From Spirochaetia bacterium (lineage in GTDB: Bacteria; Spirochaetota; Spirochaetia; UBA9216): a stretch of DNA of 64,000 bases. Location of the stretch: the NCBI GenBank assembly GCA_965140585.1, contig OZ223266.1, positions 79,843 to 143,842 on the forward strand, written 5' to 3'. The position numbers and the translations under genes are program-made. The notes beneath the pieces were generated by a model. The model was given only the letters and a program-made list of their open reading frames with translations, did not search any database and was not told the origin of the DNA. Positions 1 through 64,000 of this stretch are shown piece after piece (the first letter of the stretch is position 1; each line of letters starts with the position of its first letter).

Positions 1-685
1 ATTCTTTTGCAAGCTCAAGTCTTCCGGGTTTTATATCAACGGCTATGATTGTTGTGCATCCCATTACTTTTGCCGCCATTATTGCACTCATTCCCACAGT
101 CCCGGTTCCGAATACCGCAATTGAGTCTCCGGGGGAGGGCTTAAGAGCATTCATTACAGCGCCTGCGCCGGTCATCACTCCGCATCCAAGTGGCCCCATG
201 ATTTCAAGAGGTACATCATTGGGTACTTTGACCACATTTTTTTCAAGAGCAAGGGCATGACTTGCAAAAGATGACTGTCCAAAGAAGTTTCCATGAATGG
301 TTTTTCCGTTTTTACTGAGATAAGTAGAACCGTCGTTTCGTACCCCGCCGAAATTCAGCCTCAGGAAGTCACTGCAGTACGGATCCCTACCTGATTTGCA
401 GGCATCACATACTCCGCAGCTTAACCAGGCTAGTGCCACATGATCACCGGGTTTTACTTTTGAGACTTTTGACCCGATCTTCTCAACTACACCGGAGCCC
501 TCATGTCCAAGCACTCCCGGAAGCGGATAGGGAATATACTGGTTTCTTGCTGAAAGATCTGTATGACAGATTCCGGTTGTTTTAATTTTTACAAGTACTT
601 CATAATCACCGGGGTCTTCCATCTGAACAGTTTCAATGATGAAGTCACTGCCTGCTTCATAGGTAACTGCTGCTTTAATATCCAT
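1..685 (-). CDS. Zn-dependent medium-chain alcohol dehydrogenase, aryl/benzyl-alcohol dehydrogenase-like (3' end runs off the window)
   Basis: Not in the ORF track. Manual translation from ATG at 685: MDIKAAVTYEAG...GICHTD...LGHEGSGVVE...CGVCDACKSGRDPYC...FFGQSSFASH...GPLGCGVMTGAGAV...VFGTGTVGMSA. Shows catalytic and structural Zn ligands and the Rossmann motif; AGGAG SD upstream. Confidence 0.92.
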   Translation of the reverse strand, partial: MDIKAAVTYEAGSDFIIETVQMEDPGDYEVLVKIKTTGICHTDLSARNQYIPYPLPGVLGHEGSGVVEKIGSKVSKVKPGDHVALAWLSCGVCDACKSGRDPYCSDFLRLNFGGVRNDGSTYLSKNGKTIHGNFFGQSSFASHALALEKNVVKVPNDVPLEIMGPLGCGVMTGAGAVMNALKPSPGDSIAVFGTGTVGMSAIMAAKVMGCTTIIAVDIKPGRLELAKE

Positions 686-697
686 TAACTTTCTCCT

Positions 698-1882
698 TTA
701 CTGTGCTGCTGCCGGTTTTTTTCCGGATTTCAGATTTTTTGATATACCCCATGCAAGAGCGGCAAGTCCCATGACCGCGAAGAGTATTGCACCGCTTATA
801 AAGGCAAACTTATTCACATCTTCGCTCATCAGCGCAGATACCGGAGTGATGACATATGGGCATAGGAATGAACCGAGGTTCTGGCCCATTACAACGATTG
901 ACATTGCCAGCGGTACGGCTACAGGACTTACAGAAGTTGATGTGCCCACCATTACGCTTGCGAATACCGTTGTGATTGAACAGCCGTATAAGAGGCTTCC
1001 GATGTAGACAAGCAGAATATTCGGTGAGAAGGCAATGATAAGAAAAGCTGCCGTACCCATGAAAAGGCCGATAGCAAGTGACGCATTCTTTGCTGACTGC
1101 GCTATCTTTCCGTAAAACAAACCCATAAGAAAACCGCCTACAGCAAATATCATTGTTGCCTGGCCGGCCTGTGCTGCTGTCCCGAGCTCATGGGCAGTTA
1201 TGAAGAAGGCCATGTAGGTTGCAAGTATCATTCCGCCTATGAAAAAGATCATCATAGTTACTGCCCAGCCGATTGCCGCAGATGTAAGTTTTGGTTTTTC
1301 TGCCGATGCGGCTGCACCGGATTTAATGGGTTTGATTGCAGGAAGAAATGCTGCAACACAGATAAACGATATTACTGAAATCAGATGAACATAAAAGGTT
1401 ATGTTCCAGCCGGCCATTGCAAGGTATCCGCTTACAAATACCATCACGGCACAACCCAGCATCTGGGCTGATGAAAGATGTCCCATAACAAAAGATCTTT
1501 CATCACCTTCAAAGTTAGCCGCTACAAGTGCTGATGACAGCACCTGAACAGTTCCTATTCCGATTCCGAGAACAGCCCTTAATATTAGAATCGCTGAGAA
1601 TGAATTCAGGAATGCCGGGATTGTACCTCCGGCCAGAAAACACAGTATACCGAAGAGCACCAGTGTTTTCATTGAAATATATTCCTGAAGCTTACCGATA
1701 ATCGGATTAACAATAATTATTACAATACAAGGAAGTGTTATAAGCAGCTGAATGGAGGTCTGACTGATTCCGCTGAAATGTTTTCCAATTTCCGAAAGCC
1801 CGCTTGCTATTCCCATTACACCCATCATGAGAATCGCAAAACTGAAAATTGCGATTTTTACCTTTGTTTTAGAAGTCTCCAT
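698..1882 (-). CDS. MFS transporter
   Basis: 394 aa, about 12 hydrophobic segments, motif ILRAVLGIGIG, co-oriented with the dehydrogenase. Confidence 0.88.
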   Translation of the reverse strand: METSKTKVKIAIFSFAILMMGVMGIASGLSEIGKHFSGISQTSIQLLITLPCIVIIIVNPIIGKLQEYISMKTLVLFGILCFLAGGTIPAFLNSFSAILILRAVLGIGIGTVQVLSSALVAANFEGDERSFVMGHLSSAQMLGCAVMVFVSGYLAMAGWNITFYVHLISVISFICVAAFLPAIKPIKSGAAASAEKPKLTSAAIGWAVTMMIFFIGGMILATYMAFFITAHELGTAAQAGQATMIFAVGGFLMGLFYGKIAQSAKNASLAIGLFMGTAAFLIIAFSPNILLVYIGSLLYGCSITTVFASVMVGTSTSVSPVAVPLAMSIVVMGQNLGSFLCPYVITPVSALMSEDVNKFAFISGAILFAVMGLAALAWGISKNLKSGKKPAAAQ

Positions 1883-1974
1883 ATAATTCCTTCTGAAAAT
1901 GAGATTTAAAGGCCTTTATGAGGATATTCTAAATGGTAAAATTCTGGTTGAGTATTATACGAAAGTAGAATTTT

Positions 1975-3090
1975 TCAGGAGTTATGGCCGGACAGTATCT
2001 TCTGAATCAGGGAGGCACGGTTGCTTACCTCCATCTTGTTGAAGATATTCTGAAGGTGCTTTTTTACAGTAACTTCGCTGATAAACAGTTCTTTTGCGAT
2101 TTGTGAATTGCTCAGGCCTTTGATAACCTGATTAACTACTTCAGTTTCACGTGTGCTTAGTCTGTAGGATTCTGAAATACTTATGTTATCCTGTGCTGCA
2201 AGCTTCGCTGTCTCATTGAAGTTGATCAGTATAAAATCTCCCCTTTTCTGTAGATCATTATTTTCAATAAAATCCGAGCGGACAGAAAAGGTGGAAGTCC
2301 CGTTTTTAAAAATTCTCTTTCTGGGCAGAATCAGATCAGGATTATGTTTGACGCTTAGTTCATCAAGCATTTCAGAGTAATCCCTGACTACCTGCGGATG
2401 AATGTCGTTAAAACCCTTTATCTCAAAGGAATCTGTCCGAAGCCGTTTGCAGAGCTGCATCGCCCTGCTGTTCATGTGAATAAGCCTTTTGGATGAATCA
2501 AGCAGCATCAGCCCGCTGTTCAGATTATCTTCAATCATCCGTAAAAGGCTGTTGTTGTTTTCCATTTCTGCTTTCATTCTATTCATTTCAACAGCCTGGA
2601 TCATAAAGGGTGTTATTTCTTTTGCGGTAGTGATTTCTTCTTCTGTGAAATTACCGCTTTCCTTTGATTTTGTGAGCAGAATTTTCCCGAGTAGTTCCTT
2701 GCCGGATTTTAATGAAACAATCAGCTTGTAATGTATTTTCTGCGGAGAAAGGAAGTCCGAATAATACTCACTGCGTTCACAGCCTGAGTAATCAACATTT
2801 TCCACTAATTCGATATCGATTAAGTTATGTTTCTGCAGTCCCATCAAATCAAGAGGGTCAAAACGGTGGTAATAGCTTTTATAGTCTTTGTTGTACTGCT
2901 CATCCATATTGGCTTTCAGTACATCGGTGAAATGTTCGCTGTCTTCCTTCTGGAAATAGATGGAACTCTCGCCCCCGAAGTTTTTATTGTACAGATCCAG
3001 GATTTTCTGATTCACACAGCCGCTGTTGTTTGATATTTTAGCGGTATCTATAACATCGAGAATATCTTTTAGAGGGAGGCTTTCGGTCAT
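1975..3090 (-). CDS. LuxR-family HTH regulator with N-terminal GAF/PAS-like sensor region
   Basis: C-terminal LSTRETEVVNQVIKGLSNSQIAKELFISEVTVKKHLQNIFNKMEVSNRASL. Start reassigned to ATG 3090 (AGGA SD upstream). Confidence 0.88.
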   Translation of the reverse strand: MTESLPLKDILDVIDTAKISNNSGCVNQKILDLYNKNFGGESSIYFQKEDSEHFTDVLKANMDEQYNKDYKSYYHRFDPLDLMGLQKHNLIDIELVENVDYSGCERSEYYSDFLSPQKIHYKLIVSLKSGKELLGKILLTKSKESGNFTEEEITTAKEITPFMIQAVEMNRMKAEMENNNSLLRMIEDNLNSGLMLLDSSKRLIHMNSRAMQLCKRLRTDSFEIKGFNDIHPQVVRDYSEMLDELSVKHNPDLILPRKRIFKNGTSTFSVRSDFIENNDLQKRGDFILINFNETAKLAAQDNISISESYRLSTRETEVVNQVIKGLSNSQIAKELFISEVTVKKHLQNIFNKMEVSNRASLIQKILSGHNS

Positions 3091-3203
3091 TTGACTATTC
3101 CTGCTCCAGTTAAATTTCAGAATCAGGCAAGATGTCAGTATCTCAGAATATAATGGGCATGATCCGCTGTCAAGCTTTTTATCGAATGTATTCGATTGGC
3201 GGT

Positions 3204-3240
3204 CCATCCTGTATCGTCGGATGGCGACGATACAGGATGG
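3204..3240 (-). terminator. Perfect 16-bp inverted repeat downstream of the MCP, probable terminator or stabilising hairpin
   Basis: CCATCCTGTATCGTCG-GATGG-CGACGATACAGGATGG; no clear U-tract. Confidence 0.6.
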
Positions 3241-3273
3241 ATTTAATATTTATCACCTAAAGAATTCAGAGAC

Positions 3274-5226
3274 TTAAAATTCTTCGAAAAGCATGTCTGT
3301 GTCATCTTCATTTATCTGATTAACCTTTTTCACAGGTGTGATTTTTACGGGGACTGCCAGTCTTGCTGTTTGATTATCCTTCTGCCCTGCAGTGTTATCA
3401 TTTAATGATTTATCAACTTCTGGCGATTTCTTCCCCGCTGCATTATTTCTAATTTTAAAGAATGATATTAGTTTCCCAAGGTTTTCAGCCTGAGTATACA
3501 GTTCTTCGGCCATAGCAAGAGACTCTTCCGCTGAGGCTGCATTAGACTGAATAACCTGGTCCAGCTGCATTATGACAGTACTTATCTGCTGTGCTCCTGT
3601 TGACTGCTCAAGACTGGTGGCTGATATTTCCTGGACAAGATCGGCGGTCTTTCTTATATTTGGAATCATTTCAGAAATTACTGCTCCTGCATGTTCAGCC
3701 TTCTTAACACTTTCATTTGCTATTTCAAATATCTCTGTTGAGGCCTTCTGGCTGTTGGCCGCAAGTTTGCCAACTTCGGCAGCTACAACGGCAAAACCTT
3801 TTCCATATTCTCCCGCCCTGGCAGCTTCTATTGCCGCGTTAAGAGAGAGCAGGTTTGTCTGTCTTGCTATTTCATCAATTACTTTTATTTTCTCAGCAAT
3901 ATTTCTCATCGCCTCAACTGTTTCGCTTACAGCCAAACCTCCGGCATCCGCATCTTCAGCGGCCTGAGCTCCAATTCTTTCAGTCTGATATGCATTGTCT
4001 TTGTTCTGGTCGATTGAACTGCTGATTTCCTCAATCGATGATGAGACTTCTTCTGATATTGATGCCTGCTCGGTGGCTCCCTGTGACAGCTGTTCTGATG
4101 TAGACGTCAGCTGTGAGCTTCCCCTTGATACAATTTCAGATGCTTCCATTACTTCTAGAACTATTTCATTGAGCTTTTTTATCAGGTCATTAAAAGAGCC
4201 GGCAAGCTCTCCTGTTTCATCCTTCCTTTTAAGCATACGTTCGTCAAAATCAATTTTAAGATCACCTTCTGAAAGAAGATTTGCATATCCTGCCGTAATC
4301 CGTATCGGTGAGACTATCGAACGTGAAATTAGAAAAATAACTATAAATCCGATTACAAAACAGAACGCGGTTATTATTATACTGAGCCGGAGAAGTTTTG
4401 TTATCACACTGAATATATCTGCATCTTCCGCAGTTACTCCGATTATCCAGCCTGATTCTGCGCTCTCCTTATAAATATTGGTCTTACTTTCTCCCTTGAA
4501 TTTTTAATGTATAGTCCCTGTCTTATTGCTGACGATCTCTCTGCCGAAATCATATGTTTTAAGATCAAATTTGAGCAGCTGTGTTTTATCGGGATATCCA
4601 ATCATTATACCGTCAGAATCGCTTAAGAAGGCATATCCTGTAGACCCTATTTTGACTGAATCAAGGTAGTTGGTATTGAAGTATGTCTGATCAATTACTG
4701 CAAAGAATACTGCAGTTATTTTTCCATCGATTATGATGGGGGTTGCCGTACCGAAAACCGGATTTTCTGTAACCTTGCTCATAATGACTGCCCCTGCAGC
4801 TGTCTTTCCCTGCATAGCGAGTTTAAAATAATCCCTGTCAGCAATCGAAACTTTGTTTATAAGAGCCTCATTGTCACTGGCAATAATCATTCCGCTGATG
4901 TCTGCAATCCCCAGGCTTTCATACTCCTCTCTTCCTTTTTTAATCTTATTCAGTTCTAAAACAGCACGGCTGAACAATTCATCTGTTCTGCCCTCTATGA
5001 ATTCTGTAAATATTGTGTTTGTACTGAAAATGGACACATCATTTTTTGATTTAACATAGTATGAATCCAGATCCCGCAGAAGCATATCTGCAACCTGATT
5101 CATTTCACTCTCAATAATACGCCTGATTTCACCCTTGAAATTTGAGTATAGAATTAATGAGATGGCGGACATGCCTATAATCAGAATAAGACTGGTAGGA
5201 ATTAGTATCTTTTCTTTGAGTTTCAT
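3274..5226 (-). pseudogene. Methyl-accepting chemotaxis protein (dCache-HAMP-MA) interrupted by an in-frame TAA at 4504-4506
   Basis: ORFs 4504..5226 (TM plus Cache, ADRDYF) and 3274..4407 ([36 protein letters not shown]) are in the same frame. Reading through gives [28 protein letters not shown]. Confidence 0.85.
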
Positions 5227-5523
5227 CTTTATATTCTCCCTGTTGAAAATCTGTTGTAAAAAGTAATGCTTGACTGTTGCTAAACATCAGCGAGACTTTA
5301 ATCACTTTTGATAGCTATGGTAAATTCTATGATTTAGTTTCGGGAAAGCAAGAAAAAATTATTTTTTCCAAGTTTTGTGTTTAATTATAATATCAGAAAG
5401 ATAGTCTGTACGATGCATATCTATTGTGCAATTCCACATGAAACATGCTTTTATAGCCATTGATGACTCAATAATTTCTCATAGATTAATACTCCGGCTT
5501 GATAACAGTCTCTTTTTATGAGA

Positions 5524-5675
5524 TTATACACTGTACATTTCAATGGAAGCGAGGTGTAAATCCTCCGCGGACCCGCCACTGTAATTGGCATTAGTCCCGT
5601 CTATACCACTGTGCGCAAGCATGGGAAGGTTCGGGATATCCGGATATGCCATAAGTCAGGAAACATTGGTGTAAC
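5524..5675 (+). ncRNA. Cobalamin (AdoCbl, class I-like) riboswitch aptamer
   Basis: GGAAgcGAGGTGtaaATCCTC, CCCGCCACTGTAA, TGGCAT/ATGCCA stem, CCACTG-TGC-GCAA-GCA-TGGGAAGG and B12-box AAGTCAGGAAAC; lies upstream of the btu/cbiZ operon. Confidence 0.93.
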
Positions 5676-5692
5676 ACCCAACTTTATTATTT

Positions 5693-5778
5693 GGCTTCGA
5701 GGACTGAGCCGGATTTACCTGATACTATTTTTCGTATAACTAGTAAGGTATTCTCCGCTTTTCCTTTGAAAAGGAGAA
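5693..5778 (+). promoter_or_regulatory. Riboswitch expression platform: P13-like hairpin and an SD-sequestering hairpin
   Basis: GGCTTC-GAGGACT-GAGCC (5693-5710). TTCTCcgCTTTTC-cttt-GAAAAGGAGAA (5751-5778) pairs the AAGGAG SD of ATG 5783. Confidence 0.75.
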
Positions 5779-5782
5779 ACAA

Positions 5783-6298
5783 ATGAAACAGAAAAAACTA
5801 TTTAAGACACTAGCAATGCTGCTTGCCCTTTCCGTGATCATTCTTTCATCAACCGGGTGCAGCGATGTCCTGGGCTTTTTAACCGAACCTTCCCTGATAG
5901 GGGAATGGGATGCCGGTTATGGCACTACCTGGACTTTCAGCTCTGATTCTACTTTTGCCGAGGATGATTCCAGTGCCTTCGACTGGGATTACAGCGGCGA
6001 TATCGTCAAGTACAGCAATATCACATACAATGATGAATCTGAGAATCCGGATGATGCGGATAATTACGGGTACCTCCTGATTAAGTATACAGCTCACTTA
6101 GAATCCTCTTATGTGGATACTTACTCGGTTATCCGATGGTATAACCTGCAGACCGTAGATGGAGTAACAACTGTACAGTACTCTGAAGGGTTTAAGTTCG
6201 GTGCAGATAAAATAACCGATCCTGATGAAGCTCTTGCAACTATTACAGAAGCGAATGGGTACTTCAGTATTTTCTCTACCCTGACTCTTTCAGAGTAA
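5783..6298 (+). CDS. Lipoprotein of unknown family, first gene of the B12 operon (lipocalin-like beta-barrel suspected)
   Basis: Signal MKQKK...IILSSTG-C; LIGEW motif; rich in aromatic and acidic residues. Confidence 0.75.
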   Translation: MKQKKLFKTLAMLLALSVIILSSTGCSDVLGFLTEPSLIGEWDAGYGTTWTFSSDSTFAEDDSSAFDWDYSGDIVKYSNITYNDESENPDDADNYGYLLIKYTAHLESSYVDTYSVIRWYNLQTVDGVTTVQYSEGFKFGADKITDPDEALATITEANGYFSIFSTLTLSE

Positions 6299-6310
6299 CG
6301 GGTTCTGATT

Positions 6311-7336
6311 ATGCCGGTAACAAAAAAACAATTTTTTAATTTTTTCCGCTTTATTGTTCCGGTTTTCTTGCTTGTATTTACTTCAGGATGCGGGGGCTAT
6401 CCGGATGGTCCTTACAGCCCTGATACAGATGATGCAGCATCAGGTCCCTGGGAAGAGGTTCTGGCAGGTGATTCCGGGTATCCGGACAATGTTTATCTGA
6501 CCGCGGTGCTTGACTGGGAATTCGGACAGGTAGGGGAAGTCAGAGTCTCCGATTCTCCTGATTATTACAATTCAGAAAGGTATCCGCTTGACAGCACTGC
6601 GGAAGGAGCCTGCGGCCCTCCTGAGGGTTCTGTAGCCGTTTGGAGTTCAAAAGCTGATATGACAGTTCTTGGTGAAGGCGGCTGGGGAATTTGGCAGTTT
6701 GATGCCGACTGGGTTATTGTTGACGGCGAGGGAGATGATTTTGTGACATTCTCAAATCACAACCTTCTAAGCGGTGTCGCCGACGGTTCATGGAATGAGC
6801 TTGCATATGTATGGGTTGCTGAAACTTACGATCCTGATAATCCGGAAGGTACTGTCTGGTATAAAAGTTCGGCTGAAACATATGTTGTTAATACTTCTCC
6901 CGGAACAATAAATGATAACTACGACTGGTCTGAGGTTTCAGGTCTGCATGGAAACAATCACACCTGGGCAAATTTCAGAGATGAGATAGAGGCTGAAGAG
7001 CTTGATTCCAATGAGCGCTATCAGGAGGTAACTGATTCTGAAGGGAATCAGGTATATGTATCACGTTACTTCAGTCCGAATCCGGATGATCCCGGGTATG
7101 AGTCTTATCCATATATAGGCGGTGATTATTTTGATCTGGCTGATTTTTATACTGTCAATGAGTCAAACTCGTCATGGCCTGATGGTGAATCTTCCTGGCC
7201 GTCCAATGGTAAAATGCGGTACATTCGTTTTGAAGATGCTCCCGAGGCCCTAGACGGTCAGGACTGTAGGCCAGTCTGGATGACAGGTGCCAGGATAATG
7301 GCGGCAATGGGGATTAATGTTGAAGAAGCTCCCTGA
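6311..7336 (+). CDS. Acidic surface lipoprotein, BtuH-like / cell-surface-protein domain, putative cobamide binder
   Basis: Lipobox FTSG-C; motifs VDGEGDDFVTFSN, ELAYVWV, GGDYFDLADF, RYIRFED; operon context. Confidence 0.6.
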   Translation: MPVTKKQFFNFFRFIVPVFLLVFTSGCGGYPDGPYSPDTDDAASGPWEEVLAGDSGYPDNVYLTAVLDWEFGQVGEVRVSDSPDYYNSERYPLDSTAEGACGPPEGSVAVWSSKADMTVLGEGGWGIWQFDADWVIVDGEGDDFVTFSNHNLLSGVADGSWNELAYVWVAETYDPDNPEGTVWYKSSAETYVVNTSPGTINDNYDWSEVSGLHGNNHTWANFRDEIEAEELDSNERYQEVTDSEGNQVYVSRYFSPNPDDPGYESYPYIGGDYFDLADFYTVNESNSSWPDGESSWPSNGKMRYIRFEDAPEALDGQDCRPVWMTGARIMAAMGINVEEAP

Positions 7337-9347
7337 TTTTATTTTTATTCTGATCCTTTTCACCTTATCGCTATCTCATCTGTTCGCCCAGGATGATCAA
7401 GCCATTGGATACGAAATATCCGCTGATGATACCTATACATATGAGGGTGAGGTCGTCATTGAAGACAGCGCTGTCGACGAGGAAAAGCTCATTACTCCAG
7501 GTCAGGTTTCTGTAATTGACCGCGAAGACATTGAAACAAGCGGAGCCCGAACTGTTGCCGAGGCTGTTGAGCAGGTGCCGGGAGTTGTAATTGCCAAACA
7601 GGGCGGGGTGCTTGAACCGGTTAAGATAAGCATCAGGGGCAGCACCGACGCACAGGTACTTATCCTTATTGATGGCAAACCCTCAGCTTCGGTCTGGAGC
7701 GGTGCCTCCGACCTCGGCGGAATCCGGCTTGAAAATGTCGAACGCATTGAAGTGATACGCGGAGCCGGAGCAGCTATGTACGGCGACGGTGCATTCAGCG
7801 GAGTAATCAACATAATCACCAGAGAGCCTGAAAAAAAGCATTTAACAGCTGAGGCTTCTTACGGCTACGGTGCCTGGAATACGCATCTGCTTAATGCCTT
7901 AATATCCGGCCCTTTGTTCGGCGAAAGCGGTTTCGATGTATCCATATCCGGCGGCGGATTGTATACCGGCGGAAACTATGAATACAGTTCGCAGGAAGGC
8001 AGTTTAGTACGTGAGAATAACAGCGGCTGGAGCGCCGGAGGATCCGGAGTTTTTAACTGGGTAGAACCTGAAGAGTCTATGATTTCAGTCTCTGCCGATA
8101 CAGTATTTGACTATACGAACCGCGGAGTTCCGGGAATCTCAGAGTTCCTGACGCCTGAAGCAGAAATTACAGAGCGCACTGCCGGTATCTCACTTAATGG
8201 AACTCTGGACACCGAAGCTTCCGGGGCTTTTTTCATTTCTGCATCCCTTGATAATCTGTACAGCAACTATATCAATCCTGAAGATGATGTAAATAACATC
8301 AACGACAATACTTCGATAGCCTCTGAATTCTCCTGGCAGATTTTTCAGGAAACAGGAGCACTTCTTCTGGATTATAAGGCAGGCCTGAAATATTCATTCG
8401 ATTACCTGTATTCGAACGCCCTCTCCGACAGTACACTCTCTGCAGTTGACGGTAATGCCTCGCAGCACTCGGGCAGCAGCTGGCTTAATCTAACCGCTGA
8501 ATACGGCAGTTTCGATCTGATTCCTGCGGTTCGATATGATTTTGATTACAGCACGTATGCAGGATACGGCGATATCTTCAACAATTTCTTCTCATGGTCT
8601 GCGGCAGCCGGATATTCGCCATTCAGGACTGAAACCGCTGAAGGTCCGCTTTATCTAAAACTGAATGCTGGTACCGGATACAACAGTCCGTCTTTCCGTG
8701 ATCTTTTCTGGCCCTCCGGCTCATTCGCTTCCGGTAATCCCGATCTGGAACCCGAAACAAGCTTCAGCTGGGATGCGGGACTGTATCTTAATCTGGATGA
8801 ATCAGGATTAAGTCTTGAAGCTGTATTCTTTCATTCCGATCTTGAGAACCTTATACAGTGGATGCCGTCCGCGGGCGGTATCTGGCGTCCCCGTAATATC
8901 GGGCTTGCAGAAAATTACGGAATAGAGACCTCTGCGTCATGGCTGTACGAACCAGTTATCATTCCGATCCTTTTTGATCTGACTGCAGCCTACAGCTGGC
9001 TGAACTGTGTAGATGCAGATGAGACCTCGGTAAATCTCGGTAAACAGCTTGCCTACCGGCCCGGGCATACAGCCGATATTTCACTGCGCCTGACTGATGA
9101 ATTCGATGATACTCTCGAGATCGGCGGATCATTTATCAGCTACAGGTATACGAATAATTCAAACACAAAGGCTCTTGATGCAGCCTTTATCCTGTCGGCA
9201 GCCCTGAATGTTAATATCGGAGAGAGTTTCAGGCTTTCGGCAATTGCGGACAACATTACAAATATCGAATATATCGACCGGCTCGGCTATCCCGTGCCCG
9301 GATTTGAATGGACCATAAAGGGTAAATACTACTATGAAAATAAATAG
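7317..9347 (+). CDS. btuB: TonB-dependent receptor, BtuB-like cobalamin receptor
   Basis: Plug motifs VSVIDREDIETSGARTVAEAVEQVPGV, ISIRGS, VLILIDGKP, ERIEVIRGAGAAMYGDGAFSGVINIIT; barrel motif GNPDLEPETS; riboswitch context. Confidence 0.9.
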   Translation: MLKKLPDFIFILILFTLSLSHLFAQDDQAIGYEISADDTYTYEGEVVIEDSAVDEEKLITPGQVSVIDREDIETSGARTVAEAVEQVPGVVIAKQGGVLEPVKISIRGSTDAQVLILIDGKPSASVWSGASDLGGIRLENVERIEVIRGAGAAMYGDGAFSGVINIITREPEKKHLTAEASYGYGAWNTHLLNALISGPLFGESGFDVSISGGGLYTGGNYEYSSQEGSLVRENNSGWSAGGSGVFNWVEPEESMISVSADTVFDYTNRGVPGISEFLTPEAEITERTAGISLNGTLDTEASGAFFISASLDNLYSNYINPEDDVNNINDNTSIASEFSWQIFQETGALLLDYKAGLKYSFDYLYSNALSDSTLSAVDGNASQHSGSSWLNLTAEYGSFDLIPAVRYDFDYSTYAGYGDIFNNFFSWSAAAGYSPFRTETAEGPLYLKLNAGTGYNSPSFRDLFWPSGSFASGNPDLEPETSFSWDAGLYLNLDESGLSLEAVFFHSDLENLIQWMPSAGGIWRPRNIGLAENYGIETSASWLYEPVIIPILFDLTAAYSWLNCVDADETSVNLGKQLAYRPGHTADISLRLTDEFDDTLEIGGSFISYRYTNNSNTKALDAAFILSAALNVNIGESFRLSAIADNITNIEYIDRLGYPVPGFEWTIKGKYYYENK

Positions 9348-10815
9348 ATCCGGAGCTGGAATCAGCTGCGTAGGAGCGATTATATCTGCATTGATTTTGT
9401 TAATCACCTTATCCTGTACGCCTGTTTATGATACCGAATATCAGGCTTTTTTTGCAGCAGATGTTCAAAGATGCCTCTATATACTGAACGGCTCGGCTGA
9501 AAATCTGAGCGGACTGGATCTTGATGAAGGTGAAATATATAACTCACTGCAGACTGTCGGATACTATAACAGCAGCAGTGCCGTTCCCAATGACATCTAT
9601 CAGTATGGCGGAAGACTCTATGTAATTCTGTCAGGTCAGAATTCCATTGAAGCATATGATGCCGGTGAATCCGCCGATGATCAGCTTCTGGACTACCTGA
9701 CTGATTACAGGCATTATTTTAAAAACGGCTACAATCCGATGTATTTCATACCTGTTGACGGAACCTCATGGGTTTTTGTTTCCGGATACAAGACTGATGA
9801 AGTACAGCTTGTTAACCTTGATGATACTGAGACTGGCTACAGTTTTACCGCCTGCTTTGAAGAGGTTGATGATTCTTCATTTACACATTCCGAAATCCAG
9901 ACAACGCCGACTATAAAAAATGCAACAGGCGATAATAAAAAACGGGGCTCTACATCAGGCTCTGTTTATATCGACGGAAGTACAGGCTGGCTCTATGTTA
10001 CCAATGTCCGCTATGATGCGGGAATCCTGCTGACCGAAGGTGATACCCTTGCAGAGTACAGCGGAAGCAATGTTCAGGCGCCGGGAGAGTTCCGTGAAGC
10101 TACATTAAGTATCTTCAGTTTCAACGCTTCGGCACTTACCGACGGAGCTTCTGAATCTTCGATAAACCTTCAGCTGGTGTCGGAAGTAAATCTTGAGGAT
10201 TTTTATTATAGCGCTGCCGGTGGTCAGTACTTTCCGGGAAACGGACTTAACCCCCAGTCTTCATTTATTCACAACGGCCTGCTGAGCATAGTCTGCACCG
10301 GAACCAACGGCGGTTCTGTATCTTATTTCTCAGACTCTGAATACCTGCCGTACCTGTCCGGCTCAACAACCGTGCGGTATGAGGTCGGCGCTGAAAAACC
10401 CGGCACCAATCCCGACGACGGTGTAATTCTTGTCCTTGATTTAAGCAGTCCGGAAGTTCCTGTCTATGCGGGGCATCTGGATATCGGTGGTTCACCGGTA
10501 ATGTTCCGGGAATCCGTTGATGAATCGGGACAGACAGTCTACCTTGCCGGGGTAGGGGGGATTCAGTCTTTTAAATACGGAAACGGTTTTTCCAGCTTTT
10601 CAGTGCTTCATTCATCCGATAACATGATAATCGAAGCTGAGAATTCCGCATATGACTATTATTCAGGTCTGAGTTATGATGAGAATGATGATCTACTTTA
10701 TATCAGTTTTTTCAGTGAAGACAAAATAGTGGCTGTAACCCCGCAGGGAGTCTCTGCGGGTTCATGGATTTCCGGGGATGGACCCGGTGCTTTATTAATA
10801 TATAACAAAGAATAA
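9334..10815 (+). CDS. Beta-propeller (YncE/BtuG-like) lipoprotein
   Basis: Lipobox ITLS-C; repeated propeller-type strands (PNDIYQYGGRLYVILSGQNSIEAYDA, NPMYFIPV..WVFVSGY, WLYVTN, LLYISF); overlaps the TBDR stop. Confidence 0.65.
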   Translation: MKINRSGAGISCVGAIISALILLITLSCTPVYDTEYQAFFAADVQRCLYILNGSAENLSGLDLDEGEIYNSLQTVGYYNSSSAVPNDIYQYGGRLYVILSGQNSIEAYDAGESADDQLLDYLTDYRHYFKNGYNPMYFIPVDGTSWVFVSGYKTDEVQLVNLDDTETGYSFTACFEEVDDSSFTHSEIQTTPTIKNATGDNKKRGSTSGSVYIDGSTGWLYVTNVRYDAGILLTEGDTLAEYSGSNVQAPGEFREATLSIFSFNASALTDGASESSINLQLVSEVNLEDFYYSAAGGQYFPGNGLNPQSSFIHNGLLSIVCTGTNGGSVSYFSDSEYLPYLSGSTTVRYEVGAEKPGTNPDDGVILVLDLSSPEVPVYAGHLDIGGSPVMFRESVDESGQTVYLAGVGGIQSFKYGNGFSSFSVLHSSDNMIIEAENSAYDYYSGLSYDENDDLLYISFFSEDKIVAVTPQGVSAGSWISGDGPGALLIYNKE

Positions 10816-10832
10816 TAATGGAGAACATCCTG

Positions 10833-11728
10833 ATGCTGAAAAATAAAACCATTGTCATTTTCATCCTTCTTACTATTCTGCCTTTTACAGCTTTCGCCGG
10901 TGGCGTCAAAGAAGAGACTACCTTAATGGACAGCCGGTCTGAAACTGAGGCAGGCCCTGCAGCTGATTCTTCCGGGACTCTCAGGGTCGTTTCTCTGGGC
11001 CCTAACATAACTGAAACTATCTTTGCTCTTGGCAAGGGAGATCTTCTTGTCGGAAGGACTGATTACTGTGACTACCCTCCAGAGGCATTGAGTATTCAGT
11101 CAATAGGCTCAATTCAGGAACCGAATACCGAAATGATAATAGCCCTTGAACCCGATCTTGCTATTGCCTCTACTCACGGCTCAAAAGCGGCGGGAAACCT
11201 TCTGCAGCAGGCCGGTATTGATGTAAGATTTTACTACGCCCTGAAGAATTTGAGGGGCTTTATGATATAATCGGTAAAATAGGTGCAGACCTTGGAGCTG
11301 AAGATTCTGCTGAAAAGCTCATAACCGAATTAGAGGGCAGGTATGACGCCCTTGCTGCCGGTGTTAAATTGATGGACTCTCATCCTGATGTTTATTATGT
11401 TGTCGGCTTCGGTGAAGGCGGCGACTGGACAGCTGGAGGAGACACCTTTATAGGGAAGATGATTGAATCGGCAGGCGGAAATAATATAGCTGCAGATGTT
11501 TCAGGCTGGTCCTTTTCGCTTGAAGTACTTCTTGAGCGGGATCCTCAAATAATCATAATTCCGCTTGGAATGAAAGAATCTTTCTGCGGCTACGGGGTAT
11601 ATTCGCAGCTGACTGCGGTACAGGATGGAAGAGTTTTTGAGCTTGATGAAGACATTATTACACGGCAGGGGCCAAGGCTTATTGACGGGCTTGAGTCGCT
11701 TCATAATCTGTTTACCTCGGTTCAGTAA
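10833..11728 (+). CDS. btuF: Cobalamin ABC transporter substrate-binding protein, split by a 1-nt frameshift near 11238
   Basis: RVVSLGPNITETIFALG..LVGRTDYCDYP in the first frame; WTAGGDTFIGKMIESAGGNNI and RQGPRL in the second. Adding one base restores YY(G)PEEFEGLYDIIGKIG. Confidence 0.85.
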
Positions 11729-11755
11729 GATTGATTTTAATCCGGAGCTTCGCTG

Positions 11756-12776
11756 ATGTCTAAAAGAACCGCCGTTGTTATTCTGCCTTTTCTTCTGCTT
11801 ATCTTCCTCATTCCGTTTTCGGCATCATGGGGTGCCGCTGATGTGGGATTTTTAACTGCGCTTAAAGCTATACTGAACAAAGCCGGAATCACTTCGTTTG
11901 ATATCCCGCGTTCGGCACTTCTCATTCTTTTTTCAGTCAGGCTTCCCCGTGTACTGCTCGCAGCATTTGCGGGAGCGGGACTGGCAGCATCCGGTGTTGT
12001 CTTTCAGGCGGTATTCCGTAATCCGCTTGCCGAACCATATCTTCTGGGAATCTCTTCCGGGGCTTCACTCGGTGCTACTGTTGCAATAATATCCGGAGCA
12101 GGAATCCTCACTGCCGGCATAGGTATAATATCCGTTTCCGCTTTTATCGGTTCGGTTCTTACAGTATTTCTCGTTTTCGCTCTGGCCGGAAACCGCCGTG
12201 GAGATTTCGGTAAAATGCTTTTGGGAGGCATAGCTATCGGATATATCTTTCAGGCCGGAATTTCGTTTATGATGATGCTCAACCGCAGTGAGATAGACAG
12301 TATTGTAATGTGGATGATGGGAAGTTTTACATCAGCCGGATGGCAGAAGGTAATTCTCTGCGGCTCTGTTGTCCTTGTCTGCGGCGGCTTTCTTCTGGTC
12401 AACTCAAGAAAGCTCAATATAATGTCTCTCGGCAGCACCGAGGCTCACTCCCTGGGGGTCGATCCTCAGAGTACAGGAGCCTTCTTTCTTATAATAAGCT
12501 GTCTTATAATTGCAGCAATAGTTTCAGTATCAGGAATAATCGGATTTATCGGTCTTATCGTTTCCCCATCTTATGCGGATGCTTACAGGCCCTGAACACA
12601 GCCGCCTGCTTCCAGCTTCCGCAGCTGGGGGAGCCTGCCTTTTGATCCTCTCCGACCTGGCAGCAAGAATGCTTCTGATACCACAGGAGATTCCCGTCGG
12701 AGTCATTACAGCAATTCTGGGAGGCCCCTTCTTCCTTTACATGCTGCGTAAAAGCAGAAAGGCGGCTGCCTTGTGA
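11756..12776 (+). CDS. btuC: FecCD/BtuC-family permease, split by a 1-nt frameshift near 12561
   Basis: VRLPRVLLAAFAGAGLAASG..FRNPLAEPYLLGISSGA. Removing one T of GTTTCCCC restores IGFIGLIVPHLMR...EIPVGVITAILGGPFFL. Confidence 0.88.
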
Positions 12777-13565
12777 TTCTTAATGCGGCTGATGCGGTTT
12801 ACAGCTATCCTGAGGGCTTTTCTTTGGGGCCTGTTAATTTCTCGGCGGGTGAGGGCTGTTTCATGGTTATTCTGGGCCCCAATGGTTCCGGAAAATCAAC
12901 TCTCTTTTCACTGCTCAACGGTCTGATAAAACTTTCCTCGGGAAGTATAAAGGCGGGGCCGCGTAGTATTTCTGCCATTATTCCGGCCGAGAGAGCAAGG
13001 CTTATTGGGAATGATCCCTCAGACGAGTGCAGGGGACTTTGATTATACAGTCCGTGAAATGGTGATGATGGGACGCTATCCTTACCAGAGACTTTTCAGT
13101 CCTCCCTCGGATGAGGATAACCTGGTTGTAGACAGGGTTCTGGACCAGCTTGATATGAGTATGCTGTCAGGCCGCTCGGTCCGCCATCTTAGCGGCGGTG
13201 AGTATCAGCGTGTACTGCTCGGCCGGGTTCTGGCTCAGCAGACTGACATTCTTCTGCTTGATGAACCGGGCAACCATCTTGATTTAAAGCATCAGCTGAA
13301 AATGCTCGGCTACCTTCGTACAATTGCCGATTCTGGAAAGACTGTGGTTGCTGTGCTGCACGATCTTAACCAGGCAATGCACTATGCCGATTTCGGAATC
13401 ATGCTCAAGCAGGGAAAGACTGTAGTCAGCGGTAAGCCCTCCGAATTTATAACTCCTGCCCTTGTTCATGAGGTTTATGATACCAGGGTAAGTGAATATT
13501 TCTGCCCTGAAAACGGCGACCGGATTATCGGTCCGGCATCTGCTGGAGCTTCGGACAATGAATAG
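12773..13565 (+). CDS. btuD: BtuD/FepC-type ABC ATPase, split by a 1-nt frameshift near 13007
   Basis: Walker A GPNGSGKST in the first frame; LSGGEYQRV, LLLDEP and VLHDLN in the second; extra G in ATTGGGAATG. Confidence 0.88.
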
Positions 13566-14343
13566 AACAGCAAAGTATAATTTTGATTCCTTTACTTTCA
13601 CAGTAGATGTTGATGATGACTCCTGCCGTACTGTTTTCAGCAGAAGCGTTCCGGTCATCTCAACTGCTGTTCTGGGCGGTGGAATGAGCTCAGCTTCATC
13701 GGTACTTAATATGAAGGTTAGGCAGAACTTTCTCGGACTCGAAACAGACTTTGTTGAGCCGGCTGAAAGTATAAGACTCTCTGCCTTGGAATATGGACTT
13801 CCCGCACCCTGTATCGGAATGATGACCGCCGCCTCAATGAACAGTTATTGTGATGCTCTGATTCAAGAGCAGGAGGTACGTGTTTTCTGCTGTCTTACCG
13901 CGGGGTTTTCAAATGCTCTGGCCGCCGGTGACAAAGCTTCATTTCTGCCGGAGTTTCTTGCTGAAAAACATTCCTGTAAACAATCTGAAATTAAGCCGGG
14001 TACTATCAATATCATAGCCGGGACTAATATTCCGCTTGCTCCGCAGGCAGCCTGTGAGGCCTTGATGATATGCAGTGAAGCCAAGACTGCCCTCATTCAC
14101 GAACGCGGAATAAAAAGTACAGTTTCTGAAATGTATGCCACCGGAACAGGTACCGATTCAATCCTAGTTTTTTCTGCACCTGCAGCGGCATTTGGCGGTC
14201 CGGAAGGTTTCGGCAGCGAAGGAGAAAAATACTGCGGAAAGCATACAAAACTCGGTGAACTTTTTGCCCGTGCGGTCCGGCAGGCTCTTGGCGGCTCAAT
14301 TGATATTCTAAGCTCAGCAGGATTCGTGGTTACTGAAGTATAA
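13558..14343 (+). CDS. cbiZ: Adenosylcobinamide amidohydrolase (cobamide salvage/remodelling)
   Basis: IGMMTAA, TAGFSNA, GTINII, EAKTA, ATGTGTDS, GKHTKLGEL motifs; ATG 13558 overlaps the btuD end. Confidence 0.9.
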   Translation: MNRTAKYNFDSFTFTVDVDDDSCRTVFSRSVPVISTAVLGGGMSSASSVLNMKVRQNFLGLETDFVEPAESIRLSALEYGLPAPCIGMMTAASMNSYCDALIQEQEVRVFCCLTAGFSNALAAGDKASFLPEFLAEKHSCKQSEIKPGTINIIAGTNIPLAPQAACEALMICSEAKTALIHERGIKSTVSEMYATGTGTDSILVFSAPAAAFGGPEGFGSEGEKYCGKHTKLGELFARAVRQALGGSIDILSSAGFVVTEV

Positions 14344-15315
14344 CGGGTTTTTCTGTTTTAATTCTTCTATCTTTTGTTCAGTCTGTTTCAGATGCGCGAT
14401 GTAGTTCTGAGACTCAGGGTTTAAAGGCCGGTGATTAAGCGACTTCAGAAGTTTTGTATAGCCGTCCAGAAACTCAAGGTATTGCGGAGTAAAAACAGAA
14501 TTTATAAATCTTGAAAGAATGTACTCAACAGCTTCATCTGAAGGGTGGCAAAGATCTTTGGCATACCAGCGGTAGTCGCGAAGTTCATCCATCATAATCT
14601 CGTATGATGGAAAATACCATGAGCCTTCCGAATCATTTTTCACCGCTTCATCTATTGCGCAGCGCAGGACGGCCTTGCTCAGTGAATTTTCAGCAGGCTT
14701 ATCACGCAGATGTCTTACGGGGCTCAGTGTCCATATGATGCGGATACCCGGATTCAGTTTGCGCAGTTTGCTGATTATAGACCGCATATTTTCTGACGCC
14801 TCATCAACGCTGAACATTTCCCGGGCAAAGGTTCCGGCGGATTGCTTGTGGCAGTTATTCACAATCATACCGGTTTTTAAGTGCCTGTAAACAGCTGCTG
14901 TTCCCGCGGTTATTATAATGGCTTCAGCGCTTTCAAGAAATCTCCTGCATTGAGTAAGCGCTCTGTTGAGCATACCGCTGAATATTTCTGCATCTTCGCC
15001 ATAGATTAGAGAGTGAAACATGTAGTGATAATATATTCCATCCCTTTCCAGAAGATCGGAAGGCTTTATCTCGCGGGATTCAATAACCAGTGCAAATGCA
15101 GTTTTCATGGCCGCAGGGTTGTAGATATTTCCAAAAGGGGTTATCTGCACGTTCAGATTGGCAGTATGGAGTTCGTGGTACAGATAGTCAGCAAAACATG
15201 AGCCGGAGAACATTATGCCCCTGCCTTCAAGCCTCCATTCCGGCGGCTTGAAGTTTACTGCGGAGATCTTTCTTCCTGTAAAATCATCAGAGTTTTTATA
15301 TGAGAGAGAAATCAT
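14314..15315 (-). CDS. GSCFA domain-containing protein (SGNH-like)
   Basis: GSCFA, PFGNIYNP, VNNCHK, TLSPVRH, SKAVLR, YFPSYEIMMDELRDYRWY motifs; start uncertain; convergent 30-bp overlap with cbiZ. Confidence 0.88.
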   Translation of the reverse strand: MISLSYKNSDDFTGRKISAVNFKPPEWRLEGRGIMFSGSCFADYLYHELHTANLNVQITPFGNIYNPAAMKTAFALVIESREIKPSDLLERDGIYYHYMFHSLIYGEDAEIFSGMLNRALTQCRRFLESAEAIIITAGTAAVYRHLKTGMIVNNCHKQSAGTFAREMFSVDEASENMRSIISKLRKLNPGIRIIWTLSPVRHLRDKPAENSLSKAVLRCAIDEAVKNDSEGSWYFPSYEIMMDELRDYRWYAKDLCHPSDEAVEYILSRFINSVFTPQYLEFLDGYTKLLKSLNHRPLNPESQNYIAHLKQTEQKIEELKQKNPLYFSNHESC

Positions 15316-17652
15316 AGTTGAAATCAGTCTCCTTGTCTCCCGGGGTTTCACGGCTGAAATCATAAAAGGATGAGCAGCCCTTCTGTTCAGGAAGCGAAAG
15401 CACTTCCTGCGGAAAAATACAGGACAGAAAGCCTGGTTGGTCATGAACTGAATAATCTATATCCTGCTGTGCCGGTGTTGCTACAGTAAAGAATTTACCC
15501 CGGCTGTCGTTGATGCTTCCTTCGACAGAAACCGAGGCTCTGGTTGCAAGCAGGAAGGGCTTTCCCCTTCTGTATATCTCAGCTTTTAACGGCCAGTGCT
15601 TCAGTGCTTCAGTTACTGCTTCATGATCAAGCTCAAGCCAGAGCTGAACCTTATCTGCTCCTGCTTTTTTAAGCTGTTCAGCAGCGTAGCTGTTTGCCGC
15701 AGCCAGCGGAAATCCGGAACTGATAGATATCTCCGGTTCAGGAACCCCTTCAGTATTAATTCCGCCTTCTGTAATCCCGGCTTCCTTTAGAAGATTTATA
15801 TGCGCTATGGATGAAATTCTGAATCTTCTGATACCCTTGCGGTAGGCTTCAATGATTTCTTCTTTCAGATCGGCAAGCCGGGCCTCGGGACAGAAGAATG
15901 GCAGAAGCAGTTCTTCTCCGCTTTTTGCTGCCTGCGTTAAATCTGCTGCCTTGATGAAATCTGAAAGCCCTGTGTTCCGAACTCTGTTGCCGGGGTTGTA
16001 AACAGTCTGCTCCTGCTGTGCCTCCGGGGTTATACTGATTCTCCGCAATTCTTCTTTTTTTCTCTGATCATTATTAAAATCTTCAAGCCAGCTGCTGCCG
16101 TCCTTCGATTCAAGAAGCGGAGATATCTGTTCAGCAGCCCATTCCCAGAAGCCCCGGCGAAGCTTTTTAAGTCTTCCCGCAGGTAAAAACAGCTCACCGG
16201 TAATTTCTGCATCCAGTCTGCCAAGGCGTATTCTGGCTTCCCTTGTTGCAGTAAAGGCTTCCTGTAAATTATCTTCCGACAGCGGATGCTGCTGCGCCGT
16301 GTCAATTTCACTGCTGTCTTCCCAGACAAGAGCCTTTCCGGGTGAGGCTCCGTTTATACCGCTGATCGAAATTTCCATTCCGGAATTACTCACCTTTATG
16401 CGGATATCTATTTCTGCAGGCTTGGAGTATAAAGGAAGATCCTTCGGAACTTTTACAGCCTCTTTTGATGTATCTCCAATTTTATAAATACGACCGCTTT
16501 GTGCGATTTCCTTATCGCAGTTGATAAAAACCTTATCGCCCTTAACCGCCAGGTTAACCTGCTGCCGGTTTTTACTCATCTTTGTTATGGTGAAGGCAGG
16601 ACCTTCGTCTCCGGTTTTTGTTTGTATTCTGATTCTGTCGCCGATATGCATCCGGCGGCTTACTGATGCTGTAAAGCCTCCATTCGCTGTTTTTACTACC
16701 TCGCCGGCAAGCATTCCCGATACACCGGGTGATTCATAGTGAATCAGACCGGCCATATCATCTTCGGATATGAAACCGTGCGACCATTTTCTACCGTAAG
16801 AATTTGACAAGATATTTCTGGCTTCACCAAGTGTTCTGCTGCGCTGGCTTCTGTCGCAGTCGAGCATCATACGGTAGGCGGTAACCACGTTCTTCACGTA
16901 GTCAGCCTTTTTCAGGCGGCCTTCAATTTTTAGAGAAGCAACCCGGCTTCAGTAAGTTCATCCAGCATATCCAGGCTGTAATAATCCTGAGTACTGAAGA
17001 AGAACCCGCTTTTTTTTGTTCCGTTTTCATCGCTGTGAAAGCGTCTGCGGCAAGGCTGTTTACACCGCCCCCTGTTTCCGCTCCAGCCTCCCATCCATGA
17101 TGAAAATAGACAGTGTCCGGATACCGAGCAGCAAAGCGCTCCGTGAACAAAGACTTCTATCTCAAGAGGTGAGGCCTCTATAATTGATGAAAGTTCGGTC
17201 ATGGTAATCTGGCGTTCGAGTATCACACGTTCAATACCGAAGGATTGGGCGGTCTTAACCCCGGCACTGTTATGTATACCCATCTGGGTTGAGCCGTGGA
17301 GTGTAAGCTGAGGAAAATATCGTTTTAGAAATAGAGCAGCGCCGATATCCTGTATGATAACCGCATCAGGCTCCAGGCCTGCTATCTTTTCAACTGATCG
17401 CCCGAAATCTTCAAGTTCATTTTCCTTGATAAGTGTATTGAGTGTCAGATAGAGCTTCTTTCCGAGTTTTTTCGTATGTGCTGACAGTCTGGACATGTCA
17501 TCAAAGGTGAAATTTTCGCCCATCTCACGGGCGTTAAAGCGGCTTATTCCGGCATAGACCGCATCAGCTCCGCTCTGAAATGCTGCAATTGCACATTCCA
17601 GGTTTCCGGCCGGAGCCAGCAGTTCCGGTTTTATTTTATCTTTTGCTTTCAT
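15296..17652 (-). CDS. U32-family protein (long RlhA/collagenase-like RNA hydroxylase type), split by a 1-nt frameshift near 16943
   Basis: PELLAPAG, GADAVYAG, EVFVHGALCCSVSGHCLFSS..SGNRGRCKQPCR. Adding one G to GCC GGG TTG restores AGVASLKIEGRLKKADYV and joins ORF 15296..16897. Confidence 0.85.
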
Positions 17653-17696
17653 TCTCCACTATCATACATTTCCGGAGGGCATAATTACAAGACCCG

Positions 17697-18320
17697 TCAG
17701 TAGTCCAGATCATCCAGAGATATTGAAAGGGTATATGTTGAGCAGAGATCTACACCCCATTTCGTATAGGTGTCGCCATCTTCATCAACCATCCTGATAT
17801 CAAAACTGCAGTGATCGCCGTAACCTGTAAAGCTGATAAAGTAAGAGTCTCCGGCAGCGAGTATTTCCCCCTCACCAAGAACATCTTCTTCCCAATCATC
17901 TGCGTAGTCGGGTGATACATAGATATAATAGATATCAAAGCCGGTATCATTCTGAATAGTGAAGTCCTGAACACCGCTTTCAGAGTCATCGACATAAAGA
18001 TCGTCAATTGTGAAGACAACCTTGCTTCCGCTGCAGCTGTCAAAAGACCATATTATATAGGCGTCATCTTCTTCATCCACAGCTCTTATGTCAAGATCAC
18101 AGACATCGTAACCATCGATGTCCAGTTTTATATTCCCGCCGTCAAGCAGTACATCATCACCAAGAACATCTTCTCCCCATTCATCAGAATCTGATGGAGA
18201 AACCTGAAGGTAGTAGAGATCATATCCTGTTTTATTGATTACAACGATTGAATCAGCAGAAGCAGCTGAAGCTGTGAACAGCAGAATTAAAAGTAATGCC
18301 GCAGATATCTTTTTGATCAT
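17697..18320 (-). CDS. Secreted acidic protein with two tandem ~85-aa repeats, function unknown
   Basis: Signal peptide ...ASASA; repeat consensus NxTGxDxYYxxVSPxxxDxWxEDVLG...CxxDIRxVDExxDxY...DxC. Confidence 0.8.
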   Translation of the reverse strand: MIKKISAALLLILLFTASAASADSIVVINKTGYDLYYLQVSPSDSDEWGEDVLGDDVLLDGGNIKLDIDGYDVCDLDIRAVDEEDDAYIIWSFDSCSGSKVVFTIDDLYVDDSESGVQDFTIQNDTGFDIYYIYVSPDYADDWEEDVLGEGEILAAGDSYFISFTGYGDHCSFDIRMVDEDGDTYTKWGVDLCSTYTLSISLDDLDY

Positions 18321-18381
18321 TGATTTCCTCCTGATATCTTCAGTATATGAAATCCTAATATCTGGAGCAAATTTTGAAGTC

Positions 18382-18412
18382 CTGATACAGGCTCTTTTTT
18401 TGCCTGTATCAG
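18382..18412 (-). terminator. Hairpin downstream of the PadR-HAAS pair
   Basis: CTGATACAGGC-N9-GCCTGTATCAG. Confidence 0.55.
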
Positions 18413-18428
18413 TTAATCTGCCGCTTTC

Positions 18429-19436
18429 CTAAATTCTGCCGGAAGGGAGTATGGTTATGACTTTTCTGACAATGCTTATAAGTGTCAGAACAATCAGCAG
18501 AAGTAAAATTCCTGTGTACATTTTTCCAACAAGCGGAACAAGATCCGTCAGCCCGGCTTTAATAAATCCGTCCATCATAAGCAGAGCGGAGGGCCCTTTA
18601 TACAGAAGTACAGAAAACATTCCAATGTCAAATAGTTCAAGAGCAGCGGTGGAAATGCTGTAATAATAGGTTCTGTTACGTCCGTTTTTAGTCCCCCTGC
18701 CTGCAATCAGCGTTATCAGTATCACCGCACCTGCAGCAAGCCTCAGTGTGAAAACCGGAAGCAGGTTGTATATGAAGGGGGAGAGTACCGGTGTAAAAAC
18801 AGTAGGCTCAGCGCTGAAATCATAGATGCCTATTTTTGAGATAAACAGGTTCATAATAATGATCAACACAGCAGCAGCTGCAATAGTGGCTATAATCTCC
18901 GCCTTTCCCGGGATTTTTGTTTTGATAGAAGGAAGTTCACTGAGTTTCCAGTCTCCGTCATCAATCGAAAAGCTTTTTTTATCTTTAACAAGTCTGTCAA
19001 TTACTATGAATACAATAAATACTGTCCCGGTTACCTGCAGCAGAGAGCTGAATATCTCAAGGATCCGATGTAAGATCTCCATTCCGGTCATTTTTCCCAT
19101 AAAAAAGACCCCGGTCAAAAGTGACACAGAGAAGGTTACTATCAGCACTATCTGAAGGACCATTTTGAAAAACGGCATCAGTTCATTGCTGATCAGAGGT
19201 CTTTCCTCCCGATAGCGTGCAGCTATCCTTGCCGGTTTTCCGATTTTTCTTAATACCGGTTCAAGTATTTCCAGGTTAATCCTGCTTTCAGGATTTCCAG
19301 TTTCCTCCTCGAGCATATCGAGAATTGTAGATTCAAGTTCTCTGGAAATATCCATACGTTTTTTCATTGGCAAATGCCTTGATACCGCATGCAGGTAACG
19401 TTCTAAAATATCTTCGCTTTTACTGTCAAAAGTCAT
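18429..19436 (-). CDS. HAAS-domain membrane protein (PadR partner)
   Basis: N-terminal ERYLHAVSRHLP...DISRELESTILDML...IGKPARIAARY followed by several TM helices; ATGA overlap with PadR. Confidence 0.8.
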   Translation of the reverse strand: MTFDSKSEDILERYLHAVSRHLPMKKRMDISRELESTILDMLEEETGNPESRINLEILEPVLRKIGKPARIAARYREERPLISNELMPFFKMVLQIVLIVTFSVSLLTGVFFMGKMTGMEILHRILEIFSSLLQVTGTVFIVFIVIDRLVKDKKSFSIDDGDWKLSELPSIKTKIPGKAEIIATIAAAAVLIIIMNLFISKIGIYDFSAEPTVFTPVLSPFIYNLLPVFTLRLAAGAVILITLIAGRGTKNGRNRTYYYSISTAALELFDIGMFSVLLYKGPSALLMMDGFIKAGLTDLVPLVGKMYTGILLLLIVLTLISIVRKVITILPSGRI

Positions 19437-19771
19437 CTTATTATTCCCTCCATAGTGGAATTCTGTTCAAGCCAGTACTGTTTAAGCTTCAGATACATTC
19501 GCTCCCCGTCTTCGCTTGTACTGTAGTATTTGCGGGGTCGGGAGCCTTCAAGGATCCATTCGCTTTTTAAAAGTCCCTGTTCCTCAAGGCGTCTTAAAAG
19601 CGGATACAGGGTATCCTGAGTAATTGTAAAATTTGAGTCATTCATATCCTTAAGAAGTTCATACCCGTATTTTGGTTTTTCAAGCAGCGACAATGCGGCA
19701 ATTACCAGTACACCGCGCCTCAGCTCCTGTCCAAGTTTGTTAAACAGTTCTTTGCTTACATCATTGTTCAT
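19433..19771 (-). CDS. PadR-family transcriptional regulator
   Basis: QELRRGVLV..KYGYELL..TLYPLLRRLEEQGLLKSEW..RPRKYY; start reassigned to ATG 19771. Confidence 0.92.
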   Translation of the reverse strand: MNNDVSKELFNKLGQELRRGVLVIAALSLLEKPKYGYELLKDMNDSNFTITQDTLYPLLRRLEEQGLLKSEWILEGSRPRKYYSTSEDGERMYLKLKQYWLEQNSTMEGIIR

Positions 19772-19777
19772 AAATGT

Positions 19778-19807
19778 ATAATAATGTGTAGTACACAGTA
19801 ATGTCAA
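19778..19807 (-). promoter_or_regulatory. Sigma70 promoter of padR with a palindromic operator in the spacer
   Basis: Minus strand TTGACA-N18-TATTAT-N6-ATG; TGTGTA-G-TACACA palindrome at 19785-19797. Confidence 0.7.
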
Positions 19808-19809
19808 GT

Positions 19810-19841
19810 AAAAAGAGCATCAATTGGTCAAATTGATGCTC
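19810..19841 (-). terminator. Intrinsic terminator of the glycosyltransferase gene
   Basis: GAGCATCAATT-N5-AATTGATGCTC followed by a T5 tract on the minus strand. Confidence 0.75.
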
Positions 19842-19855
19842 AGTCAGGTAAGATG

Positions 19856-20887
19856 TCAGGAAAAGACAAGGTTGAATTGTTTATTTTTAACTGGTTTAGG
19901 AGTATCTATGAAGGTCCTGATACGGTTAACCGCAGCAAGAGTAGAATCGTTGAAATTGAACATGCCCGGTTCGCTGCATGCGTAAGGAAAATTATCTATT
20001 GAAGTTAGGAATCTGCTGATGCATTTATCAGCATTATTGATATCACCGGCCAGCCCCCAGCCGGACCGCTCAAGCATAATTGCATTCAGCCGCTGCTCAA
20101 ACTGCATTTTCTGCGGGAAGGCAAGGATTGGTTTTCTGAGGTACAGAGCTTCAGAGAGCATCTGATGCCCTGCAGGAGCAATTACTCCGGTACAACCGGC
20201 CAGTGCTTCTGCAAAATCCTTTTCGGGATCCGGGAATATCCTGAAATCGATCCCGGGGAAATTCTTCAGGCAGTCGGTAAGAATTTTTCGTGATGCCTGT
20301 TTTGTATAAACCAGAAAAAAACCCTGATCAGAGACTGTTCTGCTTTTTATATCGTCTCTGATTATAGGGCCGATATCTCCGCCGTAAAAAGAGCATATAA
20401 GATCACGGTTGGCAGGAGGCATCATCAGTCTGGCTCCAATCTTTGCCGCTACAGCATCCGGCTTTATCGAAAAATATTTCAAAACTATTCCGGGGTGGTT
20501 TAGGTTCATTACCGGAATCTTCAGTCCTGAGGCGGCAATAGAAGTAAAAGGCTCAAAATCTGATATGAGCGCAGCTATTGAAAGCTCCTTCAGTTTTCTT
20601 CTGATTGTCTTTATTATTGTTCCAACATCAGCGATTTTCGGGATATTATCTGTAAAAGTTTTAATATAGTTAATTGAATGTCCCTCAATCCCGAAGTTGA
20701 GAACCGGAATATTTACAATTTCAGCATCCGGAAGATGTTCTTTAATGAATGCTGCGGTACTGTAAGGTGTGAAAATGGTAATACGGTAGTAAGGCTGAAG
20801 CTGCTGAGCCAGAGCAATAGTCCTAGCCGCGTGACCCCTTCCTTCACCGGCACAGCCGAATGCAATTGTTTTCTTTATTTCATTCAT
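19856..20887 (-). CDS. Glycosyltransferase, MJ1255/VC2487-like GT-B family
   Basis: GEGRGHAART, ISDFEP, AGHQMLSEALYLRKP, QFEQRLNA motifs. Confidence 0.85.
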   Translation of the reverse strand: MNEIKKTIAFGCAGEGRGHAARTIALAQQLQPYYRITIFTPYSTAAFIKEHLPDAEIVNIPVLNFGIEGHSINYIKTFTDNIPKIADVGTIIKTIRRKLKELSIAALISDFEPFTSIAASGLKIPVMNLNHPGIVLKYFSIKPDAVAAKIGARLMMPPANRDLICSFYGGDIGPIIRDDIKSRTVSDQGFFLVYTKQASRKILTDCLKNFPGIDFRIFPDPEKDFAEALAGCTGVIAPAGHQMLSEALYLRKPILAFPQKMQFEQRLNAIMLERSGWGLAGDINNADKCISRFLTSIDNFPYACSEPGMFNFNDSTLAAVNRIRTFIDTPKPVKNKQFNLVFS

Positions 20888-21053
20888 AACAATTGCAGGT
20901 TAGACCTGCAGTGTTTTGAAAATGTTAAGCAGCAGTTAGTTTATAATAAATATTGTTAAATCGATTAAACAAAATTTAATATTAGAATAACTACCTGCTA
21001 ACCGAATACAGCTTAAATATCCTCAACCTTTTTTAAAAAGGGAGGAAAAGGAT

Positions 21054-22418
21054 ATGAAAAAAAAGATTACAGTTATCGGTACAGGATATGTCGGTCTGGT
21101 TACTTCAGCAGGTTTGGCTGAGCTTGGGCATCAGGTGACAGCTGTAGATGTTGACTTCGGCAGAATCCGTGAACTTAAAAAAGGAATTATCCCATTTTAT
21201 GAACCCGGACTTAAAAAGCTGGTGAGATCAGTCTTGACTGAAGGCCGGATTGATTTTACCAATGACTGTTCCAGTGCTGTGGAAAAAGCGGATGCAGTGT
21301 TTATCGCCGTGGGTACACCGCGGACAGCTGAAGGCAGAGTTGATCTGCGTCAGATAAATAAGGCTGTGGACAGTGTTGTAGAAAATATTTCCGATTATAA
21401 AACGATAGTCATAAAATCAACGGTTCCTCCCGGCACTTCATTGCGGCTGAAGGAAAGAATCCTCTTTGAGGCAGATACTAATGATTTTGACCTTGTTTTC
21501 TGTCCCGAGTTTCTCAGGGAGGGAACGGCTGTACGTGATTTCTTTTATCCGGACCGGATTGTATTCGGAGCAGATTCTGAACGGGCTTTCAGGGAAATGA
21601 ATGAGATATACTTTCCAATCATTTCAAGAGAAGTTCCGGTTCTCAAATGCAGCCAGTCTTCGGCGGAGCTTATTAAATACGGTAGCAATGTAATGCTGGC
21701 TGCAAGGGTAGCGGTTATCAATGAACTTGCAGAGATTTCTGAAGCGGTGTCAGCTGATATTGAAGAAGTATCGGCCGGAATAGGGATGGATAAGAGAATA
21801 GGTCCCGATTTTCTGAAGGCCGGTCCCGGGTTTGGAGGAAGCTGCTTTGGAAAAGATATTGAGGGGCTGGTTTCTACAGCTTCAAAAGTAGATTTGAATC
21901 TCAGCTTAATCAGTGAGATCACAGTCTCAAATGACAGACAGAAACGCCGGGTCGTATCTATGCTTTCAGGCCTTGCCGGCGGACTTGTTAAAGGAAAAAC
22001 TATTACAGTGCTGGGACTTTCCTTCAAGGAAGATACCGATGATGTCAGGGATTCTTCTGCTTTTCCCGTAATTTCTGAACTTCTGAATGCCGGGGCTTTT
22101 GTTCAGGCTCATGATCCTGAGGCTTCAATTAACTTTGCTGCAGAGCTGCAGGATAAACGTGTGACCTACTTCGAAACAGCGGAAGAGGCTCTCTCCGGGG
22201 CCGACGCAGTCATACTGCTGACTGCCTGGGATGAGTACAGGGATATTGATGCCGAAAAAGCCGGAACTCTTATGAATGACAGAATTGTTGTTGATGCAAG
22301 GAACTTTCTTGATAAAGAGGCCTTTCGTAAAGCCGGATTTAAATTCCAGGCTGTCGGATCCTGTGCTGCATTAGGACGGCAGCATGTACCGGAACCCGAA
22401 ATACTCAGCGTCAGATAA
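21054..22418 (+). CDS. ugd: UDP-glucose/GDP-mannose 6-dehydrogenase
   Basis: VIGTGYVGL, FIAVGTP, KSTVPPG, PEFLREG, GFGGSCFGKD, FKEDTDDVRDS motifs. Confidence 0.93.
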   Translation: MKKKITVIGTGYVGLVTSAGLAELGHQVTAVDVDFGRIRELKKGIIPFYEPGLKKLVRSVLTEGRIDFTNDCSSAVEKADAVFIAVGTPRTAEGRVDLRQINKAVDSVVENISDYKTIVIKSTVPPGTSLRLKERILFEADTNDFDLVFCPEFLREGTAVRDFFYPDRIVFGADSERAFREMNEIYFPIISREVPVLKCSQSSAELIKYGSNVMLAARVAVINELAEISEAVSADIEEVSAGIGMDKRIGPDFLKAGPGFGGSCFGKDIEGLVSTASKVDLNLSLISEITVSNDRQKRRVVSMLSGLAGGLVKGKTITVLGLSFKEDTDDVRDSSAFPVISELLNAGAFVQAHDPEASINFAAELQDKRVTYFETAEEALSGADAVILLTAWDEYRDIDAEKAGTLMNDRIVVDARNFLDKEAFRKAGFKFQAVGSCAALGRQHVPEPEILSVR

Positions 22419-22442
22419 TTTGATATAATTTTTATTTCTGGA

Positions 22443-22478
22443 AAAGGGGATATCCGGATGTTGCCGGGTATCCCCTTT
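22443..22478. terminator. Bidirectional terminator between convergent ugd and MATE genes
   Basis: AAAGGGGATATCCGG-N6-CCGGGTATCCCCTTT. Confidence 0.8.
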
Positions 22479-22482
22479 ATAA

Positions 22483-23844
22483 TCAGACCGTCTCCGCATT
22501 AGCCTCAGAATGTTTTTTCAGAAAATGCAGTACCATCAGAACTCCACCGGCTCCGCCTATAATGTTGGTGATCATTGTTGCACCGAATATTCCGGTACCA
22601 CCCAACAGCTTTCCTCCCAGAACGGCAAGAGGGATGTTCAGTATAAATGCTTTTGTTATTGTAACAACTGCGGCATACTGAGGTTTATTCAGGGCGTTGA
22701 AGCTCATGCTGGCCATGCTTGTCATGGCAAAAAATCCATAGCTTATGCTGATTATACGCAGATATGATGCTCCGGCGTTGATAACCTCCGGATGCTCATT
22801 GAATAATGAGAGTATGGGGGAGGCCAGAAACTGAAATAAAATAAACATGAGGATACCCCAGCTTATGGATGCGATGCTGGTAAAGGCGATTCCCTTTTTT
22901 ATTCTGTCAATCTGCTTTGCGCCCCAGTTCTGTCCCGTAAAAGGTGTCATGACTGCAGACATGGCCATCGGAATTATCAATATCATCATTTCAAATTTGC
23001 TTGCAGCACCATACCCGGCTACAACCTCCTTTCCGTATCCGGAGAGCAGTCTGGTAATAATACTCAGTGAAAAGGGGTTGATAGCCTGCACAACGGCAGC
23101 GGGAAATCCAACAAAAGCAATTTCCTTCCAGCTTTCAAAAGTTTTTTTCCATATTACTCTTTTGAATGACAGCAGTTTTTCTCTGAATGTCAGTATGTAC
23201 AGGGAAAAAAACATTGAGCTTACTCTGGCGAATACTGTTGCAAGGGCAGCTCCCGCGATTCCCATTTGGGGGAAGGGCCCGATGCCGAAAATCAGCAGAG
23301 GATCCAGAATAACATTAACCACCATTGAAATTATCATGTTGATACTTGGTGTCAGAGTATCGCCTGTGGCTCTGATTACATTGTTGCCTGCCATAGGGAT
23401 AACGACAAAGGGAAACCCGAAGTACCATATAAACATATACGATTTTATGAGTGGCAGGGTCTCAGGCCCTGCTCCAAGGGCTTTGAAAACGGGATCAATT
23501 GTTGAAATCCCGAGAATACCAAGAAGCAGAACTATAAGAATTGATAACATCATCCCATCTGTCGTGAGCCTTTTTACCTTGTCATGGTTTCCGGATCCTA
23601 TTGCCCTTGAAACAGTCGAGGAAAGACCTACTCCCATGCCCAGGGATACAGAATTGAGCACCATTATTACCGGGAAGGTGAAGCTCATTGCTGCCAGTTC
23701 TGTTGTTCCCAGCTGTCCTACGAAATATGTGTCAGCTGTATTGAAAGCCGACATTGCAAGGAAGCCGAAGAGCATCCCGCCTGCCATTTTAATAATTGTC
23801 GGAATTACCGGGTCTGCCGCCAGATTCAGTTTTTTTCTACTCAT
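22483..23844 (-). CDS. MATE-family efflux transporter
   Basis: DTYFVGQLG, LAAMSFTFP, NVILDPLLIFG, GIAGAALAT motifs; about 12 TM. Confidence 0.93.
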   Translation of the reverse strand: MSRKKLNLAADPVIPTIIKMAGGMLFGFLAMSAFNTADTYFVGQLGTTELAAMSFTFPVIMVLNSVSLGMGVGLSSTVSRAIGSGNHDKVKRLTTDGMMLSILIVLLLGILGISTIDPVFKALGAGPETLPLIKSYMFIWYFGFPFVVIPMAGNNVIRATGDTLTPSINMIISMVVNVILDPLLIFGIGPFPQMGIAGAALATVFARVSSMFFSLYILTFREKLLSFKRVIWKKTFESWKEIAFVGFPAAVVQAINPFSLSIITRLLSGYGKEVVAGYGAASKFEMMILIIPMAMSAVMTPFTGQNWGAKQIDRIKKGIAFTSIASISWGILMFILFQFLASPILSLFNEHPEVINAGASYLRIISISYGFFAMTSMASMSFNALNKPQYAAVVTITKAFILNIPLAVLGGKLLGGTGIFGATMITNIIGGAGGVLMVLHFLKKHSEANAETV

Positions 23845-24289
23845 TATTGTCCGCCTTCAAGTGTTGTAAAGCATTTGTTTCAACCCGTTCCAGAAGTGAA
23901 AACAGCATATCTATCTCATCGCTGTTCAGTCCTTTAGTGAGTACTGAAGTCCATTCCCTGGCCCTCAGTCTTATTTCCGGCATCATCAGCTGTACTTTTT
24001 CAGTCAGCTTGATAATATTCGCTCTGCGGTCTTCAGGATCGGTTTCTCTTCTGATTACATTATTTGAAATCATCGGTTTTATCATTCTGGAGATGCTGCC
24101 CTTATCAACCATCAGTATTTTTGCCAGTTTTTCCTGTGTCAGACCATCAGGATGTTTACCCAGTGTCATCACTATTCGAATTTGTCCCGATCCATGCAGG
24201 TCAAGATCCTTCATTGCTTCGGTAAAATACATGTTTGAATACCTGTGAACTTTGGTCATCATGTATCCAAGTGATCTATAGTTGTCCAT
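23837..24289 (-). CDS. MarR-family regulator
   Basis: TQEKLAKILMVDKGSISR...DPEDRRANIIKLT. Confidence 0.92.
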   Translation of the reverse strand: MDNYRSLGYMMTKVHRYSNMYFTEAMKDLDLHGSGQIRIVMTLGKHPDGLTQEKLAKILMVDKGSISRMIKPMISNNVIRRETDPEDRRANIIKLTEKVQLMMPEIRLRAREWTSVLTKGLNSDEIDMLFSLLERVETNALQHLKADNNE

Positions 24290-24327
24290 GCAACTATTTT
24301 ATATAATGATAGTTGTATAGTCAACTA
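24278..24327 (-). promoter_or_regulatory. marR promoter flanked by two TAGTTG-N6-CAACTA operators
   Basis: ATAGTTG-TCCATG-CAACTAT over the start codon and TAGTTG-TATAGT-CAACTA over the -35; minus strand TTGACT-N17-TAAAAT-N6-ATG. Confidence 0.8.
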
Positions 24328-24337
24328 AATGAAGGTT

Positions 24338-24376
24338 AAAAAAATTGGCTGAGCCTGATTAAATTAAGCTCAGCCA
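24338..24376 (-). terminator. Intrinsic terminator of asd
   Basis: TGGCTGAGC...GCTCAGCCA with a T-tract on the minus strand. Confidence 0.7.
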
Positions 24377-24394
24377 TGTATAATTAAAGTTTAA

Positions 24395-25513
24395 TTAAGA
24401 AAGATGCTCAAGTGCTATCTTCAGCATCCTTCTGATTGGTTCTGCTGCACCCCAGAGGAGCTGGTCGCCAACACTGAATGCTGTATAGTAACCGGGCCCG
24501 ATATTCATTTTTCTGATTCGTCCAACCGGTACTGTGAGAGTTCCTGTTGTTTTGGCAGGAGTGAGATCCCGGAGAGTATCTTCCTTCTCATTAGGAACAA
24601 CCTTTACCCAGTCGTTATGTGAAGCCAGTATTGATTCGATCTCTGAAACAGGAAGGTCCTTTTTCAGTTTGATTGTAAAAGCCTGACTGTGACACCTCAT
24701 TGAACCTATTCTTACGCACTGTCCGTCGATGGGAATTGGTGAATCCTGTTTTCCGAGAATCTTGTTGGTCTCTGACACACCCTTCCATTCCTCTTTTGTC
24801 TGGCCGCTGTCCATCTTCTTGTCTATCCAGGGAATCAGGCTTGCAGCAAGAGGTGCGCCGAAGTTCTCGGTGGGGAAGGAAGCTTCCCTGAGGGTTTCAG
24901 TGACAGTCTTGTCAAGCTCAAGGATAGGTGATGAATTGTCATCAAGGCTTGCACCGGGAGCATTTCCAAGAATCTGCATCTGTTTGACAAGCTCCCTCAT
25001 ATTCTTTGCGCCGGCGCCTGATGCAGCCTGGTAGGTCATTGAAGTGATCCATTCAACCAGATCATTTTCAAATAGTCCGCCGAGGGCCATGAGCATAAGT
25101 GAAACTGTACAGTTTCCGCCGATGTAGTCTTTTATTCCTGTTTTAAGTCCGTTATCGATTACATTCCTGTTGACAGGATCCAGAACAATGATGCTGTTAT
25201 CCTTCATCCGGAGAGTGGATGCGGCGTCAATCCAGTAGCCGTCCCATCCGGTTTTTCTAAGTTCAGGGTGGATTTTTTCTGTGTATGTGCCGCCCTGACA
25301 AGTTACAATAACATCCATTTTTGCGAGTTCTTTGAGATCGAAAGCGTCAGCGAGCGCTGGAGTTTCAACTCCGATCTCCGGGCCTTTTGCGCCAACCTGT
25401 GATGTTGAAAAAAACAGGGGCTCATATCCGGTGAAGTCTTTCTCCGTAATCATTCTTTCCATCAGGACTGAGCCGACCATGCCTCTCCATCCGATGAATC
25501 CAACCTTTACCAT
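24395..25513 (-). CDS. asd: Aspartate-semialdehyde dehydrogenase (E. coli/proteobacterial-type)
   Basis: [54 protein letters not shown]. Confidence 0.97.
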
Positions 25514-25638
25514 AAAAAAAGTCTCCTTAAAAAGAATTGTAAGATAATAATCCCGTAGAACTGATTAATTCCTGCGGGAAACCTTGAGTAAAAAACGTAA
25601 TATATTTTCAGTCTTTAGTCTATACAGGTTTTATCAGG

Positions 25639-26205
25639 TTAAATATCAGCTGCCGCACTCTGCAGGTCTTCTATACTCCAGCCCATAGTTTCAGCAGTAT
25701 CGAGTATGAGCTGAACTGCTGTTTTTGAGGCAAAACCAACAACGCCTGTACATTTTTCCGTATGTGCTCCGTCACGTTCAAAGGCTTCAAAACCCTCAGG
25801 AGTCAGCAGGTCATATTTCCGGCCGAAGATATTCTGATGGATCTCGCCGCAAATTAAACTTCCGTATTTTCCGAGCATTTTTTCACGAAAGAACCTGGTC
25901 ATTTCATTAACCAGGTTCTTGGCTTCCTGGTCGCTGTCCATGTATTCCTCTCTTCGCCCGAAAAAAAGACCGAACAGTGATATAGCCCCGGCGTAGCCTC
26001 CGCAGATTCCGTCGCACTTTTTTCCGCCTCCGGCTGCAAAACCGGTCGCAGCTTTTACTATTACAGGAGCCTTGACCGACAGAGTTTCAAGCGTAGCAAG
26101 CAGTGTGCACTGCGCACATCCGCCATAGGCCTTTTCATTTTCAAATCCCAGCTTTTCCGCTTTTAAAATCAGTTCGTCTTTTGTCATCTTCATCTCCATG
26201 GGCAT
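25639..26205 (-). CDS. C-GCAxxG-C-C family putative redox protein
   Basis: GGCAQC, GFAAGGG..GICGGYAG, GSLICGEI and terminal KC; start uncertain by a few codons. Confidence 0.85.
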   Translation of the reverse strand: MPMEMKMTKDELILKAEKLGFENEKAYGGCAQCTLLATLETLSVKAPVIVKAATGFAAGGGKKCDGICGGYAGAISLFGLFFGRREEYMDSDQEAKNLVNEMTRFFREKMLGKYGSLICGEIHQNIFGRKYDLLTPEGFEAFERDGAHTEKCTGVVGFASKTAVQLILDTAETMGWSIEDLQSAAADI

Positions 26206-26266
26206 TATACCTTAAATCATTTGATTACGTGAATTAAAAGCTTATAATTAATACAGGAGGACGCTT

Positions 26267-26590
26267 ATGAATATCAGAAGATTGGCTGAATCCCCGCTGG
26301 TTTTTGAAGACCATAAAGTCCAGGGCCGTGAGATGTACGAAAGAAGCGGATGCACCGTGGTTCACCTGCTTCTTGAAGAGAATGGAGTCCTTCCGCCGGT
26401 TTCTCAGGCGGACGACACTTTCATCTATGTACTCACGGGAGAGGGTAAGGTAAGAATCGGAAACGATTCCTACACCGCAGAACCGAACATGATTATAAGA
26501 TGTCCGGTGGATGTTCCCCATGGTGCGGAAAATACAGGAAAGGAGCCGTTTTCACTGCTTATTGTGAAACTGCCCACCCGTACTCCCTAG
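26267..26590 (+). CDS. Cupin-domain protein
   Basis: FIYVLTGEGKVRIG...CPVDVPHGAENTG; AGGAGG SD. Confidence 0.85.
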   Translation: MNIRRLAESPLVFEDHKVQGREMYERSGCTVVHLLLEENGVLPPVSQADDTFIYVLTGEGKVRIGNDSYTAEPNMIIRCPVDVPHGAENTGKEPFSLLIVKLPTRTP

Positions 26591-26615
26591 CCGGAAACCC
26601 CGGCAGGTAAGTCTG

Positions 26616-27449
26616 TCAGGGTCTGCGTGATTCGCAGGGAACCTTAGTCTGGCACAGTCCGCAGCCGTAGATACCTTCCCAGTCGAACCGGCTGCCGTAT
26701 AGGGCGCTTATTCTCACCATGTCGTGCTCGTTGCATTTGTCTTTGTCGCGCAGTGCCGGAGAGTTGCCGACTGAGCCGACAGGACAGCGTTTTATGCAGG
26801 CTCCGCACTTTCCTTCTGATTCATGCAGACACCAGGCAAACGGATCGTTTCCATATTCTCTTTCATCAGCCTCAAAGACAGCCGATGTAGCTACGCTGCC
26901 AAGCCTGTGGGCAATTCCGCGGCGCGTGATCAGGCCTCCGGACAATCCGAATGTTCCATGCCCTGCGGCAAAGGCGTAATGTCTTTCTGACCACTGTGAG
27001 GCTATACCGACAGGTGTTTCTTCGATAAAACCGAATCCAGGTTCAAGTGCCGGAGCCGCTGAAGCATGACCATGCTCTTCCAGCCATGTGCATAGATTTT
27101 TTCTGATTTCCTCATTGAGATATTCACCGAAAGTCCTGGTCCATGCCCATTTAACGGAGGGGTAGAGCTTCTCAATTCGGTTGGAGATTCTTGCTTCTTC
27201 TGAAACCGGAAGACACCAGGATATTACAGTCCCTGCCTTCTCCCGCTTAAGGACATCATCAGGGCTCCAGTGAAAGCCGCCGATTATATTTTTATAGTCT
27301 GCTATAAGCGGATCATCCGCTGATGCAAACCGGACGTCAGGTTCATCAAAAACTCTGAATTCTTTTTCCATTGCCAGATGCTTTTCCGTCTCGGCTTTGT
27401 AAATTTCAAGCACCTTGATGATTACTGCTTCCCTGTCAACTGCTGTCAT
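26616..27449 (-). CDS. Epoxyqueuosine-reductase-like (QueG/RdhA superfamily) 4Fe-4S protein
   Basis: WSERHYAFAAGHGTFGLS..LIT..RLGSV, CGACIKRCP, GCGLCQTKVPCE. Confidence 0.85.
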   Translation of the reverse strand: MTAVDREAVIIKVLEIYKAETEKHLAMEKEFRVFDEPDVRFASADDPLIADYKNIIGGFHWSPDDVLKREKAGTVISWCLPVSEEARISNRIEKLYPSVKWAWTRTFGEYLNEEIRKNLCTWLEEHGHASAAPALEPGFGFIEETPVGIASQWSERHYAFAAGHGTFGLSGGLITRRGIAHRLGSVATSAVFEADEREYGNDPFAWCLHESEGKCGACIKRCPVGSVGNSPALRDKDKCNEHDMVRISALYGSRFDWEGIYGCGLCQTKVPCESRRP

Positions 27450-27455
27450 GGAAGT

Positions 27456-27484
27456 ATCATAATTCGATATTTTTCACTAGTCAA
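27456..27484 (-). promoter_or_regulatory. Sigma70 promoter giving a probable leaderless mRNA for the QueG-like gene
   Basis: TTGACT-N17-TATGAT-N6-ATG, no SD. Confidence 0.7.
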
Positions 27485-28778
27485 TCAAAGAATACAGCGA
27501 AAGCTCCATCCATGAACCCAGTTCCTCGGCAAGGGCTCCGAAGTAGGCAGCCTCCGCTTCTCTTTCTGCAAGCACGGCGTCATCCAATTCTGTATTTGAA
27601 TATTCTCCCTGTTCAAAGAGAAACTCTGCTTCGGCTTTCAGTTCTCCGGCCTGTTCCAGTTCAATCCCTGATATCTCTGTGTTGATTGCAGCGGTCTCTA
27701 TGGTGCCGGTAAGCTGCAGCAGTGACAGCTGTGCAGAAGCTTCCGCTGAATTTTTATATTCACTGCTAAGTTCAAGCTGTTTTTTCAATTCGCTCCGTTC
27801 CTCTGCATTCCAGCTGTCTGAAGTCAGGCCGATACTGACAGATGCGGAAACCTTTGCCGCTTCCTGCTGACTGAAGTCAGCACCCCCGGATGCACTAAGT
27901 TCAGGTGAGAACAGCCAGACTTCCTTCAGTTCCGCCTCAGCTGTTTTTCTGTCAATATCTGCGGAAAGTACTTCATAGCTGAAATCAGCAGAGTAATCAC
28001 TTATGTCAGTTGCTGCCTTAATCCTGGTTAGTTCAGATTCAATAGTCTGTCTGTCTGCAGGTTCTATACTTACAGCCTCCGGGGTTGTATTCAGAATTGA
28101 ATAAAGTTCATTCTCTGCGGAGTTAAGTGCCTGCGAAGCCGTATTCATTGCGGTCCTTGACTCTGACCAGTCAAGCAGGGCATCTCTAACATCATCAAGG
28201 GTAGCTTCTCCCTCATCATATCTAATGCGCTCATCTTCATAGATCTGTTTCATCAACGCCAGTCTGGACTCCGCATTTTCCTTGTCACCAAGAGCCTTCG
28301 ACCAGGACATATAAGCTGCAGCTGCATTTATCACAGTCTCGGTTACTGCATTGTTCAGGGCAATTTCAGCTTTTCTGAGACTGAGATCAGCAAGCTTGCT
28401 CTCTGATGAATGATACAGGGGGTTAATACTGACTCTGATGCTGCTGTTAAGCTGTTCGTCCACCGAGAAACTGAATCCCAGCTGATCTATAAGAGGAAGT
28501 TCAGCGTTTATTCCGGTCTCAAGCTCCGAATATTCAGATCCGGAAAAACCTGTGCTCAGTGAAATTGAACTTTCCTCCAGTTTGAATATTCCGCTAAGAC
28601 TGTTCCGAGCTTTCAGAACAGCCAGTCCTGCTTCCTTTATATCCAGGTTGCTGTTGACTGCATATTCACTCACCCCGGCAATTGTTTTCAGGCTCAGTGT
28701 TTCATTATCAGCAGAGACAGGAATTATGGCTGATGCTGTAATTACAGCAGTAAATATTATAAATTTTAGAGTTTTCAT
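27477..28778 (-). CDS. TolC-family outer membrane efflux protein
   Basis: Signal peptide, helical repeats (YAVNSNLDIKEA, RYDEGEATLDDVRDA, FEQGEYSNTEL); last gene of the exporter operon. Confidence 0.75.
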   Translation of the reverse strand: MKTLKFIIFTAVITASAIIPVSADNETLSLKTIAGVSEYAVNSNLDIKEAGLAVLKARNSLSGIFKLEESSISLSTGFSGSEYSELETGINAELPLIDQLGFSFSVDEQLNSSIRVSINPLYHSSESKLADLSLRKAEIALNNAVTETVINAAAAYMSWSKALGDKENAESRLALMKQIYEDERIRYDEGEATLDDVRDALLDWSESRTAMNTASQALNSAENELYSILNTTPEAVSIEPADRQTIESELTRIKAATDISDYSADFSYEVLSADIDRKTAEAELKEVWLFSPELSASGGADFSQQEAAKVSASVSIGLTSDSWNAEERSELKKQLELSSEYKNSAEASAQLSLLQLTGTIETAAINTEISGIELEQAGELKAEAEFLFEQGEYSNTELDDAVLAEREAEAAYFGALAEELGSWMELSLYSLID

Positions 28779-30085
28779 GATTCCCTTATTGTTTCAGCAA
28801 TATTTCCCTGAACAGAAGAAACTGCCGGGAGCAGACCGAGAATTCCCCCGAATCCTACCGCTATCAGTACAGCAGTAATTAATGCACCAGCCCTTAACCC
28901 GGCAGTTTCGGCAAAGCTTTCAGATATTTCTCCTGCAAGGGGTGCAATGCTCTGCAGAACCGGATGTGAAAATATGAGTGAAAGTACTGCACCGGCAGCT
29001 GCTCCGCAGAGACTTAAGGATATAGCCCAGCTCCAGAAGTCGCGTACAACGATCAGTCTTGATGCCCCCAGAGCTCTCTGCAGTGCTATCTCACGGCGCC
29101 TGCTAAGTGATTCCACCACCATAATGCTGAAAATCCCCAGTGAGCTTGTGAGCAGCAAAATGATGCCAAGCAGATTTATTGTTACTGTAAAAATTCTGAC
29201 CGAGTTTCTAAGCTCTTCCATATATTCAGAGGTTCCACGAGGCGAACCTTCCCATACAAGAATGTCGATTTCCTCTCCGTAGACTGCTGTCAGAGACTGT
29301 CTTATCGCTGCTCCGGCTTTTTCAACCGAAGAAGCTGAAGTCTTAACTGCAATAGTCCCTGCCATCATGTCTTTGGCAAGCTGCGCATTTCTTCCTGATG
29401 GAAGCATTGCAGTATATGGAAAAACAACATCGCCGATTTCGTAGGATTTTCTTGAAACCTCACCAGGTGTTTTAAATACTCCGGTAACCGTATAGCTTGT
29501 TATCATATTCTGTTCACGCATTCCACCCGGCCCCCTCTGGAATACTTCGCCCGGCGGCTGGATATATTTCCCGACTGCTGCTTCAGCTGAGCCGAATAGA
29601 ATCTCTGCTGTTTCTTCCGAAATCCAGACCTTCTTCATTCCCTGAGCCAGATCGGAATCTGTCATTGGAAGTCCTGCAGTGATCTCAAGACTGAATACAT
29701 CAAAATAGGCCGGTTCGGCAGCTATTGCCGTTCTTATCCTGTATGATTTTCCATCAGCTGTAAACTCATGGAAGGGGGTGCTGGATACTATGGAGGCGCT
29801 TTCAACGATGCCTGAATCACTTACCAGAACAGAACCCGCGCTGCTGTCCCATTCCGCCGGTCTGTTGAGTGAAATGCTTCCGTCACTGTCCCATTCTCCG
29901 TTTGCCGTATACAGGATCAGCCCGTTTTCCTCAAGCTGACCTGACACTTCATTTTTAATGATCGATGATGCACTGAGCGATAGAATAAGTACCGCTGTTC
30001 CAAGTGCTACTGAAACCAGTGTCAGGCTTATTTTAAGCGGTGCTGTTGTGAACTGTCGTTTGAACATGGAAATTATCTGTTTCAT
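28775..30085 (-). CDS. MacB/FtsX-type ABC permease
   Basis: TM1, periplasmic domain, then IFSIMVVESLSRRREIALQRALGAS. Confidence 0.85.
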   Translation of the reverse strand: MKQIISMFKRQFTTAPLKISLTLVSVALGTAVLILSLSASSIIKNEVSGQLEENGLILYTANGEWDSDGSISLNRPAEWDSSAGSVLVSDSGIVESASIVSSTPFHEFTADGKSYRIRTAIAAEPAYFDVFSLEITAGLPMTDSDLAQGMKKVWISEETAEILFGSAEAAVGKYIQPPGEVFQRGPGGMREQNMITSYTVTGVFKTPGEVSRKSYEIGDVVFPYTAMLPSGRNAQLAKDMMAGTIAVKTSASSVEKAGAAIRQSLTAVYGEEIDILVWEGSPRGTSEYMEELRNSVRIFTVTINLLGIILLLTSSLGIFSIMVVESLSRRREIALQRALGASRLIVVRDFWSWAISLSLCGAAAGAVLSLIFSHPVLQSIAPLAGEISESFAETAGLRAGALITAVLIAVGFGGILGLLPAVSSVQGNIAETIRES

Positions 30086-31500
30086 TATAAAGCCCTCATT
30101 GCCTGGGCCGGATCTGTTTTCGCAGCATGCGCTGCCGGAATTATACTGAAGACAAGAGCCAGCAGTCCCGATATTACAATCCCCAGAATAAGATATATAA
30201 AGGAGGATGTCTGAATCTCCATGGCTTTCTTTATATAAGAGCTCAGCGGAAATGCAATAAGCATCCCTGCAACCGCACCTGCTGCTGTTATAACAACCGC
30301 TTCAACAGAGAACAGTTTTAGAATCCCTTTACGATCTGAACCGAGTGCCATCAGTACTCCCGTAGCTCCCTTCAATCTCATTGCCCGGCTCATAAGGATG
30401 TTTGATACATTCAACAGTGCAATGAAAAATCCGGCAGCAGAAAGGAAAAATACCAAAACGCTTATTCCGGTGTTTCTGCTTACTATGTTTTCAGCTTCAG
30501 CTCTTGAGCTTGATATAGAAATCTGATCATGGCCGTAGCGGTCAGCAAACCATTGAGTGAGCAGACTTGAAGAAGATTCTATTTTTTCGGGATCAATTAC
30601 GCTGAAGATCAGGCTTGTATCCATTCCCGGACCTCTGAAGCCCCGGAATCCTGAAAGAGATCCTCTGTCCCGATAGGGTTCAAGAAATTTTTCACTGTAG
30701 TCACCGTATTCGGAATCGAATATTCCGACTATAGTCTGATATCCGCCTCTGGTCAGAAGCTGCCTTCCTATAAGGCTTGACATCTCTTCACCTTCCGGGA
30801 GGATTTCTGCCGCAAGTTCAGTTCCCAGCAGTATTATATTTTCAGTTGATGCATACTCCTGTTCCGAGAATATACTTCCATAGACTGTCTGAATATCCCA
30901 TGCATCAAAGAACCCGCCGCTGACTTCAAAGCCGTCGGCTTCTTCAATTTCTGCAATGATAAGCCCTGATTCTATTCCTTCCTGGAGCATCTGAGCTGCA
31001 TTCTGCCTCATGTCAGGCGGCTGATTGCCATCCTGACCATCCGGTGCGGCAGGAGCGTCTCCGGAAAAATCCTGCGGCGGTGAATCCTGTCCCTGCCTGG
31101 GGGCATACTGCTCCATTTCTGTCCTCATTCTGTTTTCCTGCTCTATGCTGCTTTCATTAATCATATGGAGTCTGCTGCGGTTTTTTATGTAGGCATATTC
31201 AACATAGGGGGCAAGCTCCGCTGCCTCAAGATCTTCCTGTGTCAGTACTGTATTTTCGCTTGCCGGAATAGTTACCGCAGGAGTTTCCATATCCTCAGCA
31301 TCACTTCTTGTGCTGACGGTTATCTCAGTATATTCGGGTGATTTCATCATATGACCGGAATAGGCCAGTGTGCTTGCCAGAAGCGAGAGCCCGGTACTCA
31401 GAACTCCTATCCCGAGACCTACGGCGAGTATCAGAAGAATTGATTCAAGCGGTTTGTCAATGAACCTTCTTATTACTATCTTTACAGGCTCAGAGTGCAT
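30085..31500 (-). CDS. MacB/FtsX-type ABC permease with a Q/P/D-rich periplasmic insertion
   Basis: NVSNILMSRAMR..GVLMALGS..LFSVEA, terminal DPAQAMR. Confidence 0.85.
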   Translation of the reverse strand: MHSEPVKIVIRRFIDKPLESILLILAVGLGIGVLSTGLSLLASTLAYSGHMMKSPEYTEITVSTRSDAEDMETPAVTIPASENTVLTQEDLEAAELAPYVEYAYIKNRSRLHMINESSIEQENRMRTEMEQYAPRQGQDSPPQDFSGDAPAAPDGQDGNQPPDMRQNAAQMLQEGIESGLIIAEIEEADGFEVSGGFFDAWDIQTVYGSIFSEQEYASTENIILLGTELAAEILPEGEEMSSLIGRQLLTRGGYQTIVGIFDSEYGDYSEKFLEPYRDRGSLSGFRGFRGPGMDTSLIFSVIDPEKIESSSSLLTQWFADRYGHDQISISSSRAEAENIVSRNTGISVLVFFLSAAGFFIALLNVSNILMSRAMRLKGATGVLMALGSDRKGILKLFSVEAVVITAAGAVAGMLIAFPLSSYIKKAMEIQTSSFIYLILGIVISGLLALVFSIIPAAHAAKTDPAQAMRAL

Positions 31501-32173
31501 TTTCCTGCCTCTTGTCTACTATACGGCCGTCGCTCAGTTCAATAATTCTGCCGGCACGCTTTCCCTGGGAGGGGTTATGGGTAACCATAACTATAGTCAC
31601 TCCCTTTGAGTTGAGATCTTCAAGAATTTTCAGAATTTCCTCACCCTTATCGGTCGGAAGGTTTCCTGTCGGTTCATCCGCAAGGATAAGATCGGGATTG
31701 TTTGACAGCGCTCTTGCAATGGCAACCCTCTGCTGTTCACCGCCGCTTAACATGGTAGGCAGGTGTTTCATACGGCTGCCCAGTCCCACTTCATTAAGAA
31801 GTTCAACCGCCCGGTCTTTACGCTGAGAGAAGGGGATACCGGCATAGCTCATCGGCAGCATAACATTCTCAAGGGCGCTCAGCTCCGGGAATAAATTGAA
31901 ACTCTGAAAGATGAAGCCGAAGTGTCTGTTGCGAATTCTGGCCTGTTCCCGGTCGGGAAGCGCTGTTATATCGTAATCTTCAAGCAGATACTTTCCGCCG
32001 GTTGCCGAATCCAGTATTCCGACTATGTGCATAAGTGTTGATTTTCCTGAGCCGGACGGCCCCATCACTGCTATGTATTCACCTCGTTCTATTTTAATAT
32101 TTATGCCGCTTAGAGCATTAACCTTTACATCGCCAAGGTCATAGCTCTTGCTTATTCCGTTTAATTCAATCAT
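31490..32173 (-). CDS. ABC ATPase, MacB/LolD type
   Basis: GPSGSGKST, GFIFQSFNL, LSGGEQQRVAIARAL, ADEPTGNL. Confidence 0.95.
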   Translation of the reverse strand: MIELNGISKSYDLGDVKVNALSGINIKIERGEYIAVMGPSGSGKSTLMHIVGILDSATGGKYLLEDYDITALPDREQARIRNRHFGFIFQSFNLFPELSALENVMLPMSYAGIPFSQRKDRAVELLNEVGLGSRMKHLPTMLSGGEQQRVAIARALSNNPDLILADEPTGNLPTDKGEEILKILEDLNSKGVTIVMVTHNPSQGKRAGRIIELSDGRIVDKRQENAL

Positions 32174-33476
32174 TTTCGCCTCCCCGGGTTAACTGTATTT
32201 CTTTCTGGTCGATAAAGTTCTGGTACCCGCTTGTGATAATCACATCGCCCTCTTTAAGGCCTGCTTTAATTTTCACCTTTGCTCCTTCAATATCCCCGAA
32301 GCTGACTGCAGTTTTCACAGCACTGTCACCGTCTACCAGATAAACCCATTTCTGGCTTCCGGTAGTGAGGTAGGCACCCCGCGGCAGATAAAGAACATCT
32401 TCCTCTATACCCAGGCTTATACTGGCGACTGCCGAGGCTCCGGGAGTGAGTTCAAGTTCGGTTAGCGGTCTGGCTCTTACTGTGACCATCGCCGCAAGAC
32501 CGTCGGAGTCCATGGTTGCAATCCGTCCGATCCTGGTTATTTCAGCTTCAAAGGTGTTTGTTCCTGATGTAACTGTCATTTTCCCGCCGGTTTCAAGAAG
32601 TCCCGCATACTGTTCATAAACATCGAAATCTATATAGGCTTCGCTGCGATCTGCAACAACGAATAGGGAATCAGTTGTTTCTATTGAACTTCCCGGAATT
32701 CCCAGGCTCTCATTGATACTGAGCACTTCACCCGATATCGGACTCTTTACTGAAAGATCTTCAATGTCGCCGTTAACGATTTCAAGATTTACCCGAATCT
32801 GCTCTATTGAGGCATTCTGTTTTCTTATATCTATATCTTTTTTTGAAAGAGTCTGTTCGAGTTCCAAGTTAAGATCTTCAAGCTCCTCCTGCAGGCTTTC
32901 AAGATTATCAAGGGCATCCTCGTAATCGGATTCACGTGAACTTTTAAGCTCTGCAAGGGCTTTAGCTGTGTCTGCATCAGCCTGAGCATCGGCAATATCG
33001 GCGCTTAATCTTGTGATACTTCTTGTAAGGTTTTTTATGTCATAATTGTATTCACTATTTATATTTTCAAGTTCAATCAAGGCCTGTTTCAGACTTACTG
33101 TAAGGCTGTCCTTCTCGTCATCAAGATTTGGTGACTCAAGAAGTGCAAGCACGGTTTCGGGTGTAATTGAATCTCCCTCGCTGACATATATTTCATCAGC
33201 ATAACTGTCCTCGGGGCTGACAATTTCAACCTGTATCGGCAGGACAACCGTACCGCTGGCCTCTGTTGTTGATAAAATTTCACCGGAGGTAACCGCTGCT
33301 GTTGTGTAGTCAGTAATTTTAACAGGCTTGTCGGCAAGCACTGATTTTAGAATTATTATTACTGCGGCCGCTGCAAGCAATGTTGCAATAAGCGCAATCA
33401 GTCTTCCCCGTTTCATTTTTCTTGAAACAGCCGGATTTACATCCTCGAGCTGTACAATTTTGTGGTTTGTACCCAT
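32166..33476 (-). CDS. Efflux membrane fusion protein (MacA/HlyD-like adaptor)
   Basis: N-terminal TM, lipoyl half-motifs (VSEGDSI, VKSPISGEV), coiled hairpin, GLKEGDVII; ATG 33476 has a GGAG SD. Confidence 0.88.
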   Translation of the reverse strand: MGTNHKIVQLEDVNPAVSRKMKRGRLIALIATLLAAAAVIIILKSVLADKPVKITDYTTAAVTSGEILSTTEASGTVVLPIQVEIVSPEDSYADEIYVSEGDSITPETVLALLESPNLDDEKDSLTVSLKQALIELENINSEYNYDIKNLTRSITRLSADIADAQADADTAKALAELKSSRESDYEDALDNLESLQEELEDLNLELEQTLSKKDIDIRKQNASIEQIRVNLEIVNGDIEDLSVKSPISGEVLSINESLGIPGSSIETTDSLFVVADRSEAYIDFDVYEQYAGLLETGGKMTVTSGTNTFEAEITRIGRIATMDSDGLAAMVTVRARPLTELELTPGASAVASISLGIEEDVLYLPRGAYLTTGSQKWVYLVDGDSAVKTAVSFGDIEGAKVKIKAGLKEGDVIITSGYQNFIDQKEIQLTRGGEND

Positions 33477-33518
33477 TTTAATCTCCACATAAAAAATACA
33501 TCATATTCATATTGGAGC

Positions 33519-33555
33519 TGTTAAACCGCTGTAAAACGATTGTAAACTTTGTAAA
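33519..33555. promoter_or_regulatory. OmpR-family direct-repeat binding site between the exporter operon and the two-component system
   Basis: TGTTAA (33519), TGTAAA (33530), TGTAAA (33541), TGTAAA (33550); spacings 11, 11 and 9 bp. Confidence 0.65.
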
Positions 33556-33616
33556 AACTGGAATCTGCAAACCTGAAAATATAGAAGAAAGCTCAATCAG
33601 AGGTTATTATTGCTTT

Positions 33617-35338
33617 ATGATGTTAAAATCCAGGCTTTTGACAGCTCTTGACCGCATTTTCTCTATACTTTTCGCTATTGCTATGGTTGCCTCCGTATTT
33701 CTTATTCACCGGATGTTCAAGATAAGCATGGAAAGCGAAGCCATGTCCCTTGCCCGTGATATTGAATATTCGGTCATGCATGCAGCAACAAATGAATACA
33801 GAAGATATACACTTCTGGTTCAGTCCCTGAGAAATCTTGATCTTGAAGATCAGTCGGATATAACTCTCAGGTCACAGCTTGAACGGATTTTTGAACTATA
33901 TAATGATTCCGGTATAGATCCCTATCTTCTTGCAGCTATAAGTTATTCGCATGATAACCGTGACGGTCTTACAACCTATTTTGACAGTGAAACTGAGACC
34001 TGGATAGAAAGACAGCATGATTCAGGACCTCCGAATCAGGACTGGCACCTGCTGTTTGTGTATAAACCCAATAGAGATGAAGAGCTGTCTATTTTTATTG
34101 ATGTTGATATCAGGCTATTCATGGATAACTATGTAAAGGATGCGGTTGAATCTCAGCTTCCCGATTACAAGCTCGAATGGGTGTCTGCAGACGACAGCCG
34201 CGGAGAGAAGGCGCCGGACAGAAATAAAGATTTTAAATCCTCACGGTTCACATTTCACCCTTTCCGGGCTCTTTTGGGTATAGAGACATCCGGCGATGCC
34301 CTGTTTGTTCCGATTCCGGGGATTCATGACAGTATAAATCTTTCCGGAGACCCGGCTTCACGACCCGAACCACAGGAGATGGATGAAAAGTTTATATTTT
34401 TTCCTATTGGATTCGGGCCTGTTTCCGAGAACGGACTCTTTCGGGAATCTGACTGGCAGTATGCAATAAAAATCAGATCTGAACATGGTTCATTTTATGC
34501 TGATCTTGAAAAACGCGCAGCAATCAACTTTTTTGCCAGTCTTATACTTTTACTCGGTGTCACCGCAGCCTTCTTTCTTGCACGTCATCAGGCCAGGCGG
34601 CTGAAAGGCATGCGGGAACGTGAACGTGAATTTGTAGCGTCTATTACTCATGAGCTTCGAACCCCTCTGACTGTTATTCAGGCGGCTGCTGATAATCTTT
34701 CCAATGGAATTATCCCGGCAGAAAGGCTTTCAAAATACAGCGAGATAATACAGCAGCAGTCCTTAAGACTGGGCGGGATGATAAACGAGATTCTTATGTT
34801 TTCAAATCTTGAGGCCGGAGGAAGTAAAAAGCCTGTCGGGACAGAGATTGATCTTGAAACCATATTTGAAGGGCTCATGAAAGAGCTTGATACCATTACC
34901 TCCGCCGGAAAGATAAATCTTATCTGGGATGTTTCTGCACTTAAAGGCAGCTGTGTGATAGTTGAAGAAACCCTGACCCTGGTTTTGCGTAATCTTGTGA
35001 TGAATACAATTAATCATGCCTATGACGGAAACGGCGGTGACGTAAGAGTCAGCGGAAGGGTCAGGATTCCTGACGGACTGGTTTTTACTGTAGAGGATGA
35101 CGGCCGCGGAATTGAAAGCCGTGAGCAGCGTCATGTTTTTGATCCGTTTTACAGAGACTATGTAAGCAGAAGCCGTCAGGAAAAGGGAAGCGGTCTGGGA
35201 CTGTTTCTTGCAAGACGGAAGGCTGTACTTGCAGGAGGCTCACTGAAACTTGAAAGCCCCTACCGGAGGATTAACGGCAGAAAGCAGCATGGCTGCCGGT
35301 TTGAATTTACAATTCCATGCAAATATAATCTTAAATAG
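33617..35338 (+). CDS. Membrane sensor histidine kinase
   Basis: Two TM; FVASITHELRTPL, NLVMN, VEDDGRGI, GSGLGL; start reassigned to ATG 33617. Confidence 0.92.
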   Translation: MMLKSRLLTALDRIFSILFAIAMVASVFLIHRMFKISMESEAMSLARDIEYSVMHAATNEYRRYTLLVQSLRNLDLEDQSDITLRSQLERIFELYNDSGIDPYLLAAISYSHDNRDGLTTYFDSETETWIERQHDSGPPNQDWHLLFVYKPNRDEELSIFIDVDIRLFMDNYVKDAVESQLPDYKLEWVSADDSRGEKAPDRNKDFKSSRFTFHPFRALLGIETSGDALFVPIPGIHDSINLSGDPASRPEPQEMDEKFIFFPIGFGPVSENGLFRESDWQYAIKIRSEHGSFYADLEKRAAINFFASLILLLGVTAAFFLARHQARRLKGMREREREFVASITHELRTPLTVIQAAADNLSNGIIPAERLSKYSEIIQQQSLRLGGMINEILMFSNLEAGGSKKPVGTEIDLETIFEGLMKELDTITSAGKINLIWDVSALKGSCVIVEETLTLVLRNLVMNTINHAYDGNGGDVRVSGRVRIPDGLVFTVEDDGRGIESREQRHVFDPFYRDYVSRSRQEKGSGLGLFLARRKAVLAGGSLKLESPYRRINGRKQHGCRFEFTIPCKYNLK

Positions 35339-35346
35339 AGGACAAT

Positions 35347-36042
35347 ATGGCAGAGATTCTTATTATAGAAGATGAACCGGGAGTTCAGCTTACACTTGAA
35401 GATAGATTAAGAGCCGAAGGTTACGGTGTGACAATCAGAGATGACGGCATTCGCGGAGAAAATGAGGCGCTTAAGGGGACCTATTCACTTATCCTTCTTG
35501 ATTTGATGCTGCCCGGCCGTGACGGCTTTACCATATGTCTTAACCTGAGAAAGGCCGGTATAAAAACTCCAATTCTGATGCTTACCGCCCGGGATACAAA
35601 TCTTGATACGGTGATGGGGCTAAAGGTCGGTGCTGACGATTATCTGGCTAAACCCTTTGACATGTCAGTTCTGCTGGCCCGAATAGAAGCCCTGCTTAGG
35701 CGGTCAAAGGAGAACGGTGAAAATTTACCTTCTGCAAAACAGCTGAAGCAGGTGACTTTCGGCGAATTTATCCTCGATCTCAAGACCGGCAACCTTGAGA
35801 AAGGCGGCGAAACTATTGCGTTGAATGCCCAGGAGTACAGGCTTCTTGAGTACCTTGCAGTGAACAGCGGACGGATTCTCAGCCGTGATCTGATTCTGGA
35901 TGATGTCTGGGGATACGGAAGTGAAACCTCAACCCGTACGGTCGATGTGCATGTTGCAAAACTCAGAAGCAAGCTGGGTGAACCGGAAATCCCCAGACAT
36001 ATAAAAACTTTCAGGGGCAGGGGATACCGCTTCGATCTTTAG
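35347..36042 (+). CDS. OmpR-family response regulator
   Basis: IIEDE, LLDLMLPG, GADDYLAKPF, RTVDVHVAKLRSKL, RGRGYRF. Confidence 0.95.
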   Translation: MAEILIIEDEPGVQLTLEDRLRAEGYGVTIRDDGIRGENEALKGTYSLILLDLMLPGRDGFTICLNLRKAGIKTPILMLTARDTNLDTVMGLKVGADDYLAKPFDMSVLLARIEALLRRSKENGENLPSAKQLKQVTFGEFILDLKTGNLEKGGETIALNAQEYRLLEYLAVNSGRILSRDLILDDVWGYGSETSTRTVDVHVAKLRSKLGEPEIPRHIKTFRGRGYRFDL

Positions 36043-36043
36043 A

Positions 36044-36613
36044 TCATCCTGCCAGCCCAAGCTCTGCGGCGGCCGATTTCATGCCGTCAATTGTAAGTTT
36101 TATTACTTCCGACAGCTCCAGATCCAGCATAGCCGCTCCCTTTTCAATTATTGAGCGATCAACCCCGGCTGCAAAGCGCTTGTCCTTCCACTTCTTTTTA
36201 ACTGATTTTACTTCCATATCCAATACCGATTTGGATGGGCGGACAAGAGCTGTTGTGGTAACCAGGCCTGTAAGTTCATCGATGGTAAAAAGATATTTCT
36301 CCATTTTTTCAATCGGTTCAACATCCGAACAGATTCCCCATCCATGGGAAACTACAGCATGTATGTAATCGTCCGGCCAGTCATTTTCTTTCATGATCTT
36401 TTCGGTCATACTGCAGTGTTGCTCTGGGAATCTTTCATAATCAAGATCGTGAATAAGACCGATTATTCCCCATTTTTCAGTATCCTCACCTTCAAGTTCT
36501 GCAATGTGTCTCATCACCGCTTCCACTGCCAGAGCATGTTTATAAAGGCTATCCGTCTGATTATATTCTTTAAAAAGATTCAGGGCTTTTCCCCTGTCCG
36601 GAGTTATGGGCAT
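36044..36613 (-). CDS. HD-domain (HDIG-type) hydrolase
   Basis: KHALAVEAVMR, GLIHDLDYE, DELTGLV..RPSKS, FAAGVDR. Confidence 0.88.
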   Translation of the reverse strand: MPITPDRGKALNLFKEYNQTDSLYKHALAVEAVMRHIAELEGEDTEKWGIIGLIHDLDYERFPEQHCSMTEKIMKENDWPDDYIHAVVSHGWGICSDVEPIEKMEKYLFTIDELTGLVTTTALVRPSKSVLDMEVKSVKKKWKDKRFAAGVDRSIIEKGAAMLDLELSEVIKLTIDGMKSAAAELGLAG

Positions 36614-36763
36614 AGCAGCCTCCTTTAAGAGCTGGAATTATAATTAGATTTTAACATAACTTTTAAGCAATTGTAAAAATAAGCAGCAACAATTTCAGCC
36701 TAGCTTGACAAGTTATTTTGGGAGATTTATCCTTAGGGAAATGAAAAAAAGTATGAGACTTAA

Positions 36764-38671
36764 ATGCAGTTAGATGAAATTAACTTTCTAAATCACTTTT
36801 CCGATCTCCGGGTAAAAACGGATCCCGGTGGATGTTTCGTGCAGATAAATAATGTTTTTGAAGATGTTCTGGGATATACAAACGCTGAGCTTTCAGGTAC
36901 TCCGGTGACCAATCTTTTTCATCCTGAAGATACCATCCCTCCCCGACATGAAATAGACGAACTGAAATACGGAAATACGCGAAAAGTTTTTCTCAATCGC
37001 GTCAGGGATAAGTCTGGAAATTATCATTATATCGAATGGGTCTTTTTACCAGATGAAAAGGGATATTTTCTTGCTTCAGGCCGTGATGTTTCAGAGAGAA
37101 AACAGATCGAACTCGAAAAGAGAAGAACTGAAGAATTCTTTGATATTATCGATGCCTGTATTTCGGTTAATGAATTACTGAGGCAGGCTCTTTCATTTAT
37201 AAAAGATAACTACGGCTTTGATGCACTTGCAGTAAGACTCCAGGCAAATGATGGATATCCCTACGCCTGCAGTATAGGTTTTAATGAAGATTTTCTTGAG
37301 AAAGAAAGCATGATTCATATCGGCAATTCTTCAATTAAAAAGAAATGTTTCTGCACAATGGTTATTTCCGGCATTCAGGATGATTTCCCCTCCTGTTTTA
37401 CCAGACACGGCAGTTTTTATACAGGCAGTTTAAAAGACCTCATAGAAGAAAAAGGCGAAACCGGAACAATATCCTGTCTGCGCAGTGAATGTAATGAAAA
37501 TGGTTATGAAACAATAATTATTCTTCCATTGAGAATCGGTACAGAGAAAATAGGCCTTATTCAGTTGAATGACAGGAGGAAAGATCTTGTTTCTGCAGAA
37601 TCTCTCCGGTATCTGGAAAGATTGTCGAATACACTTGCAGTAGCTGTATCAAGAATTAAAAAAAGCCAAGAACTTCTCGAGAGTGAAAAGCATCTTCAAA
37701 CCGCACAGAAAATAGCCGGAGTAGGAAGCTGGGTTCTTGATCCCGAATCAATGTTTTTTTCAGCATCTGATGAGATGAAAAAAATCATTGGGTATAAACC
37801 GCAGAATAAGAGGCAGATACATTGGTCAGAGATACTTGAAGGTATTGATGATTCCGATCGTGCTCCGGTGGAGAAAGCGATGTATGATATTATCGGGGGC
37901 TCAAATCCTCCGAGCGTATCTTTCGGGTTTACAACTCCCGATCAGCGTCACATATATATTAAAGCTGATGCCGAGTTATTCAAATCGGATATTATCGGCA
38001 GAGTCAGGGTATTCGGTACAGGTCTTGATATAACCCGGATGAAAGAAAATGAAGCTGAAATTACAAGACTGCTTAAAGAGAAGGATATCCTTCTGAAAGA
38101 AGTTCATCACAGGGTCAAGAATGATATGAATACAGTCAAGGGAATGCTTGCCATGAATGCCTTTAACCTAAAGGAGTCGAGCGCCCGTGAAATGATGAAG
38201 ACAGCCGAAAGCCGTATTCTCAGTATGATGGTTCTCTATGACAGGCTTTATAAGGGCTCAAATCTAAAATCACTGAACATCCGCGAATATCTTGAAAGTC
38301 TGCTCACCGAGATTTCGGGTCTGCATCAGACTCAGGTTTCAGTGGATGTATCTTCAGATGATATCATTCTTCCTGTTAAAACAGTAACACCGATAGGGAT
38401 AATAATAAACGAGCTTTATGCCAATACCATGAAATATGCTTTTGACAGGCAGAACGGTAACCATGCCGGGATCTCGGTGTCCCTTGCAAACAGGGATGGG
38501 TATGGAATACTGAATTACAGCGATAATGGACGCGGGTACTCTATCGATAATCAAAGTGAAGGATTCGGATTAAAACTTCTTGATATGCTTGTTAAGCAGA
38601 TACGCGGCAGCTACGAAATCACTAGTGAAAATGGTGCTTCTGTGAGTATCAGTTTTCCAATTCAGGAATAA
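36764..38671 (+). CDS. Cytoplasmic PAS-GAF-PAS histidine kinase (HisKA_2/HWE type)
   Basis: PAS (FHPED, GRDVSERK), Cys-rich GAF, LLKEVHHRVKND, IINELYANTMKYAF, DNGRG, GFGLKL. Confidence 0.9.
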   Translation: MQLDEINFLNHFSDLRVKTDPGGCFVQINNVFEDVLGYTNAELSGTPVTNLFHPEDTIPPRHEIDELKYGNTRKVFLNRVRDKSGNYHYIEWVFLPDEKGYFLASGRDVSERKQIELEKRRTEEFFDIIDACISVNELLRQALSFIKDNYGFDALAVRLQANDGYPYACSIGFNEDFLEKESMIHIGNSSIKKKCFCTMVISGIQDDFPSCFTRHGSFYTGSLKDLIEEKGETGTISCLRSECNENGYETIIILPLRIGTEKIGLIQLNDRRKDLVSAESLRYLERLSNTLAVAVSRIKKSQELLESEKHLQTAQKIAGVGSWVLDPESMFFSASDEMKKIIGYKPQNKRQIHWSEILEGIDDSDRAPVEKAMYDIIGGSNPPSVSFGFTTPDQRHIYIKADAELFKSDIIGRVRVFGTGLDITRMKENEAEITRLLKEKDILLKEVHHRVKNDMNTVKGMLAMNAFNLKESSAREMMKTAESRILSMMVLYDRLYKGSNLKSLNIREYLESLLTEISGLHQTQVSVDVSSDDIILPVKTVTPIGIIINELYANTMKYAFDRQNGNHAGISVSLANRDGYGILNYSDNGRGYSIDNQSEGFGLKLLDMLVKQIRGSYEITSENGASVSISFPIQE

Positions 38672-38763
38672 AAAAGCCGGACAGAATTTATTCCCGCCAG
38701 GCTGTTAATGTTTTATTTGTTGAGGCAATTTCAAAACAAACCGAGTTTTGAAAGAAGCTCTGT

Positions 38764-39210
38764 TTACTGATTTATCTGTCTGATATACCAGTCTGCTGCG
38801 TCAAGATCGTATATTTCATCAATTAAATAATTTCCTGAAGCTTCCTGGTACATGACGAATTGAAGGTTTGTTGTACCTACGACCACGTCGTTAACTGATT
38901 TAACCATCGTTACAGATACATCGAGAGGATCGCTGGAGTCCATGACCGTCAATGCAAAATCAGCTTCAGGGTCAAATAAGTCATCCCAGAAGGTTATGAC
39001 CTCCGCATTCTCCCTGTTGATCATTTTAGATTCAGGTGCAAAGTGAAGCAGTATTGCATCGGCTGTTCGATCTTCTGAATTGATTGTAATTGTGAATGCT
39101 ACAATTCTTTCGTTAACCGACATGGGCATAAGCATCCCGAGCAATCCATCGCATGAGAATGACAGTGCTACTATCAGTGCAGTCAATAATATTATTACTT
39201 TCCGTTTCAT
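38764..39210 (-). CDS. Hypothetical lipoprotein
   Basis: MKRK..VALSFS-C lipobox; AAGGAG SD. Confidence 0.7.
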   Translation of the reverse strand: MKRKVIILLTALIVALSFSCDGLLGMLMPMSVNERIVAFTITINSEDRTADAILLHFAPESKMINRENAEVITFWDDLFDPEADFALTVMDSSDPLDVSVTMVKSVNDVVVGTTNLQFVMYQEASGNYLIDEIYDLDAADWYIRQINQ

Positions 39211-39225
39211 TTGTTTCTCCTTTAC

Positions 39226-40254
39226 TTAATAATCTGAGTCTATAAGATAATCTTCGGTTCTTGATTCAAATACAGTTACGACACCCTGATATTCGTTCAG
39301 GAAATCCCTGTATATGCTGTCATCAGTATTTCTGATATATGCTGTTTTCATTCTTAAATAGAAGGCTCCAATTACATGCTGTCTCATGGAAAGAGCAGAC
39401 AGGGCGTGATGCCTGTAATTGATAACCATTTTGGAAGATGATATTTCAAGAGGTTTCAGCTCTTCAGATTCAAGAGTTTTTGCCTCTTCAACCTTTCCGT
39501 CTTTTATAAGTGCTTTCTGTTTTTCACGCAGTCTGTTTACTTCAGCTGAGGCCTCTTCATGCATCTTTCCCCATTCTTCCATCTCATCAAGCATCTTTAA
39601 AAGACTGGTGTTCATATTGCGAAGAGCTGAGACCGGTTCGGCCATCATTGAATCGATCTTCGAGGCGTTCCAGGCTGAAAAATCAATCTTGCCCTCAAAT
39701 ACATCAAACTTGTCGCCGAGCCTTCCTTCGGCAGACATTTCAACACCTTCGTTTCCGGCAAGGTAAACACTGCTTTCTGTGCCGAATACTTCCACGGCGC
39801 CTGAATCAACAGTGATTAGAGATGAACCGTCCGCACCGGCATATACGGTAAACTCCGTCCCTCGGACTCCCGCAACTGCAGAGGGTGTAGAAATAAGCGG
39901 CTCCTGGGTCATCATATTGAACTTGAACATTACCTGACCTATTGTGGTTGCCGCTACACTCTGCTTATTCCCGTCTACATTACGTTCGCTTAATGAAAAT
40001 ACAGTGTCAGGTGTGATGATTATTCTGCTTCCCTGCTGCGGTTCGAGTTCGGCGGTTCCGTCTTCTCCGGTAATGACTGTATCTCCGGAAACCAGGTGAT
40101 CGCCGATAAACAGTTCATATATATCGCCTCTGCTGTCTTTCATATCGACCCATCCGTCAACATAAACAACATCAGATTCCTGTGCCAAAATGCTGCCTGC
40201 TGATGCTATAAGCAGTATTACCGAGGTAATTGTTAAAAATCCGAACCTTTTCAT
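39226..40254 (-). CDS. Exported FecR-domain protein with C-terminal coiled coil
   Basis: GDTVITGEDGTAEL, ISTPSAVAGVRGTEFTV, VDSGAVEV; helical C-terminal half. Confidence 0.85.
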   Translation of the reverse strand: MKRFGFLTITSVILLIASAGSILAQESDVVYVDGWVDMKDSRGDIYELFIGDHLVSGDTVITGEDGTAELEPQQGSRIIITPDTVFSLSERNVDGNKQSVAATTIGQVMFKFNMMTQEPLISTPSAVAGVRGTEFTVYAGADGSSLITVDSGAVEVFGTESSVYLAGNEGVEMSAEGRLGDKFDVFEGKIDFSAWNASKIDSMMAEPVSALRNMNTSLLKMLDEMEEWGKMHEEASAEVNRLREKQKALIKDGKVEEAKTLESEELKPLEISSSKMVINYRHHALSALSMRQHVIGAFYLRMKTAYIRNTDDSIYRDFLNEYQGVVTVFESRTEDYLIDSDY

Positions 40255-40712
40255 CTTACCGGTCCTCCCCAGGCATAAATCTTTACAGCTCCTTCATCAT
40301 CTTTCCCTGTAAGCAGATAGACAGTTCCGGCCTCGCATCCTATTTCCGCAAGCTTTGCTTTTCCGTCAGGATATTTCTGCAGGAATATCTCGGCTGCCTT
40401 TGATTCCGACGGCCATCGTCCTGTTCCCGGCATGAACTTTTCAACGGATAAAAGAACCGGATTCTCTATCTTGAAACCGGCAGAGATTAGTCCGTTCCAG
40501 AACATGCTGCCCAGCTGTGCCCCCGGCAGAACCTCTCCGTCGACCAGAAGGGGGTCGGAACACATTGAAATTAAAATGTCGCTTTCTCCGCTGTTTATCA
40601 TTCCGATAATTTCGTTAATCTCGCTGCCGCTCACTCCGCCCATGGACGCGCATCCGGATAATATAACAATAATTAGAAGTGATAGTGTTACTAACAGTCT
40701 TTTTTGTTTCAT
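40251..40712 (-). CDS. Hypothetical lipoprotein
   Basis: MKQKR..VILSG-C lipobox; ATGA overlap with the FecR gene. Confidence 0.75.
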   Translation of the reverse strand: MKQKRLLVTLSLLIIVILSGCASMGGVSGSEINEIIGMINSGESDILISMCSDPLLVDGEVLPGAQLGSMFWNGLISAGFKIENPVLLSVEKFMPGTGRWPSESKAAEIFLQKYPDGKAKLAEIGCEAGTVYLLTGKDDEGAVKIYAWGGPVR

Positions 40713-40835
40713 AGAGAAAAGTATAACCCTTTTGATTTGAATTAGCCAGAAAGTAATGACAGACAGGGCTTTGCTTCTGCTATATAATTATTTCTGTACT
40801 GTCATTTAAATTCATAATATTAAAAAGGACACAAT

Positions 40836-41312
40836 TTGGCTTCAATTGCTGATTCAGAAAAAAGAATAAAACTATTACTGTTATGCGCCCTGTTGTTTTT
40901 ACCGGCAGCGGGAAATGCAGTCTGCATGTCAACCGACCTCAGCCTTGGTGTGAATGTTGATGTGACTCCCTATGGTATCGAGATTATTCAGCCGGGTGCG
41001 GCGGTTCATCTGTGGTTTGACGGCAGCTCTGCGTTCTGTCCCGGGCTGTCAGCAGAGTTTTACTACCGGCAGGAAAGATTTGATATGGCCTTTAATCTGA
41101 TCGGCCGATATGATTTTAACGATGCTTCAGCTTTCGCAGGCCTGGGGCTGGTCTATGAGCTGACTGAATCATCTTATGTTTATCCGGAAGCAGAGCTGGG
41201 AGCAAGGTTTGTTTTTGCCGATTTGTTCACGATCAGCCCGCTGCTATCCGTAAGAGTTAAACCCCATGATACAGATACTGATCTCAGGCTTCTGGCCGGA
41301 CTAACTTTTTAG
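40836..41312 (+). CDS. Small secreted protein, probable outer-membrane beta-barrel
   Basis: Signal peptide, alternating amphipathic strands, C-terminal LRLLAGLTF (beta-signal-like). Confidence 0.55.
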   Translation: MASIADSEKRIKLLLLCALLFLPAAGNAVCMSTDLSLGVNVDVTPYGIEIIQPGAAVHLWFDGSSAFCPGLSAEFYYRQERFDMAFNLIGRYDFNDASAFAGLGLVYELTESSYVYPEAELGARFVFADLFTISPLLSVRVKPHDTDTDLRLLAGLTF

Positions 41313-41377
41313 TCGAAAATACTTGATTAAATAGGTAATAAATATATATACTACTAAAAGGGTAATTAAGGTAGAGT

Positions 41378-41824
41378 ATGAAACTATCAACAAGAAGCAG
41401 ATACGGATTAAGATTTTTAACGGAGCTTGCCTCAAGAAATACCAATGAACCCGTCTTCCTCGGGGATATTGCCAAAAAGCAGGATATCTCTGAGAAATAT
41501 CTGAGCAAGCTTGTCATTCCGCTGCGGACAGCGGGGATTTTGACTTCGGTCAGGGGAACACACGGCGGCTATATGCTTTCGAAAGTTCCTTCCGCAGTAA
41601 CTGTCCGTGAAATTGTAGAAGCTCTTGAGGGCGGGCTACAGGTTGTTGAATGTTCAAATTCAAAAGAAGACTGCAGCAGGCTTCCCGGCTGTGCCGTTTC
41701 CGAAATATGGGAAGGGCTGAATAATGTTATATTCGATTACCTTGAAGACATTACGCTTGAGAGCGTTGTTAGGCGATATAAAGAAAAGCAGCGTGAAACG
41801 CTGCCTTTTGTGTATGAAATTTAG
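41378..41824 (+). CDS. Rrf2-family regulator (IscR/CymR-like, three Cys)
   Basis: MKLSTRSRYGLR, ISEKYL, SVRGTHGGY, ECSNSKEDCSRLPGC. Confidence 0.92.
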   Translation: MKLSTRSRYGLRFLTELASRNTNEPVFLGDIAKKQDISEKYLSKLVIPLRTAGILTSVRGTHGGYMLSKVPSAVTVREIVEALEGGLQVVECSNSKEDCSRLPGCAVSEIWEGLNNVIFDYLEDITLESVVRRYKEKQRETLPFVYEI

Positions 41825-41838
41825 GAGACAGCAGACTG

Positions 41839-42903
41839 ATGAAGATAGCGGTGGGCCTTTCCGGCGGGATAGATTCCGCGGTTGCATGCGCCATTCTTAA
41901 GAATGAGGGACATGATGTAACAGCGGTGATGATGACTCTGTGGGACGGTGAATACCGTAAAACGGGTAAACATGCCTGCTTCGGGCCGGATGAACAGGAA
42001 GAGGTAGACAAGGCGGCTGAAATAGCGGAGTTTATAGGCGTGCCCTTTGTGACTCTCGACTGTTCGAAGGAATACAAATCCTCTATTCTTGAATATGTAA
42101 AACGGGAATACCGCTCGGGCCGGACTCCCAATCCCTGTGTGAAATGCAACCACGAAATGAAATTCGGACTTCTACCCGAACTTGTAAGAAGCAGGGGACT
42201 CGATTTTGACCGATTTGCTACCGGTCACTATGTACGTACTGAATATGATCCGGCCACAGGACGGTACAGTCTACTAAGGGGAAAGGATCCCAAAAAAGAC
42301 CAGAGCTACTTTCTATACCGGCTTTCACAGAGGCAGCTGTCCGAATCAATGTTTCCGCTGGGAATGACGACAAAGATAAAGGTTCGTGCTCTGGCCGCGG
42401 AATTAGGTCTGCCTGTAGCTGATATTCCTGAAAGCCAGGATTTTTATTCAGGCGATATGGCTGATATAATAGGGGAAGAACCCTCCGGTGATATCGTAGA
42501 TAAAACAGGCAGAGTTCTGGGCAGGCATCGCGGGATCAGCAAGTTTACAATAGGACAGCGTAAGGGGCTTGGAATATCCTCATGTGAACCCCTCTATGTC
42601 ACAGGAATTGATTCGCAGGAAAACAGGATAATAGTAGGTTCATCTGAAGAAGCTGTTAAAAGCCAATTCACAACTTATGATACTGTATTTTCTTCCGTAG
42701 AGAATATTTCCGGATATATCAATGTTTCTGCAAAAATTCGTTCCGCAGGAAACGAGTACCCGGCAGTAATCTCGCTGACTGAAGTTCCCGGAGTTCTGAA
42801 TGTGTCTGCAGAGTCAGGCTTGTTTGCAGTTACTCCCGGACAGTCTGCGGTTTTTTATAAGGATGATAAGGTGCTTTGCGGCGGGGTGATCAACCCTGCA
42901 TAA
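41839..42903 (+). CDS. mnmA: tRNA 2-thiouridine(34) synthase
   Basis: GLSGGIDSAV, TPNPCVKCN, ATGHY, KDQSYFL, TIGQRKGLG, TPGQSAVFY. Confidence 0.95.
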   Translation: MKIAVGLSGGIDSAVACAILKNEGHDVTAVMMTLWDGEYRKTGKHACFGPDEQEEVDKAAEIAEFIGVPFVTLDCSKEYKSSILEYVKREYRSGRTPNPCVKCNHEMKFGLLPELVRSRGLDFDRFATGHYVRTEYDPATGRYSLLRGKDPKKDQSYFLYRLSQRQLSESMFPLGMTTKIKVRALAAELGLPVADIPESQDFYSGDMADIIGEEPSGDIVDKTGRVLGRHRGISKFTIGQRKGLGISSCEPLYVTGIDSQENRIIVGSSEEAVKSQFTTYDTVFSSVENISGYINVSAKIRSAGNEYPAVISLTEVPGVLNVSAESGLFAVTPGQSAVFYKDDKVLCGGVINPA

Positions 42904-42956
42904 TTTTTATGTATGATATACTGCCAAAAAGGTCTAATAGGTAGATAGGAGATGTT

Positions 42957-43880
42957 ATGGCAATTTATAATAATTTAACTGAATTAATAGGCAATACGCC
43001 TCTGGTACGGCTGAACAAGCTTACAGAAGGACTCAAGGCTGAGGTTATAGTGAAGCTTGAATCTTTTAATCCTTTCTCAAGTGTGAAGGACAGAATCGGG
43101 TTTGCACTGATTGAAGATGCTGAAAAGCAGGGGCTTTTAAACTCTGACAGTGTTATTATTGAACCAACGAGCGGTAATACCGGTATTGCACTCGCTTTCA
43201 TATCGGCAGTAAAGGGCTACAGAGTCATTCTTACAATGCCCGACACCATGAGTATTGAGAGACGCAAGCTTTTAAAAAGTCTGGGTGCTGAACTTGTGCT
43301 TACTCCGGGAGCTCAGGGTATGAACGGGGCCATCCTCCGCTCTGAAGAGTTAGCCCGGCAATATCCAAACTCTTTTATACCGGGGCAGTTTAAAAACCCG
43401 GCAAATCCGGATTTCCATTTTCATACAACCGCAGAAGAAATCTGGAAAGATACCGGAGGTGAACTTGATATCTTTGTGGCCGGTGTCGGCACCGGCGGTA
43501 CGATTAGCGGAGTAGGGCGAGGGCTGAAGAAGCATCGAGCTGATATTAAGATTGTAGCCGTTGAGCCTGACTCTTCACCTGTCATTTCAGGCGGCAGTCC
43601 CGGACCTCATAAAATACAGGGAATTGGTGCCGGATTTATTCCAACTAATCTTGATACATCAGTAATTGATAATATTATTCGTGTTACCGATTCAGAGGCA
43701 GGAGAAACAGCCCGGAGACTTGCTAAAAATGAAGGTATTCTTGCAGGAATCTCATCGGGGGCTGCTCTCTCTGCGGCATTAAAGCTGGCTGACCAGGACG
43801 GGAATGAAGGAAAACGGATAGTTGTTCTTCTTCCGGATACCGGAGAACGCTATCTGTCTACCTGGCTTTTTGAGGAATAA
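42957..43880 (+). CDS. cysK: Cysteine synthase A
   Basis: [42 protein letters not shown]. Confidence 0.97.
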
Positions 43881-43894
43881 TATTTCTCCCTTTC

Positions 43895-43923
43895 TTGACT
43901 ATATATAGAAATAAATATATATT
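43895..43923 (+). promoter_or_regulatory. Sigma70 promoter of the symporter gene
   Basis: TTGACT-N17-TATATT, followed by the palindrome ATTAAACC-N15-GGTTTAAT. Confidence 0.6.
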
Positions 43924-43970
43924 AAACCATGTTGATATGGCAGGGTTTAATTTCAGAGGAGGGGGATACC

Positions 43971-44954
43971 ATGTTTAAAATTCTTCAGAGAATCCAAAAA
44001 AATCTAATAATTGCTGTACCGGTAGTTATGGCAGCGGGTATAATATTCGGCTTATTATTTGAAAATGTTTCATTTCTTCAGAACCTTGTACTGCCGTTTA
44101 CCTTCCTAATGGTATACCCAATGATGGTTACCGTTCAGCTGAAGAAAATTGTTGCAAAAGGAGATTTCAAGCTCCAGCTGCTCACTCAGCTGATCAATTT
44201 TGCAATAATTCCTTTTATAGCCTTTTTTATCGGGAAGATTTTTTTCGGAGGGAATCCATATTTCAGCCTTGGAATCCTGCTCGTAGCACTTCTTCCGACA
44301 TCCGGAATGACAATCTCCTGGACCGGGATGTCTAAGGGGAACGTGGAAGCCGCTGTAAAGATGACTGTTTTCGGTTTGATTATTGGTTCACTGCTAACCC
44401 CTTTTTATATTAAAGCCCTTCTCGGTGCGGAAATATCAATCCCTCTGACAAAAATATTTACACAGATAGCAATCATTGTTGTGGCTCCTCTTCTTGCCGG
44501 CTGGCTTACCCAGACTCTTATAATAAAACGGGTTGGGGCTGTTAAGTATAACAGTGATGTAAAGAAGATTTTTCCTCCGATCTCCACCCTTGGTGTACTC
44601 GCGATAGTTTTTGTGGCAATGGCTTTAAAGGCAAAATCAATAGCTTCGGATCCACTTAAATTTGTATCGCTTATACCGCCGCTTTTGATTCTTTATTTCA
44701 TAAATCTGGTAATCAGCACATTTGCTGCAAAACGCTTTTTTAACAAGGAAGACGGTCTGGCTCTGGTTTACGGAACAGTACTCAGAAATCTCTCCATAGC
44801 CCTGGCAATAGCCATGACAACCTTCGGAAGGGAAGGGGCGGACATTGCTCTAATAATCGCACTTGGCTACATCATCCAGATTCAGCTTTCCTCCTGGTAT
44901 GTAAAATTGTCTCCCGTTATTTTCAGTGAAAAAAAATCAGCAGCTAATACCTAA
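43971..44954 (+). CDS. Acr3/bile acid:sodium symporter (BART) family transporter
   Basis: FLMVYPMM, LLPTSGMTISWT, RNLSIALAIA; about 10 TM; ATG 43971 has a GAGGAGG SD. Confidence 0.85.
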   Translation: MFKILQRIQKNLIIAVPVVMAAGIIFGLLFENVSFLQNLVLPFTFLMVYPMMVTVQLKKIVAKGDFKLQLLTQLINFAIIPFIAFFIGKIFFGGNPYFSLGILLVALLPTSGMTISWTGMSKGNVEAAVKMTVFGLIIGSLLTPFYIKALLGAEISIPLTKIFTQIAIIVVAPLLAGWLTQTLIIKRVGAVKYNSDVKKIFPPISTLGVLAIVFVAMALKAKSIASDPLKFVSLIPPLLILYFINLVISTFAAKRFFNKEDGLALVYGTVLRNLSIALAIAMTTFGREGADIALIIALGYIIQIQLSSWYVKLSPVIFSEKKSAANT

Positions 44955-45006
44955 TAGGCTGACTGAGGTTTGCATATATGCCAAATAAATCTTAGAATTG
45001 ACCTGT

Positions 45007-46662
45007 ATGGAGATATTTCCGCATACTGACAGGTTAGAGAATCTGCATCCCTTCAGGCTGCTTCTAAGATTTATACTGCTCTCTGTTATCCTGATTCTTG
45101 TTTTTCTGTTTATTTCATACCTGATTCTAAAAAGAAACGGTGATGATAATTTAAATATTTATTTCAACAGCCTCTATATGCACACTAAAAATGCGTCGGA
45201 ACGGTTTATAGAAGATAATATCAACAGTATGAAAACAATTGCCGGATTTGAACCGGTGCATAAATTTTTTAAAGACTTTGAAATAAAAGCAAACTATGTT
45301 GAGTCTTCCACCGGGGAGCCCATTTTTTTTTCAGAAATGCCCATCCCGATCAAGCTTATTTCAAGAGACGGTTTTTTTGTAATTGCCGGGGTCGACCGGG
45401 GCCCTCTAGTAAGCTATCCTGATTTTGATAAAATCAGGACGATGGTGGATCAGGGGCATACCGCCGGGCATTTCATTGTTGTTAATCATCAGACTCCTGC
45501 ATTCGGACGAGGCCCGGACAGTACTATAGCTGTAATTTTTGTACAGGTTACTGATTCAGAGAAGGAAGTACTGGGTTATCTTGTGAATGAAGTTAACCTT
45601 GAAATGCTCGGGTTAAATATGCAGGATCCCGGGATTGCAGATATTGGGAGCGATGAAGGTTTTTACACGATATACAAAAAACTTGATTTTTATTTTATTG
45701 ATGAATACGGCAGGCCCATCACAAAACTGCTCTATGCTGCCGAATATCAGAATAAACTGATCAGTGCCGGGGTGGGAAGTAATTATCATGATCTACCAAT
45801 TTATAATCCCTCCAGCCCCACCTCTCTTAACGGAGAAAGCAATATTTTTCTCATAAAGCAATTGATAAATGACCATCCGGGAGAACTCGTTCGTAACTTA
45901 AAACCGTATAAAAATTATTCCGGTTTAAGGGTTGAAGGAGGAGTATTCTGGCTGGAGAGTCTGAATGCCGGAGTTGTAATGGAGCTTGATGCTTCAGCCG
46001 CCTTTAGTCCCTATGTATATACTATGTCGATAATTCTGCTTATTTTGATTCTCTCATTTATTGTCTTTCTCTACCTGATTTTATGGATAAACAAACTTAG
46101 AATGCGTGCGCTTAATGCAAACCCGCTGACAAAATTACCGGGTAACACGGAAATTAACAGCCGTTTACAATCATTGATAGATAAAAGACAGGCGGTGACA
46201 GTTGTTTATGCGGATCTTGATAATTTTAAGGCTTACAATGATTTATATGGTTTTTCAATGGGCGATGAAGTAATTAAATTCACTGCAGATCTATTAAAAA
46301 GTTATATAGGCGGATTCCCTTCAAAGCTTTCATTCTGCGGCCATATCGGAGGCGATGATTTTATTTTTGTTATTCCGGAAACCCATGCAGAAGAGACCTC
46401 GTCGCTGATAGCTGAACAATTCGATGCCGGAATCAGAAAGTTTTATAAAGCAGGGCATCTTGAAAACGGCTACATAGAAGAAAAAAACAGGGAGGGCGTA
46501 ATGCAGCGCTTTCCCCTTATTGGACTGAGCATGGCAGGAGTTGAATTAAGCAAAATCAGTTTCAAGCATTACCTGGAGGTTTCTAACCGCTGCGGTGAAC
46601 TGAAAAAACTGGCTAAAAAACAGGTTGGAAGCTGCTTTGTAATGGAAAGACGGCATTTATAA
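45007..46662 (+). CDS. Membrane-bound diguanylate cyclase (Cache-like sensor, GGDDF)
   Basis: Two TM; NANPLTKLPGN, DLDNFKAYNDLYG, GHIGGDDF. Confidence 0.88.
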   Translation: MEIFPHTDRLENLHPFRLLLRFILLSVILILVFLFISYLILKRNGDDNLNIYFNSLYMHTKNASERFIEDNINSMKTIAGFEPVHKFFKDFEIKANYVESSTGEPIFFSEMPIPIKLISRDGFFVIAGVDRGPLVSYPDFDKIRTMVDQGHTAGHFIVVNHQTPAFGRGPDSTIAVIFVQVTDSEKEVLGYLVNEVNLEMLGLNMQDPGIADIGSDEGFYTIYKKLDFYFIDEYGRPITKLLYAAEYQNKLISAGVGSNYHDLPIYNPSSPTSLNGESNIFLIKQLINDHPGELVRNLKPYKNYSGLRVEGGVFWLESLNAGVVMELDASAAFSPYVYTMSIILLILILSFIVFLYLILWINKLRMRALNANPLTKLPGNTEINSRLQSLIDKRQAVTVVYADLDNFKAYNDLYGFSMGDEVIKFTADLLKSYIGGFPSKLSFCGHIGGDDFIFVIPETHAEETSSLIAEQFDAGIRKFYKAGHLENGYIEEKNREGVMQRFPLIGLSMAGVELSKISFKHYLEVSNRCGELKKLAKKQVGSCFVMERRHL

Positions 46663-46766
46663 CAAATACAACAACTCGTTTCCGTACGTTTTTGTACAGA
46701 AACGTCTTATAAAAAAAATAATGTATATAATCTGAACTATAATTAACCCGTTACAGGAGAAAAATT

Positions 46767-47819
46767 ATGACAAAACGGGTTTCATTTATTTTGAGTTTAC
46801 TTCTTATTGCAGGCAGCCTGGCTGTTTTCACAGGCTGTGACCCAAATGCCATCACATCACCGGACGGTTCAGAGACTGACAGCAGCGAAGGATCCACAAG
46901 TCCGACAGCCACCAGCGGTTATACAGTTGTATTCACTGGTGAACTTCACGAAGACTGGGTTAATAATCCTTATGACACGTACGTATATGCAAAAAGCTAT
47001 TCACCAAGTGATATCATCTGGAATGACGCTGATCTCACACTTTCCGACGGCGGCGATACACTCCTTTCGAGCTCTAATTATTCGGATGTAAATGATAATT
47101 CATGCACTGTTAAGGCAAGTTCGGAAATTAACTCAAATGGAGCCGTAAAGCTCTATTCCTCTCAGGAATCCTCTACAAAAAGCGGGCTCTCTTCCGACTT
47201 CGATTGCAGTAATTCAGGTCATGCCCGAAACGACCTTATAATCAAGGCTGTGTCAAACAAGTCGGCAACTACCCGTATACAGTTTTCGGGAAGTCTAAGC
47301 ATGAGCGGCTTTATCAGATTTAATATAAGCAATGAGGGTGATGAAGCCTTTGATGCACAGGCCGGAGCTTCGGTCGGTTTTTCACTTGCTGTCTGGGACA
47401 CATATATCGGCCGATATGGAGAGTCACGTGAAGAATACCTTCAGCTGGACGGTGCCGAGGCCGGATATGAAGTAGACGGACATGCGGTATTCAGCAGAAG
47501 CATGGATGTGAATGATGGAGTAGATGGTGATACATCTGAAAGCAGCGGTGAATTTGCGGGCAGGGTATCTGCCGGCGATTCTTTTACTGATGTTCCATCT
47601 TCAGTGGATTATTTATTTGAAATTGAACCTGATGAAATCAAGGTTATTAGAAGTTCCGCCAGTGCTTCCACCTGGGCTGATCATGCTGATTCCCAGGATG
47701 ACTGTTCAGTAAATGCTGAAGCAAGCATCAGTATAAGCGGAGTGCTGCAAGACTTTTTGGCTGTGGACCCGGATAATCCTGATGCAATAATAACTGTGTA
47801 TGTTTACAGAGCGGAGTAG
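46767..47819 (+). CDS. Ser/Asp-rich orphan lipoprotein
   Basis: Lipobox VFTG-C, S/T-rich linker, beta-rich body; AGGAG SD. Confidence 0.75.
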   Translation: MTKRVSFILSLLLIAGSLAVFTGCDPNAITSPDGSETDSSEGSTSPTATSGYTVVFTGELHEDWVNNPYDTYVYAKSYSPSDIIWNDADLTLSDGGDTLLSSSNYSDVNDNSCTVKASSEINSNGAVKLYSSQESSTKSGLSSDFDCSNSGHARNDLIIKAVSNKSATTRIQFSGSLSMSGFIRFNISNEGDEAFDAQAGASVGFSLAVWDTYIGRYGESREEYLQLDGAEAGYEVDGHAVFSRSMDVNDGVDGDTSESSGEFAGRVSAGDSFTDVPSSVDYLFEIEPDEIKVIRSSASASTWADHADSQDDCSVNAEASISISGVLQDFLAVDPDNPDAIITVYVYRAE

Positions 47820-47843
47820 CGCTTTATATCCTGTTTTTCATAT

Positions 47844-47883
47844 AAAAAATGGCTGGTCAGGTGTTATTCCCGGCCAGCCATTT
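47844..47883. terminator. Terminator between the convergent lipoprotein and sugar SBP genes
   Basis: AAATGGCTGGTC...GGCCAGCCATTT. Confidence 0.7.
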
Positions 47884-47926
47884 ATATTCTTCCGGATTAT
47901 ATCAGATAAACCGGGTTGCTGAAATA

Positions 47927-49051
47927 TCAGTCGTAAAGAAGACCTTCAATATCAGCATCATCCATATTGTCCTTTGTATAGAACTTGGCACCAGTATCTA
48001 CATCAGATACTGATTTGCCCTGGTATGCTGTGAAAGCAAGTTCAACTGCCTTGTAGCCGATTGAGTACGGATCCTGGGTGATTGAACCGAGGAAGTACTG
48101 GTTTCTAACTGCATTTTTCTGGCCTTCACCGGCATCAAAACCGATAACCACAAGACCTTCATACATTGCAGGAAGATCTGCACCGTCGTTAGTTGCTGCA
48201 AGGATACCTTTTACAGTTGCTTCGTTTGAACAGAATACGCCGACTATATTGGCTTCTTCTACTTTGTTAAGAACTGCTGTAGAAGCTGCTGCTGCATCAG
48301 TTGCTGCTGCTGAAGCAGGAACAACCATATCTATCATAACCTTTTTACCCTTGGTAGGATTCTTTGAATCAACATAGGCGGGGTTACCCATAACTTTAAT
48401 GTCGTCTGCAGTGAGATCTGTATTGTTGATAATGAGATCAACCATGGTATCTCTGAATCCCTTACCTCTGGAGAGGAGTGATTCACCGGCTGCATCCTGG
48501 TTCATAACTACGATAGTTACAGGACTTGCATCGGTTGCTGCCTTGATTTTGTCGCCGATAACTTCAAACATCTTCTTTGCGGCCATTCCAGCGGCATTGT
48601 AGTTGTCTGTTGAAGCGTTAGCATAGATAGCTCCTGCAGGAGCATTGGGAACACCTGAGTCAAAACCAATTACAGGAATTCCGTTGTCTTTACACTGCTG
48701 AAGCTGGTCCATTACAGATGTTGTATCCAGTGCGGCAAGGGCTATAGCTACAGGATTCTTAGCCATTGCGTTATTAAGCATTTCTACCTGGATCTGAACA
48801 TCACTTTCTGAAGGTGGTCCTTCAAAAGTAATATCAACACCGTACTTGTCTGCAGCTGCGTTGGCTCCTTTCTTAACCTGCTGCCAGAAATCATGCTGTT
48901 CGCCTTTTGAAACTACCGCTATATAGGGAGTTTCAGCTTTGGCTGTCTTTGCTTCACCGCCTCCGTCATCCTTTTTACAGGAAACCGTGGAGAAAGCTGC
49001 AAGAACTACTGCCAGTAGAACCAGAATGCCAGCTCTTTTGAAAATTTTCAT
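47927..49051 (-). CDS. Monosaccharide ABC transporter substrate-binding lipoprotein (RbsB-like)
   Basis: Lipobox STVS-C, IAVVSKGEQHDFWQQV, IGFDSG, ITQDPYSIGY; AGGAGG SD. Confidence 0.9.
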   Translation of the reverse strand: MKIFKRAGILVLLAVVLAAFSTVSCKKDDGGGEAKTAKAETPYIAVVSKGEQHDFWQQVKKGANAAADKYGVDITFEGPPSESDVQIQVEMLNNAMAKNPVAIALAALDTTSVMDQLQQCKDNGIPVIGFDSGVPNAPAGAIYANASTDNYNAAGMAAKKMFEVIGDKIKAATDASPVTIVVMNQDAAGESLLSRGKGFRDTMVDLIINNTDLTADDIKVMGNPAYVDSKNPTKGKKVMIDMVVPASAAATDAAAASTAVLNKVEEANIVGVFCSNEATVKGILAATNDGADLPAMYEGLVVIGFDAGEGQKNAVRNQYFLGSITQDPYSIGYKAVELAFTAYQGKSVSDVDTGAKFYTKDNMDDADIEGLLYD

Positions 49052-49128
49052 AAAAATCCTCCTATAATTAACCCGCATACGCGAGTCTATCCCCGAATAC
49101 TCGGGTGAATCCCGTTAACCGGGATAAT

Positions 49129-50373
49129 TCACTGTTCTTTCTGCTGCTGGAATTCTCTTTCAGCAGCTTTTTCTTCGGCTATAAGTTTTGCTTTTTCCGC
49201 CTTCTCTTCAGCCTTCATCTTTGCAAAGTTGGCACTAAGCTGAGTCTTTGCATCGGCTATTTCTTTTTTAAGTTTTTCAGCCTGAGCTCCCGATGCTGAT
49301 GACAGCTGTTTTTTCAGGTCGGAAATTGTTTCCTGCATCTGCAGCTTGTATGTATCTGCAGGAGTCAGGATTTTTACCTCTGAAGCCTTCTTGTTGCGGT
49401 ATATATCAAGCAGTACTGCTCCTATTACAACCACACCGGTAAAAAAGGTCTGGTAATGGGCCTGCAGATCCATTGACGGAAGGCCTGCTCTGAGTACACT
49501 CATAATATAGACACCGATCATGGTACCGAAAACTGAACCGATACCTCCGGAAAGTGATGTTCCGCCTATAACCGCACCAGCGATGGCGTAGAGCTCAAAG
49601 CCCTGGCCCTGTGCCGGCATAACAGTTGTATAAACAGCAGCGAATGCTATACCGCCGATCCCTGCGCTTACTCCGCTTACCACATAGGCCATCATTTCCC
49701 ATTTCTTTACGTTTACACCGGAAAGTCTGGCCGCTTCCTTGTTGCTGCCTATGGCAAAGATGTACCTGCCCATCTTTGTTTTGGAAAGAATAATAAATGC
49801 CAGTATCGCGACGCCGAACAGGATTATTGCTCCCGTCGGAATTGAAAAACGGTCTTCGGTAATATACTTGAACAAATTCTTGAACCATCCGTCTGCGTTG
49901 GAGCGGGTAGGGAAGGTTGCACTTCTAACGTTTGATACAATTGAACCGACACCCATGGAAATCATCATTGTTCCCAGAGTTGCTATAAAAGGCGGAAGAT
50001 TCAGGCTCGAAACCATGAAACCGTTGAAGAATCCAAAGCCGGTTGCAATTATCATTATCAGAATCAGGGCAGCCCACATCGGCCAGCCCCAGGTCTTATA
50101 GGCCGTACCGCCTATTATTGCCGCACACATCATTACGGTTCCGCAGGAAAGATCTATTCCTCCGGTGATTATTACAAAAGTTACACCAATTGAAATAAAG
50201 CCAATGTAATAGGATGAATCAAGGATGTTTACCAGTGTTGTGTATGAAAAGAAGTTTCTTCCGAAGAACCCGAAAAAGACATAAAGAATTATAAGGGCTG
50301 CCGGTGCCAGAAATTTCTGCATTCCGACTTCTTTCATCCTCTCCAGCATTGTTTTGTTATCGAGTGATTCCAT
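49129..50373 (-). CDS. Monosaccharide ABC permease (RbsC-like) with charged C-terminal tail
   Basis: GGIDLS, PPFIATLG, GSNKEAARLSGV, AVIGGTSLSGG. Confidence 0.92.
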   Translation of the reverse strand: MESLDNKTMLERMKEVGMQKFLAPAALIILYVFFGFFGRNFFSYTTLVNILDSSYYIGFISIGVTFVIITGGIDLSCGTVMMCAAIIGGTAYKTWGWPMWAALILIMIIATGFGFFNGFMVSSLNLPPFIATLGTMMISMGVGSIVSNVRSATFPTRSNADGWFKNLFKYITEDRFSIPTGAIILFGVAILAFIILSKTKMGRYIFAIGSNKEAARLSGVNVKKWEMMAYVVSGVSAGIGGIAFAAVYTTVMPAQGQGFELYAIAGAVIGGTSLSGGIGSVFGTMIGVYIMSVLRAGLPSMDLQAHYQTFFTGVVVIGAVLLDIYRNKKASEVKILTPADTYKLQMQETISDLKKQLSSASGAQAEKLKKEIADAKTQLSANFAKMKAEEKAEKAKLIAEEKAAEREFQQQKEQ

Positions 50374-51878
50374 TATTTACTCTCCTGATTTCTCATTGTG
50401 GCGTAGTGCATGATTTTTTCCTGGGATGCATCTTTTATATCCAGTTCGCCGGTAATTTTGCCCTCACACATGACTATAATTCTGTCGCTCATTCTAAGAA
50501 CTTCAGTCAGTTCGGAAGAGATCATGATGATCGATTTTCCTTCCTTGGCCAGGGTATTAATAAGGGTATATATTTCACTTTTTGCGCCGACATCAATTCC
50601 CCTGGTAGGCTCGTCGAATATCAGAATATCGCTGTTTCTGATAAGCCATTTTGCAATAACTACTTTCTGCTGATTTCCGCCTGAGAGGTTTTTCAGCAAC
50701 TGATCAAGGCTTGGAGTTTTAACCTTCAGCTTTGATACGTAGTCTCCGACAACTTCTTCAACCTTTTTCTTGTGAATGAAGAGTCCTCGCTCGTATTTTT
50801 CATATGATGCAATTATTGAATTGTCTGTCACATTCATTCCGACGGCGAGCCCGTAGCGTTTTCTGTCCTCGCTCAGGTAGCCGATTCCGTGGCCGACAGC
50901 ATCCATCGGGGTTTTTATTCTTGCCGGACGGCCATTGATCAGAATACTTCCGCTGTCAATGTGATCTGCCCCGAAGATTGCACGGGCTGTCTCTGTTCTT
51001 CCCGCTCCCATGAGGCCGGCAAAACCGAGTATCTCGCCTTTTTTCAGTGTGAAAGAAACGTCTTTAACCATTCTTCCGGCGCTGAGATTCTTGACCTCAA
51101 GCACAACCGGAGAGCCTTCAGGTACATTGCTTTCAGACTTAGGATCCTCATAGATAACACGGCCGACCATCATGTTGATGATCTCTTCCTTTGTGACGTT
51201 AGGAGTATCCTTTGTTCCTACATACTCGCCGTCACGCATAACGGTGACACGGTCTGTTATAACTCCAATTTCATCCATTCTGTGTGAAATATAGATCATG
51301 GCCACTCCTTTGGAAGCCAGATCCCTCATTATGGTGAACAGATCGTTTATCTCTGTTTCAGTTAAAGCGGCAGTAGGTTCATCCAGAATCAGAATTTTGA
51401 GATCGTGCGATACTGCCTTGGCGATCTCTACCATCTGCTGTTTACCAACGGTAAGCCTGCCCAGGGTTATTGTAGGGTCTATATCCATATTCAGACGGTT
51501 GAATAATTCATGTGTTCTCTGGTTCTGCTTTTTTTCACTCAGAAAAATACCCTTAGTTGATTCCCTTCCTATAAAGATGTTCTGGGCTACAGTGAGCTCT
51601 TCCATCATATTAAGTTCCTGATGGATGATGCCGATGCCCTTTTCAAGGGCTTCTTTGGGGCTTGCCGGGTTGTATAGTTTTCCCAGGTAATGGATTTCTC
51701 CTGAGTCTTTGGGGAATATTCCGGTCAGCGCTTTCATGAGAGTTGATTTTCCGGCTCCGTTCTCCCCTACAAGGGCATGAATCTCACCTTCGCGCAGGTC
51801 GAAGTTTACTCCCTTGAGGGCATGAACACCGGTAAAACGCTTCTCAATATTCTTCATGGAGAGTACTGTTTCTCTCAC
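50373..51878 (-). CDS. Monosaccharide ABC ATPase (RbsA/MglA-like, two NBDs)
   Basis: GENGAGKST, LDEPT, LSGGNQQK, DEPTRGIDVGAK. Confidence 0.95.
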   Translation of the reverse strand: MRETVLSMKNIEKRFTGVHALKGVNFDLREGEIHALVGENGAGKSTLMKALTGIFPKDSGEIHYLGKLYNPASPKEALEKGIGIIHQELNMMEELTVAQNIFIGRESTKGIFLSEKKQNQRTHELFNRLNMDIDPTITLGRLTVGKQQMVEIAKAVSHDLKILILDEPTAALTETEINDLFTIMRDLASKGVAMIYISHRMDEIGVITDRVTVMRDGEYVGTKDTPNVTKEEIINMMVGRVIYEDPKSESNVPEGSPVVLEVKNLSAGRMVKDVSFTLKKGEILGFAGLMGAGRTETARAIFGADHIDSGSILINGRPARIKTPMDAVGHGIGYLSEDRKRYGLAVGMNVTDNSIIASYEKYERGLFIHKKKVEEVVGDYVSKLKVKTPSLDQLLKNLSGGNQQKVVIAKWLIRNSDILIFDEPTRGIDVGAKSEIYTLINTLAKEGKSIIMISSELTEVLRMSDRIIVMCEGKITGELDIKDASQEKIMHYATMRNQESK

Positions 51879-51972
51879 GACTAGCGTCTCCTTATTTATT
51901 GGTTAATTAAATTATCAGGGCAGAATAAGGATCGCGAAATCGAGAAATTTACGGATTTTGTTGAAGATTTTC

Positions 51973-52959
51973 CTATCTGGTGCTGAAAGGGTACAATAAT
52001 TCCTGGTATTCACGCTGAAACATGTTCTCACGTGTTATAAGTACAGAGCCGGTGTCTATAAAGTCAGGAACGGGATTGCCAAGCAGGTATTCGGCTGCGG
52101 TCTTTACCGACAGGTAGCCCATGTTGTAGGGGCGCTGAACCACAGTTGCTTTTATGACACCTTCTTCAAGGTATGACAGTTCCCTGATAGCATTGTCAAA
52201 ACCTACTACTATAACTCTGTCCTTGCTTCCTGTTTCTTCTATGGCTCTGGCTACACCGAGGGCGGCAACTTCGTTAAGGGCAACTATGCCGCCGAGCTCC
52301 TCATTTTTTAAAAGCTCCAGTGTTATTCTGTAGGCCTTTTCCTGCATGACATCGCAGAACCATGTCCCTATTATTTTCTGGCCTTCAAGTGCAGACCGGA
52401 CCCCGGCCTCCCTGTCGATAGCGGTAGCTGTTTCACGGATATGGCTGACTATTGCGATCCCCTTATTCTCACTATCTGCAATAAGACGTTTTATTTCCCG
52501 CCCTGCTTTTTTCCCGGCTTCGAGATTATCAGTCGCAATGAATGATGCAGGTATTCCTGAATCTATTCCCGAATCCAGTGTAATGACTGGAATATTGAGG
52601 TTGTTTGCCCTTGTTACAGGTTCTACGAATCTCTTATAATCTGTTGCTGCCAGAATTATCATAGGCGGATCTTTGTCGATCACATCATTAAGTATGCTTA
52701 TCTGAACATCTATATCCTTCTCATACTTTGGTCCGGATATTTCAACATCAATACCGTATTCTCTGGCGGCCTGATTGATGCCTCTTTCTACTACATTCCA
52801 GAAGTCCATTGGCTGGCCTTCAATTGATTTGATAATTATCTGAACCGGTTTTTCGAGAGATAGTTCACCGGGCGCAGCTTTCACATAAAAAACTGAAAGG
52901 ATGATGAAAAGTATGAGTCCAGCAATTAGACTGATAAACAGCATAAACCAGTTTTTCAT
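51973..52959 (-). CDS. Membrane-anchored sugar-binding sensor protein (third component of the TCS)
   Basis: Periplasmic binding protein type 1 motifs (FIATDNLEAG, VVGFD, VVQRPYNMGY); overlaps the kinase. Confidence 0.8.
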   Translation of the reverse strand: MKNWFMLFISLIAGLILFIILSVFYVKAAPGELSLEKPVQIIIKSIEGQPMDFWNVVERGINQAAREYGIDVEISGPKYEKDIDVQISILNDVIDKDPPMIILAATDYKRFVEPVTRANNLNIPVITLDSGIDSGIPASFIATDNLEAGKKAGREIKRLIADSENKGIAIVSHIRETATAIDREAGVRSALEGQKIIGTWFCDVMQEKAYRITLELLKNEELGGIVALNEVAALGVARAIEETGSKDRVIVVGFDNAIRELSYLEEGVIKATVVQRPYNMGYLSVKTAAEYLLGNPVPDFIDTGSVLITRENMFQREYQELLYPFSTR

Positions 52960-54740
52960 AAATCAAACTCCTCAATGTGGTCCGGAATCCTGACTGTTAT
53001 GCTGGTGCCCATCCCCGGTTCGCTGCTGAATGACAATCCGTAATCTTCGCCGAAATACAGCTTAATCCTCTCATGCACATTTCGCACGCCCATTCCCTGC
53101 CTGGAAAGCTGAACCGGTTCTTCACCGGCGGCCTCTATGCCTCTCACAAGTTCCTGAAGTTCTTTTTCATCCATACCCCGACCGTTATCAGTGACTGTCA
53201 GTATAATTAAATCATCTTCGACATGTCCGGTAATACTGATAAAACCCTGCCTATCTACTTCCTTTATTCCGTGATAAATGGCGTTCTCTACAAGCGGCTG
53301 AAGGGTTATTTTCAGAATCAGCAGTTCATGAATAGCCGGATCTATATCAATAAGGTATCGGAATTTATCCTTGTAACGCATTTCCTGAATAGTAAGATAA
53401 GACTGAACATGTGCAATTTCTTCATTAATCGTGATAATTTCACGGCCCTTGCTGATAGATATCCGGAACAGTTTTGACAGGGCAGAGGTCATCTGAACAA
53501 CCTCCCGGTTCTGCCCCATTTCACCCATCCAGATAATTGAATCGAGGGTGTTGTAAAGAAAATGCGGGTTAATCTGGGCTTGAAGAGCTTTTAGATCACT
53601 TTTCCGCTTCTGATCCTGCTCTCTGGTATTCTGAGCCATAAGCTCCCGGATACGGCTGACCATAATATCGTATTCGCGTGCCAGTTCGCGTATTTCATCG
53701 GTACCTTCAATTTTACCGATAAGGTGAAAATCGCCGGAATCGACGCTTTTCATTATGTTCTGCAGTTTTCGTACCGGTTTGGAAATTCCTGATGATATTC
53801 TGTTTGTTGCCAGTCCTCCAAGAACAAACAGCGCCAGGCCTATAAGCGAGTAGGAAAGCTGTACATTCCTCCAGTCGGTAGTAAGATCGCTATGATAGGT
53901 CACATTGATTATATGCCAGCCTGTCAGCTCAGAGCTTGCAAGTGTGAAATAATGTTCTCCATCAAAGAACATTTTGTCGTCCGGATCTTTCGACAGTTTA
54001 ATTATCTCTGATATGGGTTCCGAGCGGATTTCACTGTAGACAAGCTGCTGCATCGGGTGAAATACATAGTTTCCATCAGCATCCAGTATGAAATCATAGC
54101 TCTTGCTTCCAACTACAAGGGAGCGGCAGTATTCATCTATCCGGTTGAACTTCAGATCCAGCAGCAGAACTCCAAGAAATTCACCTGTCGATGATGAATT
54201 TATAGTATGGCTAAGTGAAACCACCCAGGTGTAACGCTGCTTAATTATGTTCTGAACATAGGAAGTCGAGACAACTGTATGTCCTTCCTGTTCCAGTGCC
54301 GCTTTGTACCAGCTTTGTTCTTCTATAGTAACCCAGGGGTTTATTTCAGCATCAGGTTCTCCGCTGAGTATCTGTCCGTTATTTCCTATTATCAGTATTT
54401 CTGAAATATCGCCTCTTGCTCTGATGTAGTCGGCCAGACGGTTCTGCAGACTCCTGGCGGTTTCTTCTGATTCTGACGGTTCCGTTATCAAATAACTCTG
54501 AATCTGTTCGTCATCGATAATGACCTGGGCAAGTTTTTCGGTATCTCCTATATATGAATCAATCTGTGTTACAAGCTGTTCAAGAAGGGCTTCATTATTA
54601 TCGAGTACTGAGTTTCTTACAGTATTAACGGTAAAACGGAATGCCACCAGCTGCATTATAAAAACGGCTGAAAAAATGATGATTGTGAATATTGTATAGA
54701 TCCTTGACTGAAGGGTACCGAAGCCCCAGGGCTTTTTCAT
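52956..54740 (-). CDS. YesM/LytS-type sensor histidine kinase (dCache-HAMP)
   Basis: LQAQINPHFLYNTLDSI, LQPLVENAIYHG, DNGRGM, GMGVRNV. Confidence 0.93.
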   Translation of the reverse strand: MKKPWGFGTLQSRIYTIFTIIIFSAVFIMQLVAFRFTVNTVRNSVLDNNEALLEQLVTQIDSYIGDTEKLAQVIIDDEQIQSYLITEPSESEETARSLQNRLADYIRARGDISEILIIGNNGQILSGEPDAEINPWVTIEEQSWYKAALEQEGHTVVSTSYVQNIIKQRYTWVVSLSHTINSSSTGEFLGVLLLDLKFNRIDEYCRSLVVGSKSYDFILDADGNYVFHPMQQLVYSEIRSEPISEIIKLSKDPDDKMFFDGEHYFTLASSELTGWHIINVTYHSDLTTDWRNVQLSYSLIGLALFVLGGLATNRISSGISKPVRKLQNIMKSVDSGDFHLIGKIEGTDEIRELAREYDIMVSRIRELMAQNTREQDQKRKSDLKALQAQINPHFLYNTLDSIIWMGEMGQNREVVQMTSALSKLFRISISKGREIITINEEIAHVQSYLTIQEMRYKDKFRYLIDIDPAIHELLILKITLQPLVENAIYHGIKEVDRQGFISITGHVEDDLIILTVTDNGRGMDEKELQELVRGIEAAGEEPVQLSRQGMGVRNVHERIKLYFGEDYGLSFSSEPGMGTSITVRIPDHIEEFDL

Positions 54741-56305
54741 TTATCAACTCCCTTGCGGTATTCCATTGCTGTAAGCCCGGTGAGTTTTTTAAATACTATT
54801 GAGAAATACCTGGGATCCGAGAATCCTGTCTGCTCTGCAACCTCATAGCCCTTCAAGTCGGTAGCCTTTAGAAGCTTTTTGGCCTGTTCAACCCGGTAGG
54901 CGGTCAGAAATTCAACAAAGGTCTGTCCGGTTCCTTCCTTGAAAAGTAAACTGAACTGACTGGTTGAGAGGTAAAGCTCGTCACATATGTCTTTGAGTGA
55001 AAAGCGAGGATCTTTATATTTTTCAGCAATTATATGCCTTGCCCTGTCTATTCTGGAAAGGACAGCGTCATGTCTTCTTACCTGGATTATTTCCTCTATT
55101 TTTCTGAGTACCCTGAAAAAATAACTTTTTGCCTGCTGAAGTGAGCCGAAGCTTCCGGGCGGGTTAAAAAGCGGTTCACTGTTTGCCGCAGGAAGCATAT
55201 CCATTTCTTCCAGAAACTGCGTCAGCAGGTAGTGGAGCCTTGTAAGGTAGCTTGAGGCCTCCGACATAGTGAGATAGTGAGTCTCAAAGAAACTGAAGAT
55301 GTCACTCAGTATGCCTGCGGCTGAATCATCGCTGCCGGTACGCAGGGATGCTGTCAGTTCCCGCGCAATTGTATTAAAACCCTCGAGTGATATATGTTTT
55401 TTATCCCTCACATCATTAATGGACATGATCTGTGAAACTCCAAGGACTCTGGAGTAGTCAAGGGCGGAACCTGCTCCTCTGTATGAGGCATGAAGCATGT
55501 AGGGCGAGTTTACAACCTCGCCGATTCCAGCGGATATTTGATCCTTTTCAAGATTTGAGGTATATCTGAATGCTTCTTCCGCAATTTCAACTGCCCGGCT
55601 GCTTAATGCTTTTTCATCGGAGTCCTGAAGCAGCAGTACTATATCCTCTTCACGGTTTGAAAATACTTCGTCTTCTATTCTTGCTCTGGATTTAAGGTAT
55701 TCCGAGAGTGTAAGCGTATCAATATCATCCCAGCTTTGCGGAATACTGATTATTGAGACCTGATAGTAGGCCTGGCTGTCATTCCACTGGAAGAAGTCTT
55801 TTCTGCGGAGGAAGTTTTCCCTGCTGAGTCTGCCTGATACCAGTCTGTAAAGAAATCTTTCACGCAGCAGCGGGAAGCTTTTTTCCAGCCTCTCCTGCAT
55901 AATTTCTTGTTGACGTTCATTTTCCCTATTCAGATCGAGCTCGGATTGTACTCTTTTAAGCACCTCATTGAGTTCGACAGCAGTTATGGGTTTTAGCAGG
56001 AAATCACGTACCTGGTTTTTCAGGGCTTCCTGAGCGTATTCGAAATCATCGTATCCTGAAAGAAGCAGAACCATGATTTTGGGGTATCTTTCTGAAATAA
56101 TACGGCTGAGCTGGAGTCCGTCCATTCGCGGCATGTTAATATCAGTAATAACAATATCAGCATGGTTGTGTTCAAGGAACTCAAGGGCCTGTTCTCCGTG
56201 TTCAAAAAGCCCTGCAAGCTCAAAACCATTGTTGCCCCATGGAACACAGCTGGAAATTCCCTCTCTGATTATGGCCTCATCATCAACAAGAATCAGTCGA
56301 TACAT
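54737..56305 (-). CDS. YesN-type response regulator (REC plus AraC HTH)
   Basis: LVDDEAIIREG, TDINMPRMDG, C-terminal GFSDPRYFSIVFKKLTG. Confidence 0.93.
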   Translation of the reverse strand: MYRLILVDDEAIIREGISSCVPWGNNGFELAGLFEHGEQALEFLEHNHADIVITDINMPRMDGLQLSRIISERYPKIMVLLLSGYDDFEYAQEALKNQVRDFLLKPITAVELNEVLKRVQSELDLNRENERQQEIMQERLEKSFPLLRERFLYRLVSGRLSRENFLRRKDFFQWNDSQAYYQVSIISIPQSWDDIDTLTLSEYLKSRARIEDEVFSNREEDIVLLLQDSDEKALSSRAVEIAEEAFRYTSNLEKDQISAGIGEVVNSPYMLHASYRGAGSALDYSRVLGVSQIMSINDVRDKKHISLEGFNTIARELTASLRTGSDDSAAGILSDIFSFFETHYLTMSEASSYLTRLHYLLTQFLEEMDMLPAANSEPLFNPPGSFGSLQQAKSYFFRVLRKIEEIIQVRRHDAVLSRIDRARHIIAEKYKDPRFSLKDICDELYLSTSQFSLLFKEGTGQTFVEFLTAYRVEQAKKLLKATDLKGYEVAEQTGFSDPRYFSIVFKKLTGLTAMEYRKGVDK

Positions 56306-56556
56306 CAAGTCTTACTCCGGCGTCATTATATCACAGCTTTATGTTATTGAGGTTTTTTATTAAAATTGTATGAAAAATTGTGCAATTTCACCAAAAACAT
56401 TGTATTTTTTAAACAAATGAGGTATTTTATCAATGAAGGGGGAAATAGAGTATTTGTCAAGAAAAATTATGAAAATTTTTCAAAAATACTTGATACTTTT
56501 ATAAAAAAGTAGTAATTTATCGATAAGAATAAATCTTCTTAGTAAGGAGTTACAAT

Positions 56557-56991
56557 ATGGAAGAAAAGAAATCTGTAGTAGAGAATCTGAAGAGAATGCT
56601 TCTCAGTGAAGGTATACAGGTAAGTAATGAAGAGCGATGGAATGCTCTTGGTGCTCAGGCTGAAGAACATAAGGCAGAGCTTGAGAAAGAACTCGGTACA
56701 GTAATTGCCTGGCATGAAGCTCTTTTTTCATGGCATGAAAATGTACTTCACCCTTTAAGAGTAGCAATCAACACATGGGAAATCAAAGCAGCTTTCCCCA
56801 ATCAGACACTTGGTGATCTTGTTCTTGCAATCACTGACCACTGGAACTACCTGAGGGAAAAACACACTGCAATTACACTTGAAGAAGCTGCAGCAAGCTT
56901 TGTTAATAATTACGGTGAAGGACTGGCAAGATTTTTCTCACGTTTTCTTATTCCTGCAAGTATCAAAAAAGAACTGGAAGCCATCGGCTAA
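56557..56991 (+). CDS. Small helical protein, DUF4032-like
   Basis: EHK..L..E, W.ENV..P, FPNQTLGDLVLAITDHWNYL, EAAASFVNNYG; AAGGAG SD. Confidence 0.65.
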   Translation: MEEKKSVVENLKRMLLSEGIQVSNEERWNALGAQAEEHKAELEKELGTVIAWHEALFSWHENVLHPLRVAINTWEIKAAFPNQTLGDLVLAITDHWNYLREKHTAITLEEAAASFVNNYGEGLARFFSRFLIPASIKKELEAIG

Positions 56992-57067
56992 TGCCGCTGG
57001 CTTTCAAGACTAAAGATATAATGGAATTAAATGAGAATGAGCCGCCAGTCTTCTCAATGAAGTAGCT

Positions 57068-57105
57068 AAGGGACTATCTGAAAAAAGGTAAGTCCCTTTT
57101 TTTTT
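57068..57105 (+). terminator. Intrinsic terminator
   Basis: AAGGGACT...AGTCCCTT followed by a long T-tract. Confidence 0.8.
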
Positions 57106-57204
57106 ATTTAAAAATTAAAGTTCAAAAGCATTCAGCTGTTTTCGATTTTTACACAAAAAATATCAAGAAAATATAAAAATCCCGCCTATGTCTTATAAAA
57201 ACAA

Positions 57205-57232
57205 TAAACAATATAAGAATATATTCCGAAAA
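57205..57232 (+). promoter_or_regulatory. Possible sigma28 (FliA) promoter of the MCP
   Basis: TAAA-N16-TCCGAAAA upstream of an MCP; AT-rich context weakens it. Confidence 0.35.
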
Positions 57233-57282
57233 ATTCCATGAAAAGCTATAAAAATCGTATCAAAAAACGGAGTTAACCAGCC

Positions 57283-59346
57283 ATGTCACTATCAAAAAAA
57301 CTCTCTCTTTCAATAGGCTTTCTTATAGCCGTCGTTGCGGCAGGAACGGCAATCGTCCTGACTTTAGTAGCATCAAATGCACTTATGGATACCACAGCTG
57401 TCCTTATGGATACTCAGGTCAGATCCGGCAGAGAAATTGTCAGGCAGGAAATTGATCTTAAAATAAGTAAATTGAAGGCTCTTTCGGCGGTTCTGGGAGC
57501 ATTCCCTGTCACCGTTCAGGAAAGAAGAGCCTTTCTTGCCAATGAAAAGAAGGGTTTGGATTTCCTGGAGATTGCCTTTGTCGATATGCAGGGGATTGCA
57601 GATTACGGCTCAGATGAAGAATCTATCGATCTGCATGATAGAAGCTATATAAAAACAGCTCTGGCCGGAAAGCCTGCTGTTTCTGATGTTCTAATCAGCA
57701 GGGCGACTGGAGAACCTGTTGTCATGTACTGTGTGCCGATATTTCATGAGGGTAGCGTTGTCGGTGCTGTTCTGGGCCGAGCCAGGGGAACCGATTTAAG
57801 CAGTTATGTTGAAGCAATGGGTTTCGGAGAGTCTGGGTATGCCTACATTGTGAATGGTGAGGGAACTATTATTGCTCATCCGAAAGCAAGCATGGTTCTT
57901 GAACAGTTTAACCCTGTGAAGCTGCTTGATACCAACCCGGGGTTGGCGGGGCTTGCCGCCTTTTTTGAAAACTTCAGTTCCTCCGAAACCGGTACAGGAA
58001 TGTATGAATTCAACAGCAGGGCTATATTTGCGGAATTTTTTTCCATTGATAATTCCGACTGGAAACTGGTAGTAACTGCTGAGAAAAGCGAATTCCTGGG
58101 AAGTTTGACCCATATGAGGATAATCGGCATAATTGCATGCGCTGTCTTTATAATAATTGGTGTTGTTGTCTCGGTAATCTTTACACGCTCAATTACCGGT
58201 AAAATTGATTATATGATTCCTGTTATAGAGGCACTTTCTGAAGGAAACCTGTCCCTGAGAATGGATGTGACTTCAAAAGATGAAATTGGGCAGATGAGTA
58301 AGTCATACAATACTGCTGTGGACAGGCTTTCGGATATGCTTTCTGTAACAAAACAGTCTTCAGAACAGATGGGGTTGATTTCAGAAGAACTTGGTCAAAA
58401 TATGATGGAAACCGCTGCTTCCATGAATCAGATTACTTCAAATATCAACAGGCTGAATGGACAATGTGATGAACATTCTGCATCAATTAATGAGACGGAC
58501 AGGGTAATTTCAGAGATGCAGTCCCGTGCAATCAGTCTGAGTGATATGGTTAATGAACAGTCATCGGTGGTTACCGAAACCTCCGCAGCTGTTGAGGAGC
58601 TTTTATCGAATATAAAATCTGTTTCAAAGATCCTTAATAATAATTCAGATTCAATAGACGATCTGGTAATGGCTTCTGAATCCGGAAAAGATGGCATTGT
58701 AAAGCTCAATGAGATTGCAAGAGGTATTGAAAACAACTCAAGCAGTCTTCTTGAGACTATTGATGTGATTCAGAACATAGCAAGCCAAACTAATCTTCTT
58801 TCGATGAATGCAGCCATTGAAGCTGCTCATGCGGGTGATGCCGGAAAGGGCTTTGCCGTAGTTGCAGAGGAGATCAGAAAACTGGCCGAGGATTCCTCGA
58901 CTGAGGGCAAGACCATTTCTGAAGCACTTAAAAGACTTAAAGAAGAGATTTCAACTATCGCCTCACTCTCGACTATGTCTGACCGGCAGTTTGATGATAT
59001 AAGCAGGCTGCTTGAATCTGTCCGGAACCAGGAATATGAAATAAAATGCTCAATGCAGGAGCAGGATGAGGGCAGTTCGGTTATTCTTGAGTCTGTTCAA
59101 ATGATGAACAATATCTCCCAGGAAGTAAAGGCCGGTTCCGATGTTATGAACACCGGCTGTCAGAATGTCTCGGAGACAATGGAGCATCTTAAAAAACTCA
59201 CATTTGAAATGCATGCAAGCATGAATGAGATGGTTCAGGGAACAAAGATGATTAATGAGGCTATACAAAACGTGAATAATGCAACTCAGGAAATGAATGC
59301 AGGTGTTGAACAGATGGCTTGTGAGGTTGCGGTCTTTACTGTCTGA
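57283..59346 (+). CDS. Methyl-accepting chemotaxis protein (dCache-HAMP-MA)
   Basis: [63 protein letters not shown]. Confidence 0.95.
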
Positions 59347-59389
59347 GTAAAGCTTGATTGGCTGCTGTAACGCAGGGTAATATGGAAGA

Positions 59390-60331
59390 ATGAATACTAT
59401 AGAGTCAGCAGCAGTAATTGGAGCGGGGGCTCTCGGGCTCCTTTACGCAGACAGGATACAAAGCTCCATAGTTGAAAAATGCTTTTTTATTGCCGGACCT
59501 GAGCGGGCTGAGAGTATAAATAAAAGCCGGTTCTTTGTGAATGATTCGGAATGCTGGTTTAAGGCCGTAATTCCCGATGAGCTGAATGGCGGCCGTGCTG
59601 TAAAGCCGGATTTAATCATAGTTGCCGTTAAAAATTACAGTCTGCATCAGATTCTTCCAATACTGAAGGCAGCTGTTAAGGATGGGACTGCAGTTCTATC
59701 AGTATTAAACGGTATCGACAGCGAAGAAATTATTGAAAAAGAACTACCTGAAGCTTCGGTTATCAGAACTGTAGCTGTAGGAATGGATGCAGTTAAAAGC
59801 GGATTAAAGCTGAATTATACTACGCCCGGAAAACTTATAATTGGAATGCCGGAACACAGCCGCAGAACTTCGGTCCTGAGTTCTGCAGCAGAATTCCTGA
59901 ATACCTGCGGGATTGCAACTGAAATACAGGATGATATTCTGCGTTCACTCTGGTGGAAGTGGATGATTAATATTGGTGTGAATCAGGTTTCTGCTGTAAC
60001 AGGAGCTAAATACGGCATCTTTCACAGTGAACGCGAAATTCAGCTTCTGATGGAAGCTGCCATGAGGGAAACGGTTAATGTTGCCATTGCGTTCGGTGTT
60101 AATCTGCATGAAGATGATATAAGCGGCTGGTATTCAATTCTTAATACACTGGGGCCGGATAATAAAACCTCCATGCTTCAGGATATGGAGGCGGGAAGAC
60201 GTACCGAAGTCGATTCTTTCAGCGGAAAACTCATTGAGCTTGCGGATAAACTCGGTATTGATGTACCGGTTAACAGAACCCTCTACCGTATAATCAAGAT
60301 GAAGGAACTTGTCTCCGGGGCTGTGAAATAG
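59390..60331 (+). CDS. panE: Ketopantoate reductase family protein
   Basis: IGAGALG, VAVKNY, LNGIDSE, WWKWMINIGVN, KTSMLQDMEAGRRTE. Confidence 0.85.
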   Translation: MNTIESAAVIGAGALGLLYADRIQSSIVEKCFFIAGPERAESINKSRFFVNDSECWFKAVIPDELNGGRAVKPDLIIVAVKNYSLHQILPILKAAVKDGTAVLSVLNGIDSEEIIEKELPEASVIRTVAVGMDAVKSGLKLNYTTPGKLIIGMPEHSRRTSVLSSAAEFLNTCGIATEIQDDILRSLWWKWMINIGVNQVSAVTGAKYGIFHSEREIQLLMEAAMRETVNVAIAFGVNLHEDDISGWYSILNTLGPDNKTSMLQDMEAGRRTEVDSFSGKLIELADKLGIDVPVNRTLYRIIKMKELVSGAVK

Positions 60332-60334
60332 AGC

Positions 60335-60401
60335 TTTTGCATCCAGCAATCAGTTTCCGGATGCAAAAATAAAAAGCTGAACGGAAAACCGCTCAGCCTT
60401 T
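60335..60401. terminator. Tandem hairpins between convergent panE and SBP genes
   Basis: TTTTGCATCC...GGATGCAAAA and GCTGAACGG-AAAA-CCGCTCAGC. Confidence 0.65.
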
Positions 60402-60427
60402 GTTTCTAATTGTTCAGCGAACTGAAA

Positions 60428-62071
60428 TTATTTTGCAGTTGCTCTGTAGTATGACCATGGGTTGATCCAGGTAGCTGTACCGCCCATTGTTGCTGTAAAT
60501 CCTGTGAAATCAGCTGTATTTACAGGGCATATAAGTGTTTTTCGGTAGAGAAGTCCGTAGGGAAGGTCTTCAGAAATAATTTTCTGCATTTTCATTCTGT
60601 ACATGTTTTTCTCTTCAAAAGTAGCTGCAGAAAGCATTTTATCCATTGCGGAATCGAATTCCTTACTACTATAATAAGCTGTGTTCCAACCGGCACCACC
60701 GCCGTCCCAGCTGCGGCAGAAGTCCCAGAACCACTCACCGTTAGGACCTGGTCCCTCGGTTGAGATTGAAAGGTCGAACTGATCCTCATCCGGAGCATAA
60801 AGGAATGTATAGTAAGTATCAAGGTCTACAATCTTCTGCTCAATTTTGATACCTATTTCAGCAAGCTCTTCCTTTATAATGGTAGTGGCTTTAATCTGTT
60901 CTGAATAATCAGAGCCCACCATCAGTTCATAAACCATGTTTTCGCCGTTCTTTTCGTTTCTTATACCGTCACCGTCAGTGTCTTTGTATCCGGCTGCGTC
61001 GAGGATAGCTTTTGCCTTTGAAGGATCATAAGGATACTTATTAACGTCTTTGTTGTACCACTCAAGCTCGGGGTAAACAAGGCTGTCAACTGGGGTTCCG
61101 TAGCCGACAAGCGCCATATCGATGATTCTCTGTACATCGATTCCCTGCATTATTGCTTTCCTTACTTCAAGATCCTGAATACCGTTTTCCTGGTGAAGGT
61201 TGAAGTTAATCCAGTAAAGATTGATATCTGGAGAGGTTATAATCTCTATACCTTCAGTTTTTTTGAAACCGTCAAGTGTATTCGGTTCGACACCAAGGTA
61301 TCCGATCATGTCGATATCGCCTGTCTGCATTGCCATATTTCTGGCATCTTCAGTACCATATATCTTGAATACGATTTCATCTACACCTGGTTTTCCGCCC
61401 CAGTAGTCTTCATTGGCTTCTAGCCAGATGTACTGACCTGTTTTGAACTCTTTAAGCTTGTATGGACCTGAACCGAGCATCTGTGCATTGTCATAGGATT
61501 TCATATCATCCTTATACTCTTCCCAGATGTGTTTAGGAAGGATGGGCATCCAGAATAGAGGCGGGTAGGGCATACCGAAAGTCAGATTCATTGTAACCTG
61601 GAATGTGTAGTCATCGATTACTTCAAAAGTGTCATAGTCAAAGTCTACCATTTCCCATGCAGGATCTGATGCAGGCAGGTATTCAAGTGTGAATGCAAGG
61701 TCCTCAGCTGTTAAAGGAACACCGTCGGTGAACTTTATGTCGTCTCTAAGATAAAATGTCCATGTTTTTTTATCTTCTGAAACATCCCAGCTTTTTGCAA
61801 TCATCGGCTGAGGTTCATATCCGCTCTCAGCATCACCCATGATAAATACCTGATCATATGTAAGCTGCCAGAGAATACAACCCATTTCAAGGTACTGCCA
61901 GTTTTCATCTACTATAGTTGATTCAAGACTCTGTCCGGCTGTCCAGCCTACATTAAGTCTTGTTTTTTCCACTTTTTCCTGTGAGCCGCCGGCAAAAACA
62001 AGTCCGGCCGAAAACAGCACGAGAAGAGCGAGCATCACTACGCTCCTGAAAGGTCTTGTGTTATTTTTCAT
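60428..62071 (-). CDS. Peptide/nickel-type (family 5) ABC substrate-binding protein
   Basis: AKSWDVSEDKKTWTFYLRDDIKFTDGVPLTAED, GSGPYKL, VRKAIMQGID, DTDGDGIR. Confidence 0.92.
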   Translation of the reverse strand: MKNNTRPFRSVVMLALLVLFSAGLVFAGGSQEKVEKTRLNVGWTAGQSLESTIVDENWQYLEMGCILWQLTYDQVFIMGDAESGYEPQPMIAKSWDVSEDKKTWTFYLRDDIKFTDGVPLTAEDLAFTLEYLPASDPAWEMVDFDYDTFEVIDDYTFQVTMNLTFGMPYPPLFWMPILPKHIWEEYKDDMKSYDNAQMLGSGPYKLKEFKTGQYIWLEANEDYWGGKPGVDEIVFKIYGTEDARNMAMQTGDIDMIGYLGVEPNTLDGFKKTEGIEIITSPDINLYWINFNLHQENGIQDLEVRKAIMQGIDVQRIIDMALVGYGTPVDSLVYPELEWYNKDVNKYPYDPSKAKAILDAAGYKDTDGDGIRNEKNGENMVYELMVGSDYSEQIKATTIIKEELAEIGIKIEQKIVDLDTYYTFLYAPDEDQFDLSISTEGPGPNGEWFWDFCRSWDGGGAGWNTAYYSSKEFDSAMDKMLSAATFEEKNMYRMKMQKIISEDLPYGLLYRKTLICPVNTADFTGFTATMGGTATWINPWSYYRATAK

Positions 62072-62102
62072 CCAAATCCCCTTTAAAAAATTTAATATTC
62101 TA

Positions 62103-62120
62103 TTGCAAAATATATGCCAA
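62103..62120 (-). promoter_or_regulatory. Sigma54 (-24/-12) promoter
   Basis: Minus strand TTGGCATATATTTTGCAA with exact GG-N10-GC spacing, about 30 nt upstream of the SBP ATG. Confidence 0.8.
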
Positions 62121-62271
62121 GATGTATATTTTTTGTTTTACATAAAATATACATCGCAATTTTTGTTAAAACAGTAATTTATTTCCCCTGCTTTATGACA
62201 CGTTCTTACATAAATGTATGAAAGAATATTTCAGGCTACATTTTTGTATGACCGTTCAAACAATTATTATT

Positions 62272-64000
62272 TCAGGCTGAATATACCTTACGTCCTTCAA
62301 AGAAAGTCATCAGAACTTTCATATCTGCAATTTCTTCAACATCTATCTCGAAAAGATTTCTGTCCAGAACGATCAAATCTGCTGATTTTCCAGGCTCAAT
62401 AGAGCCGATTTCCGCTTCAAGAAATTCAGCCTTGGCTCCGTTAATAGTTGATGCTTCAATAGCCTGTTCAAGACTAAGCCTTTCTTCGGGCTTTCCGAGT
62501 GGGCAGGCCATTCCGTACTCGGGCTTCACAGAATAATCGGTAGTACGAAGATATTTATCTGCACGCTCACCCTTTTCTTTTCTGAATACTTTCCCGGGCT
62601 GTGTCCTGGTCATGGCACTGTAGATTGCCCATCCGTAGTCCGGCTCGGTTACTGAAAAATCGCAGTGAAAAGAAGTGTTTACTCCTGCTTCCATCAGGCT
62701 TGCCGCAGGATATTGTGCGTTGTAGGCTTTTTCTTCACCGAGGTAGGGTACATAGAGTTCCCAATAGTAATCATCGACTATTGACCAGTAGGGTGCAATA
62801 ACGGCATTCATTCCCATGGCAGCCATTCTTTTTACATCTTCGGGTTCAATTACCTGAACATGGGCAAAGGTGTGCCTGGAATCCCTTGGTCCGTTTTTTT
62901 CTCTCGCGTACTCAAGAGCCTCGAGGCCAAGCTCTGCAGCACCATCACCAATCTGATGTGTATGTATATTAAAACCTATTGCATCAATTTTACGGAAAGC
63001 CTCTTTCAGAAACTCCTGATCCCATACCTTAATTCCATGCCAGTTATCATCCCTGTTTTTATAGGGCTTCTTCATCAGCCCCGTTTCTTCTTCAATAACC
63101 TGGTCGGCAAAGAACTTGAATGATTCCACCTTCCAGTACGGGGTTTTAAAAGACGCAGATAGTTTCTGTGCATGACTGATTGCTTCATCAAGAGTCATTT
63201 CAGGTTTGAAGTCTTTTCTCTGACCTTCGCCTCCGCCAGTAAGTTCAGGATACATACTCCAGGAGCCTCTGTAGCGTACTGTAAGTTTTCCTTCCTCAGC
63301 AAGTTCCTCGAAAGCATCATAATAGTCGGGTTCAAAGGGGGTGATGGCGTCATGACATGTTGTAAGTCCGACTGAGTTGAACCATTTCTGAAGCCAGAGC
63401 AGTGCTTCCTTGTATTCAGCCTTTGTGGGGGCAGGAAAAAGTTCAAGAATCGGGCCCATTGCCGATTCAGAAAGCAGTCCGGAAGGTTCGCCTGTTTCAG
63501 GATCATGCTTGATTACTCCGCCTGGAGGATCCGGTGTTTCGGCTGTAATACCTGCCATCTCAAGCGCTTTTGAATTAGCCCAGACTGAGTGCCCGTCGAC
63601 AGACTGGATTGCAAGCGGTTTATCGGGACTGATTACATCAATGTCTTCTTTCCTGGGGCCGACTTCATCAAATATTGCACGATAAAAACCCTTACCCTGG
63701 TAAGCCGGCATTTCCGGATGTGATTTCACAAAATCATTGATTCTTTCCAGGTATTCTTCCTTTGTGAAAAGATCATGAAGTTTGATCTGAAATACATAAA
63801 CAACAGCACTGCTTGCCGGATGCATATGGGAATCGACGAAAGCCGGGAGAATAAGTTTCCCCTCGAGGTCAACAAGCTCGGTTTCATTACCGATGTATTT
63901 CTGCATTTCATCTTCAGAACCAACGGCAGAGATTCTTCCTCCGCTTACTGCAATTGCTTGAGCTATTGTTTTATCTTTATCTACTGTGTATACAACTGCA
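62272..64000 (-). CDS. Amidohydrolase family 3 (YtcJ-like), N-terminus beyond the window edge
   Basis: PAFVDSHMH, DGHSVWANSKAL, HTHQIGD, HTFAHVQ, GSIEPGKSADLIVL. The frame stays open to the window end (..VYTVDKDKTIAQAIAVSGGRISAVGS..). Confidence 0.92.
   Translation of the reverse strand, partial: AVVYTVDKDKTIAQAIAVSGGRISAVGSEDEMQKYIGNETELVDLEGKLILPAFVDSHMHPASSAVVYVFQIKLHDLFTKEEYLERINDFVKSHPEMPAYQGKGFYRAIFDEVGPRKEDIDVISPDKPLAIQSVDGHSVWANSKALEMAGITAETPDPPGGVIKHDPETGEPSGLLSESAMGPILELFPAPTKAEYKEALLWLQKWFNSVGLTTCHDAITPFEPDYYDAFEELAEEGKLTVRYRGSWSMYPELTGGGEGQRKDFKPEMTLDEAISHAQKLSASFKTPYWKVESFKFFADQVIEEETGLMKKPYKNRDDNWHGIKVWDQEFLKEAFRKIDAIGFNIHTHQIGDGAAELGLEALEYAREKNGPRDSRHTFAHVQVIEPEDVKRMAAMGMNAVIAPYWSIVDDYYWELYVPYLGEEKAYNAQYPAASLMEAGVNTSFHCDFSVTEPDYGWAIYSAMTRTQPGKVFRKEKGERADKYLRTTDYSVKPEYGMACPLGKPEERLSLEQAIEASTINGAKAEFLEAEIGSIEPGKSADLIVLDRNLFEIDVEEIADMKVLMTFFEGRKVYSA

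Follow-up and report, generated by a model that had tools for sequence, protein, structure and literature searches.

The question raised by this locus is whether a cobamide capture system like that of Bacteroides, in which the lipoprotein BtuG sits on the receptor BtuB, operates in a spirochaete; BtuG is described in PMC6143338 as found by BlastP only in Bacteroidetes. We analysed a 64,000 nt stretch of DNA (the window), for which an earlier note, made from the sequence alone, had proposed an eight-gene, riboswitch-controlled operon covering cobamide capture, import and remodelling in a probable spirochaete. The best explanation, which we put at roughly two in three, is that the locus is an operon for cobamide uptake, controlled by a cobalamin riboswitch, in a marine-type Spirochaetia bacterium; its lipoprotein lipoC would form a corrinoid-binding lid on a BtuB-type receptor. 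If that binding role is true, this would be a BtuB/BtuG-like cobamide capture system outside the Bacteroidota.

The riboswitch claimed ahead of the operon was confirmed by a match to RF00174 covering the full model 1-189 (E 6e-17; 76.0 bits, gathering threshold 31.5), which places the aptamer at 5487-5686 on the forward strand, as are all operon features described here; position 5524, given before as the start, falls within it. The leader, or expression platform (5687-5782), carries a Shine-Dalgarno sequence, AAGGAG, at about 5772-5777, which is able to pair with a CU-rich stretch upstream in a fold that is not distinctive (z -1.8). No terminator-like site was found in 5200-5850, and the leader may exert translational control. 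The genes lipoA, lipoB, TBDR (the TonB-dependent receptor), lipoC, btuF, btuC, btuD and cbiZ follow, separated, from the riboswitch through cbiZ, by 96, 12, -20, -14, 2, 27, -4 and -8 nt. ORF and family matches (Plug and barrel, Peripla_BP_2, FecCD, ABC_tran and CbiZ) agree with the order claimed in the earlier note, and the intergenic distances of -20 to +27 nt bear out the tight coupling of the eight genes. All of them are under purifying selection relative to the closest relative, locus L001 (dN/dS 0.02-0.26). The last, cbiZ (adenosylcobinamide amidohydrolase, 13558-14343), was correctly named, matching PF01955 at 164.9 bits (cut-off 27) over profile 2-190 of 191; its longest ORF begins at 13492, but an alternative ATG at 13558, overlapping the btuD stop by 8 nt, is the likely start. 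As the next gene, of the GSCFA family (14314-15444), is convergent, the operon was taken to end at cbiZ, as proposed before. A family scan of 60 window ORFs gave no tonB, exbB or exbD match (thresholds 0.01 and 1e-5), in line with the earlier statement that these genes are absent from the window.

All of the related genome loci (9/9) were from Spirochaetia MAGs, which agrees with the probable spirochaetal source. The TBDR gene lay immediately 5' of lipoC in 8/8 loci with any upstream DNA, and among the loci reaching far enough upstream lipoB was found in 7/7 and lipoA and the B12 riboswitch in 6/6, the loci left out of these counts being contig ends. Riboswitch, lipoA, lipoB, TBDR and lipoC co-occurred in all six loci with enough upstream DNA, and so the conservation of the lipoproteins beside the receptor and B12 riboswitch, on which the earlier proposal had staked itself, holds in other Spirochaetia. 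Four genes make up the conserved outer-membrane core, namely lipoA, lipoB, the BtuB-type TBDR and lipoC. The complete eight-gene order was also present in L001 and L003; exbB-exbD-tonB followed lipoC immediately in L004 and L005.

BtuF, BtuC and BtuD had been claimed correctly as to families and order, but each gene is split by one 1-nt frameshift relative to L001. In btuF (periplasmic corrinoid-binding protein, Peripla_BP_2; 10818-11728) 1 nt is missing from the window at about 11239, leaving ORFs 10818-11270 and 11369-11728 that match profile 1-82 and 141-234. There is 1 nt extra at about 12561 in btuC (FecCD-type permease; 11756-12776; ORFs 11756-12595 and 12573-12776, matching FecCD profile 1-248 and 252-311), and likewise at about 13005 in btuD (ABC ATPase; 12773-13565; ORFs 12773-13042 and 13005-13565, matching ABC_tran profile 2-51 and 62-135). 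In L001 the ORFs of btuF, btuC and btuD are unbroken, at 298, 339 and 263 aa respectively, and both halves of each gene lie in a single frame in L001, L003, L007 and L009. As assembled, the sequence thus does not bear out an operon that extends to inner-membrane import, and the frameshifts are either assembly errors or a very recent loss of the inner-membrane leg in this strain. Were they real, they would block inner-membrane passage and the operon would be a decaying remnant, heading for loss or relying on a second btuFCD elsewhere, a reading that we regard as a serious contender at somewhat under even odds. It gains from a cluster of five disrupted sites between 4.5 and 17 kb in the window, in genes that are all intact in L001: besides the three transporter genes, the upstream chemoreceptor gene has TAA at 4504-4506 where L001 has TAT, and the downstream U32 peptidase gene is frameshifted by a 1-nt indel at about 16942. 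Among the ORFs scanned from 17.7 to 64 kb there were no split genes, and so the assembly is not uniformly error-ridden. Set against decay, the broken genes are the operon's most strongly constrained (dN/dS 0.02-0.15; for btuC 0.02 against L001, with protein 97-99% identical at 88% DNA identity), and therefore any inactivation would be very recent. The hits also fall one to each transporter gene, while lipoA, lipoB, TBDR, lipoC and cbiZ, 5.9 kb in all, are spared, unlike the pattern expected of random decay. All the indels are of a single base, within or beside short runs, a form that consensus errors commonly take when long-read or mixed-strain data are assembled.

The first two genes, lipoA (5783-6298) and lipoB (6311-7336), encode lipoproteins of 171 and 341 aa from unnamed families, the latter mostly beta. 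Their lipobox cysteines are kept, Cys26 being unchanged in 7/7 positional orthologues of lipoA and Cys27 in 29/29 lipoB members, as is Cys28 in at least 90% of 31 lipoC members. Orthologues of lipoA hold the same position in L001, L003, L004, L006, L007 and L009 at 28-93% identity; it had no sequence match in Pfam, NCBIfam or PDB, and its nearest Atlas clusters were Spirochaetota hypotheticals and, as a lead only, one "lipocalin-like" cluster at 0.94. For lipoB there were 32 database matches, the window's own protein included, and in a Foldseek search of the PDB with its AF2 model (pLDDT 87.5) the sole match with E < 1e-3 was the BtuG1/BtuGH chain 8blw_B (E 8e-5), a weak one at TM 0.26/0.15, the remainder being lectin or jelly-roll folds at E > 0.03. 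With that TM and with DUF4465 absent from the Pfam matches of 29 lipoB and 7 lipoA members, the suggestion that these proteins resemble BtuH or BtuJ was not upheld. They form conserved new families, and are probably extra capture or relay components, or assembly factors.

That lipoA and lipoB lie instead outside the capture machinery, for example as periplasm-facing housekeeping or envelope lipoproteins merely sharing the transcript, seems unlikely to us, even though neither has a detectable link or similarity to any known corrinoid binder. The sole family lead for lipoB, which also favours that alternative, is the Leptospira LIC_13355 lipoprotein family (NF033170), weakly matched by 11/29 lipoB members (best E 1.9e-4) and not by the window's own lipoB; clusters so named are the nearest language-model neighbours of lipoB (0.93), each is a lipoprotein of some 300 aa from spirochaetes, and lipoB may be a member. 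LIC_13355 has been studied as a binder of host components and is reported to be surface-located and to occur in the outer-membrane fraction (PMC11891782). The portions of PMC11891782 and PMC3953431 used here give it no B12 or TonB context, and by locus number LIC13355 is not adjacent to the L. interrogans btuB, LIC12374 (PMC3953431), whereas lipoB sits in a B12-riboswitch operon with a TBDR. Against a mere shared transcript, placement between riboswitch and receptor was kept in 6/6 (lipoA) and 7/7 (lipoB) informative loci, even where identity falls to 28-40%, the lipoB gene runs 20 nt into the receptor gene, and both are under purifying selection relative to L001 (dN/dS 0.07 for lipoA and 0.26 for lipoB).

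The receptor (7317-9347, 676 aa) has Plug (89.7 bits) and barrel (113.3 bits) domains. Its best NCBIfam model was TIGR01779 (TonB-B12) at 159.5 bits, below the equivalog cut-off of 599.7, and it lies far under the NCBIfam BtuB equivalog cut-offs, which counts against a BtuB reading. When a profile of its orthologues was searched against the PDB, however, the nine best matches were all BtuB chains (E 1.8e-35 to 4e-32), namely BtuB1, BtuB2 and BtuB3 of B. thetaiotaomicron and E. coli BtuB, led by BtuB2/BtuB1 (E 1.8e-35) with E. coli BtuB at E 2.7e-33 and followed by Cir at 1e-31, and so the receptor's earlier designation as BtuB-type stands.

Next to it, lipoC (9334-10815) encodes a 493-aa, BtuG-like beta-propeller lipoprotein with insertions, the propeller fold claimed in the earlier note being confirmed in the AF2 model (pLDDT 89.4, pTM 0.88). 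The first 11 Foldseek PDB matches listed (ranks 1-13) were B. thetaiotaomicron BtuG chains, with 3dsm next (BtuG: E 9e-12 to 7e-10, TM on target 0.66-0.75, 11-12% identity), but their lead over other seven-bladed propellers was small (unrelated 1ri6 and 6nau: E about 1e-9, TM on target 0.71-0.73). Against the PDB the single sequence gave 0 matches at E<=10 and the lipoC profile three, none of them BtuG. Searched against Pfam at E<=1, the window's lipoC gave DUF2283 alone (E 0.027) and no propeller model, and the generic Beta_propel model was matched by only 7/31 members of its family. A profile search found 195 proteins at E<=1e-3. Of the shorter ones among these, 52 YncE/YVTN-type lipoproteins align to lipoC with an hhalign probability of 100 (E 6.5e-69), and their own profile retrieved the PDB chains of BtuG1, BtuG2 and BtuG3 (E 2e-24 to 3e-16), with full-length coverage for BtuG3. 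These shorter relatives point to the YncE/YVTN superfamily (PF21783, TIGR02276), 18/52 matching YNCE and 42/52 the yvtn repeat, and BtuG1 and BtuG2 are themselves named "YncE family protein" by their PDB depositors; lipoC differs from that superfamily in its lineage-specific insertions. As BtuG is outscored in matching this bridging family by an archaeal YVTN S-layer protein (E 2e-38), and is roughly equalled, in its lower-scoring chains, by Lp49, hydrazine synthase beta and YncE, the homology of lipoC to BtuG is only at superfamily level.

Modelling of a lipoprotein with the receptor, a check suggested with the original proposal, placed lipoC (residues 29-493) on the outer loops of the TBDR (residues 170-676, plug omitted) with ipSAE values of 0.67, 0.63 and 0.68, against 0.00 for the best of 3 controls; the ipSAE mark was met by 116/157 solved complexes and 2/215 mismatched pairs, counts that apply here only roughly, as our own alignments were used for the model. 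The runs shared at least 50% of contacts with partner pLDDT of at least 88. Receptor contacts recurred about every 48 residues (225-227, 274-278, 324, 472, 517-520, 572-573, 609-620 and 653-657), including the loop immediately before the last strand, and by TBDR topology would lie on the extracellular face. Conserved columns were enriched at the predicted interface of the TBDR (11/30 versus 74/477, p 0.005) and of lipoC (14/36 versus 92/429, p 0.018), in a test that shares alignments with the complex predictor and so is not independent of it. The complex score may partly stem from likeness to the solved BtuBG complexes, and the model predicts lipoC as a cap over the outer loops of the receptor. 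That lipoC is rather a generic YncE/YVTN-type propeller lipoprotein (a cap, assembly factor or shield) that binds no corrinoid, or that the receptor carries some other riboswitch-linked compound (a cobalt complex, or incomplete corrinoid only), is improbable: it draws on a likeness to BtuG confined to fold and superfamily and on the DUF1007 and NicO-type putative metal transporter pair downstream in L007, L008 and L009, but B12 riboswitch, btuFCD and cbiZ occur together in one operon here as well as in L001 and L003, the receptor's closest solved relatives are BtuB proteins, the top structural matches of lipoC are BtuG chains, and the predicted cap geometry agrees with the BtuBG arrangement described in PMC10404256.

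In the cobamide uptake system that we favour, low intracellular cobamide would cause the riboswitch, if it acts as its family does, to permit operon expression, and lipoC, as a lid on the receptor's extracellular loops like Bacteroides BtuG on BtuB, would capture corrinoid and pass it to the receptor, with passage through the barrel powered by TonB-ExbBD, whose genes lie beside the module in two relatives but are absent from this window. BtuFCD would move the corrinoid over the inner membrane, and CbiZ, which in its family functions in cleavage and remodelling, would remove the lower part, which is attached through aminopropanol, and so allow incomplete or unsuitable corrinoids to be rebuilt.

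This arrangement resembles the three B. thetaiotaomicron loci (1-3) for BtuB-BtuG complexes, with their accessory lipoproteins BtuH, BtuJ and BtuK (PMC6143338, PMC10404256, PMC13616437), in its upstream B12 riboswitch, BtuB-type receptor gene with an adjoining propeller lipoprotein gene, further lipoprotein genes and btuFCD, and in the capping of the receptor's outer face, which here is predicted. It differs in phylum (Spirochaetota), in the size of the propeller (493 aa with insertions against about 340 for BtuG, at 11-12% identity in structural alignments with no direct sequence match), in having lipoA and lipoB from families other than BtuH, BtuJ/DUF4465 and BtuK, in having cbiZ within the operon, and in that corrinoid binding is something we infer. 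With the E. coli BtuB-BtuFCD system it shares riboswitch control of a BtuB-type receptor (whose profile the BtuB chains of E. coli match at E about 3e-33), a BtuF/BtuC/BtuD-type ABC importer and, judging from the plug domain and from tonB-exbBD beside the module in two relatives, dependence on TonB. E. coli BtuB needs no surface lipoprotein and, as described in PMC10404256, the E. coli genes are not in a single operon with three lipoproteins and cbiZ, whereas the spirochaetal receptor is encoded together with three lipoprotein genes.

A cobalamin riboswitch aptamer was identified on the forward strand at 5487-5686 of the window with the Rfam covariance model RF00174 (76.0 bits against a gathering score of 31.5, E 6e-17), the match spanning the full model (positions 1-189 of 189), and this was the sole Rfam family to score above its gathering score across the whole window. 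After a leader of 96 nt it is followed by lipoA (5783-6298, 171 aa), lipoB (6311-7336, 341 aa), a gene for a TonB-dependent receptor with plug and barrel domains (7317-9347, 676 aa), lipoC (9334-10815, 493 aa), btuF, btuC and btuD (each present as two ORFs) and cbiZ, which ends at 14343. The spacings from lipoA through cbiZ are 12, -20, -14, 2, 27, -4 and -8 nt, and the gene after cbiZ is convergent. The cbiZ product scored above cut-off across the whole of the CbiZ (adenosylcobinamide amidohydrolase) domain (PF01955, 164.9 bits against a gathering cut-off of 27, profile positions 2-190 of 191). An earlier note, made from the sequence, had claimed this riboswitch and this order of eight genes closely spaced behind it, and both were confirmed, as was its remark that tonB and exbBD are absent from the window, no match to the TonB, ExbB or ExbD families being found among the 60 window ORFs scanned. 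That description was largely right, but it had overlooked three frameshifts in btuF, btuC and btuD. No terminator-like site was detected 3' of the aptamer and the leader fold was not distinctive, and a terminator-type expression platform was set aside; the Shine-Dalgarno sequence is able to pair with an upstream CU-rich stretch, again in a fold that is not distinctive, so that translational control by the riboswitch is what we would only infer.

Pfam matches to the plug (PF07715, 89.7 bits) and barrel (PF00593, 113.3 bits) gave the receptor the signature of the 22-strand barrel family. Its scores fell below the cut-offs of TIGR01779 (159.5 bits, equivalog cut-off 599.7), which was nevertheless its best-scoring NCBIfam model, and of NF007926 (112.7 bits, cut-off 836). 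For a profile built from the window receptor and seven orthologues, the nine best PDB sequences were all BtuB chains of Bacteroides thetaiotaomicron and E. coli (BtuB2 and BtuB1 of B. thetaiotaomicron at E 1.8e-35 and E. coli BtuB from E 2.7e-33, with BtuB3 of B. thetaiotaomicron also among the nine), followed by Cir at E 1e-31. The receptor gene lies downstream of a B12 riboswitch, and the closest characterised relatives of its product are BtuB proteins.

The structure predicted for lipoC (pLDDT 89.4, pTM 0.88) was compared with the PDB using Foldseek, and the first 11 matches listed were chains of B. thetaiotaomicron BtuG, the surface lipoprotein which forms a B12-capturing lid on BtuB (E 9e-12 to 8e-10, TM on target 0.66-0.75, identity 11-12%), with the related B. 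uniformis structure 3dsm next. Generic seven-bladed propellers, the fold to which BtuG belongs, came after these with comparable TM scores and E near 1e-9. The lipoC model does prefer BtuG, though by no wide margin. lipoC is about 150 residues longer than BtuG and carries a lipoprotein signal, with Cys28 following a hydrophobic segment and conserved in 90% or more of the 31 members of its family.

By sequence, the single lipoC protein gave 0 matches among PDB sequences at E<=10 and no family in Pfam or NCBIfam, and BtuG was not among the PDB matches of the lipoC family profile. An exhaustive search with that profile returned 195 proteins at E<=1e-3, 61 of them at E<=1e-10, and these include many lipoproteins of 340-430 aa that cover the N- and C-terminal thirds of lipoC without its middle insertions. 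An alignment of 52 such short relatives matched the lipoC family (hhalign probability 100, E 6.5e-69), and a profile made from them matched BtuG1, BtuG3 and BtuG2 chains in the PDB (E 2e-24 to 3e-16), over the full length in the case of BtuG3. The sequence link between lipoC and BtuG runs solely through this intermediate family, and the same profile scored an archaeal YVTN S-layer propeller better than BtuG (E 2e-38, through repeat hits), and Lp49, hydrazine synthase beta and YncE about equal to the lower-scoring BtuG chains; 18 of the 52 short relatives matched a YNCE model and 42 a yvtn-repeat model. Going by this profile bridge, lipoC is therefore placed, enlarged and highly diverged, in the YncE/YVTN propeller superfamily, which includes BtuG as well. 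DUF5074 was considered as a possible name for the BtuG family, and the papers found on it in the literature search do not concern B12. The long proteins matched by the lipoC profile (637-704 aa) are not fusions of BtuG and BtuH but propellers to which PKD domains or type IX secretion tails are attached. One lipoC homologue of 810 aa (P0019) carries a TonB-receptor barrel domain and is probably the C-terminus of a receptor and lipoC read as one gene, which would fit the 14-nt overlap of the two genes, and at 2749-3912 of the related locus L008 the lipoC orthologue (387 aa, covering query residues 26-407) appears C-terminally truncated.

A complex of the receptor barrel (residues 170-676, the plug being omitted owing to a size limit) and mature lipoC (residues 29-493), both supplied as alignments, was predicted with ipSAE values of 0.67, 0.63 and 0.68, compared to 0.00 for the best of three controls. 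The ipSAE mark is reached by 116/157 solved complexes and 2/215 mismatched pairs, rates which hold only roughly here because the alignments supplied were specific to this analysis. Half or more of the contacts were common to the runs, and the pLDDT of the partner was 88 or higher. This model supports the binding of lipoC to the receptor, although part of its pass may be due to likeness to BtuBG complexes, since solved complexes of that kind exist. Between residues 225 and 657 the receptor is contacted by lipoC at intervals of about 48 residues, including in the loop just before the last strand, and by the standard topology of TonB-dependent receptors the face contacted by lipoC would be the extracellular one. 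Contact residues fell into conserved columns more often than the remainder, both for the receptor (11/30 against 74/477, p 0.005) and for lipoC (14/36 against 92/429, p 0.018), in a test that is not independent of the alignments fed to the complex model.

The other two lipoproteins gave no family in Pfam or NCBIfam as single proteins, and direct sequence searches of the PDB with lipoA, lipoB and lipoC returned nothing; nor did the family profiles of the lipoproteins find BtuG, BtuH or BtuJ there. The structure predicted for lipoB (pLDDT 87.5) is mostly beta, and its sole fold match below E 1e-3 was a BtuG1 chain carrying a fused BtuH domain (E 8e-5), upon which it superposed poorly (TM 0.26/0.15); the BtuH2 entry 7BIZ was not among the best 50 Foldseek matches listed. 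With no match of the lipoB profile in the PDB, BtuH included, and DUF4465, the BtuJ family, absent from the Pfam matches at E<=1 of 29 lipoB and 7 lipoA family members, a relationship of lipoB to BtuH or BtuJ is unsupported. A weak link joins lipoB to the LIC_13355 family of Leptospira, through an Atlas neighbour at 0.93 and through NF033170 (LIC_13355 family lipoprotein), which 11 of 29 lipoB relatives match weakly (best E 1.9e-4) and the window lipoB does not match at E<=1. LIC_13355 was rejected as a clue to the function of lipoB, the available portions of the literature on it giving no B12 or TonB connection. For lipoA, searches of Pfam, NCBIfam and the PDB made no assignment, and its Atlas neighbours include a 'lipocalin-like' cluster, which we take as a lead only.

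Database searches found 32 homologues of lipoC and 32 matches to lipoB (the latter including the window's own protein), and the few of these with organism names were Spirochaetales or Oceanispirochaeta; by NCBI locus tags, a distance of two genes separates lipoB from lipoC in two metagenome-assembled genomes (MAGs). A word-indexed search returned only one close homologue of lipoA, but tblastn on related loci showed that its family is in fact conserved. These loci, nine in number and all from Spirochaetia MAGs, were obtained by a genome scan using the lipoC alignment. As in the window, the receptor gene lies directly upstream of lipoC in 8/8 loci having any upstream DNA (tblastn), lipoB is present in 7/7 loci reaching far enough upstream, and lipoA occurs together with a B12 riboswitch in 6/6 reaching far enough (tblastn and Rfam), one of the six riboswitches scoring best as the AdoCbl model RF01482; the loci left out of these counts stop at contig edges. 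Purifying selection acts on each of the three lipoprotein genes (dN/dS 0.07-0.26). The earlier note had named the absence of the lipoproteins from beside btuB or B12 riboswitches elsewhere as the finding that would count against its reading, and the related loci gave the opposite, as the lipoproteins are conserved beside the receptor and riboswitch in 6/6 to 8/8 informative cases.

What lies beyond lipoC varies among these loci. The complete eight-gene order is found also in L001, the closest relative of the window, and in L003. L007 and L009 have back-to-back cobalamin riboswitches (5973-6450 and 6104-6512 respectively), one driving lipoA-lipoB-receptor-lipoC and the other a divergently transcribed btuFCD-cbiZ. 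Genes for exbB-exbD-tonB replace btuFCD-cbiZ directly 3' of lipoC in L004 (11416-13154) and L005 (2727-4448). In three loci (L007 12426-13944, L008 4925-6440, L009 12074-13697) a DUF1007 gene and a NicO-type gene, together a putative Ni/Co transporter, are found some 1 kb 3' of lipoC, with no riboswitch detected before them. Between the chemoreceptor gene and the riboswitch, L001 has about 2.1 kb (4034-6128) that are missing from the window (at 5387-5464), with genes for a 504-aa protein resembling ABC_sub_bind and for a 206-aa fragment of a HisKA_2 histidine kinase.

The closest known system, in those parts of the papers that were available, is the BtuB-BtuG complex of Bacteroides with its accessory lipoproteins BtuH, BtuJ and BtuK (PMC6143338, PMC10404256, PMC13616437, PMC13398666). 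The window operon has in common with it a riboswitch, a receptor gene adjoining that of a propeller lipoprotein, a similar lid geometry by prediction, additional lipoproteins encoded in the operon, and btuFCD in the locus. It differs in phylum (Spirochaetota), in the size and extreme divergence of its lid, lipoC, in accessory families that are unrelated to those of Bacteroides, and in having cbiZ inside the operon. PMC6143338 reports BtuG homologues, by its BlastP criteria, from Bacteroidetes alone, and lipoC shows no direct sequence similarity to BtuG at that level. Among literature on BtuG and spirochaetes, Spirochaetota were mentioned only for DUF4465, and in the library searched, at the level of titles and listings, no paper was found that describes such a spirochaetal module.

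On predicted structures and sequence comparison, the most fitting reading of the locus is a capture system resembling BtuB/BtuG in Spirochaetia, to which two conserved lipoproteins, lipoA and lipoB, are added. The earlier interpretation, a spirochaetal system of cobamide capture assisted by lipoproteins, is supported in part, namely for the BtuB-type receptor, the BtuG-like fold predicted for lipoC and the conservation of the module; the comparisons lent no support to a likeness of lipoB to BtuH or BtuJ. A bolder reading, to which we would give about three chances in ten, is that marine and free-living Spirochaetia have a four-part cobamide capture machine of their own, consisting of a BtuB receptor, a greatly enlarged and very distant lid of BtuG type, and lipoA and lipoB as new classes of corrinoid-binding or relay protein. 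Were it true, lipoprotein-assisted piracy of B12 would not be a speciality of Bacteroidota, a second phylum of diderms would have evolved or retained such capture using other accessory parts, and the 'adhesin' family LIC_13355 of Leptospira, to which there is a weak link, may in reality serve nutrient capture. To our knowledge, every TonB-dependent B12 transporter capped by a lipoprotein that has been characterised so far comes from Bacteroidota of the gut, where these transporters determine competitive fitness. If Spirochaetia have a conserved equivalent under riboswitch control, the mechanism would reach into another phylum and into marine habitats, and the module would supply two new candidate families of corrinoid-handling lipoproteins as well as an annotation rule for 'hypothetical' spirochaetal lipoproteins, namely the order lipoA, lipoB, receptor and lipoC behind a B12 riboswitch.

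The importer ORFs carry the Pfam family signatures of BtuFCD (Peripla_BP_2, FecCD and ABC_tran), and their best or near-best NCBIfam models were BtuF, BtuC and a corrinoid or heme-type ATPase, but the reading frames are not uninterrupted in the window. Each gene is broken into two ORFs covering consecutive stretches of one Pfam profile (first and second ORF respectively: Peripla_BP_2 1-82 and 141-234 for btuF, FecCD 1-248 and 252-311 for btuC, ABC_tran 2-51 and 62-135 for btuD). DNA alignment with L001, which is 88-90% identical to the window, showed that a single uncompensated 1-nt indel accounts for each split, near 11239, 12561 and 13005 respectively. Both halves of all three genes are in a single frame in L001, L003, L007 and L009, the whole ORFs of L001 encoding 298, 339 and 263 aa for btuF, btuC and btuD. 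Programmed frameshifting was ruled out, as the three sites in three genes differ and share no motif, and all three are also absent from relatives. btuF, btuC and btuD are more constrained than any other gene of the operon (dN/dS against L001 0.02-0.15, with BtuC protein identity of 97-99%), and because it is these that are broken, the lesions must be either very recent or assembly errors. Automatic annotation would score the strain as unable to import B12 on account of frameshifts which may be an artefact of assembly.

Two neighbouring genes are also disrupted compared to L001. The chemoreceptor gene upstream of the operon (dCache-HAMP-MCP, 3274-5226, reverse strand) has an in-frame TAA at 4504-4506 where L001, whose chemoreceptor is one ORF of 670 aa, has TAT; an alternative genetic code was ruled out as the explanation, the relative having TAT at this single TAA. 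Beyond cbiZ, the gene for a U32 peptidase/DUF3656 (collagenase-type) protein (15296-17652, reverse strand) has a 1-nt deletion at about 16942 compared to L001, in which it is one ORF of 787 aa, bringing the frameshifts to four in 5.7 kb. The ORFs scanned from 17.7 to 64 kb showed no apparent split genes. Within that stretch, a 554-aa protein encoded at 44998-46662 matches the 161-position GGDEF profile over positions 5-99 only, and this partial match may be a degenerate domain or another lesion. At 27477-36042 the window also encodes a MacB-type efflux set, made up of an OEP protein, two MacB_PCD/FtsX permeases, an ABC ATPase and an HlyD-type adaptor, which adjoins a pair of genes for a histidine kinase and an OmpR-type response regulator.
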